DNA of 64,000 nt, from positions 60,184-124,183 of the IMG/VR virus record IMGVR_UViG_3300023184_003735. The stretch is one strand, 5' to 3'. Made by a program: the position numbers and the translations under genes. The stretch is from a virus. Positions 1 to 64,000 of the stretch are shown in pieces. The notes beneath the pieces are model-generated. The model saw only the letters and a program-made list of their open reading frames with translations. It did no database searches and had not been told where the DNA came from. Position 1 is the stretch's first letter. Each line of letters starts with the position of its first letter.

Positions 1-792
1 ATGCGAAACGATATACGTGCCGAAATCTCACACTTTCAGGATAGTCAAATTGAAACCGAATTCAGTGCGGCTGTTGAGCAACATCGAGTAGAAGAAATCT
101 ATTGGGTAGGGGGAGAACCGCTGATGTACGAACAGCATTGGAGGTATATGAAAAGAATTATAGAACTAGGAGATGGGGAGAAACTATATGCAAGATACAA
201 TACTAATCTTAGTCGCGTGGATTATCGTGGTTGTAATTTATACAGCGATATTCTTTCGTTTGTTCGCGACTGGCAAATCTGCGCCAGCCTTGACGGAACC
301 GGCACCACAGGTGAGTACATACGAACAGGCCTGGACTATAGTGCTTTTTTAAGCAACTTTCGTCAAGGATTAGAGATAGCAACTAACCCCAGACAAATGC
401 GCCTGGACTTTACACTCACACTGCCGGGCATGATGGAAGTGGATGCAATGAACGCTTTAGCAAGAGAACTGGGTGTGGAGATGCTGGCCAAGGTCATATT
501 CAGTTTCTCGCCTGATATCATATTGAGCCCATTGGCACTACCTAGAGAGTTATTGGATCCATGGGTTGACGAGTTAGCAGGCCGCTCCGCAGGCGCCATG
601 CGTGATGTACTGCTACAATTAAAGACCCGTCCATGCTTTGAAGAACAATGGCCGGATCAATATCAAGAAGGGCTCTCTAAAGGCAAAGCCCGTGTGTTAC
701 AACTAGAACAAATAAGAACACAATCAGTGACAATGACAGATATCCTGGGCTCGCGTCCAGAAGTATTAGAATGGTGGATGAAAATTGCTTGA
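1..792 (+). CDS. Radical SAM protein, C-terminal part (probably 5'-truncated by window)
   Basis: GGEPL and YNTNLS/ASLDG motifs of the radical SAM barrel; CxxxCxxC not in window. Confidence 0.75.
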   Translation: MRNDIRAEISHFQDSQIETEFSAAVEQHRVEEIYWVGGEPLMYEQHWRYMKRIIELGDGEKLYARYNTNLSRVDYRGCNLYSDILSFVRDWQICASLDGTGTTGEYIRTGLDYSAFLSNFRQGLEIATNPRQMRLDFTLTLPGMMEVDAMNALARELGVEMLAKVIFSFSPDIILSPLALPRELLDPWVDELAGRSAGAMRDVLLQLKTRPCFEEQWPDQYQEGLSKGKARVLQLEQIRTQSVTMTDILGSRPEVLEWWMKIA

Positions 793-1834
793 TTCAATTG
801 AAATAGACTTGCGCGGCGCAAATGATATATTGACTGTGTATATAGACGTTGCGGACAACAGCCTCAGCCGTAAATGGCTCTCAGCATTAAATGATATCTT
901 AAAAACCAAATTACATTTGGAAAAGAACTACTGCTGGCTAGGCTGGCCTGAAAGTACTAGAACCGCTGAATATTTGTGCATACAAATCAACAGAAGCATA
1001 CAGGCCATTAACGCCAGCAATCTAGATTATTGTATACAAGATTTCTTTAGCCCCAGCACAGTGATTCAAACAGATCTAGATATCAATCACGATCGAATGA
1101 ATCAACTGCACAAGTATTTTGAAGACCTGCAGGGCACAGCAGGCGCCATGAGCACATATTATGATTCAGCAGATGATCACACACGCTGGCACATACGGCA
1201 ATTAAACTTGTTGTGTCACGAACTAGAGAGTCTTGTGCTGAGTATGCGCAAGGCGGTACAGGCCCCTGAATGGCGCAGACCCAGTCAACTCATGTGTTGG
1301 TTAAATGCACCACGCTACGAATTAGCACCCGAAGACCAGGAGTTATTTGGTATACAAGCAATCAATAGAAAACTGGGTGGTGTATATGTGGGCGTAAATA
1401 AAGCAGTGGGCAAGCATCACTGGGAGGTGTTTCAAGATGAAGGTAGGGATTCAAGAATTTCCGAATTGGTTACAACTGGGCTTCGGACACAGACTCAAGC
1501 GGCTGGTGATTTTGATATTGAATGGGCCCGTGATCCCAGCGAATACCAATGGCAAATTAAAAAACTGGCAGAATTTCGACTGTGGCTTGAACGGAATGGA
1601 TTCAACCCTGATGACCCCGGTCTCACAATCGGTCACCCTCAAGTCGGGCAAGTTGATCTTGAAAGGTCGTTTGGTACACAAAACTACCAAGTAATCTGGT
1701 CGCAACTAGCCAGTTATTTAGACGTTGTTACTGTGCGTACCAGTGCCGCCCAGGCCACTTATGACTACCATTGGAGCGACACAGACTACCAACTGCAACA
1801 AATACAGGCATTAAATGCAAGACATAACAGTTAA
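785..1834 (+). CDS. Hypothetical protein
   Basis: 349-aa ORF overlapping neighbours, operon-like. Confidence 0.75.
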   Translation: MLDSIEIDLRGANDILTVYIDVADNSLSRKWLSALNDILKTKLHLEKNYCWLGWPESTRTAEYLCIQINRSIQAINASNLDYCIQDFFSPSTVIQTDLDINHDRMNQLHKYFEDLQGTAGAMSTYYDSADDHTRWHIRQLNLLCHELESLVLSMRKAVQAPEWRRPSQLMCWLNAPRYELAPEDQELFGIQAINRKLGGVYVGVNKAVGKHHWEVFQDEGRDSRISELVTTGLRTQTQAAGDFDIEWARDPSEYQWQIKKLAEFRLWLERNGFNPDDPGLTIGHPQVGQVDLERSFGTQNYQVIWSQLASYLDVVTVRTSAAQATYDYHWSDTDYQLQQIQALNARHNS

Positions 1835-2486
1835 TGATTATTTAACATGGGAATATTCCACAGATCCTGACATACAATATCTCAATTGTCCGGCACCCAC
1901 ATCCATGCACAATCACATACCCGAATGGTTCAAAAATCAAAAGGCCCGCAAACAAGAAATCAACATAGCCGATCAACAAACTATTAGAAACTGCCTGGGG
2001 TTCCGCGGACTTGCTACCCTGGGTTATACTATTCCTTTACCAGAAGAACTCACAGGCCATGACACATATTTCAGCCGAGGTCGACTGCACCCTGAAATGC
2101 TATATGGAACCCAATGGGCCAATCAAGGCTCAGAACCCTGGACCACAGATGACACCAGTCTGTATGAATACCGTATTAGACTACTGTATTGGCCTTGGCG
2201 AGCACGAATGTCCCCAGGCTGGCGCTTGTTGATCTTGCCTTATCTATTAGATTGGTCAAATGATTGGAATGAATTTGCCGGCATAGTAGAACCCAATTAT
2301 GAAGTTAACTTTGGTAATAGTATAGGTGTTGGATTAAAATGGACTCAACCCATTGATCATAATTACAACTACTACAACCTAGAAACAGTGATGGCATACA
2401 AACGATCAGTCACTGTGACAAAGGGCACTGTGACTTTCTGTGCAGTTCCTTTGTATGACCCTGAACTAGCCGAGAAACAACTATGA
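1815..2486 (+). CDS. Hypothetical protein
   Basis: 223-aa ORF in operon. Confidence 0.7.
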   Translation: MQDITVNDYLTWEYSTDPDIQYLNCPAPTSMHNHIPEWFKNQKARKQEINIADQQTIRNCLGFRGLATLGYTIPLPEELTGHDTYFSRGRLHPEMLYGTQWANQGSEPWTTDDTSLYEYRIRLLYWPWRARMSPGWRLLILPYLLDWSNDWNEFAGIVEPNYEVNFGNSIGVGLKWTQPIDHNYNYYNLETVMAYKRSVTVTKGTVTFCAVPLYDPELAEKQL

Positions 2487-2584
2487 ACTGGATTAAACGA
2501 ATTTGGAATCGAATTGCATTGGAAATACGCTATCGTAAAAAATTACGAGAGTTGCGCAAACGAGATCCATTTATCTACAAATGA
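2483..2584 (+). CDS. Small basic protein (33 aa, MNWIKRIWNRIALEIRYRKKLRELRKRDPFIYK)
   Basis: Not in ORF track; ATGA overlaps at both ends couple it to both neighbours. Confidence 0.7.
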   Translation: MNWIKRIWNRIALEIRYRKKLRELRKRDPFIYK

Positions 2585-3225
2585 TATATTGTATAGGTGA
2601 TAGTTTTACATATGGACATGGTCTTGAAGATCCAGATAAAACCGCTTGGCCTATTGTATTAGGGACATTATTAAATCGTCCTGTTACTAATCTTGGAAAA
2701 TCCGGGTCTGGTAATACTCGAATTGTTAAACGTACAATAGATGTAGTGTTTCGCGACGATACGGAATTAGTGATACTGGCCTGGGTTGGCCCACATAGAA
2801 TAGAATTTTTTGATAAAACACCTTACGACATCTGGCCCGGACAAACTTTTAGAAAAACTCCTAATGAAATAGCAAAAGCACTTACAATAACACAAAATAA
2901 TCAATTTGATTTATGGTTGTGTAGAAAGTGGTTGAGAGATATTATCTTAACACAAAATTTATTAAAAAATCAAAACAAAAAATATCTAATGGCCAGAGCT
3001 TGGGGTGCGTGGGAACCATTGGCAGGTACTGAAGATCTATGGAACAAAATTGATTGGAACTATTTTGTAGGACACCCAACTACTACTAGAAATACAGACT
3101 ATGAAACGTTTGGCTATTGGTATACAGATATACCATTGGTACTTAACCATCCATCAGAATTGGGTCATCAAAGAATAGCAGAAAAATTTTATGAATATAT
3201 TAGGAATTTCGGCTGGATTTCATGA
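2581..3225 (+). CDS. SGNH/GDSL hydrolase-like protein
   Basis: N-terminal GDSFT, NLG block, C-terminal HPSELGH. Confidence 0.75.
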   Translation: MIYCIGDSFTYGHGLEDPDKTAWPIVLGTLLNRPVTNLGKSGSGNTRIVKRTIDVVFRDDTELVILAWVGPHRIEFFDKTPYDIWPGQTFRKTPNEIAKALTITQNNQFDLWLCRKWLRDIILTQNLLKNQNKKYLMARAWGAWEPLAGTEDLWNKIDWNYFVGHPTTTRNTDYETFGYWYTDIPLVLNHPSELGHQRIAEKFYEYIRNFGWIS

Positions 3226-4678
3226 TGCGGCAGCCACAGTGATCTCACCTGACGGGGAGATATTGTTTGCTGGCCATTCAGAACGGTACTCAAAAAAGAA
3301 GAATGACGAAAACTTCTGTACACCATTGATTAGAGAATTAGAAAACTACAACCCAATTGACACAGTGGCATATTATGAACGCCCGATAATGAAACAGTTA
3401 CGTCAATGGTACAGCGGTCAAGGGATTGAGTGGAACCGACTCAGTGTGAAGAAAAACATACACGATCAAATAGGTCATGCTAATTGGCAGGATCTTAAAC
3501 ACTACAAAAATTATAACCATCATTTATCGCATGCGGCAGGGGGCTTTCAAACGTCGCCATTTGACCGTGCCACAGTAGTGGTAATAGATGCAATAGGTGA
3601 ATGGGACACCGTATCAATTTGGGGTGCAGAATATGATTCAAAAGGACGGGCCCGGTACAAGAGATTGTGGAGACAGATTTATCCACATTCGATTGGCCTG
3701 TTCTATAGTTCTGTTACCCAGCGTATTGGACTACACCCACTAGACGAAGAATACATCACAATGGGCATGGCAGCCTGGGGTCGTAACACCTGGTATCATG
3801 ACATGCGTGAGCATGTGATTGCCAATGAGCGCGACCTTGAACTACGTCATAACTTCCACACAGGCATGAGTGCGGACTTCCTGGTAGGCGCCAGCAATGA
3901 AAACATTGCGGCTGCCGGGCAACTGGTGGCAGAGGATCTTATTCGTCAAGTGATGATTCGTGCTAGAAACACAGGATTTAGCACAAATCTGGTATATATG
4001 GGTGGGGTTGCACTGAATTGCACAGCCAACCGCATGCTAGGAGAATACTTTGACAAAATCTGGATTATGCCTTGCCCTGGCGATGCTGGTAGCAGCCTCG
4101 GTGCTGCCGCTTTGGCTTTTGGGCGTAGAGTTAACTGGAGGGACAGTTATCTCGGCCATTGCATTCCAGGTGTTTATCCTGTTAATGGGTTGCTGGATAG
4201 GCTTCTTACTGAACAGATTGTGGGGGTGGCCTCAGGACGAGCCGAGTTCGGCCCCCGCGCACTGGGAAACCGTAGCCTCCTGGCAGACCCTAGAGGCAGC
4301 GAGATCAAGGAGAAAGTAAATGCAATCAAACGTCGACAACAGTTTAGGCCATTTGCCCCGGTCATATTGGCTGAGGTGGCTGATGACTATTTTGATATGC
4401 CAGCCGGTTGGCATCATAGCCCTTATATGCAGTCAGTCGCTCGCTGCCGCCAGCCTAGTCTTACTCCTGCTGTATGTCATGTTGATGGCACCAGCCGAGT
4501 ACAGACTGTGGCGCGGGATGGATCAGGCATAAGAGAATTACTAGAGAAATGGTATGTGTTAACAGGATGTCCTATGCTGTTAAACACCAGTCTAAACATA
4601 CGTGGAGAACCCATGGTGAATGATCGTGCAGACGCCGATCGCTTTGAACAGTTATATAGCGTAAAGGTATGTTCATGA
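3191..4678 (+). CDS. O-carbamoyltransferase (NodU/CmcH/TobZ family)
   Basis: HDAAA, HHLSHA, GGVALN, EFGPRALGNRS, RPFAP, NTSLN motifs. Confidence 0.93.
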   Translation: MNILGISAGFHDAAATVISPDGEILFAGHSERYSKKKNDENFCTPLIRELENYNPIDTVAYYERPIMKQLRQWYSGQGIEWNRLSVKKNIHDQIGHANWQDLKHYKNYNHHLSHAAGGFQTSPFDRATVVVIDAIGEWDTVSIWGAEYDSKGRARYKRLWRQIYPHSIGLFYSSVTQRIGLHPLDEEYITMGMAAWGRNTWYHDMREHVIANERDLELRHNFHTGMSADFLVGASNENIAAAGQLVAEDLIRQVMIRARNTGFSTNLVYMGGVALNCTANRMLGEYFDKIWIMPCPGDAGSSLGAAALAFGRRVNWRDSYLGHCIPGVYPVNGLLDRLLTEQIVGVASGRAEFGPRALGNRSLLADPRGSEIKEKVNAIKRRQQFRPFAPVILAEVADDYFDMPAGWHHSPYMQSVARCRQPSLTPAVCHVDGTSRVQTVARDGSGIRELLEKWYVLTGCPMLLNTSLNIRGEPMVNDRADADRFEQLYSVKVCS

Positions 4679-5478
4679 CAGCAATAAAACAAGCAAAAAC
4701 AAGATACAGTGATGCATTTTACTTCTATGCCAACGATGAAATAATTGGTCAAAGTATTGATGTATATGGAGAATACAGTCAGTTTGAAGTGGATTTTTTA
4801 TTAAGTTTTTTAGGAAAAGACACTGTGGTATACGACATAGGTGCCAACATAGGATATCATACTCATGCGTTTGCCAGTCGTGCTGGACGAGTCATCAGTT
4901 TTGAACCACATCCACGAACATTTCAAATGCTAACAAAAAACACCGAACATTTACCAAATGTCACAAGGTTCAATCTGGCTGTGAGTAACTTTACTGGCCG
5001 GTCAAAATGTTTAGATTACAACATTGATGTTGGTGGCAATTATGGTGCAGTATCAGTGGACAGTGAGAACGGTGTGTTAGAAATTGAATGTGTGAGCCTG
5101 GAACAAGTGAATACATCTCTACCCGACTTGATCAAAATTGATGTTGAAGGCAGTGAATTTGCAGTGATACAGGGTTGTATGGAAATAATAAAAAAGAAAC
5201 ATCCAGTGGTGTATTATGAAGCACACGAAACTGTTCATCTTAAAGAAATTTACCAATTACTATCTCCGTTTCCCTATAAATTTTATTGGGTGCCTGTTAG
5301 AAATTTTAATCCAGACAATTTCAACAAACAAACACAAAATATATTTGGGGACAGCACATTACACAGCATTGTGGCCTGGCCTGATTATTTGCCTGAATTA
5401 GAACTATGGCCGGTGCAAGATGCGGATGATACTCTGGAAAAACTCTATACTCGACTAGGCAAAAATTATCACAGATAA
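4669..5478 (+). CDS. FkbM family methyltransferase
   Basis: YDIGANIG, SFEP, IKIDVEG motifs. Confidence 0.9.
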   Translation: MFMTAIKQAKTRYSDAFYFYANDEIIGQSIDVYGEYSQFEVDFLLSFLGKDTVVYDIGANIGYHTHAFASRAGRVISFEPHPRTFQMLTKNTEHLPNVTRFNLAVSNFTGRSKCLDYNIDVGGNYGAVSVDSENGVLEIECVSLEQVNTSLPDLIKIDVEGSEFAVIQGCMEIIKKKHPVVYYEAHETVHLKEIYQLLSPFPYKFYWVPVRNFNPDNFNKQTQNIFGDSTLHSIVAWPDYLPELELWPVQDADDTLEKLYTRLGKNYHR

Positions 5479-6506
5479 GTTTCTAATCCACCACGTCGGC
5501 GAATGTCTTGGGTGCAACAACTAATACCGCCATCCCAGAAGTAACTGTGGCGCAGTTCACTTATGATGGGTTCAATACCATGCTTGCGGCAGTAGTCAAA
5601 CACTTCCCGGTTGTGGGCACTAAAGATAACATGCGATTCGTCTAACACAAGACAGTTGACATCAAATACTGTTTCAGCAACAAAGCCAGTCCACTTGCTT
5701 AGATAAGTGTCAACAAATTGTGTGAACTCCGGTGTAGGTGTTTGTCCTTGTACATACCAAGCACCTGGTGACTGTTCGTATTTGAACTTGCCTACTTCCA
5801 TTGCGGCCCAGATTGAACTATCCCATATCTTGCATACGTCCCAACCGGGAAAGTCTCGGGCCAAATTCAAGTTAACATCGTGTTTGCTACTCAGCAACAC
5901 GCCGGGCTTGAGAATAGCAAATACTGCATCGCCATGCCCATCTGTGATGGCTTCGTGGACGCGATATTCAGGACCTAGTACATTATCCACAATCCAGCGT
6001 GTTTGATCTGGACGCAAAAAATCTGAGTTGTCAAAAAATACGTCACGACCCACACGCACAATACAACTGGCACTGGCACCATTCAAGATACAGTTCTCAT
6101 CCCAACCCGTAGGACCATGCGGATTGATTACTGTGCCACCTGCTTGGGTGTACTCATCGCATAGTGAATCTAGTTCTTGCATGGCCAACACCCTCAACAA
6201 CTTATCACCTAGGGTAATTTGCCAGTCTCTTGGAGTCAATGGTGGAAGAGGAGCACCACTACCGTGGATCTGTGATTGAATAAAGCGATCACGGTTGGGC
6301 AAGTCGGGACGACGTACTCGAGCACCAAACTTTTCTATTGTTCGTTGCAAGTTAGCAAGGTCTTCTTCAGTTTCAGAAAGGATTTGTTGTAACTGATTGC
6401 GCACTTGTGCGTTCTCGATGAAGTCAAAATAGTCTGGGCTGTACGCACGGCCGACAATGACTTCTTCAAGGGGTTGCCAACTTGTATAACTGTTAATAGG
6501 ATTCAT
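5469..6506 (-). CDS. Amidinotransferase (glycine/inosamine-phosphate amidinotransferase family)
   Basis: SWQPLEEVIVG, PRD, GHGD, FDVN, GGISCCT with C-terminal catalytic Cys. Confidence 0.82.
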   Translation of the reverse strand: MNPINSYTSWQPLEEVIVGRAYSPDYFDFIENAQVRNQLQQILSETEEDLANLQRTIEKFGARVRRPDLPNRDRFIQSQIHGSGAPLPPLTPRDWQITLGDKLLRVLAMQELDSLCDEYTQAGGTVINPHGPTGWDENCILNGASASCIVRVGRDVFFDNSDFLRPDQTRWIVDNVLGPEYRVHEAITDGHGDAVFAILKPGVLLSSKHDVNLNLARDFPGWDVCKIWDSSIWAAMEVGKFKYEQSPGAWYVQGQTPTPEFTQFVDTYLSKWTGFVAETVFDVNCLVLDESHVIFSAHNREVFDYCRKHGIEPIISELRHSYFWDGGISCCTQDIRRRGGLETYL

Positions 6507-7674
6507 TTAGTTGCTCGAGTAAGATATTTAAGCGGTCTGTCTTGTGTTGTAAAAATAAACGTTGATTGTGTTCTATATCTGCCAGTGCCTGTTCGAATCG
6601 GTAGATCAAATCCGATTGTGCCTGTTGTATACTTTGGCACAACAAGCGCCAACGTTGTGTGTTGTCAACTTCAAGATCATAACTGTTGTTCAACACATGA
6701 TCAAACACACGATATCCCATGTCACGCAGTTGTTGTAGACTTCCGGCAGCACCTGCTATAAAAAACATTTGTGCGTGTTTGATGGGCTTGAATGTTTTTT
6801 CAGTCAAGAACACACCGCCTGATTGATCAGCATCAAAGTGGGTCTCTAATACAATATGGCAGTAACTGTCGGTAAAGTACTTGGACACAAGGTTGGCATG
6901 ATTGTTGCGCTCGTGTTGACTGACCTCGTCAGAAAAATATGGGGCCGCATTTAAAAATTGCTGTGTGGCTGTTCTTAAATGTCCAAACGAATCAATTTCA
7001 ATGGGATTATCCTCGTCTACTAACTCACCAGTTTCACAATAACTCCAATAACTGTTGTCCAACACATGATGCTGTAACAAGTCGGCCATTGCTGTGGCTC
7101 GCCAACTTTTGTGTAATCTGTTTAGTGCAGTAAATTCACGTGAACGTGGATTATTATGTATGGACAATGCTCTGACAGAACTATTGCGATGCCAGTACCA
7201 GAGTTCAAAGTCTGCAAAGTACACAAAGTCTTCAACGTCACGTGCGGCTGTGTTGCCGCTGACAAATCTATAACAATGCTGGGGCAGTTGATGCTGTACT
7301 ACCAATCCATCTAATCGTTGTTTAATTTTGCTGGGATTGTCACCTTCATGATAGTAAAACAATATGCGTATGTGTTTACGTGCAAGTTCAGCAAACACCC
7401 GCCGGGGTAACAGACCAAAGTAATCTATATCAAAATTAAAAAAACCCAAGCCAATTGGATAAAAAGCGTTTACGGGCCATACATCGTTGATGTCTGCGAT
7501 GTTTAGTTTTACTTCGTGGTATTCGCAATATTCTTGTAGCCTTAGCGGCACAGTACCAGGCCAGTGGCATTCAAACTCTCGCCATGACTGTGTGTAAGGT
7601 TCTGCTTGGTGACAAGCCAATGCAGGATATATTTTACCCCTGATCAATCGATCCGTTATTAGTGTCAATGCCAT
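6493..7674 (-). CDS. Glycosyltransferase-like protein ('TEK' family)
   Basis: ETH...FLTEKTFKPI...LRDMGYRVF..YD C-terminal module shared with five paralogs. Confidence 0.55.
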   Translation of the reverse strand: MALTLITDRLIRGKIYPALACHQAEPYTQSWREFECHWPGTVPLRLQEYCEYHEVKLNIADINDVWPVNAFYPIGLGFFNFDIDYFGLLPRRVFAELARKHIRILFYYHEGDNPSKIKQRLDGLVVQHQLPQHCYRFVSGNTAARDVEDFVYFADFELWYWHRNSSVRALSIHNNPRSREFTALNRLHKSWRATAMADLLQHHVLDNSYWSYCETGELVDEDNPIEIDSFGHLRTATQQFLNAAPYFSDEVSQHERNNHANLVSKYFTDSYCHIVLETHFDADQSGGVFLTEKTFKPIKHAQMFFIAGAAGSLQQLRDMGYRVFDHVLNNSYDLEVDNTQRWRLLCQSIQQAQSDLIYRFEQALADIEHNQRLFLQHKTDRLNILLEQLNESY

Positions 7675-8812
7675 TCAACATCTCCTGTAATTCTCGCCAG
7701 AGAATCTGTTCAAACCCACCCCCATAGAAATGATTCCAGTTGTGTTCTATCACTTCTTGAGCCTGGTCAAACAATTGTTGTTTGGCTCCAATAGGCAGTT
7801 CATCTAGACTGCGCAACAAACTGGCTATGCGTTCAATACGCACATCATCTGATTCAAGATCATAACTCTCATCCCAGATACCTTCAAATGTACGGAACCC
7901 GTAACTGCGCAAATATTCTAAACTGCCTCGAGTACCCACAATCACAAACGGCATGCCCAGAGCAATAGGCTTGAATATTTTCTCAGTCAGGTGATGTCTA
8001 CGCCCGGTGTACACCGTCTCGGTCACTAGATACAACAAACACTCGGCTGACTCATCAAACAAACTCAACCAACATGAGTGCATGGGATGATCAGTTTCAC
8101 CGGCAAATTGTAGCGGTAATTTCTGTTGCTGAAACACCTGCTGAGCATCTGGATAGCGAGACATCAATTGATCTATGGCTTCGTATATGTGGGTTCCTTC
8201 TGCAGGACACACTACTGGACATGAGATATGATTGTTGATCATGTTGTTCTTAAATATATGATATAGCATTTCCAATCTGTGCTGTCGTTCGCCTGCAAAA
8301 ATTCGATTGGGTGCAATGAATGTTTTTGTTATTATGCGCTGATCCCAGGGCTGGATTAAAAACGTTCGGTTATATCCACGATACCAATCAAGTGCGGCCC
8401 AACCATGAAAGAAGTAGTATAGAGATTTCCATTTATACTTCTTGCAAATGATTTCGACGTTCTCACTATTGCACTCACTGGTCACAATATACCCAGGCGT
8501 CCAGTGCCCAAACGGGTGGTTTATTCTTTTAATTGGTTTGCCTGTAGTTCGATCCATGTGCCATCCGCCATGGATATCTGTATTTAATTTAACAATTTGA
8601 TCAAATGTAGGCATGTGTATGCTCAAATGAATTGGCTCTTGGTCAAAAAAGAATATATAATTGTGTTCGAGATAATCATCTCTGCCGTAGTTCATTACAC
8701 TTTCTGGATCGCTACGTCCAAATGGTTCACAAAAAAATTCTCTAAATCTGGGACGGTGTTTTTTAAGCCAAGGCCAGAACGTATTGTTATAAATTTCATC
8801 TATTCTAATCAT
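7634..8812 (-). CDS. Glycosyltransferase-like protein ('TEK' family)
   Basis: VTET...LTEKIFKPI...LRSYGFRTF..DESYD. Confidence 0.55.
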   Translation of the reverse strand: MIRIDEIYNNTFWPWLKKHRPRFREFFCEPFGRSDPESVMNYGRDDYLEHNYIFFFDQEPIHLSIHMPTFDQIVKLNTDIHGGWHMDRTTGKPIKRINHPFGHWTPGYIVTSECNSENVEIICKKYKWKSLYYFFHGWAALDWYRGYNRTFLIQPWDQRIITKTFIAPNRIFAGERQHRLEMLYHIFKNNMINNHISCPVVCPAEGTHIYEAIDQLMSRYPDAQQVFQQQKLPLQFAGETDHPMHSCWLSLFDESAECLLYLVTETVYTGRRHHLTEKIFKPIALGMPFVIVGTRGSLEYLRSYGFRTFEGIWDESYDLESDDVRIERIASLLRSLDELPIGAKQQLFDQAQEVIEHNWNHFYGGGFEQILWRELQEMLNGIDTNNGSIDQG

Positions 8813-10631
8813 GTTTGACGTATTCTATTCAGGTATTAAACCCAACCAATTCCCCCACGAGCGTGAGGCTGATAGTATTGAGCATGCACAGAAATTATGC
8901 CGTACAAGATATTTTTGGTGGATAAATTACTTATCGGACTATTCGGGGTTTGATTTTCTTTGGGAGCCAGTGCCCTGGCAAAGGCACCAACGCCATGCCT
9001 GGCCTAGTCAATGGCAAAAAGATGCAGGTGTGTATCTTGTGCCCCAAGCAGGATACACTGATACTAATTATCACTCAACACCAGTTGTGAATCGTGTACT
9101 CAAGGAATTGGACAAATGGCAAGCACCCAATGGTATAGACACAAGTAGTTTTGACTGGACCTGGCATCCAGATCCCACAGACCCACCTTACATATACCAA
9201 TTTGGTACGCAACATCAACGCACCGGCGGACCGCAGTATTGTGTCAAGGATGCAACTGACATCAAGTTCGTGGATCAAATTCGAATCAAAACCAATCGAG
9301 TAGCAACTGCCATTTACGAAATAGATCACATGGACGGCAATGCTGGAAAAATACCTAATACTACTCAACGTGTGCGCTATTTTGACAACTACCGAGACAC
9401 CTTGACTCGCCTGGCCAAAAATGTACCTGCCGAGCATGAGTTCATTTGGGTATGTTCCAGTGTGTGCGACTATACCAATTTTGATTTCTCGTGGCATCCT
9501 GAACAATGGCAAGCCACAATGCTACATGTGTTTCCCAGCAACGAACAAAAGTTTGGAGACACATTTTTTATGCATGTTCCTAGTTTTCTTGACAAGATCA
9601 AATATGCAAAATTGCTAGAATGGTTTGATACTTTGCATTTTATCAGTGGCATCAGCGTTACTAGATACCAACTGCCTAAGATACAATATCACAGTGATAC
9701 CTTGGTAGATGTCATAAAGAATCACGAATTTCAACAGCCGGTAGTGCAGTTTTATAGGCACACACCCTGTGATGTTGTGCCCACAATAAATCTCTGGCGC
9801 ACTGTTACCAAAACAACAATTCCAATGGCAGCAGACAATTCCACAATAATTGCACCAAGAGAAATCAAAGATCATATACAACAACAAGTCTACGATTATC
9901 CCCACATTGACAAAACACACAGGTCATTGATTCGACCCCAGTTACAAGACATTGTGTTTATCAGTTATGATGAACCCGACGCTGAAAAGAACTGGCAGAC
10001 ATTGATCAGTTCTTTTCCTAGAGCACAACGAGTGCATGGTGTCAAAGGAATGGAAACAGCACTAGAGGCTGCCGCAAACTTGGCGCAGACGCCTTGGTAC
10101 TTTGCTGTTTTTGCCAAGACTCGATTATATGAACAATTTGATTTTGCATTTGTTCCAGATTATATGCAACAGCCCAAGCACTATATTTTTAATGCTCGCA
10201 ATACTGTGAATGGTCTTGAATATGGGCACATGGGTATTATCATGTACAACAGTGCAGGTATTAGAAAGATCAATCAGATCAATGACTTTGGTGTAGACTA
10301 TACATTGAGTTTCCCACATGAGTCGGTTCCCTTGTTGAGTTGCTATGGAGAATTTGATCAAACACCATACCATACCTGGCGTACTGCATTTAGAGAGGCC
10401 AGCAAGTTGGCATACTTTGAACACAACCAAGCCACCGTTGATGGTGCATATAGGCTCAAAACTTGGCAAACTCAAGCACAAGGGCCTTATGCTGAATGGT
10501 GTTTGCGCGGCGCAAATGATGGTGTTGAATTCTTCAACAACAGTGATCGTGAGTTAGTCACTGTCAAGCAGGCTTTTAGATGGGAATGGTTGCGTGAATA
10601 TTTTGCCGCACGATACGGCGAACTAGAGTAA
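8811..10631 (+). CDS. Two-domain protein with C-terminal glycosyltransferase-like domain
   Basis: 606 aa; repeated FDxxWxP motif; C-terminal DIVFISYDEP...VHGVKG...WRTAFRE. Confidence 0.55.
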   Translation: MFDVFYSGIKPNQFPHEREADSIEHAQKLCRTRYFWWINYLSDYSGFDFLWEPVPWQRHQRHAWPSQWQKDAGVYLVPQAGYTDTNYHSTPVVNRVLKELDKWQAPNGIDTSSFDWTWHPDPTDPPYIYQFGTQHQRTGGPQYCVKDATDIKFVDQIRIKTNRVATAIYEIDHMDGNAGKIPNTTQRVRYFDNYRDTLTRLAKNVPAEHEFIWVCSSVCDYTNFDFSWHPEQWQATMLHVFPSNEQKFGDTFFMHVPSFLDKIKYAKLLEWFDTLHFISGISVTRYQLPKIQYHSDTLVDVIKNHEFQQPVVQFYRHTPCDVVPTINLWRTVTKTTIPMAADNSTIIAPREIKDHIQQQVYDYPHIDKTHRSLIRPQLQDIVFISYDEPDAEKNWQTLISSFPRAQRVHGVKGMETALEAAANLAQTPWYFAVFAKTRLYEQFDFAFVPDYMQQPKHYIFNARNTVNGLEYGHMGIIMYNSAGIRKINQINDFGVDYTLSFPHESVPLLSCYGEFDQTPYHTWRTAFREASKLAYFEHNQATVDGAYRLKTWQTQAQGPYAEWCLRGANDGVEFFNNSDRELVTVKQAFRWEWLREYFAARYGELE

Positions 10632-11501
10632 TTGTTTGACCTGATCAATTACCTGAGCCACTTGCTTGGCTGATTCTAGTCCGGTACTGGGTTTCTGTTT
10701 GGTAGCCACACAATCGACCCAGTGTTTTAATTCTGCTTCCAGTGGACTGAGATTGTGAGTATACACAATAGTCACAGGGTCAGAATCCATCACTGCTCGA
10801 CGGTCTTGTATGGTATTTTTTGCGACTGTGATTGTGTTGGCATCTTGATCCCAAACAATTTGTCCTTGACTGCCCATGATAATGGTTTGTCTAGTACGCA
10901 CAGGCCAATGCCAACTGACATCAATATCGAAAGTAACATTGTTGGCTATGCCTGAGAACCACACACGGTCTGGTTGTATATTATTGCTATAGTTCCAGGC
11001 CTGTGCTTGAATAGCAACAGGTGTACCATTTGCTATTTCTGCAACAATACTGATATCATGTGTGCCCAAACTAAGCAAGGGATCTGTTCGGGTTTGATAT
11101 ATGCCCCAGTTGAGTCTACGACTGGACACATGTACTAGATCACCAATGTCACCACGAGCAATAATATCTTTGATTTCTTGCATCTGCGGATGATGTACAA
11201 AGATATGTCCCACCATCAATACTTGTCCAGACCCAAGTGATTTTTCAATATCCAACACCTGTTCCAGTGTTTCGGCCATGGGCTTTTCTACATATAGATC
11301 ATGACCACGTTGGAGCAATTGGCATGTTTGCTCATGATGTTGCCACAGTGGTGTAGCCAACATCACAGGATCCAAGGTATCAATGTCGTTGATGGTTTGG
11401 CCATTACGTATGTCTATTACCGTGGCCGCCACATCAAACTTTTTTAAACTGGTCAGTAGTTTGCTACCCCAGTATCCGGCACCAACCAACCACATGTTCA
11501 T
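10623..11501 (-). CDS. Gfo/Idh/MocA family oxidoreductase
   Basis: GAGYWG Rossmann, ATP..H, YVEKP motifs. Confidence 0.9.
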   Translation of the reverse strand: MNMWLVGAGYWGSKLLTSLKKFDVAATVIDIRNGQTINDIDTLDPVMLATPLWQHHEQTCQLLQRGHDLYVEKPMAETLEQVLDIEKSLGSGQVLMVGHIFVHHPQMQEIKDIIARGDIGDLVHVSSRRLNWGIYQTRTDPLLSLGTHDISIVAEIANGTPVAIQAQAWNYSNNIQPDRVWFSGIANNVTFDIDVSWHWPVRTRQTIIMGSQGQIVWDQDANTITVAKNTIQDRRAVMDSDPVTIVYTHNLSPLEAELKHWVDCVATKQKPSTGLESAKQVAQVIDQVKQLL

Positions 11502-12583
11502 TGAAAAAACCTCCGAACGGTATCACTAATATATTTGCACTCTTCTTCAGTTAAACTGTAGTAACACGGCAAACTCAAAATTTCATTTACAGTACGCTCT
11601 GCTACTGGACAAGGTGAATACCACTTGCGGTAAGCCGGTTGTAAGTGTGTGGTAGTGGCATAATGTATGTTGGTTTGTATTCCATGTTGTGCTAGATACT
11701 GCTTTAATTCATCACGACGAGGAGTTTGTATAACGTATACATAATGCCCTTGGCCTACATTGGGATCAAGTCGAACAGTTTTAACTATATCCTGAAGTTG
11801 TGCATTATAATAACTGCTAATTGCACGTTTACGATTGACCCAGTGTGCTAATTTAGGTAACTTGGCCAATACAATGTTGCTTTGCATGTTGTCAATCCTG
11901 GCATTGTATCCTAGTTCCACAATGTCGTAACGACCGGTACGTCCATGATCTCTATACATACGCACACGATCCATCATTTGTTGTGATCCGGTCACACAAC
12001 CAGCATCGCCCATGGCACCCAAATTCTTTACAGGATTAAAACTAAAACAAGTTAAATCAGCGATGCTTCCTATTGGTTGTCCGCGCCATTGTGTGCCAAG
12101 ACTGTGTGCGGCATCTTCAATCATGACAAGATTGTGCTGTGTACAAATTGCTCGCAGTCGATCCAGATCAGGACATTGTCCATAAATGTCCACAAACAGT
12201 ACCGCACGACTACGCGAAGTAATTTTGGTTTCTAATATATCTAGATCAATAAGATGTGTATCAGGATCAATATCAACAAACACTGGATCTGCACCGGTCA
12301 TGACAATGGCTTCAGTTGTGGCCACAAACGTATGCGGAGTAGTCAACACTTCATCACCGGCACCAATACCTGCGGCACGTAAACTGCATAACAATGCCAT
12401 GGTTCCTGATCCAGTACTGGCGCAATCTTCTGCCCCCACATACTGTGCCAGGACTTTTTCAAAACGTGTCACATCAGGCCCAGTAATAAAACTAGAGGAT
12501 TTTATAGTGCCAGCAATGGCAGAATCAATTTCTGCTTGACAGTCTAGATACTGTTGATATAATTTAGTAAAGGAAATATTCAT
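11498..12583 (-). CDS. DegT/DnrJ/EryC1/StrS family sugar aminotransferase
   Basis: IEDAAH, SFNPVKNLGAMGDAG (PLP Lys), GYNARID. Confidence 0.93.
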   Translation of the reverse strand: MNISFTKLYQQYLDCQAEIDSAIAGTIKSSSFITGPDVTRFEKVLAQYVGAEDCASTGSGTMALLCSLRAAGIGAGDEVLTTPHTFVATTEAIVMTGADPVFVDIDPDTHLIDLDILETKITSRSRAVLFVDIYGQCPDLDRLRAICTQHNLVMIEDAAHSLGTQWRGQPIGSIADLTCFSFNPVKNLGAMGDAGCVTGSQQMMDRVRMYRDHGRTGRYDIVELGYNARIDNMQSNIVLAKLPKLAHWVNRKRAISSYYNAQLQDIVKTVRLDPNVGQGHYVYVIQTPRRDELKQYLAQHGIQTNIHYATTTHLQPAYRKWYSPCPVAERTVNEILSLPCYYSLTEEECKYISDTVRRFFQ

Positions 12584-13551
12584 TTTTGTATTCTGTTTTG
12601 CCAGTATGTGCTGTTAGAAAGCCACTCATAATATTTTTGAAATCCTTGTTCTACATCCACTTGGGGGTCAAATCCCAGTATCACTCGAGCACGATCAATG
12701 CACAACGCACCACGGCTGGGAAAGTCTGCATCTCGGTCTTGAGTTTCAATTGTGCCCCGGCCCACAATCTTAACAATCATTTCTGCGGCGTCTAACAAAC
12801 TAACTGAGCGTGATCGAGTAATATTGAATGTTTTATTGGCACTCATGATACGTGTGGCGGCTGCAACAATACCATCTGCGGCATCATCTACATAGGTAAA
12901 GTCTAGCGTCTCCCCTGCCCCATTAACATGGAGAATGCCCCCTCGCATGGCACCAAGCATGAACTTTGCAACCACTCGGTCTTCGACGTCCAAGGGCCCA
13001 TACACAGCACTGGGACGAACGATGCAATAATCAAAACAATTGCGACGATGATAATCTTTAACAAGATCTTCTCCTGCGAGTTTCATAATACCATACTGAC
13101 CAATAGGTTTACAGTCATGATCTTCTAACACCTGATCCGCAAAGTCACCGTATACCATGCTACTAGATATGTACACCACACGCTCTACACCGTGCTTTTT
13201 GGCACTTTCGCAAACGTTTATCAAACCCTCTATCATGACTCTAGCACCCCAGGCAGGATTAGCATTTACAACTTTCTGTCGGGGAAAACTTGCCATGTGA
13301 ATGATCACATCAGGCCGGTGTTCTTCTACCACACGATCAAATGCCCAGGCATCTGAGACGTCAGTACGATATACATCCTGTGTTGCAATCTTCTTGCGTC
13401 GCTCATCCAACAAGTATTCCAGTTCGTCTTGTGGTACGATGCCATAGTTGGTCATGATGTCCACAATCACAACTTCGTGTTCTTTTGCTTCTAATCGTTG
13501 CACTACATTGTGCCCGATCAAGCCCATGCCACCAGTTACTAAAAATTTCAT
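12580..13551 (-). CDS. NAD-dependent epimerase/dehydratase
   Basis: TGGMGLIG, SSSMVYG, YGIMK. Confidence 0.9.
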   Translation of the reverse strand: MKFLVTGGMGLIGHNVVQRLEAKEHEVVIVDIMTNYGIVPQDELEYLLDERRKKIATQDVYRTDVSDAWAFDRVVEEHRPDVIIHMASFPRQKVVNANPAWGARVMIEGLINVCESAKKHGVERVVYISSSMVYGDFADQVLEDHDCKPIGQYGIMKLAGEDLVKDYHRRNCFDYCIVRPSAVYGPLDVEDRVVAKFMLGAMRGGILHVNGAGETLDFTYVDDAADGIVAAATRIMSANKTFNITRSRSVSLLDAAEMIVKIVGRGTIETQDRDADFPSRGALCIDRARVILGFDPQVDVEQGFQKYYEWLSNSTYWQNRIQK

Positions 13552-13552
13552 A

Positions 13553-13903
13553 TCAAATCCAGTGTTGTGCTAGTACCATTAAACTTAGCCACGCCCACAT
13601 AGTGTTAAATCCTACCAGTGTTGGCAATGCTTTTTTACGGCTTGCCCAAATTAGTGTAACACTGGTCAATAGTGTTAGGTAGTATAATTCCCAGATCTGA
13701 ATACCAAAGATCAATCCCGGAATAATAATAATTGCCTTGGCCAACCAACTCACAAACTCTACTGTGTTGTATCCTGTCCAGTATTCCTTTGTGAACCACA
13801 TCATATAACAGTCACGCATGTTCCGCCAACCACTGTGGCTATAACTGATAACCATCAGTACTAACCATACACCTACTGCTAGTAAAATTTGTTCTGTTGT
13901 CAT
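13553..13903 (-). CDS. Small membrane protein
   Basis: 116 aa with several hydrophobic segments. Confidence 0.7.
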   Translation of the reverse strand: MTTEQILLAVGVWLVLMVISYSHSGWRNMRDCYMMWFTKEYWTGYNTVEFVSWLAKAIIIIPGLIFGIQIWELYYLTLLTSVTLIWASRKKALPTLVGFNTMWAWLSLMVLAQHWI

Positions 13904-14226
13904 TTAATATCTCCCCATTTAAGTTTCCAAAAAGTTTCGTTTTGTTCACTGAGCCGAGCCACAATGCGATACAGGTGTCCATACGTGTGCGGATCCATTG
14001 TCCGAGTCCAGTAAGGTTTGTCCACAGCATGTTCCATTATAAACTTACCAGCATCTGATTCTTGCCACTTCCACATGGGTTCGGCCACAAACAAGTCTGG
14101 ATCTTCAACATCACCCATACGTATTTCATGCACACATACGTCACGAAAACGTACTGCCTTATTGTTGATGATTTTGACTTGTTCAGGTTGCCAATGCTCT
14201 ACTTGCTCATTGTGTGTTATTGCCAT
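13900..14226 (-). CDS. Hypothetical phage protein
   Basis: ORF coupled to next gene by ATGA-type overlap. Confidence 0.7.
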   Translation of the reverse strand: MAITHNEQVEHWQPEQVKIINNKAVRFRDVCVHEIRMGDVEDPDLFVAEPMWKWQESDAGKFIMEHAVDKPYWTRTMDPHTYGHLYRIVARLSEQNETFWKLKWGDIK

Positions 14227-14246
14227 ACACAAGTATAGCAGAGCAG

Positions 14247-14918
14247 TTAGTTTTTTGCAACCAAGTCGGTGGCCATTGGGAAGATTGCGGCAATGGCTCT
14301 AGCACACTCAACTGCCACTGCTTGATGTTCCAGTTGTGTTCCATTGCCTGAACGTAATTCAATAAAGTGTATCCATGAGCGCAAGGTACCGTTCATGTAC
14401 AAGCGACTTTGAATTAGTCCTTCTGGTAGCACAGCACGAGCCTGTTCCTTGGCAATACCGTTAGCAATAGCCCATTCGTATTCGCGCCGGGCCGCATAGA
14501 TAACTCGCTGTTGAGCACGATACCAATCGTTCTCCAACAAGGTGTCCGCATGCTCTATGCTGTTTTGTCGATTCTTTGGGTCTTGAAGTCTTCCACTGCG
14601 GGTAACAAATTCAAGATCTTTTGTCGGGTCAGCATATCGTTGACTGAATTCTTGGAAACTGAAACTTCGGTGTCTAAGGATTTGCCGTGCAATATCTCGT
14701 GTTGTCGTAATTTCCATGCAAGCACTGACCATTTCGAGTGGACTCCAGTGTTGGTGTCGGACAAGGTATCGGATGAGTTTTTCGCTTGTGTCATTGTTGA
14801 ACTGGTTGGAGGGATTGGATACTCGTGCGCAGAAAGCGATAAGTTCTTGAGCATCGTCAATGCCCTGATTTCTGAAGTCTTCTGTTGGCTGTGAATAGGA
14901 GACAAGTTTAACATTCAT
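14247..14918 (-). CDS. thyX: FAD-dependent thymidylate synthase
   Basis: HWSPLE and RHRSFSFQEFSQRY ThyX signature. Confidence 0.96.
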   Translation of the reverse strand: MNVKLVSYSQPTEDFRNQGIDDAQELIAFCARVSNPSNQFNNDTSEKLIRYLVRHQHWSPLEMVSACMEITTTRDIARQILRHRSFSFQEFSQRYADPTKDLEFVTRSGRLQDPKNRQNSIEHADTLLENDWYRAQQRVIYAARREYEWAIANGIAKEQARAVLPEGLIQSRLYMNGTLRSWIHFIELRSGNGTQLEHQAVAVECARAIAAIFPMATDLVAKN

Positions 14919-15217
14919 AGATCTTTTAAGAGTTTATCGGTTTCAGGCTGAACCATTTTGGCAACTTCTGAGACATCAACCACAAAGTCAATGTCACGAA
15001 CTGTGTCGCCAAGTTCAGTTAGTGTACGGGTCAAGATCGTTTCAACTTCTTCTAAATCAAGACCTTGTTTTCTTAATGCAGACAAATTGATCGTTTTTTG
15101 TTTACGATCACTTAATCTGATTACAACTTTTTTAATGCATTCAAGTGGGACTTCGGTTTTATTGACTTCTTCAATGATGTGTTCCCACTGTTGAATAAAT
15201 TCATCACTGAACGGCAT
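14915..15217 (-). CDS. Hypothetical protein
   Basis: 100-aa ORF in operon. Confidence 0.7.
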   Translation of the reverse strand: MPFSDEFIQQWEHIIEEVNKTEVPLECIKKVVIRLSDRKQKTINLSALRKQGLDLEEVETILTRTLTELGDTVRDIDFVVDVSEVAKMVQPETDKLLKDL

Positions 15218-15947
15218 CGGCAGTCGCTACCTTGGATTTAGGAGGACGACCTTTTTTGGGTGCCGTTGGGGTAACTGTTGCTGTGGCGGTTGCAGAATAT
15301 TCATTTGCGTTTACATTGGGATTTAAATTCTGTGCTTCTTTTTTCATTCTAGCGGCTTCGGCAATCATGCCCTTGGCCTCAGTCTCCATGCGCTTGGCTT
15401 GTGCCAACATGTTGGACGCAAGAGTCTTGTCATCCAGTGCACCATCTGCTGATTGCAGTGGTGGTACATAAGGTGTTCTTGTGTCTTGTGCTTTGCGTTC
15501 TTCTCTACGTTTGAACTCGGCTTCTGCTTTGCGCTTCTGTGAAGGATCAACTATGCCGGCGCTGGCATCAAGTTCTTGCAATCGCTTGAGTGCTTCTCCG
15601 CCTTGTTCCATTTCACGAATAATCTTGTTCATCTCATCCAACTTTACATTGCTTTGTGGTGTGGGAGTCACAATAACTTGATTGGTTGGAATCTTCTTGA
15701 TCATGCCCTCGCGGTGCAATGACTCCAGTTGTGGTCTACCATCTGGCAGTAGATTGCGATGCAACACTTCTGACAGATTAGTTGCCGCTTGACCTGGGGC
15801 ACTTTCTAATGTGGCCATAATTGAATTATGGATATGTGTGGGCATGGTTTCTGGATATACCACAAGGCACATGTGCTCCTCACCGGGTACTTCTCTAAAG
15901 AGAATAGCAACCTTGCGGTCACCGTGTCGTCCTATATGTTTAAGCAT
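15204..15947 (-). CDS. Hypothetical protein with coiled-coil and basic tail
   Basis: 247 aa; C-terminal KKGRPPK AT-hook-like motif; SD AGGAG upstream. Confidence 0.75.
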   Translation of the reverse strand: MLKHIGRHGDRKVAILFREVPGEEHMCLVVYPETMPTHIHNSIMATLESAPGQAATNLSEVLHRNLLPDGRPQLESLHREGMIKKIPTNQVIVTPTPQSNVKLDEMNKIIREMEQGGEALKRLQELDASAGIVDPSQKRKAEAEFKRREERKAQDTRTPYVPPLQSADGALDDKTLASNMLAQAKRMETEAKGMIAEAARMKKEAQNLNPNVNANEYSATATATVTPTAPKKGRPPKSKVATADAVQ

Positions 15948-16149
15948 TTTGATCTCCTTGAGGTTGTGCTTGTTTTGCTTCTTGGGCTTTCTGTTGGGCT
16001 ACAATAGAGTCCAGGAATGCGGAAAGTTTGTCGTAGACGTCGCCAACAGATTTCATCTCTGCGGCTCGGAATGCACCGCGAGTACATGCGGCATCGATAA
16101 GTTGTTTGAGGCTTGCCAAATCGGCAATGGTAAGTTGTGCGTTTTCCAT
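15940..16149 (-). CDS. Hypothetical protein
   Basis: 69-aa ORF in operon. Confidence 0.7.
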   Translation of the reverse strand: MENAQLTIADLASLKQLIDAACTRGAFRAAEMKSVGDVYDKLSAFLDSIVAQQKAQEAKQAQPQGDQNA

Positions 16150-16186
16150 ATAGATATTTAATGTCTAAATACCTAGAGAAATAATT

Positions 16187-16402
16187 TTAGTCGGTATTTT
16201 GGAGAAATTCGTTCAGGCGATCTACTGCTTCGTCAAAGTCTATAGCCCAAACTCGTGCTTCTAGTATGTTACCTGTTATCTGCATATCAAAAGGTATAAC
16301 ACCACGAAATCCAAAATCATCAGGAAGTTCGGTAGTAACTGTAAATTCCTGTAAGTGCTTTGCTCTAAATATTAGATTGGTAGCCATGTCAACTGAGTTC
16401 AT
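16187..16402 (-). CDS. Hypothetical protein
   Basis: 71-aa ORF. Confidence 0.65.
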   Translation of the reverse strand: MNSVDMATNLIFRAKHLQEFTVTTELPDDFGFRGVIPFDMQITGNILEARVWAIDFDEAVDRLNEFLQNTD

Positions 16403-16635
16403 CGGTACTCCTTAATGTCCTTGTGTTTGACAACAACAACATTATATATCTGACCATCGAACCGGATGGGTAAATCTAGATGTACTGTGACTTCGGGACC
16501 ATTGTGATTGATAACTCGGTCGTTACCAACCGAGCCCACGAATGGAATTTTATTCCAGTGTCCAAACACACGATCACCTATGTTGTAAGTGCTCATATAG
16601 GGATCACGCATGAACCAATCAGTTAGGTTGCCCAT
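16399..16635 (-). CDS. Hypothetical protein (SH3-like)
   Basis: YNIGDRVFG pattern; start set at MGNLTD. Confidence 0.6.
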   Translation of the reverse strand: MGNLTDWFMRDPYMSTYNIGDRVFGHWNKIPFVGSVGNDRVINHNGPEVTVHLDLPIRFDGQIYNVVVVKHKDIKEYR

Positions 16636-16810
16636 GCTGTCCAATTTTTTTGCCCGACAGCAACAAGTTTGCCACCGAAACAAACAGGCTCAAACAACCA
16701 TACGTCATGTCTCCTCGGGCAAAATAATCTGCGGCACTCATCAAAGCAATACCTGACACAAAGCCAGAAATAACGTCTTGGTGTTTTACAAACCATGCAT
16801 AAAATTTCAT
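16619..16810 (-). CDS. Small membrane protein
   Basis: Two hydrophobic segments. Confidence 0.6.
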   Translation of the reverse strand: MKFYAWFVKHQDVISGFVSGIALMSAADYFARGDMTYGCLSLFVSVANLLLSGKKIGQHGQPN

Positions 16811-16989
16811 ACTAAATCCTTAAACATTTGTTTACGTCCGACTTCACCAAGGTGATAGTCGAACAATTCCCTTGTGCGTTGCAACATAGCACAAGCCATC
16901 ATCAATTGATCTTCACGATCGTCACACATCATAATCTGTTGCTCAACGGGTGCCATGAGTTCTCTCATGCGTTGTTCTACCTCGCTCAC
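16807..16989 (-). CDS. Hypothetical protein
   Basis: 60-aa ORF with overlaps to neighbours. Confidence 0.6.
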   Translation of the reverse strand: MSEVEQRMRELMAPVEQQIMMCDDREDQLMMACAMLQRTRELFDYHLGEVGRKQMFKDLV

Positions 16990-17195
16990 ATTTTTCTTTC
17001 GTGAATCATAGATTCAAATGTGTTCCACAAACGATCAAACTTGCGCTCGTAGTATTGTGCTAGAGCCGCAAACTCTTCAGATGTGGCACTCTCAGCAACA
17101 TAGTGTTTGATGTCGTCAGTGATGTTCCAGCATTGCAAAATCTCTTGCTCAAGATCAAATCGATCTTTTGTTTTCTCAATCATTTCGATTTCCAT
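16986..17195 (-). CDS. Hypothetical protein
   Basis: SD GGAGG before MEIEM. Confidence 0.65.
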   Translation of the reverse strand: MEIEMIEKTKDRFDLEQEILQCWNITDDIKHYVAESATSEEFAALAQYYERKFDRLWNTFESMIHERKM

Positions 17196-17331
17196 TTGGG
17201 TTCCTCCATTGGTGTTTGGCCAGTTTCGCTTCTTCATAAATCCTCTTACATATAATCCATATTGGATGCCAAAAGTATCCTAGTACAAAGCCCCAGACAA
17301 AAGGCGCTAGTGCTTGCAAAAAATCATTCAC
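17176..17331 (-). CDS. Small membrane protein (51 aa, MNDFLQALAPFVWGFVLGYFWHPIW...)
   Basis: Not in ORF track; GTGA overlap with upstream stop, fills gap. Confidence 0.55.
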   Translation of the reverse strand: MNDFLQALAPFVWGFVLGYFWHPIWIICKRIYEEAKLAKHQWRNPNGNRND

Positions 17332-17558
17332 GATGCAACTCCAAAATGTTCTTTAATTCTCATACCGTTTGTTTTGGTAATATATCCGCAACCAACTGAA
17401 TTGGATCTCTCGGTATCGGCAATTAGCGCACATTCTCTCACAATTAACCGGGCAAACTTTTCAATATCAAAGTGCTCGTCAATCATGAACGTTTGGTTGC
17501 CATACACTTGATTCCAAGCACCGCACTCACGTGCAAATTTTTCTACAAGTTCAATCAT
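17328..17558 (-). CDS. Hypothetical phage protein
   Basis: EKFARLIVREC...IKEHFGV; TAATG coupling to vWA gene. Confidence 0.65.
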   Translation of the reverse strand: MIELVEKFARECGAWNQVYGNQTFMIDEHFDIEKFARLIVRECALIADTERSNSVGCGYITKTNGMRIKEHFGVAS

Positions 17559-18826
17559 TACTCGGCCTCGTCGTAGTAGGCATATTGCCCCCAAGGTGGC
17601 TCAATAGTTGTGGTACCATGCAAGATCCAAACAGTATCTGCATAGTTCTCATCACCCCACGAACCAAACGGGTAGCCGTCTGTAAACACAACCAGTCGCT
17701 TGGGCTCGATTTCATTGTCTTTCAAGTACTTGAAGATACAATCAAAGTCAGTACCACCACCACCTGTTACTTCGTAGTCACAGATGTCTTCCAAGTTGTC
17801 TGAGTCATATTGTGCAGGGTTGTATGCATCAGTATCAAACGTAATAACGTGAATACGATATGCAGGGAACGAATCCATAATGCCTTGGATCTCGCCCAAG
17901 AAGTCTTTCAACATCTTTTCGCTAATACTGCCCGAAGCATCCAGCGCAACAGCAATATCAATCATGGGATCCAGTTTCATTCCCGGCATCACAGCATCCA
18001 TGTGCCAACCTTTACGGCTGGCCCGCATCCAAGTGTAATCTGATTTGATAGTGCTTTCTAATTGCATACGCAACAATTCGCGCCAGTTCATCTTGGGTTC
18101 GGTCATGTCTTGTATAAGACGCTTGACACCCGCTGGGATATTGCCTGCACCGTCCACTGTAGCGGCCGCCGCCAACATGGCCTCTTTGATCTCGTCTTTG
18201 ATGGCTTGTCGTTCTTCGGGTGTTAGTTTGGGACGACCTTTGCCTTCTTTCTCGTCCCCGTTACCATCATTGTCACCCTCACCATCCATGTGCTCGTCAA
18301 TCATTTTGTCTAGCAAATCTGACAAATTAATTTTATCTGCTTTTTCGTACAACTGGTCATAGATCTCTTCTGAACTAAGGCCGTCATACTTGCGATCAAA
18401 CAAACAAGGCACTGACGTAATCATGTCACCTACCTTGTGTTTTACCAAGTCGCCGTTCACAGCAAAGTCGTTAGCAATGTTCCACAACTGTGGATCACGA
18501 TCGCCTCTACGTCCAAAGTGATCATAAACACAATGCAGGACCTCGTGTCCAAACAAGAACTCAATCTCTTTGGGCTTGAGCATTTTGATAAAGCGAGTGT
18601 TGTAATAGAAGTTTCTGCCGTCTGTTGCGGCAGTGGCACACCACTCGTCAGCATTGACCAATTTCAAACGAGTAGCAAGGTTGCCAAAGAAACTGGCCTT
18701 TAACAACAGGCCCACACGAGCAGTTATTAATTGTTCACGCACAATTTTGTCAAGTTTGGTGTCCATGGGTCCAATAAGATCTTTGAACTTATCAGACTCT
18801 TTTTTGTTTACTGTACTGGTAGTCAT
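17558..18826 (-). CDS. Metallopeptidase-vWA domain protein (DUF2201-like)
   Basis: AATDG, HEVLH zinc motif, DASGS MIDAS, GGGGTDF, VFTDG. Confidence 0.88.
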   Translation of the reverse strand: MTTSTVNKKESDKFKDLIGPMDTKLDKIVREQLITARVGLLLKASFFGNLATRLKLVNADEWCATAATDGRNFYYNTRFIKMLKPKEIEFLFGHEVLHCVYDHFGRRGDRDPQLWNIANDFAVNGDLVKHKVGDMITSVPCLFDRKYDGLSSEEIYDQLYEKADKINLSDLLDKMIDEHMDGEGDNDGNGDEKEGKGRPKLTPEERQAIKDEIKEAMLAAAATVDGAGNIPAGVKRLIQDMTEPKMNWRELLRMQLESTIKSDYTWMRASRKGWHMDAVMPGMKLDPMIDIAVALDASGSISEKMLKDFLGEIQGIMDSFPAYRIHVITFDTDAYNPAQYDSDNLEDICDYEVTGGGGTDFDCIFKYLKDNEIEPKRLVVFTDGYPFGSWGDENYADTVWILHGTTTIEPPWGQYAYYDEAE

Positions 18827-18852
18827 GTGTGTCCTTTGTTGCTTATGTGTAT

Positions 18853-18881
18853 ATTATAGCAGATCATGAATTATTCGTCAA
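18853..18881 (-). promoter_or_regulatory. sigma70-like promoter TTGACG-N17-TATAAT
   Basis: Exact spacing, TG extended -10, upstream of vWA gene. Confidence 0.75.
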
Positions 18882-18895
18882 GTAGTACTCAAGTA

Positions 18896-19180
18896 CTACC
18901 GATTCAAGTACTTGAGTTGAAACCATGATTGTGCTGATTCCGAGAAGAAATCCAAGTGTATCTGTTCCTCAGGGTATTTAAGTTGATACTCGCCTTCCGT
19001 CTTGCCACTTGAGATCCAGGTGGTATGGGATCTCCAACTGAAACCCAGTCTTTCACGCCTGGCATAACTGATGTTGATACTTTGCCCATATTCCTCTATT
19101 AGTCGTTTGCGAATAGGCATCCAATCCACAGGACTGTGAAAGATGATGAGATTCTTTTTTATGGTGATACGGGATGACAT
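18896..19180 (-). CDS. Hypothetical protein
   Basis: ORF between MoxR and vWA genes. Confidence 0.6.
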   Translation of the reverse strand: MSSRITIKKNLIIFHSPVDWMPIRKRLIEEYGQSINISYARRERLGFSWRSHTTWISSGKTEGEYQLKYPEEQIHLDFFSESAQSWFQLKYLNR

Positions 19181-19488
19181 AGCAAAAACCAACTGAGTGT
19201 TTTGTCGTTGTCAACATAGATTCGATAGTCGCCGTATTTGACAGCATAGGCCCACACAAGATTGATATCATCAGGCTGAATTGCATCCGGATTGTGACGT
19301 GCATTGTGCAACATCCGGGCTCGGGTCTCAACGTCCTGGCTCCAGCCAAAGTTCTGATTGAACCAACGTCGGCAACGATCAAAGTCCAACACGCCAGTGC
19401 CTACGTTTATGCGACTAGAGAATTCTATCAAATAGTCATAACCATGTCGGCTATACCTATTGTCCATTTTGGTGACTTTGTATTTCAT
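19159..19488 (-). CDS. Hypothetical protein
   Basis: ORF between MoxR and vWA genes. Confidence 0.6.
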   Translation of the reverse strand: MKYKVTKMDNRYSRHGYDYLIEFSSRINVGTGVLDFDRCRRWFNQNFGWSQDVETRARMLHNARHNPDAIQPDDINLVWAYAVKYGDYRIYVDNDKTLSWFLLCHPVSP

Positions 19489-19546
19489 ATAGAAAGGAGG
19501 GCAGTGCGACACAGCCCTGTGTATTTAACCACCACCCTCCTAAAAC

Positions 19547-20629
19547 TTAGGCGCTTGCCTGCAAGATGTACTTGCCGTAACGCTGGTGGAACTCGTCAAA
19601 GTTCTTCAACTTGGTTGGGAGGAAGGGCAAGTCGTATGTGGTCAACGCAATTCTAGCACCCATCACAGTCAACTCAGTCTCAAAGTTCTTCATCATGTAA
19701 CCCAGGAAGTTATCAGCCATCTCATGGAACTTCTTGTCTTCTACCTTGTTCTCAATAGCACCCTTGAGTTCATAACACATGGAGATCACCAAACTGTACA
19801 TGGCACTCACCTCTTTGACTTCCAGTGTCTTGACCTTGCCCGATAAGATGTCTGCTGGGTTAGGCATGCGGCCTGCAACCTTTTTATGCGCCATGAACTT
19901 CACAGCAAGACCTTCGCCTACAGTACCTGCAATCAGGTTCATTGTGGTGTCGTCGTCATCGTTTTCGTCCAACAACTGGCTCACAAAGGTCCAAGAGCGT
20001 GGTGTAGCAAATGCACGGCTGGCACTCTTGGCGTCAAAGTCGTACAGGTCCTGCTTGGCAAAACTCAAGTAACCCACCACGTCTTTGTGAACGCGATTGT
20101 TAACTGCCCACTCTTGCCAAGATGCAAAGTCCACCTTCATTTCTTGGTGAATAAAGCGATTTGCCAAGGGAGTTGGCATGCGATATGTAACGCCTTTGTC
20201 GCTCTCACGGTTGCCAGCGGCCACCATCACAACATTGTCGGGTAACCGATACTTGCCAATACGTCGATTCAAAATCAACTGATATGCGGCACTCTGAACA
20301 GACGGTGCGGCACTGTTAAGTTCGTCCAAGAACAACACCACAATAGGGAACTGACTGGCAGTTTCTTCATCGGGCAGTTCCACTGGGGGAGCCCAATCCA
20401 TCTTGCCAATGTCCTTGTTGTAAAACGGAATACCACGAATGTCTGTGGGCTCCATTTGGCCTAGTCGCAAGTCAATCATCAAGCCGCCAAGTTCGTTGGC
20501 AATGCCTTCCACAAGTTCGGATTTACCGATACCTGGAGGACCCCACAAGAACAAGGGACGTTTGACTCGGAATGCTTTGAGCAAAGATTTTTTTGCTTGA
20601 AGCGCGGTGACTGTACGGGATTCTGACAT
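19547..20629 (-). CDS. MoxR-like AAA+ ATPase
   Basis: Walker A GPPGIGKS, Walker B LFLDE, AAGN, LANRF, TPRSW. Confidence 0.9.
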   Translation of the reverse strand: MSESRTVTALQAKKSLLKAFRVKRPLFLWGPPGIGKSELVEGIANELGGLMIDLRLGQMEPTDIRGIPFYNKDIGKMDWAPPVELPDEETASQFPIVVLFLDELNSAAPSVQSAAYQLILNRRIGKYRLPDNVVMVAAGNRESDKGVTYRMPTPLANRFIHQEMKVDFASWQEWAVNNRVHKDVVGYLSFAKQDLYDFDAKSASRAFATPRSWTFVSQLLDENDDDDTTMNLIAGTVGEGLAVKFMAHKKVAGRMPNPADILSGKVKTLEVKEVSAMYSLVISMCYELKGAIENKVEDKKFHEMADNFLGYMMKNFETELTVMGARIALTTYDLPFLPTKLKNFDEFHQRYGKYILQASA

Positions 20630-20659
20630 GGGCTGTGCCTTTCAAGTTAATAAGTCTAT

Positions 20660-20688
20660 ATTGTAGCAGAAGTTGATTTTGTGGTCAA
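20660..20688 (-). promoter_or_regulatory. sigma70-like promoter TTGACC-N17-TACAAT
   Basis: Repeated phage promoter motif upstream of AAA gene. Confidence 0.7.
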
Positions 20689-20858
20689 CTGTTTATTGTA
20701 GCAAAAGGGCTGAGAACTTCTTCAGGTTCTTCAACTGCCTTGGGCTTTTCGTAAACCCAACTAACTGGAATCTCCAGTTCTCGGGCAATCTCCATTGCAG
20801 TCCGGCCTTTCTCCAGCAGGTACCGAATGTCCAAATCAAGTTCGCTCATTCTACTCAT
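20685..20858 (-). CDS. Small HTH-like protein (57 aa, MSRMSELDLDIRYLLEKGRTAMEIARELEIPVSWV...)
   Basis: Not in ORF track; SD AAGGAG; EIARELEIPVSWV HTH pattern. Confidence 0.65.
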   Translation of the reverse strand: MSRMSELDLDIRYLLEKGRTAMEIARELEIPVSWVYEKPKAVEEPEEVLSPFATINS

Positions 20859-20873
20859 CGGGTTCTCCTTAAA

Positions 20874-21113
20874 TTACGCTGGTACTCGAGCATCCATCAT
20901 TTCTGACAGGATGAATTTGGCAATGTTCATGTGCTTGCGAACATACTCAACTGAACTGGGGCCAGTGCCCATGGACATCATTTCTTGGCAGTCGCTCATG
21001 ATGCCCATCACAACCATTTCAAGACCTGAACACTGGGCTGTAATACTTTGCATATACTGTTCACGGATCTCTTGTTCTGTGATACCGTAGCACTTGTTTT
21101 CAAATTCTGTCAT
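20874..21113 (-). CDS. Hypothetical protein
   Basis: SD AAGGAG, 79 aa. Confidence 0.7.
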   Translation of the reverse strand: MTEFENKCYGITEQEIREQYMQSITAQCSGLEMVVMGIMSDCQEMMSMGTGPSSVEYVRKHMNIAKFILSEMMDARVPA

Positions 21114-21143
21114 TTGGGGCTCCTTTTGTGTTTGTATGTGTAT

Positions 21144-21172
21144 ATTATAGCAAATTGGGATTTATTGGTCAA
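21144..21172 (-). promoter_or_regulatory. sigma70-like promoter TTGACC-N17-TATAAT
   Basis: Repeated motif. Confidence 0.75.
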
Positions 21173-21402
21173 CCAAATGCTTTGGCTAGTCCAGATGCCC
21201 CAATGCACAAGGCCACAATGTTCACCATCAACTGTGGCCGATTTGCAACACGTATGGTCCAGGCCATAAACAAAATTGTGCCTATAAAAAAGGCAAGAAT
21301 ATTGTAAGGATAAGCCTCAGGGCCCACGGCGTTGAGACTGTGGCCTGCAATGATAAACACTGCTCCGGTCCACTGTAGTATTTCATTGATTTCTAATTTC
21401 AT
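21169..21402 (-). CDS. Small membrane protein (3 TM), probably leaderless
   Basis: Hydrophobic; ATG 6 nt after the -10 box at 21409-21414. Confidence 0.65.
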   Translation of the reverse strand: MKLEINEILQWTGAVFIIAGHSLNAVGPEAYPYNILAFFIGTILFMAWTIRVANRPQLMVNIVALCIGASGLAKAFG

Positions 21403-21408
21403 GTTATT

Positions 21409-21437
21409 ATTATAACCGATCTTGAATATTTGGTCAA
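21409..21437 (-). promoter_or_regulatory. sigma70-like promoter TTGACC-N17-TATAAT
   Basis: Repeated motif. Confidence 0.7.
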
Positions 21438-21440
21438 GTC

Positions 21441-21470
21441 AAAAAAAAGCCCTACATGTAGTAGGGCTTT
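21441..21470 (-). terminator. Rho-independent terminator
   Basis: AAAGCCCTAC/GTAGGGCTTT hairpin followed by T-run on minus strand. Confidence 0.75.
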
Positions 21471-21492
21471 GGTAGTACTCTAGTATTACTTT

Positions 21493-22098
21493 TTACATAG
21501 TGGGTCCGTTGCCACTTTTAAACCCCAACACACCACCTTCTGCTTCGATGCGTCGGTAAACGTCTTCCAACAAGATGGGTGCAAAGTCTGTTTGTTCCAC
21601 ACAAACGCAATGGTAGCGTGGATCGATTTCGGTTCCGTACAAGATTTCGCCAGTACGGGCATCTACACCACGTGCCTTCTTCACACGACTAGCGTGTAAG
21701 TGTCCGTGAATATTACACCCAAATCTACCAAGACTTGCTTCGTGTATAGGAATGTGACTCAAAATAAGTCCGTTCATCACATGGTATGCACGTAACTCAC
21801 GAAAGTATTCGCGGTATTCGTCATCACGGAAGATGTCATGGTTGCCACGGATCAACACCTTGTCGCCGTTCAAGCGAGCCAATGTAGGCAATGCCTTACG
21901 ATTGATCACAACGTCACCCAGGTGATACACCTTGTCGTTAGGACGCACACGGTCGTTCCAGCGCCGGATCATTTCTTCATCCATCTCGTCAGGATCCGTC
22001 CAGGGACGCAATTTCACTTCGGGATCGTCTGGGTGGGTGAAGCGACAGACACCGGCATGACCAAAGTGTGTGTCACTGACTAAAAATACTGCTGGCAT
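21493..22098 (-). CDS. Calcineurin-like metallophosphoesterase
   Basis: SDTHFGH, HLGD, GNHD, HGHLH. Confidence 0.9.
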   Translation of the reverse strand: MPAVFLVSDTHFGHAGVCRFTHPDDPEVKLRPWTDPDEMDEEMIRRWNDRVRPNDKVYHLGDVVINRKALPTLARLNGDKVLIRGNHDIFRDDEYREYFRELRAYHVMNGLILSHIPIHEASLGRFGCNIHGHLHASRVKKARGVDARTGEILYGTEIDPRYHCVCVEQTDFAPILLEDVYRRIEAEGGVLGFKSGNGPTM

Positions 22099-22123
22099 CT
22101 TGTGCTCCTTTCTCTATTTTGTA

Positions 22124-22152
22124 ATTATAACATTTTGCTGATATTTGGTCAA
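22124..22152 (-). promoter_or_regulatory. sigma70-like promoter TTGACC-N17-TATAAT
   Basis: Repeated motif. Confidence 0.7.
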
Positions 22153-22634
22153 TCAGTAGAAAGTACTACTTCTTGCCAGGTGTGATCTCCCATGTACTTG
22201 ACTTGCATTATGTACTGGTAGTCCTCTGGCACTCCGGTGTTCCAGTCATCGGGCCCGGTCACAACCAATAGATTTTTCTCATGACGTTTGTGCCATACCA
22301 ACCAATAGCAGTTGCCCATGACAATTTGAAAATTGTATTCGGCAGCATACACAGCATCAGTCACTTCCAGTCTGCGCCGGATGTCATCTGCTTGTTTTTG
22401 TAGTACGGTGACCAGTTCAACTATGCGATCATATTCTTGCTGGGCATACATCCTGGCATGATTGATCATGAGATCTTTTTGTTTTTCTACAGGTACTAGA
22501 TCAAACTTGGGACCTAGTGTACTGGTGGCGTAAGGTGTTACATTTCTGTTGAAAAAATGTACCAAGGTGTTGCCAGTCGCAACATCAAAACTTTCACGAC
22601 CCTTGGCTGAGTTTGGCTGATCAGAATCCGCCAT
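22149..22634 (-). CDS. Hypothetical protein (DUF2452-like)
   Basis: Coiled segment, YNFQIVMG..Y, DHTW end. Confidence 0.6.
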   Translation of the reverse strand: MADSDQPNSAKGRESFDVATGNTLVHFFNRNVTPYATSTLGPKFDLVPVEKQKDLMINHARMYAQQEYDRIVELVTVLQKQADDIRRRLEVTDAVYAAEYNFQIVMGNCYWLVWHKRHEKNLLVVTGPDDWNTGVPEDYQYIMQVKYMGDHTWQEVVLSTD

Positions 22635-22914
22635 GTTCCCGGTAGCGACGACGTGGTTCAATGTCCAACTGCTTGTACAGATACTCACGACCAATTAGTC
22701 GGTGTTCGATCTCTTTGAGAGCAGTTACTACTGCACTGTGTTTAGGACCATCAATCTTTGGTCGGTCGCCACGACCTAGTTCTCTGGCACGACGAGCACC
22801 GATCAGCACTAGGTCGTAACGATTCTCTACAGCCTCAACTGCGGCCTCATTGCTGAGTCCTAGTGTTGATTCATATGCAAGTGCGTCTTGGATGTCTTGG
22901 ACTTTATTCATCAT
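22621..22914 (-). CDS. rpoZ: RNA polymerase omega subunit homolog
   Basis: AVEAVENRYDLVLIGARRAREL...VVTALKEI matches omega conserved regions. Confidence 0.85.
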   Translation of the reverse strand: MMNKVQDIQDALAYESTLGLSNEAAVEAVENRYDLVLIGARRARELGRGDRPKIDGPKHSAVVTALKEIEHRLIGREYLYKQLDIEPRRRYREHGGF

Positions 22915-23209
22915 CTTCCTTTGTTGTTAAACCATTTGAATGTGTATCGCGAATCACTTCCATGTTTTGGAACAGTCGCTTTTCTTGTTGTGTTAATCTA
23001 TCTTTGTGTGTCTTGCGTGGATTTCCACAGAGATAACATTGGGGGTTACCACAGTCCATGGCATGATGCTTGGCCAATCTATGGGTTTGTTTGATGTTAC
23101 GCTGGTTGTATGTTGCATGGCTTTTGGCAATTTTTACTTGCCTTGAAATTGCCACATCTGTTTTGTGACGACGTTTGGAGTTTAGGTATCGGGCTAGATC
23201 GTTGCTCAT
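22904..23209 (-). CDS. Hypothetical protein with CGNPQCYLCGNPR motif
   Basis: 101 aa, basic, Cys cluster. Confidence 0.7.
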   Translation of the reverse strand: MSNDLARYLNSKRRHKTDVAISRQVKIAKSHATYNQRNIKQTHRLAKHHAMDCGNPQCYLCGNPRKTHKDRLTQQEKRLFQNMEVIRDTHSNGLTTKEDDE

Positions 23210-23258
23210 ACAGTTATTTAATAATGTAGGACTAGTATAACATAATCCTACATCATTG

Positions 23259-23765
23259 TCAACTGTTTAGAACTTTTGCAACCGAATTCATTACTGCCGC
23301 GATTCTGCCAATATCTCTTAACTGCTCGACAATATAACCCATAGTCTTCAAGCCATCGTAATGGGCTTTCACGCAGAACTCGCATTTGCCCACAATGCTT
23401 GCAGCCAAACTGAATGCTTCAAAGTTAGACTTTGTAGTTCCACCATGGCTAGCAATCGCGTTCATGCGTAACTGTGCAGGTAAACCTTTTAGAGCCGGGT
23501 CGTCGGCCATTTCAACGTAGGGGTACCAGACGTTGTTTTGGGCCATGATGCTGGCTGCTGTCATTGCTGACTCTGCGTGTACTGGAGCATCTGCCAAAAT
23601 TACTGATAGTATTTTACCGTTGCCAGTCGCGGCCAGTGCGGCCACAGCACAACCCATGGCCACATCAGGATCCAATGTGCTACGCAAAAGTACAGCATCA
23701 AGATTTAACTTGGTGTCTTTTGCGTAGTCTGGCAACGCGCCTTTTACTGATTCAATAAAACTCAT
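23259..23765 (-). CDS. ahpD: Alkylhydroperoxidase AhpD
   Basis: LPDYAKDTKLNL, MAQNNVWY, SIVGKCEFCVKAH. Confidence 0.9.
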   Translation of the reverse strand: MSFIESVKGALPDYAKDTKLNLDAVLLRSTLDPDVAMGCAVAALAATGNGKILSVILADAPVHAESAMTAASIMAQNNVWYPYVEMADDPALKGLPAQLRMNAIASHGGTTKSNFEAFSLAASIVGKCEFCVKAHYDGLKTMGYIVEQLRDIGRIAAVMNSVAKVLNS

Positions 23766-23766
23766 T

Positions 23767-24402
23767 TTAATATCTCCCTGATGCTAATACGATTTGACAA
23801 ATATGTTCCAATCGCTCAATATGTTCAAAGGCTCGCCATGGACTTGTATCAACTGAAACAATACCATGCCCTTTAATACCTACAATATCATAGGCAATGT
23901 TACCATCAAAATCAAGTTCTAATTTGCGATGGCACTCATCTGCCAATTCTTGACTGATTGGAGGAACATCACCTACGTTAAATGCTACCTTTGTATATCT
24001 GCTGAGTTCCGGAAACTCTTTAGCAATTTCACCTAACTCAATGCCAGCATGCATTGCGGCAACACAATAGGTGGGATGGAAGTGCATTACCACACGAACA
24101 TCTGTACTATGTTGACCCATCTTCTTTTGTAAACCAAAATGAAGTGGAAGTTCACCACTGGGTTTTAAATTGGCACTGATATCACTATATGGAAGTTCTA
24201 TAGCATTCCAACGCTCAATGGGTTGATACATAATACCAATTTTCTTAAACTGGTCAGGTTGCATAGTCTGCTTACGAACGCCACTGGGTGTGATATAAAA
24301 GTGATCACGATCGTGATGACGAATACTTACATTGCCATCACGACTGGTAATCCAGTTGCGCCTATATGCTTCAACCATTGTGTCGCATATGGTTTCTAAC
24401 AT
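23767..24402 (-). CDS. Class II aldolase/adducin family protein
   Basis: DGNVS, ITPSG, PSGELPLH, HFHP, GHG. Confidence 0.85.
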   Translation of the reverse strand: MLETICDTMVEAYRRNWITSRDGNVSIRHHDRDHFYITPSGVRKQTMQPDQFKKIGIMYQPIERWNAIELPYSDISANLKPSGELPLHFGLQKKMGQHSTDVRVVMHFHPTYCVAAMHAGIELGEIAKEFPELSRYTKVAFNVGDVPPISQELADECHRKLELDFDGNIAYDIVGIKGHGIVSVDTSPWRAFEHIERLEHICQIVLASGRY

Positions 24403-24941
24403 TACAAGGTCTCGCCGCCTACTGTACGGTTACATGCACACAATTCTCCAGTCTGCAATGCGTCTAATACACGCAATGTTTCTTCTGGGCTACGACCCAC
24501 GTTCAAGTTGTTAACTGTGACGTGTTGGATTTCATTGTTGGGGTCAATGATGAATGTTGCACGTAGTGCGGCACCTGCTGGAGCATAGAACACACCCAGT
24601 TGTTCAATTAATGATAACTCACCACGCTGTGTGTCAGCAAACTGATGGTGGGTGATCTTCTTAAGATCTTCATGTGCTGTTTGCCATGCCACTTTGCAAA
24701 ACTCATTGTCTGTTGAACCGGTTAACAAAATAGCATCACGGTCGGCAAAGTCCGTGGCCAACCGGTCATAGGCCACAATCTCAGTTGGGCACACAAATGT
24801 AAAATCTTTTGGATAGTACACAATCACTTTCCACTTGCCTTCGAATGATTCGTCAGTAATGGTATAAAATGCGTCTTGGGGTTGTCCAGGTTTCACGCCA
24901 GTGACAGCAAATGGTGTTAACTTATCGCCTACAGTTTTCAT
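24402..24941 (-). CDS. ahpC: Peroxiredoxin AhpC
   Basis: YPKDFTFVCPTE, GRSPEETLR, LCAC; SD AGGAG. Confidence 0.93.
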   Translation of the reverse strand: MKTVGDKLTPFAVTGVKPGQPQDAFYTITDESFEGKWKVIVYYPKDFTFVCPTEIVAYDRLATDFADRDAILLTGSTDNEFCKVAWQTAHEDLKKITHHQFADTQRGELSLIEQLGVFYAPAGAALRATFIIDPNNEIQHVTVNNLNVGRSPEETLRVLDALQTGELCACNRTVGGETL

Positions 24942-25063
24942 ATTTTCTCCTTGATTAATGAAACTCAGTGTTTGTACTGAGTCATTATTATATAGCATAG
25001 GAGATGTCTAAGTCAAGGCATTTTGCCATTGATTTTTTCTATGTTGACAATTGATTTTGTAAA

Positions 25064-25372
25064 TTATGTAGGATCAACTTGAGAACTGGTTATGTTACCA
25101 GGATAAGTTAAAGAGGTTGGCACGGTTTGCATTGTTTCAAGCCAGGCATTGGCAATTTCCAATGTGTCCCAGGAACGCACTACAGTTCTTGTACCAGTAT
25201 CATAATCTATGGTTTCACTAACAAGATTGTCTGTATCTGTTGGTATTCCTTGCGATTGAAAAAATTCAAGTAATGGTGGTTTTGATTTCAATGTAAATTC
25301 TCTCACCGTTTCGGCCATGACTTCTTGAGAATCTTGATAGGTAAATCTAAAAACTACGGTAGTTGTTGGCAT
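25064..25372 (-). CDS. Hypothetical protein
   Basis: SD AAGGAGG; TATAAATA late-type motif at 25397-25404. Confidence 0.7.
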   Translation of the reverse strand: MPTTTVVFRFTYQDSQEVMAETVREFTLKSKPPLLEFFQSQGIPTDTDNLVSETIDYDTGTRTVVRSWDTLEIANAWLETMQTVPTSLTYPGNITSSQVDPT

Positions 25373-25405
25373 ATTAGCCTCCTTAAGTTGATCATGTATT
25401 TATAC

Positions 25406-25482
25406 TGGCCGGCCCTGAGGGACTCGAACCCCCAACCTCCAGTTTCGAAGACTGGCACTCTAATCCATTGAGTTAAGGACCG
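25406..25482 (-). tRNA. tRNA-Arg(TCG)
   Basis: Cloverleaf; CCAGT-CT TCG AA-ACTGG; encoded CCA. Confidence 0.9.
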
Positions 25483-25488
25483 TTTTGT

Positions 25489-25562
25489 TGGTGCTCCTAA
25501 CTGGTAACGATCCAGTGTTTCTACATTACCAATGCCGTGTAATGCTATTATACTATGAGAGC
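25489..25562 (-). tRNA. tRNA-Thr(GGT)
   Basis: TT GGT AA loop; atypical T-loop ATCGTTA; CCA. Confidence 0.82.
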
Positions 25563-25565
25563 AAT

Positions 25566-25639
25566 TGGAGCGGGATAGGAGAATCGAACTCCTACGATAA
25601 CCTTGGCAAGGTCACAGGCAACCATTACATCAATCCCGC
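25566..25639 (-). tRNA. tRNA-Gly(GCC)
   Basis: GCGGGAT acceptor, TT GCC AA, TCCA end. Confidence 0.9.
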
Positions 25640-25645
25640 CTAAAC

Positions 25646-26116
25646 TTACGCTGCCAAACTCTTGAATCTATCTGCGGCGTAACTGGCTGCAAATGCTTGG
25701 GGTTTGACAAAAGGTATCACATTACATGTACCTTTGATGTATCCAATGGCTTGTGAAATTACACAACTTGATCCGTGCATTTCGTTGGGATTGATGTCCA
25801 GGTGAACCTCAACTTCTCGCCCTTCTAGTACCTCTGCCAGTTTAAGGTACAATTCGCTCACTTTGTATACTTCGGTCATCAAACGTAAACTAGGGCGACT
25901 GGCCTTCTGGTCCCAGTCGCGTTCACGTTGTACTTCGCCAAACAGTTTGCAACCGTTGTTGCCATTGATATGGACCACAATAGCCAGCACATAATCGGCA
26001 TGCCAGGCACCTTCTACTTTGACACGTTCACTATCGCAACCAAGATAGATTTTTGTTTCAGGTGTTTGGGCCCGGATAAATTCTGCCACTTGGTCAATGT
26101 CTAGTTTTTTCATCAT
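25646..26116 (-). CDS. RNase H-like YkuK/DUF458 family protein
   Basis: IYLGCDS, RLMTEV, EVHLDIN, KPQAFAASYAAD. Confidence 0.8.
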   Translation of the reverse strand: MMKKLDIDQVAEFIRAQTPETKIYLGCDSERVKVEGAWHADYVLAIVVHINGNNGCKLFGEVQRERDWDQKASRPSLRLMTEVYKVSELYLKLAEVLEGREVEVHLDINPNEMHGSSCVISQAIGYIKGTCNVIPFVKPQAFAASYAADRFKSLAA

Positions 26117-26156
26117 TTGCCTTTTATTTAACTCTATAAACATTACGGTTTTATTA

Positions 26157-26233
26157 TGGTGCCCCAAGAGAGACTCGAACTCTCAAAATTTGGCTTTTAA
26201 GACCAACACGTATACCAATTCCGTCATCGGGGC
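26157..26233 (-). tRNA. tRNA-Leu(TAA), short variable loop
   Basis: TTGGT-CT TAA AA-GCCAA; CCA. Confidence 0.87.
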
Positions 26234-26241
26234 AAAAATAC

Positions 26242-26315
26242 TGGCACGGGAACTAGGGCTCGAACCTAGAATGACAGAGTCAAAGTCTGTAGTGTTACCA
26301 TTACACCATTCCCGA
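26242..26315 (-). tRNA. tRNA-Gln(TTG)
   Basis: ACAGA-CT TTG AC-TCTGT; GCCA. Confidence 0.9.
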
Positions 26316-26325
26316 ACAAAAATCT

Positions 26326-26400
26326 TGGTGGATGAGAGTAGAGTCGAACTACCACCGGACTCCGTATGAAGGAGGGGCACTACCATTATGCTACTCATCC
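26326..26400 (-). tRNA. tRNA-Met(CAT), probably elongator
   Basis: GGATGAG/CTCATCC acceptor, TT CAT AC loop. Confidence 0.85.
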
Positions 26401-26401
26401 T

Positions 26402-26483
26402 TGGTACCCCTGCCCCGACTCGAACGGGGATATCATACTCCTCTGTTTGAGAGAGGCGACTTTACCAATTTGTCCACAGGGGC
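26402..26483 (-). tRNA. tRNA-Leu(CAA)
   Basis: CCTCT-CT CAA AC-AGAGG; ACCA. Confidence 0.88.
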
Positions 26484-26488
26484 CGACT

Positions 26489-26565
26489 TGGGGTGCATGA
26501 TGGGATTCGAACCCACGAGTATCGGAATCACAATCCGAGGTCTTGACCGCTTGACGACACGCACC
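26489..26565 (-). tRNA. tRNA-His(GTG) with encoded G-1
   Basis: TCGGA-TT GTG AT-TCCGA; CCCA end. Confidence 0.9.
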
Positions 26566-26644
26566 ATACAAAAACACACTGCCTCTCTTTATGGTCGGAG
26601 CCCATGGTAAAGACGTCGCTCCTCGGCAGTGTGTTTTTGTATGG
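26564..26644 (-). ncRNA. Long-stem structured RNA cassette (20-bp perfect terminal helix)
   Basis: CCATACAAAAACACACTGCC / GGCAGTGTGTTTTTGTATGG enclosing 41 nt. Confidence 0.55.
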
Positions 26645-26669
26645 TAGGGGCACAGAGAATCGAACTCTA
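26642..26669 (-). pseudogene. tRNA 3' remnant (T-arm + acceptor strand + CCA)
   Basis: TAGAGTTCGATTCTCTGTGCCCCTACCA with no matching 5' half; overlaps HNH stop. Confidence 0.75.
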
Positions 26670-27248
26670 CTTCTCTAACAATCTTTTTGCTCTGGAATAG
26701 TTGTTACCCTTTGCCGCAATTCCTGCTTTGAGCAAACCTTGTCTTATACTACTGGTTTCTTTAAGACATTGTAGTAAAAATTCATCGGTTACTACATTTA
26801 CGCCGTTTTTAGAAGGTTTGTTTCGTCCCCTCCATGTATCAGTGATACTATGGCAGTTTGGGCACAGTCCTTCTAAATTTTCTCTAGTATTGTTTTGATT
26901 GTTGCCATCTTTGTGCTCAAGTTCAAGTGGAATTTTGAACCCCTGCCACTCACTTACGCCACATTTATTACAGCAATGATTTTGTTCTTCAAATACTCTG
27001 CGTCGTCTGTTTTCCATACCTAATTCAGAAAATGGAGTAGCATTATATTTGTCTAGCCACGCCTGTTTGATATTTGCTCTCCATTGATCTACATCAGAGA
27101 TAAGTCCACGTGTACTAGGCTTTCCCTTTAATGCAATACTTTTTTTACGTTTACTTTCATCGGAAAACTCCCGACTATTAGCACATGTTCTAGAACAAAA
27201 TGTTCCAGATTTGCTATGTTCTGTTTTACACTTAGGACATTGTTTCAT
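26667..27248 (-). mobile_element. HNH homing endonuclease in the tRNA array
   Basis: N-terminal CPKC/FCSRTC zinc finger; CNKC...LELEHKDGNNQNNTRENLEGLCPNCH. Confidence 0.88.
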
Positions 27249-27308
27249 ATCGAACCCTATTAAATTATAGAAGTATTTAGTAGAGTTCCATATAAAACAA
27301 CTCATAAA

Positions 27309-27382
27309 TGGTGAGACCGGAAGGTACTGCCCCTTCTTAGTCGGATTAAAAGTCCGATACTTTACTTTTAAGTTACGATCCC
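27309..27382 (-). tRNA. tRNA-Lys(TTT), atypical T-loop GGCAGTA
   Basis: TCGGA-CT TTT AA-TCCGA; GGGATCG/CGGTCTC acceptor; ACCA. Confidence 0.8.
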
Positions 27383-27412
27383 ACTAATCTTATCACTCTT
27401 GTCACTAGTCAT
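27368..27412 (-). CDS. Putative mini-ORF MTSDKSDKISGIVT running into tRNA-Lys
   Basis: Strong SD AAGGAGA upstream; stop inside tRNA D-arm. Confidence 0.4.
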   Translation of the reverse strand: MTSDKSDKISGIVT

Positions 27413-27434
27413 GACACTTCTCCTTAGAAAAAAT

Positions 27435-27509
27435 TGGTGCCGCCGGGTGGGAACGATCCACCGACCCTTGCCTTATCAAGACAATGCTCTACCACTGAGC
27501 TACGGAGGC
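27435..27509 (-). tRNA. tRNA-Ile(GAT)
   Basis: TTGTC-TT GAT AA-GGCAA; ACCA. Confidence 0.88.
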
Positions 27510-27673
27510 TATAAATATGCGTATGATTACCGCTGACAATGCCATGATATTCTTGTACCAGGCGGCACAAGGCACTTATCAACAACGATTTTATTCTACT
27601 ACCACACGCAGGTTCACTCTTGATACCATGCTGATCAATCCACGGAAAGAGTTTAAAATTGATACTACGTTTG

Positions 27674-27749
27674 TGGTGCCTCCTCCAGGTTCCGACCCTG
27701 GTTCCCCGGATTTTCAGTCCGGTGCTATGACCACATCAGCTAAAGAGGC
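27674..27749 (-). tRNA. tRNA-Phe(GAA)
   Basis: CCGGA-CT GAA AA-TCCGG; ACCA. Confidence 0.88.
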
Positions 27750-27754
27750 ATAAT

Positions 27755-27830
27755 TGGTACATCCTGACGGGCTCGAACCGCCGACAGCCTCGGTGTAAGC
27801 GAGGAACTCTACCAACTGAGTTAAGGATGC
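27755..27830 (-). tRNA. tRNA-Val(TAC)
   Basis: CCTCG-CT TAC AC-CGAGG; ACCA. Confidence 0.9.
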
Positions 27831-27835
27831 ATGTT

Positions 27836-27928
27836 TGGCGGAAGACGGAGGAGTCGAACCCCATCCCATTTTGTGAGAACCTGGTTTTCAAGGCCAGTCG
27901 CGGCACCAACGCCACTGCATCATCTTCC
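27836..27928 (-). tRNA. tRNA-Ser(TGA), probable 8/4 fold
   Basis: CT TGA AA loop, long variable arm, GGAAGATG/CGTCTTCC acceptor, GCCA. Confidence 0.85.
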
Positions 27929-27934
27929 TGAATT

Positions 27935-28012
27935 TGGAGCAACGGGCTGGATTCGAACCAGCGGCTTTTGGGATTTGCAATCCCATGCATTGGGCCACTC
28001 TGCCACCGTTGC
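27935..28012 (-). tRNA. tRNA-Cys(GCA)
   Basis: TGGGA-TT GCA AA-TCCCA; TCCA. Confidence 0.9.
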
Positions 28013-28016
28013 ATAT

Positions 28017-28094
28017 TGGTCGGAATGGTGGGATTCGAACTCACGACCCTCTGCTCCCAAAGCAGATGCGCTAACCAGACTGCGCTACACTCCG
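28017..28094 (-). tRNA. tRNA-Pro(TGG)
   Basis: CGGAGTG start, TT TGG GA loop. Confidence 0.92.
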
Positions 28095-28330
28095 AATTTT
28101 TTCTTGATCCACATACCAAACAGTGTGCCACAGTAGGCACCTGCTAGAGCAGGTATCAAGGCCCAATGGTCTTCTGTGTAGTTGATTACTGCTACACTGG
28201 CTGTGAAGGTCACTGCCATGCTCCACCACGCGGCCATTAAGGGACGATTGTCTTGAATTGATTTCACAAAGTAAACGTAAATCAAGTCAGTTGCAAATAC
28301 TGCAAAAAAAGTTATGATATAAGCCCACAT
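28085..28330 (-). CDS. Small membrane protein (3 TM)
   Basis: Hydrophobic; stop codon lies inside tRNA-Pro 5' end. Confidence 0.65.
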   Translation of the reverse strand: MWAYIITFFAVFATDLIYVYFVKSIQDNRPLMAAWWSMAVTFTASVAVINYTEDHWALIPALAGAYCGTLFGMWIKKKFGV

Positions 28331-28331
28331 A

Positions 28332-28562
28332 TTATTTCTTCTTGTCTAGTGTGGGTTCTTGCGGGTTGTCTAATTCATGCGGTTCAGCGAATCTTGCGTT
28401 GCCACCGATGCCTTTCCAACTGTCTTCTGTGAAGATTCTGATGGGTCGCCAGTATCGAGCAATGATATTGTTGATCACCACAAGTGCAATTACCACGGCT
28501 ATAAAGCCCAGTGCTGTCAAAATGCTACCGGCTAAAAATACTGCCGCTTGATCCATGTCCAT
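28332..28562 (-). CDS. Single-TM membrane protein
   Basis: SD AAGGA; N-terminal hydrophobic helix. Confidence 0.65.
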   Translation of the reverse strand: MDMDQAAVFLAGSILTALGFIAVVIALVVINNIIARYWRPIRIFTEDSWKGIGGNARFAEPHELDNPQEPTLDKKK

Positions 28563-28578
28563 ATGTTTTTCCTTTGAG

Positions 28579-28652
28579 TGGAGCGGGATAGCGGAATCGA
28601 ACCGCTGACACTAACTTGGAAGGATAGGGTAATACCATTTTACGAATCCCGC
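28579..28652 (-). tRNA. tRNA-Gly(TCC)
   Basis: GCGGGAT acceptor, CT TCC AA loop. Confidence 0.88.
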
Positions 28653-28675
28653 TCTTATACATTACAATGTATGCT

Positions 28676-28751
28676 TGGTGCCCCCACCATGATTCGAACA
28701 CGGCACCTACTGATTACAAATCAGTTGCTCTACCGAATGAGCTATAGGGGC
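28676..28751 (-). tRNA. tRNA-Thr(TGT)
   Basis: ACTGA-TT TGT AA-TCAGT. Confidence 0.92.
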
Positions 28752-28757
28752 AAATTT

Positions 28758-28833
28758 TGGCTCTCTAGCGTGGGCACGATCCACGGACCTAACGGTTAAC
28801 AGCCGTTTGCTCTACCAACTGAGCTACTAGAGA
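28758..28833 (-). tRNA. tRNA-Asn(GTT)
   Basis: AACGG-CT GTT AA-CCGTT; GCCA. Confidence 0.9.
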
Positions 28834-29027
28834 ATAATTTCAACTGACTTGGCGTCTTGATCACGTATGGCCCACTCAGTGCTACCCACACGTATGTGTA
28901 GACAACAGGCCCCGCGTCGTAACACAGTCACAGTTCGTGTGGCAACAATGCCCATTTGCTGTAGTCGTTCGTTAGTGACGCCGGCTATCACAGCCTGGTC
29001 ATGCGTTTTTAAGTCGTTCAATGTCAT
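28827..29027 (-). CDS. feoA: FeoA-like SH3-domain protein
   Basis: MTLNDL...ERLQQMGI...VTVLRR...LHIRVGSTEWAIRDQDAKSV follows FeoA pattern. Confidence 0.7.
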   Translation of the reverse strand: MTLNDLKTHDQAVIAGVTNERLQQMGIVATRTVTVLRRGACCLHIRVGSTEWAIRDQDAKSVEIIL

Positions 29028-29033
29028 ATGCTT

Positions 29034-29123
29034 TGGCGGAGCGTTAGGGAGTCGAACCCTATCAACCACTTTCATGATTGTACGGATTAGCAATCCGCTG
29101 CCTTACCATCCGGCCCACGCTCC
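29034..29123 (-). tRNA. tRNA-Ser(GCT)
   Basis: TT GCT AA loop, long variable arm, GCCA. Confidence 0.9.
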
Positions 29124-29131
29124 TCTATAGT

Positions 29132-29160
29132 ATTATATAGTCAACGTGTGACCATGTCAA
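29132..29160 (-). promoter_or_regulatory. Consensus sigma70 promoter TTGACA-N17-TATAAT inside tRNA array
   Basis: Perfect boxes, just upstream of tRNA-Ser(GCT). Confidence 0.8.
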
Positions 29161-29168
29161 CAACAATT

Positions 29169-29253
29169 TGGTGGAGATGACTTGAGTCGAACAAGTAGTG
29201 CCAGGGGCGGCTGATTTACAGTCAGCTGGGGTTACCAATTTTCCTACATCTCC
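29169..29253 (-). tRNA. tRNA-Tyr(GTA)
   Basis: GCTGA-CT GTA AA-TCAGC; variable arm; ACCA. Confidence 0.9.
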
Positions 29254-29257
29254 AATT

Positions 29258-29332
29258 TGGTGGACCGTCCCGGGTTCGAACCGGGGACTGAGGCTTGCAA
29301 AGCCACTGTGTTCCCAACTATACCAACAGCCC
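29258..29332 (-). tRNA. tRNA-Ala(TGC)
   Basis: G3:U70, TT TGC AA loop. Confidence 0.9.
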
Positions 29333-29339
29333 AAATTTT

Positions 29340-29416
29340 TGGCGACCCCGAAAGGATTTGAACCTCTGACATTTGGTTTTGGAGACCAACGTTCTGCCGG
29401 ACTGAACTACGGAGCC
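29340..29416 (-). tRNA. tRNA-Trp(CCA)
   Basis: TTGGT-CT CCA AA-ACCAA; GCCA. Confidence 0.9.
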
Positions 29417-29437
29417 ATAACGCACTCTTGCGAATGC

Positions 29438-29520
29438 GTGTATCGAAGCACACCAAGGTCACAAACCCCGACCGTTCATGGCCGCACGAACCTTTTCGGT
29501 ACTGGTATGCTTCGATACAC
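29438..29520 (-). ncRNA. Long-stem multibranch RNA cassette
   Basis: 18-bp helix GTGTATCGAAGCATACCA/TGGTGTGCTTCGATACAC enclosing three small hairpins. Confidence 0.55.
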
Positions 29521-29610
29521 TCGGATTTTTTTATGTACAAGAACATAAGCCATCCCCGAGGCCGCCCATTTGCAGTTTTGAGTGTTGCAGGCTCGCGTTG
29601 CCTTGCACTA

Positions 29611-29645
29611 AATGAAAAACCCTGGAGTTTTAATTCCAGGGTCCT
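29611..29645 (-). terminator. Attenuator terminator 1 (CCCTGGA/TCCAGGG + TTTTTCATTT)
   Basis: GC hairpin + U-tract; its 5' arm can alternatively pair with the end of the leader ORF. Confidence 0.75.
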
Positions 29646-29671
29646 TGGTGTGAATACGGTTGTATACTATG

Positions 29672-29785
29672 TTAGGACCCTGTGTCTCCTGGAATGCTTG
29701 CTGTCAAGCGACCATAGACATGTGACCAGGCGGATGTCTGATTAAACATTGTCTTGGGTAGCGATAAACAGAGTTGCGTTTTCAT
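29672..29785 (-). CDS. Putative leaderless leader peptide 1 (37 aa, MKTQLCLSLPKTMFNQTSAWSHVYGRLTASIPGDTGS)
   Basis: ATG 7 nt after TATAAT; ends in antiterminator strand. Confidence 0.6.
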   Translation of the reverse strand: MKTQLCLSLPKTMFNQTSAWSHVYGRLTASIPGDTGS

Positions 29786-29792
29786 AGTATCA

Positions 29793-29821
29793 ATTATAGT
29801 TTATTTATCATCTCGTGTCAA
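29793..29821 (-). promoter_or_regulatory. sigma70 promoter TTGACA-N17-TATAAT with ATAAATA in the spacer
   Basis: Perfect boxes and spacing. Confidence 0.8.
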
Positions 29822-29865
29822 CCACGACATGCTCTTTCTGTGTTATTTATACAACACAGTTGAAT

Positions 29866-29939
29866 TGGATGCGGGTGACAGATTCGAACTGCCGATGCAC
29901 CTGGCTTATGAGACCGGTGTGGTGGCCACCCTACCCGCG
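29866..29939 (-). tRNA. tRNA(CAT), initiator-like (C1:A72) with shortened D-arm
   Basis: CGCGGGT/ACCCGCA acceptor, CT CAT AA loop, TTCGAAT T-loop. Confidence 0.72.
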
Positions 29940-29980
29940 ATAATATTATTTATAAATTATAAAACAAATAAAATTATTTG

Positions 29981-30835
29981 TCAACCAGGATACAAATTTT
30001 CTTCACTGTCAAATTTGTAGTCGTCTGGCAATACCACCTTGGTTGAGTGGTCAATCAACTCGGCTAACTGGGCGGTGGGTACTCCGGTGACTCTAATTTG
30101 TCTTCTCCTAGAGGTGCAAATTGGAACACCATGCAAAAAATAATCACTATGCAAGTATACCGGATCGTTTGTGGTAAACACTTTTTTGTTGTCATCTCCA
30201 TCCAGTGCCCACCATAGCGGAACACCGCCATCACTGATGTTTAATGCAACGATCACATGACCTTGCTGATATAATCCATTTTCGGCACCAGCATTTTTAG
30301 CGAAAGGCAAACCAGCATCAGCAGAATATCTTGCATCACGATGTATGTTACTGAAACTTCCTGGTGCCAAACTCACACAGTGTATGTTCACAATTCGTTT
30401 AAATGGCAATTGCTTCAAAATAAATTCTACAATTTTTAAATGTTTAAATTCGGGTTTTATTTTATAAAGTCTGTTCAAATGATGATTGCGCATGCAAGAC
30501 CCACCTTCTCCAGCATTACGTTTTACAAAATCGCTATCTGATTCAATAGTGATAAGTTCTAGCAGTTGATTCATTTCAAAGCCAGAAATCCCACGAATTT
30601 CTTCAGTGTATTGTCCAGAATTACCAATTTCTATCGACACGTTCATTTTATCATACAAGATTGGATCTATCATTCCCCATGCCCGATTGAGATTACGAGT
30701 ACCATCTAAAGTTTGCCGGCGTGTACATATAGAGTGCGAAGTTGGTAAAATATATTGGTCATACTCTTCGACAAAGAGTTTGTGGTCAAAGTCGAGATTG
30801 AGTTTTGCGTAAGCAAGATTTGCAAATTGGTGCAT
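29981..30835 (-). CDS. Hypothetical protein, possible 2OG-Fe(II) oxygenase/cupin fold
   Basis: HRD...LHGV...RRQIR pattern. Confidence 0.55.
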   Translation of the reverse strand: MHQFANLAYAKLNLDFDHKLFVEEYDQYILPTSHSICTRRQTLDGTRNLNRAWGMIDPILYDKMNVSIEIGNSGQYTEEIRGISGFEMNQLLELITIESDSDFVKRNAGEGGSCMRNHHLNRLYKIKPEFKHLKIVEFILKQLPFKRIVNIHCVSLAPGSFSNIHRDARYSADAGLPFAKNAGAENGLYQQGHVIVALNISDGGVPLWWALDGDDNKKVFTTNDPVYLHSDYFLHGVPICTSRRRQIRVTGVPTAQLAELIDHSTKVVLPDDYKFDSEENLYPG

Positions 30836-30912
30836 GTTTTTAGTAGTAGATATTTTGAAATCCAACAAGTGGAGTTTCTATTGAAAGTACTATATTTAGT
30901 TCAATTGATAAT

Positions 30913-32364
30913 TCATTGATCATGTTTTTCTAATTCGGGCACAAAATCTTTAAGTTTTACTCCACGACTATTATCAAGTACACGATTAAATTCAAAAAAT
31001 TTTTTTAAACTTTCAGTATCGGGTAGTGAATTTTTTACTTGAATTTCAATTCTATCAATTGTGGTTTTAAAATACTGATCTTGCTGATATCTCTTTAGTT
31101 GTTTGATCAACTGTAAATTGTCAAGAATTGTTTGTGGCTCGGGATGATTCCAAGGCGATTGATCAGGTTCTACGCCAGCAACAAGATTCATGGAACAATG
31201 AACTTTTAAATATTTGTCATCTAAGAAATTATAAAGATCAAACAGGTGTGCAATATTATAGATACTGATCACAGTATTGAAGTTTGCAACACGACCCATA
31301 TCATAAAGTGTAGCAACATTGCGACACCAGTTGTCCCATTTGATAGGCCATCTAATGTAGCGATTTAATTGATCAAATCCGTCTACACTCACACTAAATT
31401 CTAGATTAGGAAATTTGTTACAGTAGTCTAACATCTGAGTTGATAAGACTGATGCATTGGTGCTGACTTCAAATGCAATATCATTGCGTTGCTTTTCAAT
31501 GCATTGGTCAAGGAATTGAAAAAATTCCTTGTTTATAGTGGGCTCTCCTCCGGCTATTTGTAGACATCGCACATGGTCAATGTCAACGTGATCAAAAATA
31601 CCTTGTTTTTTGTGATTAGTATAGTTTGATAGACCAATTGCTCTATATTCTCTAGCAATGAGATGCGAATTGCCAGGAACACACATTCGACACATTGCAT
31701 TACAACGATTGTCTAATACCGCATATACATACAATGGTGAAGGTACAGTTGTTACATCTTGTTGCGTTTTAATATTAAACTTGCTACTCCAAGTTTGAGT
31801 AAAATTTTGTCTTTGACTGGTCATTCCTAGATCTTCTTTTTGCCAACAATGACTGCATTCATCAACACGTTTTCCCTGCAACATACTCTGTTTTACGGAC
31901 TGGCTCCATGATGCATCAAATTTATCAGATGGTCTTGATTGCATGTGACAGCAATGACTTTTTTGCTTTTGTGTTTGGTATAGCCCAACGAATGGTACAA
32001 TGCAAAAGGCTGGATTAGTATGTAATTCTTTTAGAATCCATGGTACCAAGTCGGGATTTTGATATTCCACTACAAAAGATTTTTGTAAGTCAAATATCAT
32101 GCTGATTGTTATTGCAAAATCTTCAGCATTATTGTAAGATTCTTGATCTTGATCTAACAATATAATTTTGCATGATTTACCATACAACAGGGTCTGCAAC
32201 TCAGCCGGTGTTATATCGTATATACTGGTATGATAGACACCAGAAGATAAGTTTGTATTTCGATCCAATACTAATTTATATTCAAGATCGTGTTGTTGTG
32301 CAATTTTTTGTGTAATTTTGTGTGCTATTTTATTGCCTGTGCCCACACATACAATTAGATTCAT
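30913..32364 (-). CDS. Radical SAM protein with N-terminal twitch/SPASM-like domain
   Basis: FCIVPF..HCC..CSHCW, CNAMCRMC, GGEPT, STNAS, SVDG..YIRW. Confidence 0.87.
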   Translation of the reverse strand: MNLIVCVGTGNKIAHKITQKIAQQHDLEYKLVLDRNTNLSSGVYHTSIYDITPAELQTLLYGKSCKIILLDQDQESYNNAEDFAITISMIFDLQKSFVVEYQNPDLVPWILKELHTNPAFCIVPFVGLYQTQKQKSHCCHMQSRPSDKFDASWSQSVKQSMLQGKRVDECSHCWQKEDLGMTSQRQNFTQTWSSKFNIKTQQDVTTVPSPLYVYAVLDNRCNAMCRMCVPGNSHLIAREYRAIGLSNYTNHKKQGIFDHVDIDHVRCLQIAGGEPTINKEFFQFLDQCIEKQRNDIAFEVSTNASVLSTQMLDYCNKFPNLEFSVSVDGFDQLNRYIRWPIKWDNWCRNVATLYDMGRVANFNTVISIYNIAHLFDLYNFLDDKYLKVHCSMNLVAGVEPDQSPWNHPEPQTILDNLQLIKQLKRYQQDQYFKTTIDRIEIQVKNSLPDTESLKKFFEFNRVLDNSRGVKLKDFVPELEKHDQ

Positions 32365-32374
32365 TATAAATTTT

Positions 32375-32766
32375 GCTCGGTTAAATGCTCTGACATCCCT
32401 CGGCGGTAATTATAGAGCATTGAGTGATAGTCTTTCCACTACACACCGCAACTTGTACTCCTTCCACCCGCTTCCCGACAGGGACCGTTCTCGTATTGCT
32501 AACGCCGGTTAGGTTAGACCGCATCTTTCGATGTGAGACTTATATTCCAAATCTCAGAACCACCCGTGCTTGTCACAGCACTTCTCATCGTCTGGGTCAG
32601 ACTATCCAGTGACGCTGGAACGTTAGGGAAGGGCTGGCCCCATAACGGGATACCACTTAGCCTTACTTATCTGTCGCGTTGGAGTAAGGCACCCTAATTA
32701 GGAGAGAAGCCACGGTTGCAGGACCTAGTGCCTTTTGCAAGGGAAGTATCCAGGCGGTGTGGCTTC
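32375..32766 (-). ncRNA. Candidate large structured ncRNA downstream of tRNA-Asp
   Basis: GC-rich, no credible ORF, several helices and a likely 3' pseudoknot. Confidence 0.5.
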
Positions 32767-32773
32767 AAAAACT

Positions 32774-32848
32774 TGGCGGTCCGAACGGGAATCGAACCCG
32801 TCTCCTCGCAGTGACAGTGCGAAATACTAACCGATATACTATCGAACC
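32774..32848 (-). tRNA. tRNA-Asp(GTC)
   Basis: TCGCA-CT GTC AC-TGCGA; GCCA. Confidence 0.92.
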
Positions 32849-32850
32849 AA

Positions 32851-33006
32851 ATGTTATAGTCAAGCACCGAGAATGCCAATTTATGCGTCCTCCGCTAAGA
32901 GTGCAAAAGCCGAATGCAGTTATATTAGGATCAGTCGCCGGCCGCTGTGACCCGAATAGTGTTGGCGTCCCATACACGATACCTTATCGATGCTTGACTA
33001 TAACAT
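32851..33006 (-). ncRNA. Long-stem RNA cassette
   Basis: ATGTTATAGTCAAGCATCGA/TCGGTGCTTGACTATAACAT 20-bp helix around ~115 nt. Confidence 0.55.
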
Positions 33007-33007
33007 T

Positions 33008-33132
33008 TACCATATAGAAGCACTCTCGCCAGCAGGCCTAGGAGGGGACTTGCACCACTGAAACTTTCGCATCTGCAGATACTAGGCTTCTTCTCCTGCT
33101 TTGACTTATGCCAAGAATACTTCTATATGGTA
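33008..33132 (-). ncRNA. Long-stem RNA cassette beginning at tRNA-Glu CCA
   Basis: TACCATATAGAAGTATTCTTG/CGAGAGTGCTTCTATATGGTA helix with G-U pairs. Confidence 0.55.
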
Positions 33133-33203
33133 CTCCGTGGGGGAATCGAACCCCTCCTTACCCGCGTGAAAGGCGAGTGTCCTAACCGATAGACGAACGG
33201 AGC
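33128..33203 (-). tRNA. tRNA-Glu(TTC)
   Basis: CTCGC-CT TTC AC-GCGGG; ACCA. Confidence 0.92.
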
Positions 33204-33212
33204 ATGTAGTTT

Positions 33213-33416
33213 TACATTGAGGAATCATTGTGGATCTTGTTCTGCTTGGCTTGCGAGGCCAAGTCACCACGATCATTACATCCAGACGATCCGCCGCTTT
33301 TCCGGATCACTTCGCAAGGAAGGAGAGCCTATTTCATGACTGATAGCAGATGGGCACCCGCCGATGCCGGATTCATCTCTACCAATGCCACTAACGGGTC
33401 TGGTAACCTCTTTGTA
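33213..33416 (-). ncRNA. Candidate ~200-nt structured ncRNA upstream of tRNA-Glu
   Basis: Nested helices CCAGAC/GTCTGG, GATCCG/CGGATC, CTTGGC/GCCAAG, terminal GAGG/CCTC. Confidence 0.45.
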
Positions 33417-33473
33417 TATTTTAAAGATCTGTTGCAACCAGTATCGATCTACTTTGTTGCTTTGTTAAGTTCT

Positions 33474-33502
33474 ATTGTAGCAGAGTTCCATTTATTGGTC
33501 TA
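33474..33502 (-). promoter_or_regulatory. sigma70-like promoter TAGACC-N17-TACAAT
   Basis: Variant of the repeated TTGACCAATAA..TGCTAyAAT motif. Confidence 0.55.
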
Positions 33503-33508
33503 GCACTA

Positions 33509-33541
33509 AATGAAAAACCCTCCAAATTGGAGGGCCTTTAG
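33509..33541 (-). terminator. Attenuator terminator 2 (CCCTCCA/TGGAGGG + TTTTTCATTT)
   Basis: Same architecture and tail as terminator 1. Confidence 0.75.
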
Positions 33542-33559
33542 TGATGTAGTACAAAATAC

Positions 33560-33637
33560 TTACATCCAAAGACCCTGCAGGCAATCGCGCTCGTGTTCTG
33601 AACGGAAAGTGTTAGCGATTGCGTTTATTGTCATCAT
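33560..33637 (-). CDS. Putative leaderless leader peptide 2 (25 aa, MMTINAIANTFRSEHERDCLQGLWM)
   Basis: ATG 6 nt after TACAAT; ends in antiterminator strand. Confidence 0.58.
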   Translation of the reverse strand: MMTINAIANTFRSEHERDCLQGLWM

Positions 33638-33643
33638 AGTGTT

Positions 33644-33672
33644 ATTGTATACGATTATTTATACTTTGTCAA
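33644..33672 (-). promoter_or_regulatory. sigma70 promoter TTGACA-N17-TACAAT with TATAAATA in the spacer
   Basis: Boxes and spacing seen directly. Confidence 0.78.
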
Positions 33673-34829
33673 CGAAAATAATTTTGGATTTTGCCAGATC
33701 TGCTGATGTCGTTTGTGACACAATGAATGCCGCAATCCCAGAAATATTTGTGACGGAACGGCACCACATGCACTTCGATGCCATGTCGTGCGCAGGCCTT
33801 CTCTACCTGGTCGTTGTGTGTGCTGACCACAATGTTCTTGGGATCCACTATCAGGATGTTGACGTCGAACACAGTTTCACTAACCTGTCCCACCCACTCG
33901 TCAAAGTAGTGATCCACCATGTGAACCAAGTTGTTGTCCTGTTCAAACCCGGGCATGAACCAACGTCCCTTGTTGCGTTTCATGGAGTACTCAAACTCGC
34001 GCATGTGTGCGTAGTTGCTGGGTGGCAGGTACACCACTTCCCAGTCTGGGAAGGTGTCAGCATAGGTGGGAACATCATTGAGGCTGATGATCAGACCCGG
34101 CGTCACTGGGCAATACACCGCATCACCGTGCCCACCTGAATTGACCACTCTATTTTGAGTTGTAGGAAACAACTGATTCACTTGATCTAGTATGCCTTGT
34201 TTGTCATCATGATAGGTTTGTGTGGCAAAGTACAAGTCCTCACCTATGCGACTCACAAAACAGCCGTTGATGAAATCAAGATCAGTTGACACAATCTCAT
34301 TGCCCTGCGCCTTGATGTCCGCAAACACATGAGAATAAAACCCCAACTTGGCGTCTAGATGCGCTTGATCAGTCTGATTGAATCTAGCAAACTTGGCCTG
34401 TACCTCTTCGGCAAACTCAGGATAGTCTGCATAAAAATCCGCAGGACGTATGTGGTCGTTCCACCAAGGCTGTTTGTTCTGTCGGTAAAACACTGACCAT
34501 GCATGACTGGCATTGGGAATTCGGGGAACCCAAAATCTGTCCTGAATCATCAAAAAGTAATCTCTTGGTGCTGTGGGCGGTTGCACCCACTTGTTATCTA
34601 TGTACAGTTGGGACAAGTCCGTGGGAAACTCCGGACGCATCACACGCACACCAAATCGATCTGTCAACAGTCGTATGAGTCGTTGATAGTCTTCTTCGGT
34701 CTCTTGTGCAAGAGTTTCAAAGCGTTCTCGGGTGGCAGAGTTCTTGATCCAACTGTAGAACTCTGGGGGATAAGTGCGACCCACTAATGAGACTTGTAGT
34801 GGATCCCAGTGTTGATATACTGAATACAT
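33669..34829 (-). CDS. Second amidinotransferase
   Basis: HWDPLQVSLVG, APRD, GHGD, ETVFDVN, CGIHCVT; paralog of 5469-6506. Confidence 0.82.
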   Translation of the reverse strand: MYSVYQHWDPLQVSLVGRTYPPEFYSWIKNSATRERFETLAQETEEDYQRLIRLLTDRFGVRVMRPEFPTDLSQLYIDNKWVQPPTAPRDYFLMIQDRFWVPRIPNASHAWSVFYRQNKQPWWNDHIRPADFYADYPEFAEEVQAKFARFNQTDQAHLDAKLGFYSHVFADIKAQGNEIVSTDLDFINGCFVSRIGEDLYFATQTYHDDKQGILDQVNQLFPTTQNRVVNSGGHGDAVYCPVTPGLIISLNDVPTYADTFPDWEVVYLPPSNYAHMREFEYSMKRNKGRWFMPGFEQDNNLVHMVDHYFDEWVGQVSETVFDVNILIVDPKNIVVSTHNDQVEKACARHGIEVHVVPFRHKYFWDCGIHCVTNDISRSGKIQNYFR

Positions 34830-34874
34830 AGATAGACTTTTTGATAGTCTACTATATATTGATATCGCTTTGGG

Positions 34875-35039
34875 TCAAGGCTTTTTGACTCGATTGCAAG
34901 CAGGATCTTTACAAGCAGTGATTCGTTTGCGATCACAGTCGGGGCAGTCTCGGATTCGGACCCAGTTGGCGGGCATGAATCTTATGACCTCATTTTTTCC
35001 GGGTTTGTCCTGACTGTCACATTTGGTAGCATGTATCAT
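34875..35039 (-). CDS. Small Cys-rich protein
   Basis: SD AAGGAG; CPDC..C..C. Confidence 0.45.
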   Translation of the reverse strand: MIHATKCDSQDKPGKNEVIRFMPANWVRIRDCPDCDRKRITACKDPACNRVKKP

Positions 35040-35094
35040 CAATGTCTCCTTGACATACATATACAACGTGTTAGCCCGCAAAAGGGTTGACAAG

Positions 35095-35117
35095 AGAAAC
35101 CCGCCGAAGCGGGTTCT
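35095..35117 (-). terminator. Terminator after tmRNA
   Basis: AACCCGC-TTCG-GCGGGTT hairpin + TTCTCTT. Confidence 0.7.
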
Positions 35118-35274
35118 GGTGATTTCTGTTACGAGGTATTTCCTACCCTAGGCCGCTCACGCTGCCAAAGAATAAACGCTATCGTTTGCATTTACTAGTT
35201 TTGCTTGATTTACGGTCATCGCCTACCGAGCGCCATTACCCCTACTCTTTGCCCTGTCGAAACTATGCAGGCCC
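35118..35274 (-). ncRNA. ssrA: tmRNA coding piece (two-piece, permuted); tag ANDSVYSLAA* at 35189-35157
   Basis: 5' GGGCCTGCATAGTTTCGAC; resume context GTAAAT-GCA AAC GAT; tag ends LAA-TGA. Confidence 0.9.
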
Positions 35275-35275
35275 A

Positions 35276-35644
35276 TCATAAAGAAACTTGTTTGAGGTAT
35301 TGCTCACCTTCGCCAGTAACATACCAATACTCATTGTCATTGACAATGTATCCTAAATCTGCCAAACTATCCATAGCATTGTCAAAGGCTTGGGTGCGTG
35401 ACTCATCTTCTACATAGTCTAATCCTGACATGATGGCAGTATAGATTCCTTTTAGTATTAGAATTTTACCTAATCCTTTGCTTTGAAAGGTTGGATCTAA
35501 CTCTACTAAACTTCTTCCACTATCTGCATCGTATTGAAACGTTCCTGCATACTGCCCGTCAACATTCATTTCAACACCAATAGTATTACTACCTTTTGTT
35601 GTGTTAAAACTTAGTTTTGAACCGGCAATATCAGTAATACGCAT
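35276..35644 (-). CDS. GNAT-like protein encoded inside the tmRNA intervening segment
   Basis: SD AAGGAAG right after CCA; LDPTFQSKGLGK resembles acetyl-CoA motif A. Confidence 0.7.
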   Translation of the reverse strand: MRITDIAGSKLSFNTTKGSNTIGVEMNVDGQYAGTFQYDADSGRSLVELDPTFQSKGLGKILILKGIYTAIMSGLDYVEDESRTQAFDNAMDSLADLGYIVNDNEYWYVTGEGEQYLKQVSL

Positions 35645-35656
35645 CAAACTTCCTTA

Positions 35657-35720
35657 TGGTGGACCTGGGGGGATTCGCACCCCCGTCCAGAACACTTTTC
35701 TTGATAACAGTTTACGCTGT
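35657..35720 (-). ncRNA. ssrA: tmRNA acceptor piece (T-arm, acceptor 3' strand, CCA)
   Basis: TGTTCTGGACGGGGGTGCGAATCCCCCCAGGTCCACCA; pairs with GGGCCTG giving G3:U70; 5' end approximate. Confidence 0.88.
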
Positions 35721-35760
35721 TCAAGTATTTATTATACTATCAAATTGATTTGATGTCGAC

Positions 35761-35940
35761 CTATTTGGTACTCTGATTGCACGTGGCCACAATCTGTTTG
35801 TTTTGGGCCCGGAACTCTTCACGTTTCTGAACTCGGGCCTGCTCGCATTCCGCTTGGGTTTTGAACTTGGCTTGTTCGCCATACTCAGGCACTGGTCCCA
35901 AGACACTAAAACTCAACACCCAGATCAGAGTCCGGCTCAT
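35761..35940 (-). CDS. Small exported protein
   Basis: Hydrophobic N-terminus, FKTQAECEQA motif. Confidence 0.55.
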   Translation of the reverse strand: MSRTLIWVLSFSVLGPVPEYGEQAKFKTQAECEQARVQKREEFRAQNKQIVATCNQSTK

Positions 35941-35979
35941 AAACAATTCCCAAAACGGATTCAAGTCCGTGGGTAATAT

Positions 35980-36873
35980 TTATTGATTTTTAGGTTTTGT
36001 GTTGGCTATGCGTTCAAAGATTCGGATTTCTCGGTTGGCATACTCAGCGGCTTTCTTTGGGCCATGATTCAGCACAGTAAGGCCTGGCAAATCTCGAAAT
36101 TCAGAATTTACTGTGGCTTGTACCAAACGTGACATGGTCATCACAGCCTCTTGACCAGTATCTTGCCTGGCCCAAATAGCATACCAATTGTTGGTGTATG
36201 CGCCGGTGAATCCCAGTTCACCGGCAGTGGGCACAGCGGGCAATTGTGGCAGGCGTTGGTCTGCAAACACCAGCATCGGCCGAACTTGATTGTCTTTGAC
36301 ATATGGGGCAATGCCAGTGTGTGCCAAGACTCCGTATTCGGTATGTCCGGGTATGACATCATTCAGCATGGGTGCCAGGCCCTTGTACGGGATCAAGTTG
36401 AGCGGTGTAGGTGACTTTAGATCATTCAGCCAAACCTCACCTTGATTGGCAATGCCTACATTGATGGTGTCCCGGTTTCGAATCTGTTGTCGAATTCGAT
36501 TATCTGTGCTGGCAGTGAACAAGATGTAAGGACTTTCGCCAATCACCATGGCCGGCAAAAACTTTTGATATGTCGCAGTTCCCAACATAGCCGGGCCCAC
36601 AACAAATCCAGCGTCAGCAATGATAAATGTGTGATTGTCGTTGGCACGACCCAGTACATGTGTGGTGGCAACTGCAATGGCCGCACCCGGCATGTACTGA
36701 ACCTCAACTGGAAACGACACCCGGTCTTGAAAGTCTTTTTGTATGGCTCTGGCAAACTTGTCAACCAAGCCACCTGGCGGATATGGCACAATAAGTGTGA
36801 TGGGTCGTGTGGGCCATGCCCACACACTCAGTGACATTAACATAGCCACAATAAAAGTCAAAAGTTTTTTCAT
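35980..36873 (-). CDS. Bug/TctC tripartite tricarboxylate transporter substrate-binding protein
   Basis: Signal peptide; WPTRPITLIVPYPPGG..D..AR, IPYKG, RLPQLPAVPT. Confidence 0.9.
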   Translation of the reverse strand: MKKLLTFIVAMLMSLSVWAWPTRPITLIVPYPPGGLVDKFARAIQKDFQDRVSFPVEVQYMPGAAIAVATTHVLGRANDNHTFIIADAGFVVGPAMLGTATYQKFLPAMVIGESPYILFTASTDNRIRQQIRNRDTINVGIANQGEVWLNDLKSPTPLNLIPYKGLAPMLNDVIPGHTEYGVLAHTGIAPYVKDNQVRPMLVFADQRLPQLPAVPTAGELGFTGAYTNNWYAIWARQDTGQEAVMTMSRLVQATVNSEFRDLPGLTVLNHGPKKAAEYANREIRIFERIANTKPKNQ

Positions 36874-36875
36874 GT

Positions 36876-37736
36876 TTACATTCCTAGTATTTGTTTTGTT
36901 TCAGCAGGAGTTGCTAGTTCGCCGCCAAGATCGTCTATAAGCCTTGCCGCCTTTTGCACTAGTTGTGCATTGGTTTTTGCCAGTTCACCGTGACGAATAT
37001 AAATGTTGTCTTCCAAGCCCACTCTTGCATGTCCGCCATTGAGATATGACAGCGCCACAAATGGCATCTGCATCTGGCCTATGCCAAAGGCTGACCATGT
37101 TGCGGGGTTGGGCATGATTTGTTTGGCGTACTCTAGAGTGGCTGTGGTTGAATCCCAGCCCCATCGAATACCTGTGGCCAATTGTATGAATGGTATGTTA
37201 TTTATAGTACCATCTTCAATCAACATAGAAACAATGCGTAAATCACCACTGTCAAAACATTCCAACTCGGGCTTGACTCCGGCTGATTTCATTATGGCTG
37301 CCATCTCTCTTATGATCTTGATAGAATTTACAGTGATCTTTTTAGGGCCTCGGTTCATGGTGTTGAGATCAAGACTGCAAATTTCTGGCCGCAGTTCAAC
37401 CACATGACGAGTGCGCTGTTCTGCTGTGCAGAAACCTGGGTCCAACTCTCCAAACACCACATCACTTGATCCACTGGCACCCGGTCCACAAGTCAAATTG
37501 ATCAGCACACTATCATTCTGATCTCTGATGCGATCCACTACTTCTTTGTACAGTTCAAATCGCATGCTGGGTAATCCTTTTACAGGATCACGTACATGCA
37601 GATGCACTATAGCGGCACCTGCGTCTGCGGCCTCCAATGCACTCTGCGCGATTTGTTCAGGAGTGATGGGCAAGTATGGTGTTTGCTTGGGCAAAGTTCC
37701 ACTGCCAGTAACAGCACAAGTCAATATAGTTTTCAT
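36876..37736 (-). CDS. Beta-keto acid cleavage enzyme (BKACE/DUF849)
   Basis: TCAVTG, LPITPEQIA, AGAAIVHLHVRD, KPELECFD, RVGLEDN. Confidence 0.92.
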   Translation of the reverse strand: MKTILTCAVTGSGTLPKQTPYLPITPEQIAQSALEAADAGAAIVHLHVRDPVKGLPSMRFELYKEVVDRIRDQNDSVLINLTCGPGASGSSDVVFGELDPGFCTAEQRTRHVVELRPEICSLDLNTMNRGPKKITVNSIKIIREMAAIMKSAGVKPELECFDSGDLRIVSMLIEDGTINNIPFIQLATGIRWGWDSTTATLEYAKQIMPNPATWSAFGIGQMQMPFVALSYLNGGHARVGLEDNIYIRHGELAKTNAQLVQKAARLIDDLGGELATPAETKQILGM

Positions 37737-38479
37737 AATATGCGACCCCCGTCCACTACAAAACAATCTCCTGTGGCATAACGCATGGTCAAGGCCACTG
37801 ACTCTACTACTGCTGCCACATCCTCTGGAACAGCAATACGCTTTAGTGGAGTAGCCTCACTGGCTCGATCATAAAATTCTTGACCATGTGTTAAAAATCC
37901 TGTGTTGACAGAACTAGGGCAAATAGATACAACTCGAACAACAGGTGCCAACGCTAGTGCCAAGTTCTTGGTCATTGATTCTACACCTGCCTTGGCAGCC
38001 ACATAGGCAATGTTACTACCATGCCCAGGTTTTAATGCAGAAGCAGAACTGATGTTGACAATCAAGGCATGTTTACTTTGGGTCAATAAAGATTCAAATA
38101 CTCGCACTGTAGAAAATACTGCTCTGCAATTCATAATCAACATCTCATCAAAAAATTCATCACTCAACGTATCTAAATTTTTGTGTGGAATGGATTTGGA
38201 AAAGCCAGCTGAGTTGACCAATATATCGCAACGAGTCAAGTCACTGGCCAATGCTGTTAGTTCATCACTGTTTCTTACATCTGCTAACTTGACTTGATGT
38301 CCAGTTCCGGGCAGGGTGCTCATGAACTCAGCCAAGTCATCTAAATTGCGCCATGTAACTCCCACCACTTGAGCACCGCGTCGGGCAAGTGTGTGAGCAA
38401 TGGCCCTACCGATGCCACCATTGGCTCCTGTTACCACAGCAAGTTGTCCATTTAAATTTTCTAAAGATTCAAAAGTCAT
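37733..38479 (-). CDS. SDR family oxidoreductase
   Basis: TGANGGIG, VNSAG, YVAAK. Confidence 0.92.
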   Translation of the reverse strand: MTFESLENLNGQLAVVTGANGGIGRAIAHTLARRGAQVVGVTWRNLDDLAEFMSTLPGTGHQVKLADVRNSDELTALASDLTRCDILVNSAGFSKSIPHKNLDTLSDEFFDEMLIMNCRAVFSTVRVFESLLTQSKHALIVNISSASALKPGHGSNIAYVAAKAGVESMTKNLALALAPVVRVVSICPSSVNTGFLTHGQEFYDRASEATPLKRIAVPEDVAAVVESVALTMRYATGDCFVVDGGRIL

Positions 38480-38481
38480 GT

Positions 38482-39627
38482 TCACTCCAATTGATATGTA
38501 TTGATACAACCCTTGATACCGCGGGTCAAGTCAGTTGTGCTGTTTACCCAGTAATCACCTACTCTTGACAGCAATTCTTTGACACCGCCTTGGGCGTTGC
38601 GCACCGCTTCGGATGTGGTTTGATTCCAGAACCAGTTGTCTCTTTCAGACAACAACAAATTTTGTGGCTTGGGTGCCACAATGGTCGTTGGATCCCATCC
38701 AGGATAAATCACAGTGTGATATATGTCATTACGTAGATATCGGCCACTAAGTCGATGTTGGGGCAAATGTGCTCCACTCACATCTGAAAACCAGGGACTG
38801 TCTGCAGATTCTTGATTTAGTATTTTCATCAATACATGACTTTGTTTGGCCACAATAGGTGCTGTGTCTGGAGCCCAGTAAAACCATTCGTCAAAGTAAC
38901 CATTGTTGGCCATGGACTGTAAACGCAAGTTGGTTTCAGAGAACACATCAAGAAAACATGTATGCCATTTTCCGTCGAATACTTTTAGTCTGGGTTTTTC
39001 TGTGCCCCATAGGAAACACATCTTTTTGCCGCTGTCAATGATCTGTCGGTATTCATTCACATATTCTCTAATGTAAGACCGAGCCAAACTATTGGCAGAC
39101 ATAATGCCCTTGATGTTGTAGATGTAATCATACTTGACATCTGGCCGCAAATAAATGTCGCTGATAATTTCACTAATGTCTACCACACGATGTTCGATGC
39201 CCGGATGTTGTTCAAGTATCTGTTGTGTCTTTGGTATGGCAGTGTAGAACACTTCTTCATTGATCACACTGTGTCGGTCTTTGTCTGCATCGTAACTCAC
39301 AAACTGTGCAATTTCATCCACCTTGATATTGTTCTTGAGAAACGCATTTAACATGCACCAGCCGTCAGGGCCACCACCGTACCATACTACAACATAGTCG
39401 TAGTTGTCTCGTATCTGTTGAGCCCGCTGTCGGTACAACTCGTCCAATGACTCTACAGGTTCTTTTGTCCAGTCAAACTTGCTGTAGGTTTCTTTATTGA
39501 AGTGCCAATCTAAGTGAACTCCTGTTCGCTTCATTTCTTCAATGGCCAGTAATTTACTGTAGGTTTTGAAGTTTTCTCCAACTGTATAATAACCAAATTG
39601 GTCACCAGAGTAAGTGTTAGTAAAAAT
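38482..39627 (-). CDS. Hypothetical protein with degenerate PP-loop (YGGGPD); probable ATT start
   Basis: Open frame extends 31 codons upstream of track ATG to an ATT 5 nt after SD AGGAG. Confidence 0.65.
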   Translation of the reverse strand: MFTNTYSGDQFGYYTVGENFKTYSKLLAIEEMKRTGVHLDWHFNKETYSKFDWTKEPVESLDELYRQRAQQIRDNYDYVVVWYGGGPDGWCMLNAFLKNNIKVDEIAQFVSYDADKDRHSVINEEVFYTAIPKTQQILEQHPGIEHRVVDISEIISDIYLRPDVKYDYIYNIKGIMSANSLARSYIREYVNEYRQIIDSGKKMCFLWGTEKPRLKVFDGKWHTCFLDVFSETNLRLQSMANNGYFDEWFYWAPDTAPIVAKQSHVLMKILNQESADSPWFSDVSGAHLPQHRLSGRYLRNDIYHTVIYPGWDPTTIVAPKPQNLLLSERDNWFWNQTTSEAVRNAQGGVKELLSRVGDYWVNSTTDLTRGIKGCINTYQLE

Positions 39628-39636
39628 GTTGACTCC

Positions 39637-40716
39637 TTAAAATTGAGTGCTCAAGTAACTTCTTGAAACTTTTCCCGAAGGTGCCAATGGAATAGAGTCA
39701 ACTGCTTGCACAAATTTGGGTCGGCAATAATTTCCCAAACTATATAAGAAATCGTCAATAGCGGTTGAATCGCAAGTGCCAACATACAGGCAACGCACAT
39801 CATGTTCACCAAAAATAACACACTCTGCCAAGCCCGACACATTTGCCAACAGTTGATTTTCTAAACTTACTGGATTGAGTTTAATTCCTCGCACGTTGAT
39901 TTGATCTCGGCTTCGTCCTAGTATTCTATAGTACCCGGCGTCATCTTGATCAGCAAGGTCTCCAGTGTCGTACCATCCATCAGTTGAAACTGTGGCACCT
40001 TTGATCAGCAAGTGTCCTTGTTCTATCTTGGCGTCAATTCCATCAGGAAGGCCAACAGTGCCCACACGTTGTTCACCATGCAATGGATTGGTAAAACAAT
40101 GACTCAAGGCCTCGGTCATACCAAATGCTTCTACCACAGGTACATTAAATTTTTCTACTAATGCACTATACAAAGCAGGAGACAACGGGGCACTGGCTGA
40201 TCTTATGAATCTCAAATGATCAAAATCAAACTGTCCTGCAACCTTTAACACATCTGGAATAGCAGTGATAAACGTAGGATCAAACGCCGACATACTCTTG
40301 ATATTTTTTATAGACAAGTAATTAGTTTCACACCGGGCTCGTTGTGCGGCCCAGTAAAACCCTTGTCCATGCGCATGCCATAATCCCATGATGCTAACAT
40401 ATCTATCATTGGCCGATAACTCATATGTATTACATATTTTTTCTGCCAACAAGTCTACTTGTGCCTGTGAAAAACTACAGAACTTGCTGTCGCCTGTGGT
40501 TCCGCTGGTATACCACAGCACTTTTTCATTGCTGTAAGACCCACCATCTCTCCAGTGTTCCCCTTGCTCATCAATCAACAAACTCCAGTCAGCACGATCC
40601 AACAAGTATTGTTTTCTTGCTGGTGTGCTGGCAGGGTTTATGATCATGATGCTGTAATCCGGCAACTGCGGAATCCACTGCTCAGGATTGCTGGTGCAGA
40701 TTACCGCTCGCTTCAT
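39637..40716 (-). CDS. AMP-dependent synthetase/acyl-CoA ligase (short form)
   Basis: YTSGTTGDSK, AFGMTE, YDTGD, GRSRDQI, SGKV. Confidence 0.9.
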   Translation of the reverse strand: MKRAVICTSNPEQWIPQLPDYSIMIINPASTPARKQYLLDRADWSLLIDEQGEHWRDGGSYSNEKVLWYTSGTTGDSKFCSFSQAQVDLLAEKICNTYELSANDRYVSIMGLWHAHGQGFYWAAQRARCETNYLSIKNIKSMSAFDPTFITAIPDVLKVAGQFDFDHLRFIRSASAPLSPALYSALVEKFNVPVVEAFGMTEALSHCFTNPLHGEQRVGTVGLPDGIDAKIEQGHLLIKGATVSTDGWYDTGDLADQDDAGYYRILGRSRDQINVRGIKLNPVSLENQLLANVSGLAECVIFGEHDVRCLYVGTCDSTAIDDFLYSLGNYCRPKFVQAVDSIPLAPSGKVSRSYLSTQF

Positions 40717-40958
40717 GCTGTTTGTAGTTCGGGATTGGTGATTTCTTTACCGGCGTCGATCCTGTTCCATGCACGTTCGTGAAAATAATACAGGACGCTG
40801 TTGACCACAAGAGCAAATGATACCACTCCCAGACCCACTTGCCACGAACCACTGGCCAACCAACCACCAACAAAGTTGGTGATGGTAACAAGAATTCGCC
40901 AGGTTACGACTTTACCAAGGCTGCGGACGGCCTTCTCTACAAATTTTGTTTGAAACAT
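40713..40958 (-). CDS. DUF2061-like membrane protein
   Basis: RSLGKVVTWRI...YYFHERAW. Confidence 0.8.
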   Translation of the reverse strand: MFQTKFVEKAVRSLGKVVTWRILVTITNFVGGWLASGSWQVGLGVVSFALVVNSVLYYFHERAWNRIDAGKEITNPELQTA

Positions 40959-41126
40959 TTGGATTCCTCTTAAATTAAATTATAACTTAAAAGCTGGCAG
41001 ATTGTCAAGCGATATCTGCTACGGTTGGCGTTCTGAGTGTAACACATCAGTAAAGGAGTTTCACTACTCCGGGCGTCAATTTTGGTCCGACGTCGGTCCT
41101 TACCGGCGTTGCAAAATTATTTATAA

Positions 41127-41150
41127 GAAAGCGGCCGAAGCCGCTTGTTT
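41127..41150. terminator. Terminator hairpin after dctP-like gene
   Basis: AAGCGGC-TTCG-GCCGCTT on minus strand with flanking T-rich runs. Confidence 0.65.
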
Positions 41151-42125
41151 TTAGTGTCTAGTTTGTCTAATGCGTTTTATCAAATCAGGTGTGAAGAAAT
41201 ATTTAGTTTTAACATAAGTCATTTGAGATTTGTGTTTTAATGTTTGTGTGTCTTCTTCTGAGATGTCAGTAATCGTAACACCATTGGTTTTGGCATTTTG
41301 TTCAAACTGTTCGGCATCTTGAATGCTCCATTCACGCTCTTTACGTGATGCAACAAGTGCAGATTGCTGGAATGCTTTCTGTTGCTGTTCAGTTAACGAA
41401 TCCCAAAACTTGTTGCTAACAACAATGGTTGTCATAAACATTGAATGATTAGTTTTCAGAACATGTTTACCGTTGAATCGTAGATATGTGGTTTCTACTG
41501 CATCGGCTTCGCCTTTGCCCAATAAATCATATTTGTTCCAAAGATTGGGAGGAACTGGAACTGCTGTCCCGCCCATGCTTTCAATCGTAGTACCCAGTGT
41601 GATTGGATTTTGAACAACGATGCGTTTATCTTTTAATTCATCCAAAGTTAAAATAGGTTCATCGCTGCCAATAACACGGTAACCACCGGAGTAGGTAAAT
41701 GCCAAGCCAGTTACTCCTGACTTCTGTCCTAAGTTATAACATAATTCTTGTCCGATTGGTCCTTCCAACGTTTCACTCACATGATCATGATCGTCAAATA
41801 TAAATGGCAAGTCAAGAGCATGGAAATCTGAATATAATTCTCCAACTTGACCCACTTGTATCTGGCTCATTTCTATTTCACTATCAAATAGTGCTTGCCA
41901 AAAACTTTTAATAGCATTATCAGTATCAACGTCTGCTTGATCTAACGTTTCCAAATTGGGAATTGCACGATATTTTTCTTTATATTCTGGATAAGTTAAA
42001 ATTTCAACTTCTAGTTCACCAGCACAATGTTTGTTGAGTTCTTTGCTAAAGGCTCGAGCAGTACGCACAAATAACTCTTGCGGTTGATGTGCAATAAGCC
42101 ATCTGATTTTACGGGGGTTTGACAT
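41151..42125 (-). CDS. TRAP transporter solute-binding protein (DctP family), no signal peptide
   Basis: ALDLPFIFDDHDH, SGGYRVI, LDELKDKRI, SNKFWDSLTEQQQ. Confidence 0.82.
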   Translation of the reverse strand: MSNPRKIRWLIAHQPQELFVRTARAFSKELNKHCAGELEVEILTYPEYKEKYRAIPNLETLDQADVDTDNAIKSFWQALFDSEIEMSQIQVGQVGELYSDFHALDLPFIFDDHDHVSETLEGPIGQELCYNLGQKSGVTGLAFTYSGGYRVIGSDEPILTLDELKDKRIVVQNPITLGTTIESMGGTAVPVPPNLWNKYDLLGKGEADAVETTYLRFNGKHVLKTNHSMFMTTIVVSNKFWDSLTEQQQKAFQQSALVASRKEREWSIQDAEQFEQNAKTNGVTITDISEEDTQTLKHKSQMTYVKTKYFFTPDLIKRIRQTRH

Positions 42126-42157
42126 GTGTATCTCCTGGGGGTTTGTATAATTATTTA

Positions 42158-42679
42158 TCAATCATCGTTACATTCTTTTGGAATCCAGCCCAGTTTAAAC
42201 AAATCCTCGCGTATTTGATCCGTTACTGTACCTTCTGGTACATGCCCTAGATCTACCCAGGCCTCATCAGGCTCGCCTTGTATGCCCGAACAGTACCAGT
42301 TGATGTAGTCACCCGATTCACACATGTCTGCTACAATACCTCCAGCATAGCGCCACGAACATGACCAAGTCTCACCTTTCAGCAAGGGCCAAACCGCATT
42401 GCGTTGCCAGTCTTGATTACACATGGCCGCATACAAGTTTTGAGCATAGGTTTTATTACTTTTGGCTCGGTCACAGATCCACTTGGTACTACGTAAGTCA
42501 TACTCTAGATTGTCTTTTTGCCACTCAGGATCCTGCATCCGTTCTTGATCTTGTTGCCGCAGGGTTCGGAACAATTCCATGCGATCCTCGCTTGGCGCAT
42601 GTCCTTCTATTTTGCACTGATCCAGGTAGTTATTTTCTATGAATTTGCCACGGTCAGGACTGGAATTTATTTTCGACAA
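42158..42679 (-). CDS. Hypothetical phage protein
   Basis: YAQNLYAAMCN, WSCSWRYAGGIVAD, GDYINWYCSG. Confidence 0.75.
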   Translation of the reverse strand: MSKINSSPDRGKFIENNYLDQCKIEGHAPSEDRMELFRTLRQQDQERMQDPEWQKDNLEYDLRSTKWICDRAKSNKTYAQNLYAAMCNQDWQRNAVWPLLKGETWSCSWRYAGGIVADMCESGDYINWYCSGIQGEPDEAWVDLGHVPEGTVTDQIREDLFKLGWIPKECNDD

Positions 42680-42680
42680 G

Positions 42681-42857
42681 TTAGCCTCCTCGGCCAGTGA
42701 CCTTTCGCATGGGTCGTCCAGCCGCGCTTGGAGTGCCTCGCTTGGCGGCCTTTTGTTGAGTTTTACTGAGTTTGGTGTCAGGGTGAGCAGTTTGTTGTTT
42801 TTTGGCCAGTGCCTCTTTCACAGCATCTGCAAGTTTTACGGGTTTAGTGGGTTCCAT
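42681..42857 (-). CDS. Small basic protein
   Basis: SD GGAGG; Lys-rich. Confidence 0.6.
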   Translation of the reverse strand: MEPTKPVKLADAVKEALAKKQQTAHPDTKLSKTQQKAAKRGTPSAAGRPMRKVTGRGG

Positions 42858-42875
42858 AGTTGCCTCCAAAAATAT

Positions 42876-43088
42876 TTAGCGGCGTTGCATGTTCTGCCAA
42901 GTTAACCAGCCTTGGAATGCGTTATATACTGTTTCGGCTTCTTGGTCATCTATTGGAACCGGCTTGCCACGCACATAAAAGCCATCGGGGGATATTTTCA
43001 GTATTTCGTCGTTGCCTGCAATGTAAAAACTGATGGTGTTTTCTTTAGCAGGTGTATGGATTTGAAGTGCGTCATTAAGTTCGGTCAT
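42876..43088 (-). CDS. Hypothetical protein
   Basis: SD AAGGA after tRNA-Arg. Confidence 0.65.
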   Translation of the reverse strand: MTELNDALQIHTPAKENTISFYIAGNDEILKISPDGFYVRGKPVPIDDQEAETVYNAFQGWLTWQNMQRR

Positions 43089-43098
43089 AGTATTCCTT

Positions 43099-43173
43099 TG
43101 GTCCGGCGTAGTGGAATCGAACCACTATTATCTCTTTAGAAGAAAGATGTCCTATCCGTTGAACGAACGCCAG
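43099..43173 (-). tRNA. tRNA-Arg(TCT)
   Basis: TCTTT-CT TCT AA-AGAGA; ACCA. Confidence 0.9.
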
Positions 43174-43177
43174 TGAA

Positions 43178-43252
43178 TGGTGCCTTGGGAGGGACTTGAA
43201 CCCCCACTCGGTCGATTATGAGTCGACTGTTTCACCTTTAAACTACCAAGGC
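43178..43252 (-). tRNA. tRNA(CAT), Ile2 or Met
   Basis: GTCGA-CT CAT AA-TCGAC; ACCA; TTGACA-N17-TATAGT promoter upstream. Confidence 0.85.
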
Positions 43253-43284
43253 ACACTGTACTATAACAGGAAACCTATTTAGTG

Positions 43285-43593
43285 TCAAGCCCGGTACCAA
43301 ACAATGTCGTCTTTTAATCTAAGAGTTTCTGCACCGTCGTATTCGTTTATGATAAATTCGGTGCCCACAGGCAACCACTCGATTTCCAAGTCGCGCATGC
43401 CGCCAAGATAGATGTTGGGATATTTCAGTTTGACGTAGACTTCAAGTTCTTCCCATTTGTTGTGTTCTACAAATTCCACTATGGCAGGGTCAAACAAGAT
43501 TTCTTCGTTTTCGGAATTCCAAGTTGACCAGCCAGCGCCATTCCCTGGTGATATCAGTACTGCCACCTGGCCATTGCGAATCAGTTTGTTCAC
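43285..43593 (-). CDS. Hypothetical phage protein
   Basis: GQVAVLISPGNGAGWSTW...FIINEYDGAE. Confidence 0.7.
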   Translation of the reverse strand: MNKLIRNGQVAVLISPGNGAGWSTWNSENEEILFDPAIVEFVEHNKWEELEVYVKLKYPNIYLGGMRDLEIEWLPVGTEFIINEYDGAETLRLKDDIVWYRA

Positions 43594-43859
43594 TTCAAGT
43601 CGCCCCGGAGGGTGTGCCACACCACAGGATCGCATCCAAGATAGATGCGGTATTTCACATTGTTACGCCAACGAGTGAACTGATTGATTTGGCGCTCAAC
43701 AAAATTAAACATACTATCACGAAACCAAAACGGATTCAGTATGGCCGCAATCATGGCAATGGCCAGGGGTGGCATGACAACTGCCACAGTGACCCAATGG
43801 AAACTCATGGCACGATAGAATCGGCCACCCTCGGGAGTGAGTGTAATCTCTTTGTTCAT
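43590..43859 (-). CDS. Membrane protein
   Basis: One TM segment, overlaps neighbours. Confidence 0.6.
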   Translation of the reverse strand: MNKEITLTPEGGRFYRAMSFHWVTVAVVMPPLAIAMIAAILNPFWFRDSMFNFVERQINQFTRWRNNVKYRIYLGCDPVVWHTLRGDLK

Positions 43860-44053
43860 CGCTGTACCTTTCTGCATTCAAAAACGCCGGGAAACATCTT
43901 GTTCTCCCGCACTAACCGATCCATGTATACAATCATGGAGGTTCGGGTCTTTTCGCAGTCCTCTAGTTCTCTAAACTGACTCATGCGCTCTATGTGAAAA
44001 CCCGGAATGCCGGCCTGCGTGGTAACCAAAAATGTAAATATTAATTCGTACAT
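43856..44053 (-). CDS. Hypothetical protein
   Basis: 65 aa in operon. Confidence 0.55.
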   Translation of the reverse strand: MYELIFTFLVTTQAGIPGFHIERMSQFRELEDCEKTRTSMIVYMDRLVRENKMFPGVFECRKVQR

Positions 44054-44277
44054 GGTTCATATCCTAAGTTTGTTGCATATTCTCGAATGGTAGGTGCCCC
44101 GTTCAACCCATCTTCATCAGTGAATACGGGTTTGCTGGCAATGGTATAACCATCGTAAAATGATATAGACCAAGCAGGTCGACCATAACTTTGACAAGGC
44201 CTGGCCTGCCCCACTCGCCGACCATTTACATAGGGTGGCCGATCAATGCTGACGAGATACTGACTGACTTGATTCAT
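44041..44277 (-). CDS. Hypothetical protein
   Basis: 78 aa in operon. Confidence 0.55.
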   Translation of the reverse strand: MNQVSQYLVSIDRPPYVNGRRVGQARPCQSYGRPAWSISFYDGYTIASKPVFTDEDGLNGAPTIREYATNLGYEPCTN

Positions 44278-44284
44278 AGTACAC

Positions 44285-44467
44285 TTAGTCCATCAAACTG
44301 TAAAGTTTTTCTTCCCAGTAAAATTCATAACTTTGGCACTGTTCAGCAACCTTGCCCACAAGGCTTGCACGTTGTAGATATGTACGACTGGTCTTTGCCG
44401 CCTCCAGTTTGGCAATCAGCGCATCGATGTCTGCATTCATACGCTCGTCAAGTGGTGATAGTCTCAT
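44285..44467 (-). CDS. Hypothetical protein
   Basis: SD AAGGA, 60 aa. Confidence 0.6.
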   Translation of the reverse strand: MRLSPLDERMNADIDALIAKLEAAKTSRTYLQRASLVGKVAEQCQSYEFYWEEKLYSLMD

Positions 44468-44476
44468 ACAATTTCC

Positions 44477-44824
44477 TTAGTCTAAACGGCTACCAGCGTA
44501 GGCAGTAAAGCCGTATTGCTTGAAAACATCAGCCGCCGCTTGGGCACCTGCCTCTAGTGTGTCTACGTTCTGTACATACATGTCTGCTGGATTCCAAATT
44601 TGGAAAGCACCTGTGTGACTTTTCTTGACGCCGGCTTCTTTGAGGGCCCGGCCAAGTTTTGTATTACCTCGAACACCAAAAATGTCAACCCAAGCAAAGC
44701 CACAAGCATACTGATCTCGTCCTTGCAATTTATCTTGAAAGAACTGTTCAGCGGCCGCTCTGGCGGCTGACTTGGCTTCGGCTACGATTGTGTCTACTGA
44801 TACACCATTAACTGTAACTGTCAT
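44477..44824 (-). CDS. Hypothetical phage protein
   Basis: SD AAGGAG; ACGFAWV...YAGSRLD. Confidence 0.75.
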   Translation of the reverse strand: MTVTVNGVSVDTIVAEAKSAARAAAEQFFQDKLQGRDQYACGFAWVDIFGVRGNTKLGRALKEAGVKKSHTGAFQIWNPADMYVQNVDTLEAGAQAAADVFKQYGFTAYAGSRLD

Positions 44825-44840
44825 ATTAGACTCCTTAAAA

Positions 44841-45011
44841 TTAAATTTCGACTTCGTCTGCTTCGCGGATGACTACTTCGCCATCAGCATCCAACTCTAC
44901 ACACGGATGACTAAATCCGTCATAAGTCTCGTAACTGCCACGCAAGATCACACCAGCATCTTGTGGCATGGCTTGCAATTGGCGTATCAAATCTGCTACT
45001 GTTGTTCTCAT
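44841..45011 (-). CDS. Small acidic protein (56 aa, MRTTVADLIRQLQAMPQDA...)
   Basis: Not in ORF track; SD AAGGAG, promoter at 45042-45070. Confidence 0.65.
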   Translation of the reverse strand: MRTTVADLIRQLQAMPQDAGVILRGSYETYDGFSHPCVELDADGEVVIREADEVEI

Positions 45012-45041
45012 ATTTGGCTCCTTTTTAGTTTCTATACAAGT

Positions 45042-45070
45042 ATTATAGCAAATCGGTAATTATTGGTCAA
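45042..45070 (-). promoter_or_regulatory. sigma70-like promoter TTGACC-N17-TATAAT
   Basis: Repeated motif. Confidence 0.75.
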
Positions 45071-45407
45071 CCGTTTTAGCACGTACATCTGTGTTCAAAT
45101 TAGGTGCGTACTTTCGTATTAATTCGCGCTCGAATGTGTGTGCTTGAGTTTTACCGCGCAAGACTGCTAGTACGCCAACAGAGAAACTGCCTACGCCGCG
45201 CTCGCGCATGGTCTCGTAAAGCAACCACGACTTGTCTTCGCTTCGTGCTCGGTACAAGTGCTTCCGGCATCGTGTCATCACGCTCTTTTTTATTGTGCCT
45301 GCAGTCTTAGCAGTAACGCCAATATAAAAGTCTTCACCGCTAGTGAGCATGTACACGATGTGTGTACGATCTGTGCGTTTTTTACGTGATTGCTTTTTAA
45401 GTTCCAT
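45060..45407 (-). CDS. GIY-YIG nuclease-like protein, probably leaderless
   Basis: IVYML..FYIGVT...AHTFERELI..PNLN; ATG 6 nt after -10 box. Confidence 0.75.
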   Translation of the reverse strand: MELKKQSRKKRTDRTHIVYMLTSGEDFYIGVTAKTAGTIKKSVMTRCRKHLYRARSEDKSWLLYETMRERGVGSFSVGVLAVLRGKTQAHTFERELIRKYAPNLNTDVRAKTVDQ

Positions 45408-45413
45408 ACAAGT

Positions 45414-45442
45414 ATTATAGCAAAAGAGCATTATTTGGTCAA
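45414..45442 (-). promoter_or_regulatory. sigma70-like promoter TTGACC-N17-TATAAT
   Basis: Repeated motif. Confidence 0.75.
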
Positions 45443-45541
45443 CCAAAATTGTGTGTTGTATTTCTGCAACAAAAAAGTAGTACTTTTTGTTGCATTTTTT
45501 GAGTTTCTAAAAACTAGTACTTTTCTGCTATAAGTATTACA

Positions 45542-46588
45542 ATGACAACAGATGAACCGGGTGTGATACACAGTGGAGAAATTTGGCTCAAGAGCCAGTG
45601 CTTAACAAAAGAAGAACAATTGATCGAATCTATTTCAGCATGCCTGCAACAGCACAATTATCAAAAAATCACAATTGTCACTTATACCAAATCAGTTTGG
45701 CAACGCAAAGACCAGAAGATTGTGATCAGTTTGGTTGATGATCTCTGGGACTGTGCTGCCGATCGATCTCTTGATACACCATACCTGTTTGATTCAAATA
45801 CCACAGTCATAACCGACAATCATTTGAATTGTCCCAGCGTGTATCGTATGCGACCAACACCACTTAGTTTTTATGGGATTTATTCTTACGTGCCCAGCAA
45901 TCAAAGTTGGTGTCCTGATCGTGATTATACTTTTGCTGTAAATCGTTTAGATTACAAACGCATGGATATGTTGTTGCAATTGCATCGAACTTTGGGACTT
46001 GACACAGGCTACGTCAATTTCAATTGCAATATTGGCGGAAAACATGTTGCATCCGAACAGGCGCGACGCCAAGCATTTTTGGATCAGGCACTAACTCACG
46101 CTGGCACCGCAGCCGAACAAGATGCGTTTGTTAATCTGGCCCACTTGGTTCCTATAAAAAATCACACACTCGAACATGATCAAATGTACACACTTGGTTG
46201 GTTGAATATCATAGTTGAAACTTACAGCAGTGACAATGTGATTAGTTTTAGCGAGAAAATATTTAGATGTTTGGTAACTCCAGTACCTTGGGTCATGTAT
46301 GCCGGAAGATATGCCATTGCTAAACTGCGCGAATTGGGATTTGATGTCATGGACGACTTGGTGGATCACAGTTATGATTGTTTGATGGAAGCCCAACACA
46401 AAATGTCATATTTTGCAACGTCGGCACAAAAAACTATTGCAACTTTAAAAACACAGGATTGGGAACAGATAAAATCACGTGCTCAAGTGGCAGCATTTCA
46501 CAATCAAACATTATTATCTGACCTCTCTCGTATATGGTACGAAAATCAGTCAGCATGGTTGCAACAATTGAGTCGGGACATCAGGTAA
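45542..46588 (+). CDS. Glycosyltransferase-like protein ('TEK' family)
   Basis: IVETY..FSEKIFRCL..LRELGFDVMDDLVDHSYD. Confidence 0.55.
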   Translation: MTTDEPGVIHSGEIWLKSQCLTKEEQLIESISACLQQHNYQKITIVTYTKSVWQRKDQKIVISLVDDLWDCAADRSLDTPYLFDSNTTVITDNHLNCPSVYRMRPTPLSFYGIYSYVPSNQSWCPDRDYTFAVNRLDYKRMDMLLQLHRTLGLDTGYVNFNCNIGGKHVASEQARRQAFLDQALTHAGTAAEQDAFVNLAHLVPIKNHTLEHDQMYTLGWLNIIVETYSSDNVISFSEKIFRCLVTPVPWVMYAGRYAIAKLRELGFDVMDDLVDHSYDCLMEAQHKMSYFATSAQKTIATLKTQDWEQIKSRAQVAAFHNQTLLSDLSRIWYENQSAWLQQLSRDIR

Positions 46589-48069
46589 TGTGCGGCATAC
46601 TGTTTGTTGAGAGTCGTAACAATATACCACTTGAAAAGCATTTAGAGGCATTGGAGATATTAAAAAGTCGTGGACCCGACTTCACACGTTACAAGCATCG
46701 TGGTGGATTATTCGTGGCACAAACAGTACTACACATTACAGGCAAAGCAGACTTTTACAACAGAACCAGCACAGATTTCTTTGCTTACAATGGTGAGATA
46801 TATGACTTTCGTTGGCACGGAGGTTATAGTAATGATGTCGAACTAGTGTACCAAGCCGCCAGGCGAGACCATAGATTATTCCGATACTTTGAAGGTCCTT
46901 GGGCTTGGGTGTATACTGACTTTACGACCACTACATATGCTAGCGATCCGCAAGGTGAACATTACCTGTATCGCTATCAAGATGATGATATTGTAATTGT
47001 GTGCAGTGAAGTGGCACCTATACTGTGTTATATTGATGCAGTCAAAATACCGGTGCCTTACCTCAACAAGTGTTGGACCTTGCAACACGAAACACCCTGG
47101 GCAGGCATTGAACGCCTTGAGCCTGGTAGATTGTATAGTAATCACGTGGCCGCCAATAGTCTAGACAACATTTGGAGTTGGGTCAATCCCAGGAGCAATT
47201 TGACATTTGACGAAGCCTATCAAGAGTTTGATGCGGTGTGGGATCGAGCCATGCGTATCACTCGACCTGATTGTGCTACTGCTCTCAGTTATTCAGGCGG
47301 ACTAGACAGCAGTATTATCTTGCGTGATCTAAATCCCTCACAATTAATAGTTACCAACATGACCGGTAAAGATCCCATAGTCGATCGTATTGGAGAATTT
47401 TTGTCGCCGGCACAGTTACAACGACTAACTGAAATTGATGTGGACTATGAACAGTATGCTCAAGAATATCTAGCACTCATGCGGCGTACTAGAATGCCTG
47501 TTCAAAGTTGGAGTTACGTGGGTAAATGGATTGTGGCCCAGGCCTGTCGCGCACGAGTTCTGTTTTCTGGCCAGGCTGCTGACGAGTTGTTTGGTGGCTA
47601 TGATGTGTATCGAACTATAGACTATACTACTGAACATTCTACTAGCCCATACAGTTTAAATATTGATCCTGCGGTATGGCAACAATGTTTGGAAGTGTAT
47701 AACCGCGATCCACGTCAGGCCACATTGTTGGCCGACTACTGGTGTCAGATAGTTGGATCAGATGGCCCGGGCAGTGACCGCATAGGTGGAGCACATGGCA
47801 TAGAAACACGCAATCCATTCCAACTCAAAAGTGTTATGACATTTGCTCTAAACCTGCCTTGGGAGTTTAAAGTCAATACTGTAGGCAAACCTTTGATAAG
47901 AAAAAAGTTTCTAGAAAAATGGCCCGAACACATGATATTGCCCAAGATGGGCTTTGCTGGACATGCTAATGACTCACTGCCTTGGTTGGATGTGAGTATT
48001 GATGCAACTGGTGACCGTCATCGTGATTGGCAACAGATAGCACAAAAAACTTTTTACAAACACGGTTGA
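46588..48069 (+). CDS. Asparagine synthetase-like glutamine amidotransferase
   Basis: MCGI N-terminus (start 46588), RGPD, NGEIY, YSGGLDSS, GQAADELFGGY, ETRNPF. Confidence 0.88.
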   Translation: MCGILFVESRNNIPLEKHLEALEILKSRGPDFTRYKHRGGLFVAQTVLHITGKADFYNRTSTDFFAYNGEIYDFRWHGGYSNDVELVYQAARRDHRLFRYFEGPWAWVYTDFTTTTYASDPQGEHYLYRYQDDDIVIVCSEVAPILCYIDAVKIPVPYLNKCWTLQHETPWAGIERLEPGRLYSNHVAANSLDNIWSWVNPRSNLTFDEAYQEFDAVWDRAMRITRPDCATALSYSGGLDSSIILRDLNPSQLIVTNMTGKDPIVDRIGEFLSPAQLQRLTEIDVDYEQYAQEYLALMRRTRMPVQSWSYVGKWIVAQACRARVLFSGQAADELFGGYDVYRTIDYTTEHSTSPYSLNIDPAVWQQCLEVYNRDPRQATLLADYWCQIVGSDGPGSDRIGGAHGIETRNPFQLKSVMTFALNLPWEFKVNTVGKPLIRKKFLEKWPEHMILPKMGFAGHANDSLPWLDVSIDATGDRHRDWQQIAQKTFYKHG

Positions 48070-48758
48070 TATTGTGTCCAATCAATCACTTGATCAAACC
48101 ACTCGGGAGTGAATTCAACTTCTGGATGTGCAGCCAGGTACTGGGTCATCATACCAACTGCTTCATCTTCATCTGGTGTAACTGATCGTGTGCGTGAACT
48201 GTTATATTCATACCAATCTATGCCGTACGGTGAATCAGGTCCAGTTAACCTAAATAAAAATTCTTGTCCCAGTTCAGCGTTGCACAAGGCAGCAAATTGA
48301 TCAAACGACTCCACCAGTTCGAGATCATGGTATAAGTGCGCACGACTTGAGTGAGTTGAAATAAACGCTGGCACTGTGCGTATCTCAGGTATGCGTTCGA
48401 GACAGCGCAATCTTGAATCACCATTGCTGGCCTGGAAAGAACCATTACCTAGATCTTGTATCAACCAAGGCTTTACTATGCCCTGTCTGCGTATATCGTG
48501 TATCCACATATTGAGTTTGACCAAGTTGGCAATGTCATAAAAACATTCAGGACTGGTTAAAAATGCATGGGCACCTTGTACTAGTAGACCGTAATTGGCC
48601 CAGGCACATAAGTCTGCTAGACGTTGCGTGGTTGATAAGTGGTCAAATTTGGATTGAGGATTCCAAAATAAACAATGCTGACCACCATGTGTGGCCTTAA
48701 ATATTATATCGCTTGCGGCAGGATATTGAACTTGTTCTAAGGGATTATTCCAATACAT
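48054..48758 (-). CDS. Hypothetical protein (ParB-like motif GIVKPW..NGDSRL)
   Basis: ORF antisense within + strand island. Confidence 0.65.
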   Translation of the reverse strand: MYWNNPLEQVQYPAASDIIFKATHGGQHCLFWNPQSKFDHLSTTQRLADLCAWANYGLLVQGAHAFLTSPECFYDIANLVKLNMWIHDIRRQGIVKPWLIQDLGNGSFQASNGDSRLRCLERIPEIRTVPAFISTHSSRAHLYHDLELVESFDQFAALCNAELGQEFLFRLTGPDSPYGIDWYEYNSSRTRSVTPDEDEAVGMMTQYLAAHPEVEFTPEWFDQVIDWTQYQPCL

Positions 48759-48769
48759 ACCATACTTAT

Positions 48770-49822
48770 ATGATAGAAATACTAGGCCCAACATATCGCT
48801 ATCGTGGTGAAATTCTAGATCAACCAGAAATAATTTTGATCAGAGATCATCATTATGATGATATTGATCATTGTTTTCATGTAAAAAAACTACTAGACCA
48901 CAGTACTTGTGACCCCAGGCAACATCTCTTAGTGTCAGATTCTGTACTCCACAGTGACGAAATACATCCTTATAAACTTCTATGCCTGCCTATATACATG
49001 GCACAACAATCTGATCAATTCGTACTAAAAAATATCCAACCCAACTGGGACAATAAAGTTGTCGCTTTTAATTTCATGATCAATAAACCAAGACCCAATC
49101 GAGAATTTTTGTTGTTGCTAATAAAACACTTTGGGTTGAATGACTATACCTATTCTCTTTGTTGGAAAAATACAAAAATCAAAAAAGCACATTTATTGTC
49201 CAATGTTCAGTCTGATTTTTATAAGAAAATTATAGAAAATACTCAGACTGATATTCCTGAAAAAACGTATACATTTGGACATGAAGTTTTTTTAGATCAA
49301 GGACTACACTCCGGACATATTACTAACTCTGAAAATTACACTAAACTATTGCAAACTACAGTATTTGAACCCAGTTGTATTAGTCTAATAACCGAGCCAA
49401 CTTTTTACGAACGCGAAACATTTATAACTGAAAAAACCATCATGGCCATGTATGGTGGTACCCTGCCAATTTGGGCAGGAGGATGGGGTATACCTGATAG
49501 CATGCGTCAATTGGGATTTGATGTATTTGATGACATAGTGGACCACAGTTATGAATACATGGAGGATCCTTGGGACCGCGTATATCATGCTGTGGAGAAA
49601 AATTTACACTTACTTAAAAACATCAATATTACACAAGAATTTATAAAAACCAATCATGATAGGCTTCAACACAATGTGGATCTAATCAACAACAATGTTT
49701 TTCAAAAACATATAACTAATAAAATTGCAAAATATAATCCTGTTACTCAAAAACTTCTTGAGTCAATAATGCAAGGGCAAGGTTTCCAAAATCAACTGCC
49801 CAGCAACTATAAATTATGGTGA
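48770..49822 (+). CDS. Glycosyltransferase-like 'TEK' family, tandem copy 1
   Basis: MIEILGPTYRY start; ITEP..ITEKTIMAMYGG..LGFDVFDDIVDHSY. Confidence 0.6.
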   Translation: MIEILGPTYRYRGEILDQPEIILIRDHHYDDIDHCFHVKKLLDHSTCDPRQHLLVSDSVLHSDEIHPYKLLCLPIYMAQQSDQFVLKNIQPNWDNKVVAFNFMINKPRPNREFLLLLIKHFGLNDYTYSLCWKNTKIKKAHLLSNVQSDFYKKIIENTQTDIPEKTYTFGHEVFLDQGLHSGHITNSENYTKLLQTTVFEPSCISLITEPTFYERETFITEKTIMAMYGGTLPIWAGGWGIPDSMRQLGFDVFDDIVDHSYEYMEDPWDRVYHAVEKNLHLLKNINITQEFIKTNHDRLQHNVDLINNNVFQKHITNKIAKYNPVTQKLLESIMQGQGFQNQLPSNYKLW

Positions 49823-49826
49823 ACAC

Positions 49827-50873
49827 ATGATAGAAATATCAGGCCCGACATATCGTTACAGTGGTGAAATTTTAGACCGCCCAGAAATTATTTTTGTAAG
49901 TGATCATCATTATGATGATGATAACAATTGTTTTCATGTAAAAACTTTATTGGATAATAGCACCTGTGACCCCCAACAACATTTTTTGGTATTCAGTCAC
50001 ATGGCACATGAAGATCAACTGCAAGATTTCAATCATGTGAGTTTACCTATAGGACTAGTTGCACAAGTTGAACAATTTAAACAGCAAAATATTCAATCCA
50101 ATTGGAATAATAAGACTGCCGCATTTAACTTCATGATCAATAAGCCAAGGCCCAACCGAGAGTTTTTATTGCTGTTGATCAAGCACTTTGGATTAGATAA
50201 CTATACCTATTCTCTTTGTTGGAAAACTACCAATCTCAAAAGAGATCACATGATTAGAAATACTGTGTCTGATGTTTATCAAAAAATTATACATGACACT
50301 CCAATCGACATTCCTGAAAAAACCTACACATTCGGTCATGAAGTTTTTATGGAGCACGGTCTCAAATCTGGACACGTAAACAATGCCAAAAACTATGTGG
50401 GTTTGTTACAAACCACTGTGTTTGAACCCAGTTATGTTAGTTTGATTACTGAACCCAGTTTTTATGAACGCGAAACTTTTATGACTGAAAAAACTATCAT
50501 GGCCCTATATGGCGGTACCCTGCCAATCTGGATAGGAGGATGGGGCATACCTGATAGCATGCGTCAATTGGGATTTGATGTATTTGATGACATCGTTGAT
50601 CATGGTTATCAACACCTGGCAGATCCTTGGGATAGAGCATATTGGGCTATAGAGAAAAATTTGCATTTGCTCAAAGACACCAAGATCACACAAGAATTTA
50701 TAAAAAACAATTATGCCAGACTACAGCGCAATGTGGATCTAATCAACAACAATGTTTTTCAAAAACATATGATTGAAAAAATCAATCAATATCGCGGATC
50801 TTTATATAACCTACTAAACACATTAACACAAGGGCTCAAGTATCGACAATCCGGTGATTATAAATTATGGTGA
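49827..50873 (+). CDS. Glycosyltransferase-like 'TEK' family, tandem copy 2
   Basis: Colinear paralog of copy 1. Confidence 0.6.
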   Translation: MIEISGPTYRYSGEILDRPEIIFVSDHHYDDDNNCFHVKTLLDNSTCDPQQHFLVFSHMAHEDQLQDFNHVSLPIGLVAQVEQFKQQNIQSNWNNKTAAFNFMINKPRPNREFLLLLIKHFGLDNYTYSLCWKTTNLKRDHMIRNTVSDVYQKIIHDTPIDIPEKTYTFGHEVFMEHGLKSGHVNNAKNYVGLLQTTVFEPSYVSLITEPSFYERETFMTEKTIMALYGGTLPIWIGGWGIPDSMRQLGFDVFDDIVDHGYQHLADPWDRAYWAIEKNLHLLKDTKITQEFIKNNYARLQRNVDLINNNVFQKHMIEKINQYRGSLYNLLNTLTQGLKYRQSGDYKLW

Positions 50874-50877
50874 ACAT

Positions 50878-51966
50878 ATGATTGATATTTTTGGCCCAAC
50901 ATATCGTTACCGTGGCGAAACTTTAACCAAACCAGAAATTATTTTCGTAAACGATCATCACTACGACGTTGACCTCAGTACTTTTCATATAAAAAATTTG
51001 CTGGAACACAGCACCTGTGACCACCAGCAACATCTCTTGGTATTTGACCACATGGCACATGAAGATCAACTGCAACATTTCAATCATGTGAGTTTGCCTG
51101 TATTTTTGGCCGCATCTGCAGAAGAATTTGCACAACAAAATATCCAACCCAATTGGAACAACAAAACCACTCGTTTCAACTTCATGATCAACAAACCACG
51201 GCACAACCGAGAGTTTTTGTTGCTGTTGATCAAGCACTTTGAACTTGTTGATTATTCTTATTCGTTATGTTGGAAAACTACCAATCTCAAAAGAAACCAC
51301 ATGATTGGAAACACACAATCTGAACGGTACAAAAAGATCATACGTGACACTCCAATAGACATACCTGAAAAAATATACACATTTGGGCACGAAGTCTTTA
51401 TGGATCATGGTCTACGTTATGGTCATGTTAAAAACTCTGAAAACTATGCTGGATTACTTCAGTCCACGGTATTTGAACCCAGTTGTGTTAGTTTGATTAC
51501 TGAACCCAGTTTTTATGAACGCGAAACTTTACAAACAGAAAAAACTATCATGGCCATGTATGGTGGTACTTTGCCCATCTGGATTGGTGGCTGGCGCATA
51601 CCCCAAAGCCTAAGACAATTAGGCTTCGATGTATTTGATGACATAGTGGACCACAGTTACGAAACGCTTGCAGATCCCTGGGATCGTGCCTACTATGCTG
51701 TGGAGAAGAATTTAAATCTCTTACGCGACCCTGATCTAGCAAAAGATTTTATAGCCACCAACCATGCTAGACTACAACATAATATTGATCTGCTAGAACA
51801 AAATGTATTTTTGAAATATTGCATTCAAAAGATTAACACGTATGATTCAAACACAAGATTAGTATTGATTAAAATCATGCAAGAATACAATAGTCACAGT
51901 ATTCATCATGTGAGTTTGCCTCAGATTGATTTAGGTTCGATCCAGGTAACCCAAAAACTTTTCTAA
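50878..51966 (+). CDS. Glycosyltransferase-like 'TEK' family, tandem copy 3
   Basis: Colinear paralog; start MIDIFGPTYRY. Confidence 0.6.
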   Translation: MIDIFGPTYRYRGETLTKPEIIFVNDHHYDVDLSTFHIKNLLEHSTCDHQQHLLVFDHMAHEDQLQHFNHVSLPVFLAASAEEFAQQNIQPNWNNKTTRFNFMINKPRHNREFLLLLIKHFELVDYSYSLCWKTTNLKRNHMIGNTQSERYKKIIRDTPIDIPEKIYTFGHEVFMDHGLRYGHVKNSENYAGLLQSTVFEPSCVSLITEPSFYERETLQTEKTIMAMYGGTLPIWIGGWRIPQSLRQLGFDVFDDIVDHSYETLADPWDRAYYAVEKNLNLLRDPDLAKDFIATNHARLQHNIDLLEQNVFLKYCIQKINTYDSNTRLVLIKIMQEYNSHSIHHVSLPQIDLGSIQVTQKLF

Positions 51967-52281
51967 GTCTCCATACATGGCATACATGGTTGCTTCTCGG
52001 CTGTCAAAAAAACACAGCATTGGTTTCTTTCCTAGTTTGATATAGTAAGGAGAGGTGAGTTTGCGATCTAATGCCAGCAGGATCCTGGCTATAGCCTGTA
52101 TGGCTGTTGGGGTTTCATAGTCCCAATGTTCAATTTTGCATTGTTTAAATGCATCAAAGCCCACATGAGTTAATCTCCAACCGCCATTGGGATTTTGCCA
52201 CCAATCTCGCATGGCACCTTCCACAGTCCACAAATCAAACTGCGAGACTAATTTTTGTGTGAGTTGTAGTTTACTTGGCAT
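51931..52281 (-). CDS. Hypothetical protein
   Basis: GGWRLT..G, SPYYI pattern. Confidence 0.7.
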   Translation of the reverse strand: MPSKLQLTQKLVSQFDLWTVEGAMRDWWQNPNGGWRLTHVGFDAFKQCKIEHWDYETPTAIQAIARILLALDRKLTSPYYIKLGKKPMLCFFDSREATMYAMYGDLEKFLGYLDRT

Positions 52282-52567
52282 TGGGGTATACTTGCGCCCC
52301 CTGCGTCAAGAGCACGACTGTAAACTTGTCGGTCTTGAATTGTATGTTGAGTTTTTTGGCCAAGTTCTTGGCATGCCCAGGATTGGAGAATGAAACTTTT
52401 TTGTATTTGGGCCCTGGATATTGTGTGAGCATGTTAGATGTTTTGAGATTGATGGGTTTGGTGTCGTAGAATACTGCCCACACTCCTTCAGAGGCCAATA
52501 CTTGTTCGGTCTTGTAAGTTGCTTTATCAGTATGCTCGATTAGCACATTTGGCTTGGGTCTTGACAT
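52271..52567 (-). CDS. Hypothetical phage protein
   Basis: MSRPKP...PGPKYKKVSFSNPGHA; SD GGAG. Confidence 0.75.
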   Translation of the reverse strand: MSRPKPNVLIEHTDKATYKTEQVLASEGVWAVFYDTKPINLKTSNMLTQYPGPKYKKVSFSNPGHAKNLAKKLNIQFKTDKFTVVLLTQGAQVYPNAK

Positions 52568-52598
52568 CGTTATCTCCGTAGTTTATTTATCACAAAAA

Positions 52599-52814
52599 CT
52601 ACGTGGTTTTGAAACTGCCGCCACTCATTTCTACTGAGATTGTTTCTTCTCGGGGTTGAGCATTTCGGGTATGCAAGGTTTCTAGTGTCAGCAACAATTT
52701 TGTAATGTCACTATGCAGGTCCTTGGCTTCACGCATGGTCATGACAAAATCACGCTGACCGCGTGATTCGTGTGCCTTGATACTGTCAACAAAACGATTG
52801 ATGTGTAGACTCAT
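52599..52814 (-). CDS. Hypothetical protein
   Basis: ATGA overlap with upstream gene. Confidence 0.65.
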   Translation of the reverse strand: MSLHINRFVDSIKAHESRGQRDFVMTMREAKDLHSDITKLLLTLETLHTRNAQPREETISVEMSGGSFKTT

Positions 52815-53167
52815 GACACAAAAGGTTCTAGGTTGGGCGGCACCCATCCGGCCGGCTTGAGTACCTTGCCATCTTCACGTTTGCGAACCCGACCTGTTTG
52901 TTTGTCGATCTTGGCAAAGTTAGTGCTCATGACTTCTTTCCAAGCACCTTCAGCATCAGCACCTAGGCTATGTATGGCACCAATAGTCACAACAAGGATA
53001 TCAATTAGTGCATCAAGATCATCCACTTTGGTCTTGCTGGCCACCAATTCATCAAATTCTTCACTTATGAGATTACAATACAGTTGATATTGTGCTTCGT
53101 TGAACTCGCCCACTGTTTGTTCGCAGGCTCGCATGAATTTTTCTTGATCACGAAACGGATTTGTCAT
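52811..53167 (-). CDS. MazG-like / PRA-PH nucleotide pyrophosphohydrolase
   Basis: LISEEFDEL, DALIDILVV, EVMSTNFAK, REDGKVLKP. Confidence 0.82.
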   Translation of the reverse strand: MTNPFRDQEKFMRACEQTVGEFNEAQYQLYCNLISEEFDELVASKTKVDDLDALIDILVVTIGAIHSLGADAEGAWKEVMSTNFAKIDKQTGRVRKREDGKVLKPAGWVPPNLEPFVS

Positions 53168-53600
53168 TTGCTTCTTCTTTGCTGTTAAAAGGACCTTGGT
53201 AAGCATAACGCTCCAAGGTGATGAGTTTGGGGTGTTGTACCACTCGCCACTTACGATGTTGCTTGACTCGGTACCAGCCGGCGGCAAACCACGACTTGGA
53301 TTTGTCTTCTCTAGTGAATAGAGGTAACCGGTGTTTCACGTCCCATAGTGGGTTGAACACATCACCTTCAACTTCATGTCCATATACCACGTTTGGTGGT
53401 AGTGGAGTTGCAGTTTCAGCCGGCTCAAATTGGATATCAACTGCCTCTCGAGCCATCTTGATTGTTTTGTAACTTATTACACTATCAAGAATTTTTATAG
53501 TGCAGTTGCCGTTCTCTTTTAATTCGAGTTGGCCGATCTTGCGATCATCCTTCTTGAGAATCCAATATTGATTCTCTACTACCGGTTTGGCTAATATCAT
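53148..53600 (-). CDS. Hypothetical phage protein
   Basis: 150 aa in replication-type operon. Confidence 0.7.
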   Translation of the reverse strand: MILAKPVVENQYWILKKDDRKIGQLELKENGNCTIKILDSVISYKTIKMAREAVDIQFEPAETATPLPPNVVYGHEVEGDVFNPLWDVKHRLPLFTREDKSKSWFAAGWYRVKQHRKWRVVQHPKLITLERYAYQGPFNSKEEANDKSVS

Positions 53601-54594
53601 TCAGCACTCCTTTATATGTTTCATTGAGCCAGCGACCAAACTGTTCAGCCGCATCGCTACACTTGTTCAATTCATACTTGCCGCAGAATTGCATAAATCT
53701 CACACCCACTTGCCCCACATCCTTATGCGAAATCTGTTCGCATATGGCCGAGTCCACAGTGGCCTTGATGTCCGCAGGTTGAGCAGTCAAGTCAATCAAG
53801 GTACAATTACGTTCATAATCATCTAACACACGATGTTCGACTCCATCCGGGTCGGTCCAACGTTGCAACATCATGTTGTTCCAATTGTATCCGCGCTTGT
53901 CTCTGTCTCCAAAGGCCTCACGGAGACCAACTTTATTCTTTGTGCCTTTCTCACGTACTCCAGGATACGCACTGAATACGTTGTCTGAGGTGTCGCCACG
54001 CATACACTTCTCAAATAGCAACCAGGCTGGATCCGGGATGGTTTTTGGCTGTTTAGTTTTCTTATCATTGACACGGTTACCTTTGGCATCAAATATACCC
54101 TCAACAGTTAGTAGTTCGTCAGCAATGCCATTGTATTGCGTGACATTGGGTGCGAGCAGTTGTACAAAATCAGAATCTGAACTAATAATAACGTGTTGGT
54201 CTTGGGGGTGTAAAGCAATCCAACGTGCTATGATATCATCTGCTTCGGCAGTGGCACATCGGATAACGCTACAATTGGTTTTCGTAGCCAAGTATTTAGT
54301 CAGTTCGTCATACGTCTCCCAAAACAGTTTATCTTCTTCTGCTTCTGCCTCGGTCATTTTTCCCCGGGCCACAGCACGATTTGCTTTGTAGGGTTTGTAA
54401 TAGTCCTTGCGCCACGAGCGCCCTTCCAGTGCGAATACCACATGATCTGCCTCAAATCGCTTGGCCATCTTGTTCACAGCCATTAGTGTAACATGCAGAG
54501 CAAAGCCTAGTTTGGTCCAAGAGTCTGCGGCTCTAAATGCCCCGTGCCTAGCACGAAAGAACATGTTGGCAGTGTCAATCAGTACGTATTTCAT
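53545..54594 (-). CDS. rnh: T4-type RNase H / 5'-3' exonuclease
   Basis: LIDTAN, WRKDYYKPYKANR, EADDII, SSDSDFVQL, RGDTSDNV. Confidence 0.88.
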   Translation of the reverse strand: MKYVLIDTANMFFRARHGAFRAADSWTKLGFALHVTLMAVNKMAKRFEADHVVFALEGRSWRKDYYKPYKANRAVARGKMTEAEAEEDKLFWETYDELTKYLATKTNCSVIRCATAEADDIIARWIALHPQDQHVIISSDSDFVQLLAPNVTQYNGIADELLTVEGIFDAKGNRVNDKKTKQPKTIPDPAWLLFEKCMRGDTSDNVFSAYPGVREKGTKNKVGLREAFGDRDKRGYNWNNMMLQRWTDPDGVEHRVLDDYERNCTLIDLTAQPADIKATVDSAICEQISHKDVGQVGVRFMQFCGKYELNKCSDAAEQFGRWLNETYKGVLNDISQTGSRESILDSQEG

Positions 54595-55300
54595 TGTGTG
54601 CAATCAAGTTGTTATCGTTGATGTATTGTAGCACATGTTCGGCCCAAAAGCAATGAGCCGCTTCACCAAAATGCCAAGATTTTGGATTAACCGTTTTAAA
54701 ACCGTTGTTTTTGAGCACATTATTATAGGTTCGGTCTGGGTCATATGGTGCCATGTAGTTTGTACCCCAGTCGTGGCGATTTGGTACACCTGAGAAATCC
54801 GAATTGCCGTTAAAAAACACATGCCGAACATGATTGAGGTGCAGTTCTCTATGAAACTGCCAAATTTGGCTGTGCGCATGTTGTCTTGCTTCGGCCCAGT
54901 CAACATCAGCAATGAATCTTCGATATCGATCTTGTAATGATTCGGGCACATCATCTACACCACTGGCATTGACTTGGTACCAAGTGCTATCATGCAACCA
55001 TTCTTGCCGTTCCCAAGTGGACCATTGTATAACGATCAAGGTATCTTCAAGACTGTGTTGCTGTTGCAACCAGGCCCGTGTGGTGCGCATGATACGGGCA
55101 TTGCTGGAGGCACTTTCTGCATCACAATATAAAATGGCTTTGAGATGATTGGCCAGTTCACAACCCCAACTCACACGCTCGTTGTCGGGGTGCGGCCTAC
55201 GCCCAAGTCCATAATACAAGTTATCATCTTCGGCAAATGCATAAGGATTCACTGCTTCTGCGGCCGCGGTGTGGCTATCACCGTTTACATACAGTATCAT
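54575..55300 (-). CDS. SGNH hydrolase-like protein
   Basis: VNGDSH, HFGEAAH. Confidence 0.65.
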   Translation of the reverse strand: MILYVNGDSHTAAAEAVNPYAFAEDDNLYYGLGRRPHPDNERVSWGCELANHLKAILYCDAESASSNARIMRTTRAWLQQQHSLEDTLIVIQWSTWERQEWLHDSTWYQVNASGVDDVPESLQDRYRRFIADVDWAEARQHAHSQIWQFHRELHLNHVRHVFFNGNSDFSGVPNRHDWGTNYMAPYDPDRTYNNVLKNNGFKTVNPKSWHFGEAAHCFWAEHVLQYINDNNLIAHNEIRTD

Positions 55301-55773
55301 TTTTGCATTAGCACTTTTTCAGTCTCTGCGGCCACCACACGTTTGCGCAGACTTGAACTGGAGAACGAATGATCCCTACCATTGAACACTAATTCGATGC
55401 CGCGCATTCCACACTCCTCATAGCCAGAGAAGTTTTTGTGTTGATATTCCACGCCCAGGATGCGAACATCCACAGGCAAGATCAACAGCAAGTCAACAAG
55501 ATCTTGTTCAGTTTGATACACAACAACTTCATCAACGTAACGGCATGCGGCCAACTGTATTTGTCGCTCCACAATACTTTGTATAGGGTGATTTTTAGTT
55601 TCAGGTCTATCGATAGTTGGGTCTGTTTGGAGCCCGCAGATCAGGTAGTCACAGTGATTTTTGGCTTCCGACAGCATGGCAATGTGCCCTGCGTGGAGCA
55701 TGTCGAAGGTTGAGAAAGTGATGCCAATTTTCTTGCCATCCTGTTTGAGTTGTTTAATATGATTGAATATCAT
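55297..55773 (-). CDS. Cytidylyltransferase (TagD-like)
   Basis: TFDMLHAGH, YVDEV, FSSSSLR. Confidence 0.88.
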   Translation of the reverse strand: MIFNHIKQLKQDGKKIGITFSTFDMLHAGHIAMLSEAKNHCDYLICGLQTDPTIDRPETKNHPIQSIVERQIQLAACRYVDEVVVYQTEQDLVDLLLILPVDVRILGVEYQHKNFSGYEECGMRGIELVFNGRDHSFSSSSLRKRVVAAETEKVLMQK

Positions 55774-56011
55774 TCTTGATATGCTGGGTTAGGTACTTCA
55801 AGTTCAAACACGTGAAACTTGGGTTTAGGTACAGTGGTTTCTTTGAGTAGTTCAAATGTACGAGCCTGCTCGGCTTCGTGTCTGGTGCCGTAAAACCAGC
55901 CCCATAGTTTACACTACTAGCCATGCTGACATACACATAACTCATGCTCATGCCTGTCTGCTTGATCACTGTGTAAACTTTGTGTGTGGCTGGAGGGCTC
56001 AGTGGTTCCAT
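55770..56011 (-). CDS. Hypothetical protein with apparent 1-nt frameshift at ~55892-55895
   Basis: -1 frame continues YGTRHEAEQAR...FELEVPNPAYQE and stops in ATGA overlap with next gene. Confidence 0.5.
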
Positions 56012-56403
56012 TAACTTACCTCACTACGTCCGCCGCCTATGTCTCTAGAGTTTACATATTGACTGCTGTACTTGTTTATGGCCTGCTCTTGTTCCCATGT
56101 TTCCATAACCACGTGTCGGCAAATATTTTGGAACCAACGATCCACTATATCTGCATCCGCATCATCGGGTTTCATCATGTAGCCGGCCTTGACCAAGCGA
56201 GCCACAAAGATTTCGTTCCAGTCTAGTTCAAATGCACCTTGATGCAAATTGTTGGGATCTATGTCCATGCGCACAATGCTCACATAAGGTTCATTTTTTT
56301 CTGTGGCAAGTTCTTTTTCGGTTTTCTCTGGTGCCTTGGGCTTGGGCTCGGCCCGAACTTTTGCTGGTGCAGGCTTCTTGCGAAACCGATCAAATATTCC
56401 CAT
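56011..56403 (-). CDS. Hypothetical phage protein
   Basis: EPYVSIV..GAFELDWN..IVDRWF. Confidence 0.72.
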   Translation of the reverse strand: MGIFDRFRKKPAPAKVRAEPKPKAPEKTEKELATEKNEPYVSIVRMDIDPNNLHQGAFELDWNEIFVARLVKAGYMMKPDDADADIVDRWFQNICRHVVMETWEQEQAINKYSSQYVNSRDIGGGRSEVS

Positions 56404-57260
56404 CAGGTTCCCCATTCGTTTTTAAATAGTGGCACTTGTAGTCGATCACTGTACCGCCAGCCTTTTCGCATTGCCATTTCTGCCACTGCACGATTGTTAA
56501 GGGTATACACCCGCTCAACACCACCAACAGGCATAACATACACAGGGCCTGTAAAACCTGCTGTGCGATACTCCAAGACTGCTTGTTCTGCATCTGCTAG
56601 ATCCTGTTCTGTGGCAATTACCAGTTTCAAATAGGTGTAACCATATTCCTCATACTCGCATACTACGTCTGGACAGATAGCATCCGACCATGACTCACCT
56701 GACCCGGGTAGTTTAGCACTCACACTAAATGTTACTTCTCTATAGAAGTCTTGGCCATGATGGAAAGTCCATGTATGCAAGTGTTGTTTGAATTGATCAT
56801 CTAATTGCTGAGTGCCATTAGTTTCAAATGTGATTTCTCGAAGTCTGCCCATGCTTGGATGATTCAACAAGTCTGGATAAGCACGTTGCCAACCTAACAA
56901 AGGTTCACCACCTGTGATAACAAGATGTTCATCTTCCCAACGCTTGTGCGGAAGTATTTCCATGATACGATGCACAATAGCATCAGTTTCTAGCATGGGA
57001 CTTAGATCTTTGAATCGTGGATCCCACGATGCATAACTGTCACAGCCAGTTGACACCAAGGGCAGTTCGTTGTAGTCTTTGAATTCAATCATGCGTTCAG
57101 CGATAGCATCACGCTCCGCGCTCATCTCACCACGCGGCATACCGAATCCACCGCAAGTAAAGTTGCACCCAAATGTTCTCAAGAACACACTAGGTACACC
57201 CATGTATCGACCTTCACCCTGAACTGAATAAAATAGTTCTGCTATTTTAAGTTTACTCAT
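56403..57260 (-). CDS. queE: 7-carboxy-7-deazaguanine synthase (radical SAM)
   Basis: ELFYSVQGEG, FLRTFGCNFTC...GCDS, ITGGEP, ETNGT, SDRLQ. Confidence 0.9.
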   Translation of the reverse strand: MSKLKIAELFYSVQGEGRYMGVPSVFLRTFGCNFTCGGFGMPRGEMSAERDAIAERMIEFKDYNELPLVSTGCDSYASWDPRFKDLSPMLETDAIVHRIMEILPHKRWEDEHLVITGGEPLLGWQRAYPDLLNHPSMGRLREITFETNGTQQLDDQFKQHLHTWTFHHGQDFYREVTFSVSAKLPGSGESWSDAICPDVVCEYEEYGYTYLKLVIATEQDLADAEQAVLEYRTAGFTGPVYVMPVGGVERVYTLNNRAVAEMAMRKGWRYSDRLQVPLFKNEWGT

Positions 57261-57332
57261 CTGTATCCTTTGTTATACATTGTACATTATACACGAGATC
57301 GCGGGCGTTTTGCAAGTGGCTAGATTGCCAGT

Positions 57333-58223
57333 TTATCCAATTGATTTTTGCACACCCGATTCAAAACTCATGGGCACATAGTCGGGCATGATGCTTCGTA
57401 GTCGGGTGATATCAGGTCTGCGACTGGCTGTACTTCCGGGCTTGCCTGGTGTGGTGGTCCATGTAGGATTGTCATGACCTAGTGCTGATGCAATGATTTG
57501 AGCCGCATCCATGATGGTAATTTCTCGATCGTTACCAATGTTGATCAGTTCACGAGTCTGTGTTTCGGCGCAGTAGATACTGGCTCGTATGGCATCTTCC
57601 ACATGACAGAAACTTCTAGTTTCGTTGGCACCAAAGCACTCAAATCTGCCTTCTTTAATCTTGGCAATCTGATCAGCCAAAAAGTGTCCAGCCTTGCTAT
57701 TCTCACCGTAAACGTTGAAGTAACGTAACATCACATAAGGCAGTCGGCTGTTGGCCAAATAGTTCTCACTACATACTTTGGCCAATCTATAACTCCAACG
57801 AGCATTGTGAATGTCCCGGATTGTAATGTCTGCATGTTCTGGCACCGGGCTAACAGGATCATCACTAACAATTTCGCTACTGCTGGCATACACAATTTTT
57901 TTAAGGTTTGTAATTTCTCCAGCGTACTCAAACATATTTAGATCACAGATGAAATTGTTTGCCAACACATGATTGGGACGTTCATAAAAATTCTTGGTAC
58001 CGTTGATGGCACCATAGTGATAGATGTAATCAAACACTCGGGGCAACTTATCAATTGATGTTTGATCAGTTAGATCAATTTCCAAGAAGTGATCACATGG
58101 TGGAATAGTTGAACTACGACTATGATTGTCAATTGCCCAGACTTCGTTTTGTGGATTGGCTTTTAGTTGTCGGCAAATTTCTGTACCCAATAACCCACTG
58201 GCACCTGTTACTAATATTTTCAT
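57333..58223 (-). CDS. NAD-dependent epimerase/decarboxylase (UDP-GlcA decarboxylase-like)
   Basis: TGASGLLG, ASSSE, RWSYRLAK, RYFNVYG, TRSFCHVED. Confidence 0.85.
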   Translation of the reverse strand: MKILVTGASGLLGTEICRQLKANPQNEVWAIDNHSRSSTIPPCDHFLEIDLTDQTSIDKLPRVFDYIYHYGAINGTKNFYERPNHVLANNFICDLNMFEYAGEITNLKKIVYASSSEIVSDDPVSPVPEHADITIRDIHNARWSYRLAKVCSENYLANSRLPYVMLRYFNVYGENSKAGHFLADQIAKIKEGRFECFGANETRSFCHVEDAIRASIYCAETQTRELINIGNDREITIMDAAQIIASALGHDNPTWTTTPGKPGSTASRRPDITRLRSIMPDYVPMSFESGVQKSIG

Positions 58224-58993
58224 TTGCTTACTTTCTGATTATCATCAATTACACTTTGGATCAAGGTGTAAGGCAGATCAAGATTCTTGATCAAGTTATT
58301 CCACGCACTAGTATCTTTAGGCAAACAATGCCCACCGTAGCCACGCATGTTGTCATTGGCCATTAGGTAGTGTGGATTGATGCATTCTCTACGAGTGATT
58401 GCATCATACACATTCTTGTAGTCAGCACCTAATTTTTTACATACGTCGTATGTGATGTTGGCAAAGGTCACGCTCATAGCATGGTGTACATTGTTAAAGT
58501 ACTTGACTACTTCGGCTTCAGTGGGGCTCACACAGGCCACAGTCTTTGGAAAATGCCCGTGTATTTTTTTGATTAATTCAAAGTCTTCCTCGCGGTCGCT
58601 ACCAATAATCAATAAGTCATGATTGTAAACAAAATCTGCTAGAGCAGTCTTGGCCCGCAAAAATTCGGGAACACTACAGATTTTTAAATTAGGATACGCT
58701 GTACTGAGTCGTTTGCTAGTTCCAGGCACCACCGTACTTTTGATTGCTACTAGGCCTGGGTACTGGTGTTGATTTAACTCCTCAACCACTCGTTCCACAA
58801 TGCTGGTATCACAATCACCATTATCGGCTTGATTGGTGGGTACACTTAAGAACACACATTCAGCATCCAACACATCGGCCAATTTACTGCCTTCATAGGC
58901 TGGATCAAAGAAACACATGTTGTGTCCAAGATACTCCAACCCTTCATACACAGCCTTGCCCACTGTGCCCTTGCCAATAATTCCTATTTTCAT
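58220..58993 (-). CDS. UDP-glucose/GDP-mannose dehydrogenase family (short form)
   Basis: GKGTVG, SVPT, IKSTVVPG, PEFLR, GYGGHCLPKD. Confidence 0.9.
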   Translation of the reverse strand: MKIGIIGKGTVGKAVYEGLEYLGHNMCFFDPAYEGSKLADVLDAECVFLSVPTNQADNGDCDTSIVERVVEELNQHQYPGLVAIKSTVVPGTSKRLSTAYPNLKICSVPEFLRAKTALADFVYNHDLLIIGSDREEDFELIKKIHGHFPKTVACVSPTEAEVVKYFNNVHHAMSVTFANITYDVCKKLGADYKNVYDAITRRECINPHYLMANDNMRGYGGHCLPKDTSAWNNLIKNLDLPYTLIQSVIDDNQKVSK

Positions 58994-59604
58994 ATTACAT
59001 CCTTAAAAGTCATATCCACACACATACTAGTTGACCCTGATTCAACTAGTCGAAAAATTTCTCCAGCAACTTGATCCGGTTCCAAATAATCCAACGCGGG
59101 ATCGATTGCTTTGCCTGCTGTGGCCATCTTGGTTCTTGTTCGCACAGGATTGACCAGATCAACCACAATGTCTGAATCTCGAAAGTAATCTCTTGCTGAT
59201 TCCCACAAGTTGTACAAGGCTGCCTTGCTGGCACTGTATAACGGATACAATTTTCGTCCGCCAGTATAACTACTACTGCCAATCATGATGATTCTTGTGG
59301 GCTTGGCCAATCCCTTGAGAGCCATGTAATAACTCACAATCGACCAATTGCTACCAAAATTTACGTTCATAGTGGCATAATGGGTATCAGCGAATCCATT
59401 GACGAACACACCAGCACAATTAACAACCACATCAGCCTGTACTTGGTTCAACAACTTGGCAACATCCGAATGACTTTGTTCGCTGTCAAAATTCAAATAA
59501 TCCCGACCGATTGGCACAACATGATATCCTTGATCTGCAAATAATTCAGCAGTTGCGGCACCAATCCCGCCCAGAGCACCAAAAATCACTACAGTTTTTG
59601 TCAT
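58990..59604 (-). CDS. SDR family oxidoreductase
   Basis: GALGGIG, VNCAG, YSASK. Confidence 0.88.
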   Translation of the reverse strand: MTKTVVIFGALGGIGAATAELFADQGYHVVPIGRDYLNFDSEQSHSDVAKLLNQVQADVVVNCAGVFVNGFADTHYATMNVNFGSNWSIVSYYMALKGLAKPTRIIMIGSSSYTGGRKLYPLYSASKAALYNLWESARDYFRDSDIVVDLVNPVRTRTKMATAGKAIDPALDYLEPDQVAGEIFRLVESGSTSMCVDMTFKDVI

Positions 59605-60008
59605 TGAGTAATATCGTCTACTCGGTAAGTGTCAGTCTCATAGTCCTCACCACCTCTTGGACCTTCGGCAAACGCAATAAAGGTACAGCCATCAGCACCT
59701 GCCCGCATGGCATGGATCTCAAGTGGCTCACTAATGATCATGTCTCCGGCCACAGCGTTAAAAACGTCAGTAGGTTTATCGCCACCAATGCTTCGACTGT
59801 AATAGGTCAGTGTACCGGACAATATGTAAGTGTATTGTGTGGTAAATTTATGATAGTGATTGCCACGCACAGCGCCCGGTTGATTGGTAATGATACAGCC
59901 ATGATTCATGTTGGCTGTGTAAAATATGTCAGTAATACTACCGCGACTGTCTTCAAAACTACCAAGTCCGGTCTGACCATGATCAGCGTAAATGTTGTAT
60001 GTTTTCAT
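59601..60008 (-). CDS. Cupin, sugar isomerase/epimerase-like (FdtA/WxcM type)
   Basis: FEDSRG, VRGNHYHK, IHAM. Confidence 0.75.
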   Translation of the reverse strand: MKTYNIYADHGQTGLGSFEDSRGSITDIFYTANMNHGCIITNQPGAVRGNHYHKFTTQYTYILSGTLTYYSRSIGGDKPTDVFNAVAGDMIISEPLEIHAMRAGADGCTFIAFAEGPRGGEDYETDTYRVDDITQ

Positions 60009-61240
60009 TGTGATATAAACCTTGTGTTGGGATTGATATTTAAAATAGCACGGCGCAATCCTTCGCCAATGTTCCAACTCAATATCAGTGCATATGGCTG
60101 TCGGTGTTGGGCAAACTCTTGATCTGCCACAACAGGAATTCTGGTTAACGGAGTATACTTGCCTTGCTTGTGTTCACTTGCATCAGTAATACAACGAATA
60201 ACAGTGCTGTCAAGTCCGTGCCACTTTAACCATGTGTTGGCCTTGGCTGCGGCACCGACTCCTATCACAACAGCATCTGGATCCTCGTTGAGCAATTGAT
60301 AAAAAGCGGCCAGCCAATCAATCTTGGCCTTCTCAAACTTCAGTTGTAAGTTTTGATAAAATGCAGGATCAAACAAACCCATGTTTGTTTCTTTGATAAT
60401 AGCGTCTTGAATTTTAACAGGCATGTCGGCACCAGTATCTAGTCTAGCAAACACACGCAGACTACCACCATGATAGTCAACTACGTCAAAATCAGTAATT
60501 TCTAGTCCTGCTGACTTCAGCAGATTCCAGGCCATCTTTACTGTGAAGTAAGTAGGGTGTTCATGATACACCATGTCAGTAAACCTGCCTGACTCGATCA
60601 TGCTCAGCCAGTAAGGCACTTCAAACACAAACTCTCCTGTGTTTGATAACAATCGTGCCACACTCTTTGCAAAAGCTTTAGGATCGTTGGCATGATTAAA
60701 AACATTATTGGCAATGATTGCAGAAGCCATTCCGTGTGTGGTTTTTATTGCGTCAGCAGTGGCATCATCAAATAAGGCATTGATAGTTGTGATGCCTTTT
60801 GCTTGAGCAATCACACACATTTCTGCACTGGAGTCAACACCTACACCTTGCGCAAATTGTCCCACTAGGTACCCATCGTTGCTACCAATTTCTACTACCA
60901 ATCCCACATGACCACGACTTTGAATTGTTTCAGCATATTCATCCCAGTGGCTTCTGGCTGTTTGACTGTTGCTAGAAGTATAACTGTAACTGTAGAGGTT
61001 GTAGCGATCTTCAGCCGAACTAACATATCCCAGTTGTATACTGCCTGAATCACTATTGAGATATACTTGTAAAGGAAATACAGGTTCACTGAGATGCAAT
61101 TGATCTGACCGTATAAATGTATCAGCATAGGCATGCTGACCAAAGTCAAGTATCTTTGTAACTGGTGCTGTTGAAACAACACAGTCAGTAATCAGGCCAC
61201 TGACTGTTATATTATTTTGTTGCAAGCGTCCTCCGGACAT
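60005..61240 (-). CDS. NDP-sugar C-methyltransferase (class I SAM)
   Basis: VEIGSNDG, ANNVFNH, YHEH, HGGSLR, GAAAK, KQGKYTP, LSWN. Confidence 0.88.
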   Translation of the reverse strand: MSGGRLQQNNITVSGLITDCVVSTAPVTKILDFGQHAYADTFIRSDQLHLSEPVFPLQVYLNSDSGSIQLGYVSSAEDRYNLYSYSYTSSNSQTARSHWDEYAETIQSRGHVGLVVEIGSNDGYLVGQFAQGVGVDSSAEMCVIAQAKGITTINALFDDATADAIKTTHGMASAIIANNVFNHANDPKAFAKSVARLLSNTGEFVFEVPYWLSMIESGRFTDMVYHEHPTYFTVKMAWNLLKSAGLEITDFDVVDYHGGSLRVFARLDTGADMPVKIQDAIIKETNMGLFDPAFYQNLQLKFEKAKIDWLAAFYQLLNEDPDAVVIGVGAAAKANTWLKWHGLDSTVIRCITDASEHKQGKYTPLTRIPVVADQEFAQHRQPYALILSWNIGEGLRRAILNINPNTRFISQ

Positions 61241-62102
61241 CTTCACTCTTTTGATCTTTGCCGTAGGACATGACCTGTCCACGCTCGTCAAGTTCCATTA
61301 CAAATTGACTCATTTGTTTGTTGACATCCAAGGCAATTAATTTTTCCCAGGGATAACTTTTTCCAGTTTTGACGCCTTCCCACCAAGAAGTATCCAGGTC
61401 AATTAAGCGCATGTATTCAGCAATAGTATCACAATCCTGATAGCGTCGAGCACTAGTTTGAGGATTATGGAAATCATGCGGATTAGCAGGGTTACCTTCA
61501 AATCTTACCTTGGGTTTGAGAGGATCAGTTGCATCTTTGGTCAACTCAACTTGGTTGTGTATGACATCAACTTCAATCACTTGCATGATATCCAGCAAGA
61601 AAGCCAGTTGACTTAGTTCAGCATCGATCATTTGATGTCTACTGAGATGATTCATTAGGTCATACCATGCTCTTGGCATTATGGGAAAAATACTGTAAGG
61701 GTGATCGTTATGAGTGTGAACTTTTAACAGTTTGAATTGGCCAGTGTATTGTTCAATAACTGAGTCCCAGCCCTGTGTCTCCATTACAGCGTCATCGTTC
61801 CACACAAACAACCAGTCGGCTGAAGTTGACTTGGCTAGATGATTGTAGTAGCGATTGAGTCCAGCATAGCCCATGCTTTTAAATGCTTGGGCCTCGTAAG
61901 ACACCCCACGTTTGTCCAAAAATGGTTGAATCACCGTTTTAAAATGATTCAAACCTATTTCATCATCGTCGTCAAATCCAAAGATTAGTTGTATGCGAGA
62001 AACATTGTTGGCCAAATCTATAATACTAGTTACACTTGAAGTAAGTGCATCAGTGCGGCTACGTGTGGGCAGTAAGACTGCTATGCTGTATTCGTTTGTC
62101 AT
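61212..62102 (-). CDS. Glycosyltransferase family 2-like
   Basis: VLLPTRSR, FDDDD, WNDD. Confidence 0.75.
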   Translation of the reverse strand: MTNEYSIAVLLPTRSRTDALTSSVTSIIDLANNVSRIQLIFGFDDDDEIGLNHFKTVIQPFLDKRGVSYEAQAFKSMGYAGLNRYYNHLAKSTSADWLFVWNDDAVMETQGWDSVIEQYTGQFKLLKVHTHNDHPYSIFPIMPRAWYDLMNHLSRHQMIDAELSQLAFLLDIMQVIEVDVIHNQVELTKDATDPLKPKVRFEGNPANPHDFHNPQTSARRYQDCDTIAEYMRLIDLDTSWWEGVKTGKSYPWEKLIALDVNKQMSQFVMELDERGQVMSYGKDQKSEDVRRTLATK

Positions 62103-62129
62103 TGGAAAAATATTTATATGCGTATATTA

Positions 62130-62636
62130 TCAAGCAAATAAATCTTCATTCCATTCACGATGACCTTCACGGAAAGCCATATTGGCCTGTGTTTCGCGAA
62201 CTTCCACACGATAGCACCATAAACGTGCGGCTTCACCTGGTCCCCACATTTCGGGAATGTAAACACCATTCACATATTTGTATAGCATGTCAGATAAACC
62301 TTCACAACCTAACCGTGGTAACACTACAACCTTGGCCATGTTCTTTTCTTGCAGTAACTTGAATGTCTCCATTTCTGGATCATCCTGTGCCACAATAAGT
62401 GTGTGATCAAATTGATCTTCTAATGTTTTCTTGAGTTCTTTGAGTCCACCATAGTCAGCGGCCCAGTTACGCACATCCAGTTCATTGGTTCCAAAATAGA
62501 ACTTCATTGAGAATGAATATCCATGGATTAAGTTACAATGGCTATCGCTCCTCCACTGTCTATACGCACATGGAAATGCGTCGTGGTACTCTTTGGTTGA
62601 AGTATATTTGTAAACTACGGGATTTAATGTTGTCAT
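62130..62636 (-). CDS. queD: 6-carboxy-tetrahydropterin synthase
   Basis: HCNLIHGY, DYGGLK, FDHT, VRET. Confidence 0.88.
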   Translation of the reverse strand: MTTLNPVVYKYTSTKEYHDAFPCAYRQWRSDSHCNLIHGYSFSMKFYFGTNELDVRNWAADYGGLKELKKTLEDQFDHTLIVAQDDPEMETFKLLQEKNMAKVVVLPRLGCEGLSDMLYKYVNGVYIPEMWGPGEAARLWCYRVEVRETQANMAFREGHREWNEDLFA

Positions 62637-62729
62637 GCTGTTTTTCTCCTATGTTAAAGTATAGCATAGGCGGCGGAGTTTGTAAAGCGGGACGATGCCG
62701 ATAGGCCGCTGTAAAAGAATATTTATTAA

Positions 62730-63134
62730 CTATTCGGGTTGTTGATATGTATCTGTTTTGTAGTTGGCTTGACCAGGTATGACTCCACGAACACCACCAA
62801 CTGGATCAGGAGTGTCACCATGTCGTCTTGGTATCAAGTGTACGTGTGGATACATCACTGTTTGTCCGGCAGCGACTCCTGCATTCAATCCAACGTTGAA
62901 CGCATCACATTGATTGTTTTGTATCATTTGCCGACCAGTCAACAAGGCTAGGCCCAGGGCCACCACAATTGATTCATCAGTGTTGGCACGTGGTACAAAC
63001 AACAGGTGCCCCTCTGCAACAGGATATGCATCGCGGAACACAGCAATATGAGCATTGCTGAGTTCGGGTACGGTGTTGGTCCAAGGTGCCACTTTGCCGT
63101 CCTGTGCGGCCTTTAGAGTTGCATAACTAATCAT
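62730..63134 (-). CDS. HIT family hydrolase
   Basis: DAYPVAEGHLLFVP, AGQTVMYPHVHLIPR. Confidence 0.9.
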   Translation of the reverse strand: MISYATLKAAQDGKVAPWTNTVPELSNAHIAVFRDAYPVAEGHLLFVPRANTDESIVVALGLALLTGRQMIQNNQCDAFNVGLNAGVAAGQTVMYPHVHLIPRRHGDTPDPVGGVRGVIPGQANYKTDTYQQPE

Positions 63135-63868
63135 CGTGGTGCAAAGTCCTGTTGTAGTTTGATGTTGTCAAAGAATTCCTTCTTCACGCTTTGATCTGCT
63201 TTGAAGGCTCCGTGGAGCACAGTAGTTTGGGTGAGACTACTGTGAGCCATAATACCACGATTCTCGCAACATCCGTGGGTAGCCTGAATATAAACGGCCA
63301 CATCCGGTGATCCAGTTGCTGTCCCGATCTCACGAGCGATATCCATGCAGAGTTCTTCTTGAAGGGTTCCACGACGGGCACACCACTGTGCGATACGGGT
63401 GTACTTCGAAAGACCAATGAGTTTGGGGCCAGCAATGATTCCAATATAAGCAACACCCGCAACAGGTTGATGATGGTGGCTACACATACTCTTAAGTTCG
63501 CTACGCACCACCAGCATGCCTTCGTATGCTCCGTCTGTGTCATTTGGAAAAGCCGTTGCATTTGGCGATTCCTCATATCTACCAGCCATAATTTCATTGT
63601 AGTACATTTTTGCCAACCGGCGAGCCGTACCTTGGGAGTTTGGGTCATTTTCTCTGTCAATCAATAATGTGTCTAATACTCGTTCAAATGCTATAGTGGC
63701 TTCATCAATCAATTGTGCTTTTGTTGTTTCATCTACGTATTCACTGATATTGTCCCCGGCCCAAAAACGTTTATTGTCACGTTTCATTTTAAAACGAATA
63801 GCATCTGCTAGATATGCAGACTCATAGCCTTTGTCATCAATGTTATTTACTGATATTGATTCTGTCAT
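63131..63868 (-). CDS. folE: GTP cyclohydrolase I
   Basis: SMCSHH, IGLSKYTR, LQEE, HGCCENRG. Confidence 0.95.
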   Translation of the reverse strand: MTESISVNNIDDKGYESAYLADAIRFKMKRDNKRFWAGDNISEYVDETTKAQLIDEATIAFERVLDTLLIDRENDPNSQGTARRLAKMYYNEIMAGRYEESPNATAFPNDTDGAYEGMLVVRSELKSMCSHHHQPVAGVAYIGIIAGPKLIGLSKYTRIAQWCARRGTLQEELCMDIAREIGTATGSPDVAVYIQATHGCCENRGIMAHSSLTQTTVLHGAFKADQSVKKEFFDNIKLQQDFAPR

Positions 63869-63869
63869 C

Positions 63870-64000
63870 TTAGTCCTTGATTGTGATAGTTCTTAAGTCT
63901 GGATAATCTACGTGTTGTGGTTCAGGGCAATGTTCTTTAAGACCTTCCAACAACGCCAAGCCTTGCACAGCGTCTTCGATACTGGGCCTGTAATGGTATC
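63870..64000 (-). CDS. C-terminus of a probable DegT-like aminotransferase (partial)
   Basis: YHYRPSIEDAVQGL...DYPDLR* reading frame, cut by window edge. Confidence 0.5.
   Translation of the reverse strand, partial: YHYRPSIEDAVQGLALLEGLKEHCPEPQHVDYPDLRTITIKD

What the first reader, a model, noticed from the sequence alone, without database searches (positions are those of the whole stretch)
35095..35760. Circularly permuted two-piece phage tmRNA with a protein gene inside its intervening segment
Seen (minus strand order): promoter (TCGACA-N17-TATAAT), acceptor piece ending CAGGTCC-A-CCA at 35657, a 382-nt spacer, then the 5' end GGGCCTG at 35274 (G3:U70 alanine identity), tag ANDSVYSLAA* and a terminator. 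The spacer is almost entirely one ~122-aa ORF: its SD follows the CCA directly and its TGA ends 1 nt before G1. The spacer ends pair as CATAAGGAAGTTTG/CAAGTTTCTTTATG (14 bp with G-U), extending the acceptor helix and hiding the SD. Established: permuted ssrA occurs in Alphaproteobacteria and some cyanobacteria and betaproteobacteria, and its intervening segment is normally short and non-coding. Inference: tmRNA maturation excises a stem-closed mRNA, or the spacer is a tolerated cargo slot. The protein has a GNAT-like QSKGLG motif, and some GNATs acetylate aminoacyl-tRNA.
Basis: partly seen in the sequence, partly recalled or inferred. Interest (0 to 1): 0.88.

Follow-up and report, generated by a model that had tools for sequence, protein, structure and literature searches.

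The report
Protein gene inside phage tmRNA spacer
A large uncultured lake phage carries a two-piece ribosome-rescue RNA (tmRNA) gene whose normally discarded spacer holds a real, selected gene for a small acetyltransferase-like protein, and related phages use the same stem-closed spacer as a swappable slot for many other small genes.

Summary
Observation confirmed. Rfam's permuted-tmRNA model matches 35168-35719 (-) at 104.9 bits with a 382-nt insert between CCA (35657) and G1 (35274). The insert is a 122-codon gene under purifying selection (dN/dS 0.11), a divergent mini-GNAT-like domain that otherwise occurs inside large multi-domain phage proteins.

New here: all 26 full copies sit in the same 382-nt tmRNA spacer. 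The spacer is far more conserved (93% mean identity) than the tmRNA pieces (77% and 51%). Its history is uncoupled from theirs (Mantel r 0.09 and 0.01; AU p 0.0014). Close tmRNA relatives have 25-43-nt hairpin spacers instead.

In 156 distinct spacers of this phage tmRNA family, 55 hold sense ORFs of about 28 families. They share a covarying closing helix that supplies the Shine-Dalgarno and, in many, the stop codon. The spacer is therefore a general exchangeable cargo slot.

Not shown: processing, translation, enzyme activity. Five literature searches found no description. This scan had already found the same thing on other DNA.

The parts
35731..35759 (-). sigma-70-like promoter of the tmRNA gene (TCGACA, 17 nt, TATAAT)
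   Evidence: 11 of 12 matches, the best of 9 promoter-like sites in 34800-36100. TTGACA-type promoters stand at the same place in several related loci (alignment).
35657..35720 (-). acceptor piece of the two-piece tmRNA: 5' strand of the inter-piece helix, T-arm (stem 35684-35680 / 35672-35668, loop 35679-35673), acceptor 3' strand 35667-35661, discriminator A 35660, CCA 35659-35657
   Evidence: Rfam RF04321 alignment. The T-stem varies by paired changes among relatives (GGGGG/CCCCC, GCGGG/CCCGC).
35275..35656 (-). intervening segment (spacer), 382 nt, absent from the mature tmRNA by analogy with known two-piece tmRNAs
   Evidence: Aligned as one insertion between CCA and G1. It is 382 nt in all 26 full copies. 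Mean pairwise identity is 93.3% against 76.9% and 51.4% for the tmRNA pieces.
35645..35658 (-). 5' strand of the spacer-closing helix (last two bases of CCA plus spacer bases 1-12); contains the Shine-Dalgarno AAGGAAG
   Evidence: Sequence and MFE fold. In 156 distinct spacers (21 nt or longer) of the family, the first 10 spacer positions pair with their partners in 91.8% of cells, against 67.9% (sd 0.8) when partners are shuffled, with many pair types per position.
35277..35290 (-). 3' strand of the spacer-closing helix; encodes the last codons (Q V S L) and the first two bases of the stop codon
   Evidence: In L148 and L149 a U becomes C opposite a G, turning G-U into G-C. In L005 a G becomes A opposite a U.
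35276..35644 (-). cargo gene, 122 codons plus TGA: divergent mini-GNAT-like protein
   Evidence: 59 of 60 candidates are homologs at E <= 0.01. dN/dS is 0.11, with variable sites 36/25/84 by codon position. AF2 model has pLDDT 86.8. Acetyltransferases lead the fold searches. The Q/R-x-x-G-x-G motif (recalled definition) is at residues 52-57.
35095..35274 (-). coding piece of the two-piece tmRNA: acceptor 5' strand GGGCCTG 35274-35268, D-loop analogue, tag region, 3' hairpin
   Evidence: Rfam alignment. Acceptor pair 6:67 covaries: U-A here, A-U in L148, C-G in L149.
35157..35189 (-). tag reading frame: resume codon GCA, ANDSVYSLAA, then TGA
   Evidence: All 18 of 18 distinct ORF-bearing relatives examined keep an AND....AA-type tag with a stop.
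35098..35115 (-). G+C-rich hairpin (AACCCGC-TTCG-GCGGGTT) followed by TCTCTTG: probable 3' end or terminator
   Evidence: Sequence. It is aligned to the terminal hairpin of beta_tmRNA. The terminator scan did not flag it.

Best explanation
This is a working phage-encoded two-piece (circularly permuted) tmRNA gene whose spacer has been taken over as a gene slot. One sigma-70-type promoter drives a precursor that reads acceptor piece, 382-nt spacer, coding piece. The spacer ends pair into a helix of about 12-14 bp that stacks on the acceptor stem, so the two tmRNA halves meet however long the cargo is. The 5' strand of that helix carries the Shine-Dalgarno. The 3' strand carries the last codons and a UGA that is part of the conserved UGAU before G1. 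The cargo is a 122-aa mini-GNAT-like protein, a solo copy of a domain that related lake phages carry inside large multi-domain ('polyvalent'-type) proteins, so it is probably a host-takeover or counter-defence enzyme. The cargo is an exchangeable cassette. It is present or absent in otherwise similar tmRNA genes and has moved among diverged tmRNA genes. It is one of about 28 ORF families found in this slot. The conserved tmRNA halves probably serve as homology arms for recombination between co-infecting phages.

Shown: the gene anatomy, selection on the protein, the covarying closing helix, intact tmRNA features, the presence/absence polymorphism, the uncoupled histories and the cargo diversity.

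Inferred: transcription from the one promoter; release of the spacer by RNase P at G1 and by 3'-end maturation at CCA; translation from the precursor or the released spacer; acetyltransferase activity; the recombination mechanism.
For: tmRNA. RF04321 scores 104.9 bits, E 2.9e-21. G3:U70 and ACCA are present. Acceptor pair 6:67 covaries U-A / A-U / C-G. Tags are intact in 18 of 18 distinct ORF-bearing genes.

Cargo is a real gene. 59 homologs. Mean dN 0.045 and dS 0.401 over 171 pairs of 19 sequences; variable sites 36/25/84 by codon position.

Same slot everywhere. The spacer is 382 nt in 26 of 26 full copies. 21 of 78 metagenome loci (13 whole, 8 cut by a contig end) show tmRNA ends around the ORF, and these are all the loci at 76% identity or more. 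The other 57 (70% identity or less) show none and mostly lie in ORFs of up to 1671 aa.

Cassette behaviour. The spacer is 93.3% identical on average, against 76.9% and 51.4% for the tmRNA bodies. Pairs such as L003/L137 and L012/L013 differ at 0.3% of spacer sites but at 35-51% of tmRNA-body sites. Mantel r is 0.09 (p 0.29) and 0.01 (p 0.46). ORF presence needs at least 9 changes on the tmRNA-body tree, at least 4 forced by well-supported branches. The AU test rejects one clade, p 0.0014. L012 and L267 are syntenic at about 80% identity on both flanks, one with the cassette and one with a 25-nt spacer. Flanks beyond the tmRNA are unalignable between loci with near-identical spacers.

General slot. 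There are 156 distinct spacers of 11-491 nt. A sense ORF of 20 aa or more fills at least 60% of the spacer in 2 of 65 (up to 60 nt), 13 of 43 (61-100 nt), 13 of 18 (101-200 nt) and 27 of 30 (201-500 nt). These fall into 28 blastp families. They include a Pfam-positive GNAT and a CxxCxxCC protein. The stop codon ends one base before G1 in 10 of the 28 families. UGA or UAA stands at -4..-2 in 75 of 79 spacers from the scan that fixed only the acceptor end. The closing helix is 91.8% paired against 67.9% for shuffled partners.

Fold. AF2 pLDDT 86.8. All 46 listed Foldseek PDB rows are acetyltransferase-superfamily entries, but E is 1.7e-3 at best. VIA Z is 8.2 (Tip60) and 7-7.7 for many GNATs. 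Named BFVD matches are mostly NAT_SF or N-acetyltransferase phage proteins. ESM Atlas neighbours are viral GNAT clusters.

RNA. Contigs from four metatranscriptome runs of four studies cover the spacer. One 438-nt contig bridges both junctions (35249-35686).
Against: No direct evidence of processing, of translation or of enzyme activity. The metatranscriptome data are assembled contigs, so they cannot show ends or strand and may contain DNA. Pfam GNAT models do not match the protein. Fold scores are middling: Z about 8 is common for unrelated models by the tool's own note, and the C-terminal half also resembles winged-helix domains. No SmpB gene is found in the 124-kb contig, which is estimated at 36% complete, so the phage may rely on the host's. 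The 14-bp helix hides the Shine-Dalgarno, so translation needs the helix to open. Some short 'ORFs' that run on into the mature tmRNA may be chance. The tmRNA-body tree rests on 176 columns and its bootstrap had not settled.
Confidence: 0.8

Rival explanations
1. The cassette is a purely selfish mobile insertion (homing-type element) that targets the tmRNA spacer. The protein serves its own spread, not the phage.
For: Spacers are near-identical (0.3% different) in tmRNA genes that differ at 35-51% of sites and in unalignable flanks. ORF presence is polyphyletic on the tmRNA tree. tmRNA genes are known to hold group I introns with homing endonuclease genes (PMC11915505, passages).
Against: No nuclease or integrase signature was found in Pfam, PHROGs or the fold searches. 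No intron or ribozyme family matched in 35000-35900 at E <= 1. The same domain is a selected module of large phage proteins. About 27 other unrelated cargo families use the same slot, which points to a property of the site, not of this protein.
Confidence: 0.1
2. The mini-GNAT works together with the tmRNA, for example by acetylating an aminoacyl-tRNA or alanyl-tmRNA. On this reading the nesting reflects a shared function in manipulating translation.
For: Only co-location and co-transcription from one promoter. Toxin GNATs that acetylate aminoacyl-tRNA exist (recalled, not checked here).
Against: The slot holds membrane peptides, a CxxCxxCC protein, another GNAT and many unknowns, so nesting is generic. 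57 of 78 metagenome loci with the domain have no tmRNA ends beside it. The protein lacks the N-terminal helices that full-size GNATs have, to judge by the secondary structure of the model (the comparison is recalled).
Confidence: 0.07
3. The cargo-bearing tmRNA gene is a disrupted relic. The insertion killed the tmRNA, and only the protein gene is functional.
For: ARAGORN fails to call it. The spacer is more than ten times longer than in close relatives.
Against: Tags are intact in 18 of 18. Compensatory changes in the acceptor stem and T-stem occur among cargo-bearing genes. The closing helix is maintained. Cargo-bearing genes score 69-111 bits for RF04321 in 7 loci where the hit spans the insert.
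Confidence: 0.03

Closest known systems
Circularly permuted two-piece tmRNA genes (Rfam RF04321, RF01849, RF01850, RF01851), including those of aquatic phages such as OM43 phage Melnitz (PMC9004378, passages read; PMC11915505, passages read)
   Same: The gene order is acceptor piece, intervening sequence, coding piece. It has a tRNA-like domain with G3:U70 and an encoded CCA, and a tag frame ending in AA. Phage copies are known, mostly aquatic: 53 of 133 phage tmRNA types were two-piece in PMC9004378.
   Different: In the passages I read, the spacer is treated as discarded sequence. The only contents mentioned are one tRNA-Ala ('a unique feature') and a repetitive element (PMC11915505). Here it holds a selected protein gene, and across relatives it is an exchangeable slot with a built-in ribosome-binding site and stop codon.
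tmRNA genes interrupted by group I introns, some with LAGLIDADG homing endonuclease genes (PMC11915505, passages read)
   Same: A protein gene lies inside a tmRNA gene and is removed from the mature RNA. It is a presence/absence polymorphism.
   Different: Those sit in the T-loop, are self-splicing ribozymes, and encode the nuclease that moves them. Here the cargo sits between CCA and G1 and no ribozyme was found. Removal would be by ordinary tRNA end processing, and the cargo is not a nuclease.
GNAT domains of phage 'polyvalent proteins' and their solo versions (Iyer et al. 2017, PMC5512222, passages read)
   Same: The domain occurs in multi-domain phage proteins beside other GNATs, a deaminase and metallopeptidase-like motifs. 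A solo version exists, as that paper describes for other GNAT families.
   Different: This domain is not matched by Pfam GNAT models. Its solo version is nested in a stable-RNA gene. I did not test whether it belongs to either of the two GNAT families of that paper.
   Same: mRNAs are released or delimited by tRNA processing. Small genes are shuffled between phages through short conserved flanking elements.
   Different: Here both boundaries belong to one RNA gene, whose two halves must re-associate. The flanking helix doubles as ribosome-binding site and stop codon.

Membership tests
Two-piece (circularly permuted) tmRNA, Rfam RF04321 | Covariance-model score above the curated cut-off | tested here: met
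   104.9 bits against a cut-off of 47, E 2.9e-21, model positions 1-193 of 213. In the whole-window scan the hit was partial (58.6 bits), and RF01849 scored 53.7 bits against a cut-off of 50.
Two-piece (circularly permuted) tmRNA, Rfam RF04321 | Permuted order: T-arm and acceptor 3' strand with CCA lie upstream of the acceptor 5' strand and the tag frame | tested here: met
   CCA at 35659-35657, G1 at 35274, tag at 35189-35157 on the minus strand.
Two-piece (circularly permuted) tmRNA, Rfam RF04321 | Seven-pair acceptor stem with the G3:U70 alanine identity pair, supported by covariation | tested here: met
   GGGCCUG pairs with CAGGUCC. Pair 6:67 is U-A here, A-U in L148 and C-G in L149. L011 has a U-U mismatch there.
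Two-piece (circularly permuted) tmRNA, Rfam RF04321 | Tag reading frame starting with an Ala resume codon and ending in hydrophobic residues plus AA and a stop | tested here: met
   ANDSVYSLAA* in the window. 18 of 18 distinct cargo-bearing relatives have AND....AA-type tags.
Two-piece (circularly permuted) tmRNA, Rfam RF04321 | Partner protein SmpB available | tested here: inconclusive
   No PF01668 match in the phage's 124-kb contig, which is estimated at 36% complete. The host's SmpB could serve.
Two-piece (circularly permuted) tmRNA, Rfam RF04321 | Precursor cut into two pieces that stay paired; alanylation | not testable with these tools
   Only assembled metatranscriptome contigs were available.
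GNAT (GCN5-related N-acetyltransferase) superfamily | Match to a curated GNAT sequence model | tested here: not met
   No Pfam GNAT family at E <= 1; the only hit is HTH_45 at 15.5 bits, below its cut-off. One homolog (P0059) is named 'GNAT superfamily N-acetyltransferase' by its source.
GNAT (GCN5-related N-acetyltransferase) superfamily | Acetyl-CoA pyrophosphate-binding motif Q/R-x-x-G-x-G/A between strand 4 and helix 3 (motif definition recalled) | tested here: met
   Q-S-K-G-L-G at residues 52-57 follows strand 44-49 and precedes helix 58-72. Relatives have Q, R or K at the first position; the first G is nearly invariant and the second G is invariant.
GNAT (GCN5-related N-acetyltransferase) superfamily | GNAT fold | tested here: inconclusive
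   All 46 listed Foldseek PDB rows are acetyltransferase-superfamily entries, but the best E is 1.7e-3 and TM about 0.5. VIA Z is 8.2 and 7-7.7, within the range the tool calls common. BFVD gives 5 matches at E <= 1e-3, with named ones NAT_SF or N-acetyltransferase. The N-terminal helices are absent.
GNAT (GCN5-related N-acetyltransferase) superfamily | Acyl transfer from acyl-CoA to a substrate | not testable with these tools
   Needs a biochemical assay.
Domain of phage polyvalent-type multi-domain proteins (PMC5512222) | Occurs with several unrelated conflict-type domains in one long phage polypeptide | tested here: met
   57 of 78 metagenome loci lack tmRNA ends and mostly lie in ORFs of up to 1671 aa. 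Those ORFs hold other GNATs, a dCMP-type deaminase and DUF6934. 1030 cluster representatives match at E <= 1e-3, most of the best 150 listed being longer proteins.
Homing endonuclease gene or self-splicing intron | Nuclease domain in the protein, or a ribozyme around it | tested here: not met
   No nuclease family in Pfam or PHROGs. Fold matches are acetyltransferases and winged helices. No intron family in 35000-35900 at E <= 1.

The most novel reading that the evidence does not exclude
The spacer of these phage two-piece tmRNA genes is a dedicated, structure-defined expression site. A strong early promoter and the host's tRNA-processing enzymes turn a stable-RNA precursor into a dispenser of stem-closed mini-mRNAs whose ribosome-binding site and stop codon are supplied by the site itself. 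The two tmRNA halves act as universal homology arms, so that phages trade small host-takeover genes through it: an integron-like cassette system without an integrase. After RNase P cleavage the stop codon lies one base from the 3' end. The released message may therefore be read in competition with, or under control of, the very tmRNA it is cut from.
Probability: 0.35. Interest if true: 0.9.

Novelty: new variant of a known kind. Interest (0 to 1): 0.8.

Why it matters
tmRNA is one of the best-studied stable RNAs, and the spacer of its two-piece form has been treated as waste. A selected protein gene in that spacer means one transcript is both a stable-RNA precursor and a messenger. Across related phages there are dozens of different small genes in the same frame, with ribosome-binding site and stop codon built into a covarying helix. 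The cell's tRNA-end enzymes would then double as mRNA-release enzymes. It also reveals a compact way for phages to exchange small accessory genes, using a conserved RNA gene as the landing pad. It gives a ready list of small, strongly expressed early phage proteins (membrane peptides, mini-acetyltransferases, cysteine-rich proteins) to test for host takeover or counter-defence. For annotation, it explains why tmRNA finders miss these genes (ARAGORN did here) and why the cargo is called as an orphan hypothetical protein.

Tried and rejected
Searches that found nothing.
- ARAGORN found 25 tRNAs but no tmRNA.
- Pfam and PHROGs gave nothing significant for the ORF.
- The GenBank phage collection has no match to the region (blastn), to the protein (tblastn) or to the coding piece. 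No cultured relative could be named.
- The profile search against PDB sequences gave only a short eS10-like winged-helix match, E 0.005. I treat it as a local resemblance.
- No SmpB in the contig.
- The terminator scan did not flag the 3' hairpin.

Scans with limits.
- The first gap-pattern scan returned mostly chance matches. My filter kept 11 loci, about 7 of them clear tmRNAs with the T-arm and TCGA features.
Loci already fetched earlier (for example L234, L252) were left out of the count.

Rows dropped.
- The 852-nt 'spacer' of L090, L097 and L106: a 293-aa frame runs through it and past 'G1', so it is probably not a tmRNA.
- L144: 5' end cut.
- L138: coding piece only 84 nt.
- L149: left out of the body-identity, tree and Mantel analyses because its coding piece is cut at 40 nt, but kept for dN/dS.
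- Identical sequences were collapsed.

RNA evidence.
- Only contigs were available, so there are no ends, no strand and no levels.
- No RNA contig covered 35704-35790 or 35080-35103. That is no evidence about transcript ends.
- The summed depth over the tag region and T-arm (hundreds to thousands) against about 10 over the spacer mixes many relatives and perhaps hosts. I do not use it as a measure.

Ideas rejected.
- Assembly artefact: the same geometry occurs in 26 full copies from many samples.
- Deletion origin of the short spacers: the same short hairpin types occur in distant tmRNA lineages.

Not seen. They may list phage tmRNAs with long spacers. My statement that the arrangement is not in print rests and on the passages read.
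Full report
WHAT IS THERE. On the minus strand of 35095-35760 the sequence reads as follows:
- a sigma-70-like promoter (TCGACA, 17 nt, TATAAT; 35759-35731; 11 of 12 matches);
- a T-arm and acceptor 3' strand ending CAGGTCC-A-CCA, with A76 at 35657;
- a 382-nt spacer (35656-35275);
- GGGCCTG from 35274, which gives seven acceptor pairs including G3:U70;
- a tag frame at 35189-35157 reading ANDSVYSLAA-stop;
- a G+C hairpin at 35115-35098.

Rfam's merged permuted-tmRNA model RF04321 matches 35168-35719 at 104.9 bits (cut-off 47, E 2.9e-21) and treats the 382 nt as one insertion between CCA and G1. In the whole-window scan, alpha_tmRNA (RF01849) passed its cut-off at 53.7 against 50 bits. ARAGORN missed the gene. 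The window is part of a 124-kb IMG/VR virus contig estimated at 36% complete, with 25 tRNA genes by ARAGORN and 25 by Rfam, two of them not called by ARAGORN. It is therefore a very large phage. Public runs that hold the stretch are lake and freshwater metagenomes: 20 rows from 18 studies.

THE SPACER IS A REAL GENE. The ORF from ATG 35644 to TGA 35278-35276 (122 codons) fills 369 of the 382 nt. Its Shine-Dalgarno (AAGGAAG) starts three bases after CCA, and its stop codon ends one base before G1. 59 of 60 candidate proteins are homologs at 98-54% identity, with invariant blocks. Among 19 distinct copies, mean dN is 0.045 and mean dS 0.401 (ratio 0.11). Variable sites number 36, 25 and 84 at codon positions 1, 2 and 3. 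That is the signature of a translated, constrained protein.

WHAT THE PROTEIN IS. Pfam and PHROGs give nothing significant. An AlphaFold model built on 33 sequences is confident (pLDDT 86.8, pTM 0.82). It has four strands, then a Q-S-K-G-L-G loop, then helix, strand, helix, a beta hairpin and a helix. That loop sits where GNAT enzymes bind the pyrophosphate of acetyl-CoA (Q/R-x-x-G-x-G/A; motif definition recalled).

The fold searches point the same way but are not decisive:
- All 46 listed Foldseek PDB rows are acetyltransferase-superfamily entries, but the best E is 1.7e-3 and TM about 0.5.
- The Foldseek-independent search gives Z 8.2 for a MYST acetyltransferase and Z 7-7.7 for many GNATs. 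It also gives Z about 7 for winged-helix proteins over residues 50-122.
- BFVD gives 5 matches at E <= 1e-3, mostly phage 'NAT_SF' proteins.
- The ESM Atlas neighbours are viral GNAT clusters.

I read the protein as a divergent mini-GNAT that lacks the N-terminal helices. Catalysis is untested.

WHERE THE DOMAIN NORMALLY LIVES. A profile search of 1.84 billion cluster representatives finds 1030 hits at E <= 1e-3. Nearly all of the best 150 are parts of longer proteins, and only one representative is the 122-aa form. In 78 metagenome loci, every copy at 76% identity or more is the solo form with tmRNA ends around it: 13 whole, plus 8 cut by a contig end but with G1 downstream. The other 57 loci, at 70% identity or less, have no tmRNA ends and mostly lie inside ORFs of up to 1671 aa.

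Those long proteins string together other GNATs, a dCMP-type deaminase, DUF6934, HExxH-type motifs and more. The units are often separated by a recurring QGVAEG linker. This matches the 'polyvalent proteins' of phages, in which GNAT domains and solo versions are described (PMC5512222, passages). The cargo is thus a solo copy of a conflict-type module. That argues for a host-directed enzyme rather than a tmRNA-specific partner.

THE CASSETTE AND THE tmRNA HAVE DIFFERENT HISTORIES. All 26 full copies have a spacer of exactly 382 nt (the window, 12 IMG/VR loci and 13 metagenome loci, some being the same contig in two collections). Among 18 distinct genes:
- mean pairwise identity is 93.3% for the spacer (minimum 84.6%);
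- it is 76.9% for the body of the acceptor piece (minimum 49%);
- it is 51.4% for the body of the coding piece.

Spacer distances do not correlate with tmRNA-body distances (Mantel r 0.09, p 0.29, and r 0.01, p 0.46). The two tmRNA pieces correlate with each other (r 0.38, p 0.0025). Pairs such as L003/L137 or L012/L013 differ at 0.3% of spacer sites but at 35-51% of tmRNA-body sites. They share no alignable DNA beyond the tmRNA gene within 3 kb. Flanking proteins, where homologous at all, are 22-61% identical between most loci, against 89-100% for the cargo. The exceptions are the close pairs L005/L006, L004/L007 and L007/L011, whose flanking proteins are 79-94% identical. A functional RNA cannot drift faster than the synonymous sites of the gene it encloses (dS 0.03-0.3 for many pairs). 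The spacer must therefore have been exchanged.

CARGO-FREE RELATIVES EXIST. Pattern scans of IMG/VR found 90 phage two-piece tmRNA genes with spacers of 11-43 nt that fold as simple hairpins. Several have tmRNA pieces nearly identical to cargo-bearing ones: L271 to L004 and L005, L252 and L260 to L013, L251 to L003, and L328 to L148. In each case the similarity breaks about four bases after CCA and about eight bases before G1. L012 (cassette) and L267 (25-nt spacer) are syntenic at about 80% identity on both flanks.

On a tree of tmRNA bodies (18 with cargo, 58 without), cargo presence needs at least 9 changes, at least 4 of them forced by well-supported branches. Shuffled labels need 16.4 on average. 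The AU test rejects a single cargo-bearing clade, p 0.0014. The tree is short (176 columns) and its bootstrap had not settled, so I lean more on the distance contrasts.

THE SLOT IS GENERAL. Pooling everything gives 233 tmRNA genes and 157 distinct spacers. One 852-nt case was dropped as a probable false positive.

The closing helix is real. In one fixed register the first ten spacer bases pair with their partners in 91.8% of cells, against 67.9% (sd 0.8, maximum 70.0% of 200) when 3' ends are dealt out among sequences. Shifted registers score far lower. Pair types are rich: position 5 has G-C 48, C-G 46, A-U 25, U-A 14, G-U 10 and U-G 6.

A sense ORF of at least 20 aa that starts in the first 40 nt and fills at least 60% of the spacer occurs in:
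- 2 of 65 spacers up to 60 nt;
- 13 of 43 of 61-100 nt;
- 13 of 18 of 101-200 nt;
- 27 of 30 of 201-500 nt.

That makes 55 ORFs in 28 blastp families. A few of the shortest, which read on into the tmRNA, may be chance. The cargo includes hydrophobic peptides of 23-40 aa, a CxxCxxCC protein (PF03692, 26.6 bits against a cut-off of 23), a Pfam-positive 111-aa GNAT (PF13508, 28.5 against 27), proteins of 101-151 aa of unknown kind, and one spacer with two ORFs in tandem.

Unrelated cargo families share the same geometry. The start codon is at spacer position 10-15, behind an AAGG-type Shine-Dalgarno in the 5' helix strand. The stop codon ends one base before G1 in 10 of the 28 families and 12-13 bases before it in 8 others. 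UGA or UAA stands at -4..-2 in 75 of 79 spacers from the acceptor-only scan, coding or not. This is because its U and G pair with the A and C of CCA. The cargo genes thus exploit structural bases of the site.

THE tmRNA STAYS FUNCTIONAL. All 18 distinct cargo-bearing genes keep a canonical tag (AND....AA or a close variant) with a stop. Acceptor pair 6:67 and the T-stem change by compensating substitutions. The fold of acceptor stem plus spacer is unusually stable (-117.9 kcal/mol, z -4.1) and closes both helices.

EXPRESSION. One strong promoter-like site precedes the acceptor piece, and similar TTGACA-type sites precede it in relatives. Contigs from four metatranscriptome libraries of four studies cover the spacer. 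One of 438 nt spans both junctions (35249-35686). Other contigs in the same libraries join the tmRNA halves without the 374-391 nt between, as cargo-free relatives would. Contigs cannot show ends or strand, and DNA may be present, so this is only a weak hint of transcription.

MECHANISM, WITH ITS STATUS.
- Shown: the anatomy, selection on the protein, the covarying helix, intact tmRNA features, the polymorphism, the exchange and the cargo diversity.
- Inferred from what is established for two-piece tmRNAs (PMC11915505, introduction passage): tRNA-processing enzymes cut the precursor. RNase P at G1 and 3'-end maturation at CCA would release the spacer.
- Inferred: the cargo is translated from the precursor or from the released, stem-closed RNA. 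The helix hides the Shine-Dalgarno. A ribosome finishing the ORF would melt the 3' strand, which may couple rounds of initiation.
- Inferred: exchange occurs by recombination between co-infecting phages, with the conserved tmRNA halves as homology arms. No nuclease, integrase or ribozyme was found.

COMPARISON AND NOVELTY. Two-piece tmRNAs, including phage ones, are known (PMC9004378, PMC11915505). The 2025 tmRNA database paper mentions as spacer contents only one tRNA-Ala, called unique, and a repetitive element, and it lists only 79 phage sequences (passages). Five full-text searches found no report of protein genes in a tmRNA spacer. Supplements could not be seen.

This scan itself has met the arrangement before on other DNA: 53 notes in at least 44 genomes, including the same 122-codon cassette. 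I looked at those notes only after searches had shown the slot, and they agree with my reading. I class the finding as a new variant of a known kind: a known RNA gene with an undescribed, apparently widespread second use.

Noticed in passing
window 35764-35940 (-): The 59-aa ORF just upstream of the tmRNA promoter is 49% identical (E 6e-22) to the cargo ORF inside the tmRNA spacer of another phage contig (L420, 203-nt spacer). The same small genes therefore occur inside and beside the slot. No tmRNA remnants were seen around the window's copy.
   Followed up: partly
L015:1036-3921; L183:398-4546; L203:1631-5092 and others: The long multi-domain proteins that hold the domain separate their modules with a recurring Q-G-V-A-E-G linker. 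This may be a protease site for cutting the polyprotein into units.
   Followed up: no
L385 (256-nt spacer), L351 (132-nt spacer): One spacer holds two small membrane-peptide ORFs in tandem. The second is a homolog of the single cargo of another spacer, so cargo units can be stacked.
   Followed up: no
L404 (79-nt spacer): This spacer contains a T-arm-like GGTTCGAGTCC element. It recalls the tRNA gene reported in one tmRNA spacer (PMC11915505).
   Followed up: no
window 35980-38509 (-): Directly upstream of the tmRNA lie genes for a TctC-like solute-binding protein (PF03401, E 3e-14) and a beta-keto acid cleavage enzyme (PF05853, E 4.6e-90). Next comes a 258-aa ORF that I took from its sequence to be a short-chain dehydrogenase; it was not scanned. 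This is unusual metabolic cargo for a phage.
   Followed up: no
window 25400-33210 and 43099-43252 (-): There are 25 tRNA genes by ARAGORN. Rfam adds two tRNA-like matches that ARAGORN does not call (27312-27382 at 48.9 bits; 25492-25562 at 37.5 bits).
   Followed up: no
cargo protein residues 89-119 (window 35288-35380): The C-terminal hairpin and helix (GYIV.D..YWYVT..GEQYL) resemble the winged-helix N-terminal domain of eukaryotic ribosomal protein eS10 in sequence (E 0.005), and winged-helix regulators in fold (Z about 7).
   Followed up: partly
L333, L338, L331, L419 and others: Some cargo ORFs have no stop inside the spacer and read 13-39 nt into the mature tmRNA 5' end. RNase P cleavage would leave them without a stop codon.
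   Followed up: no
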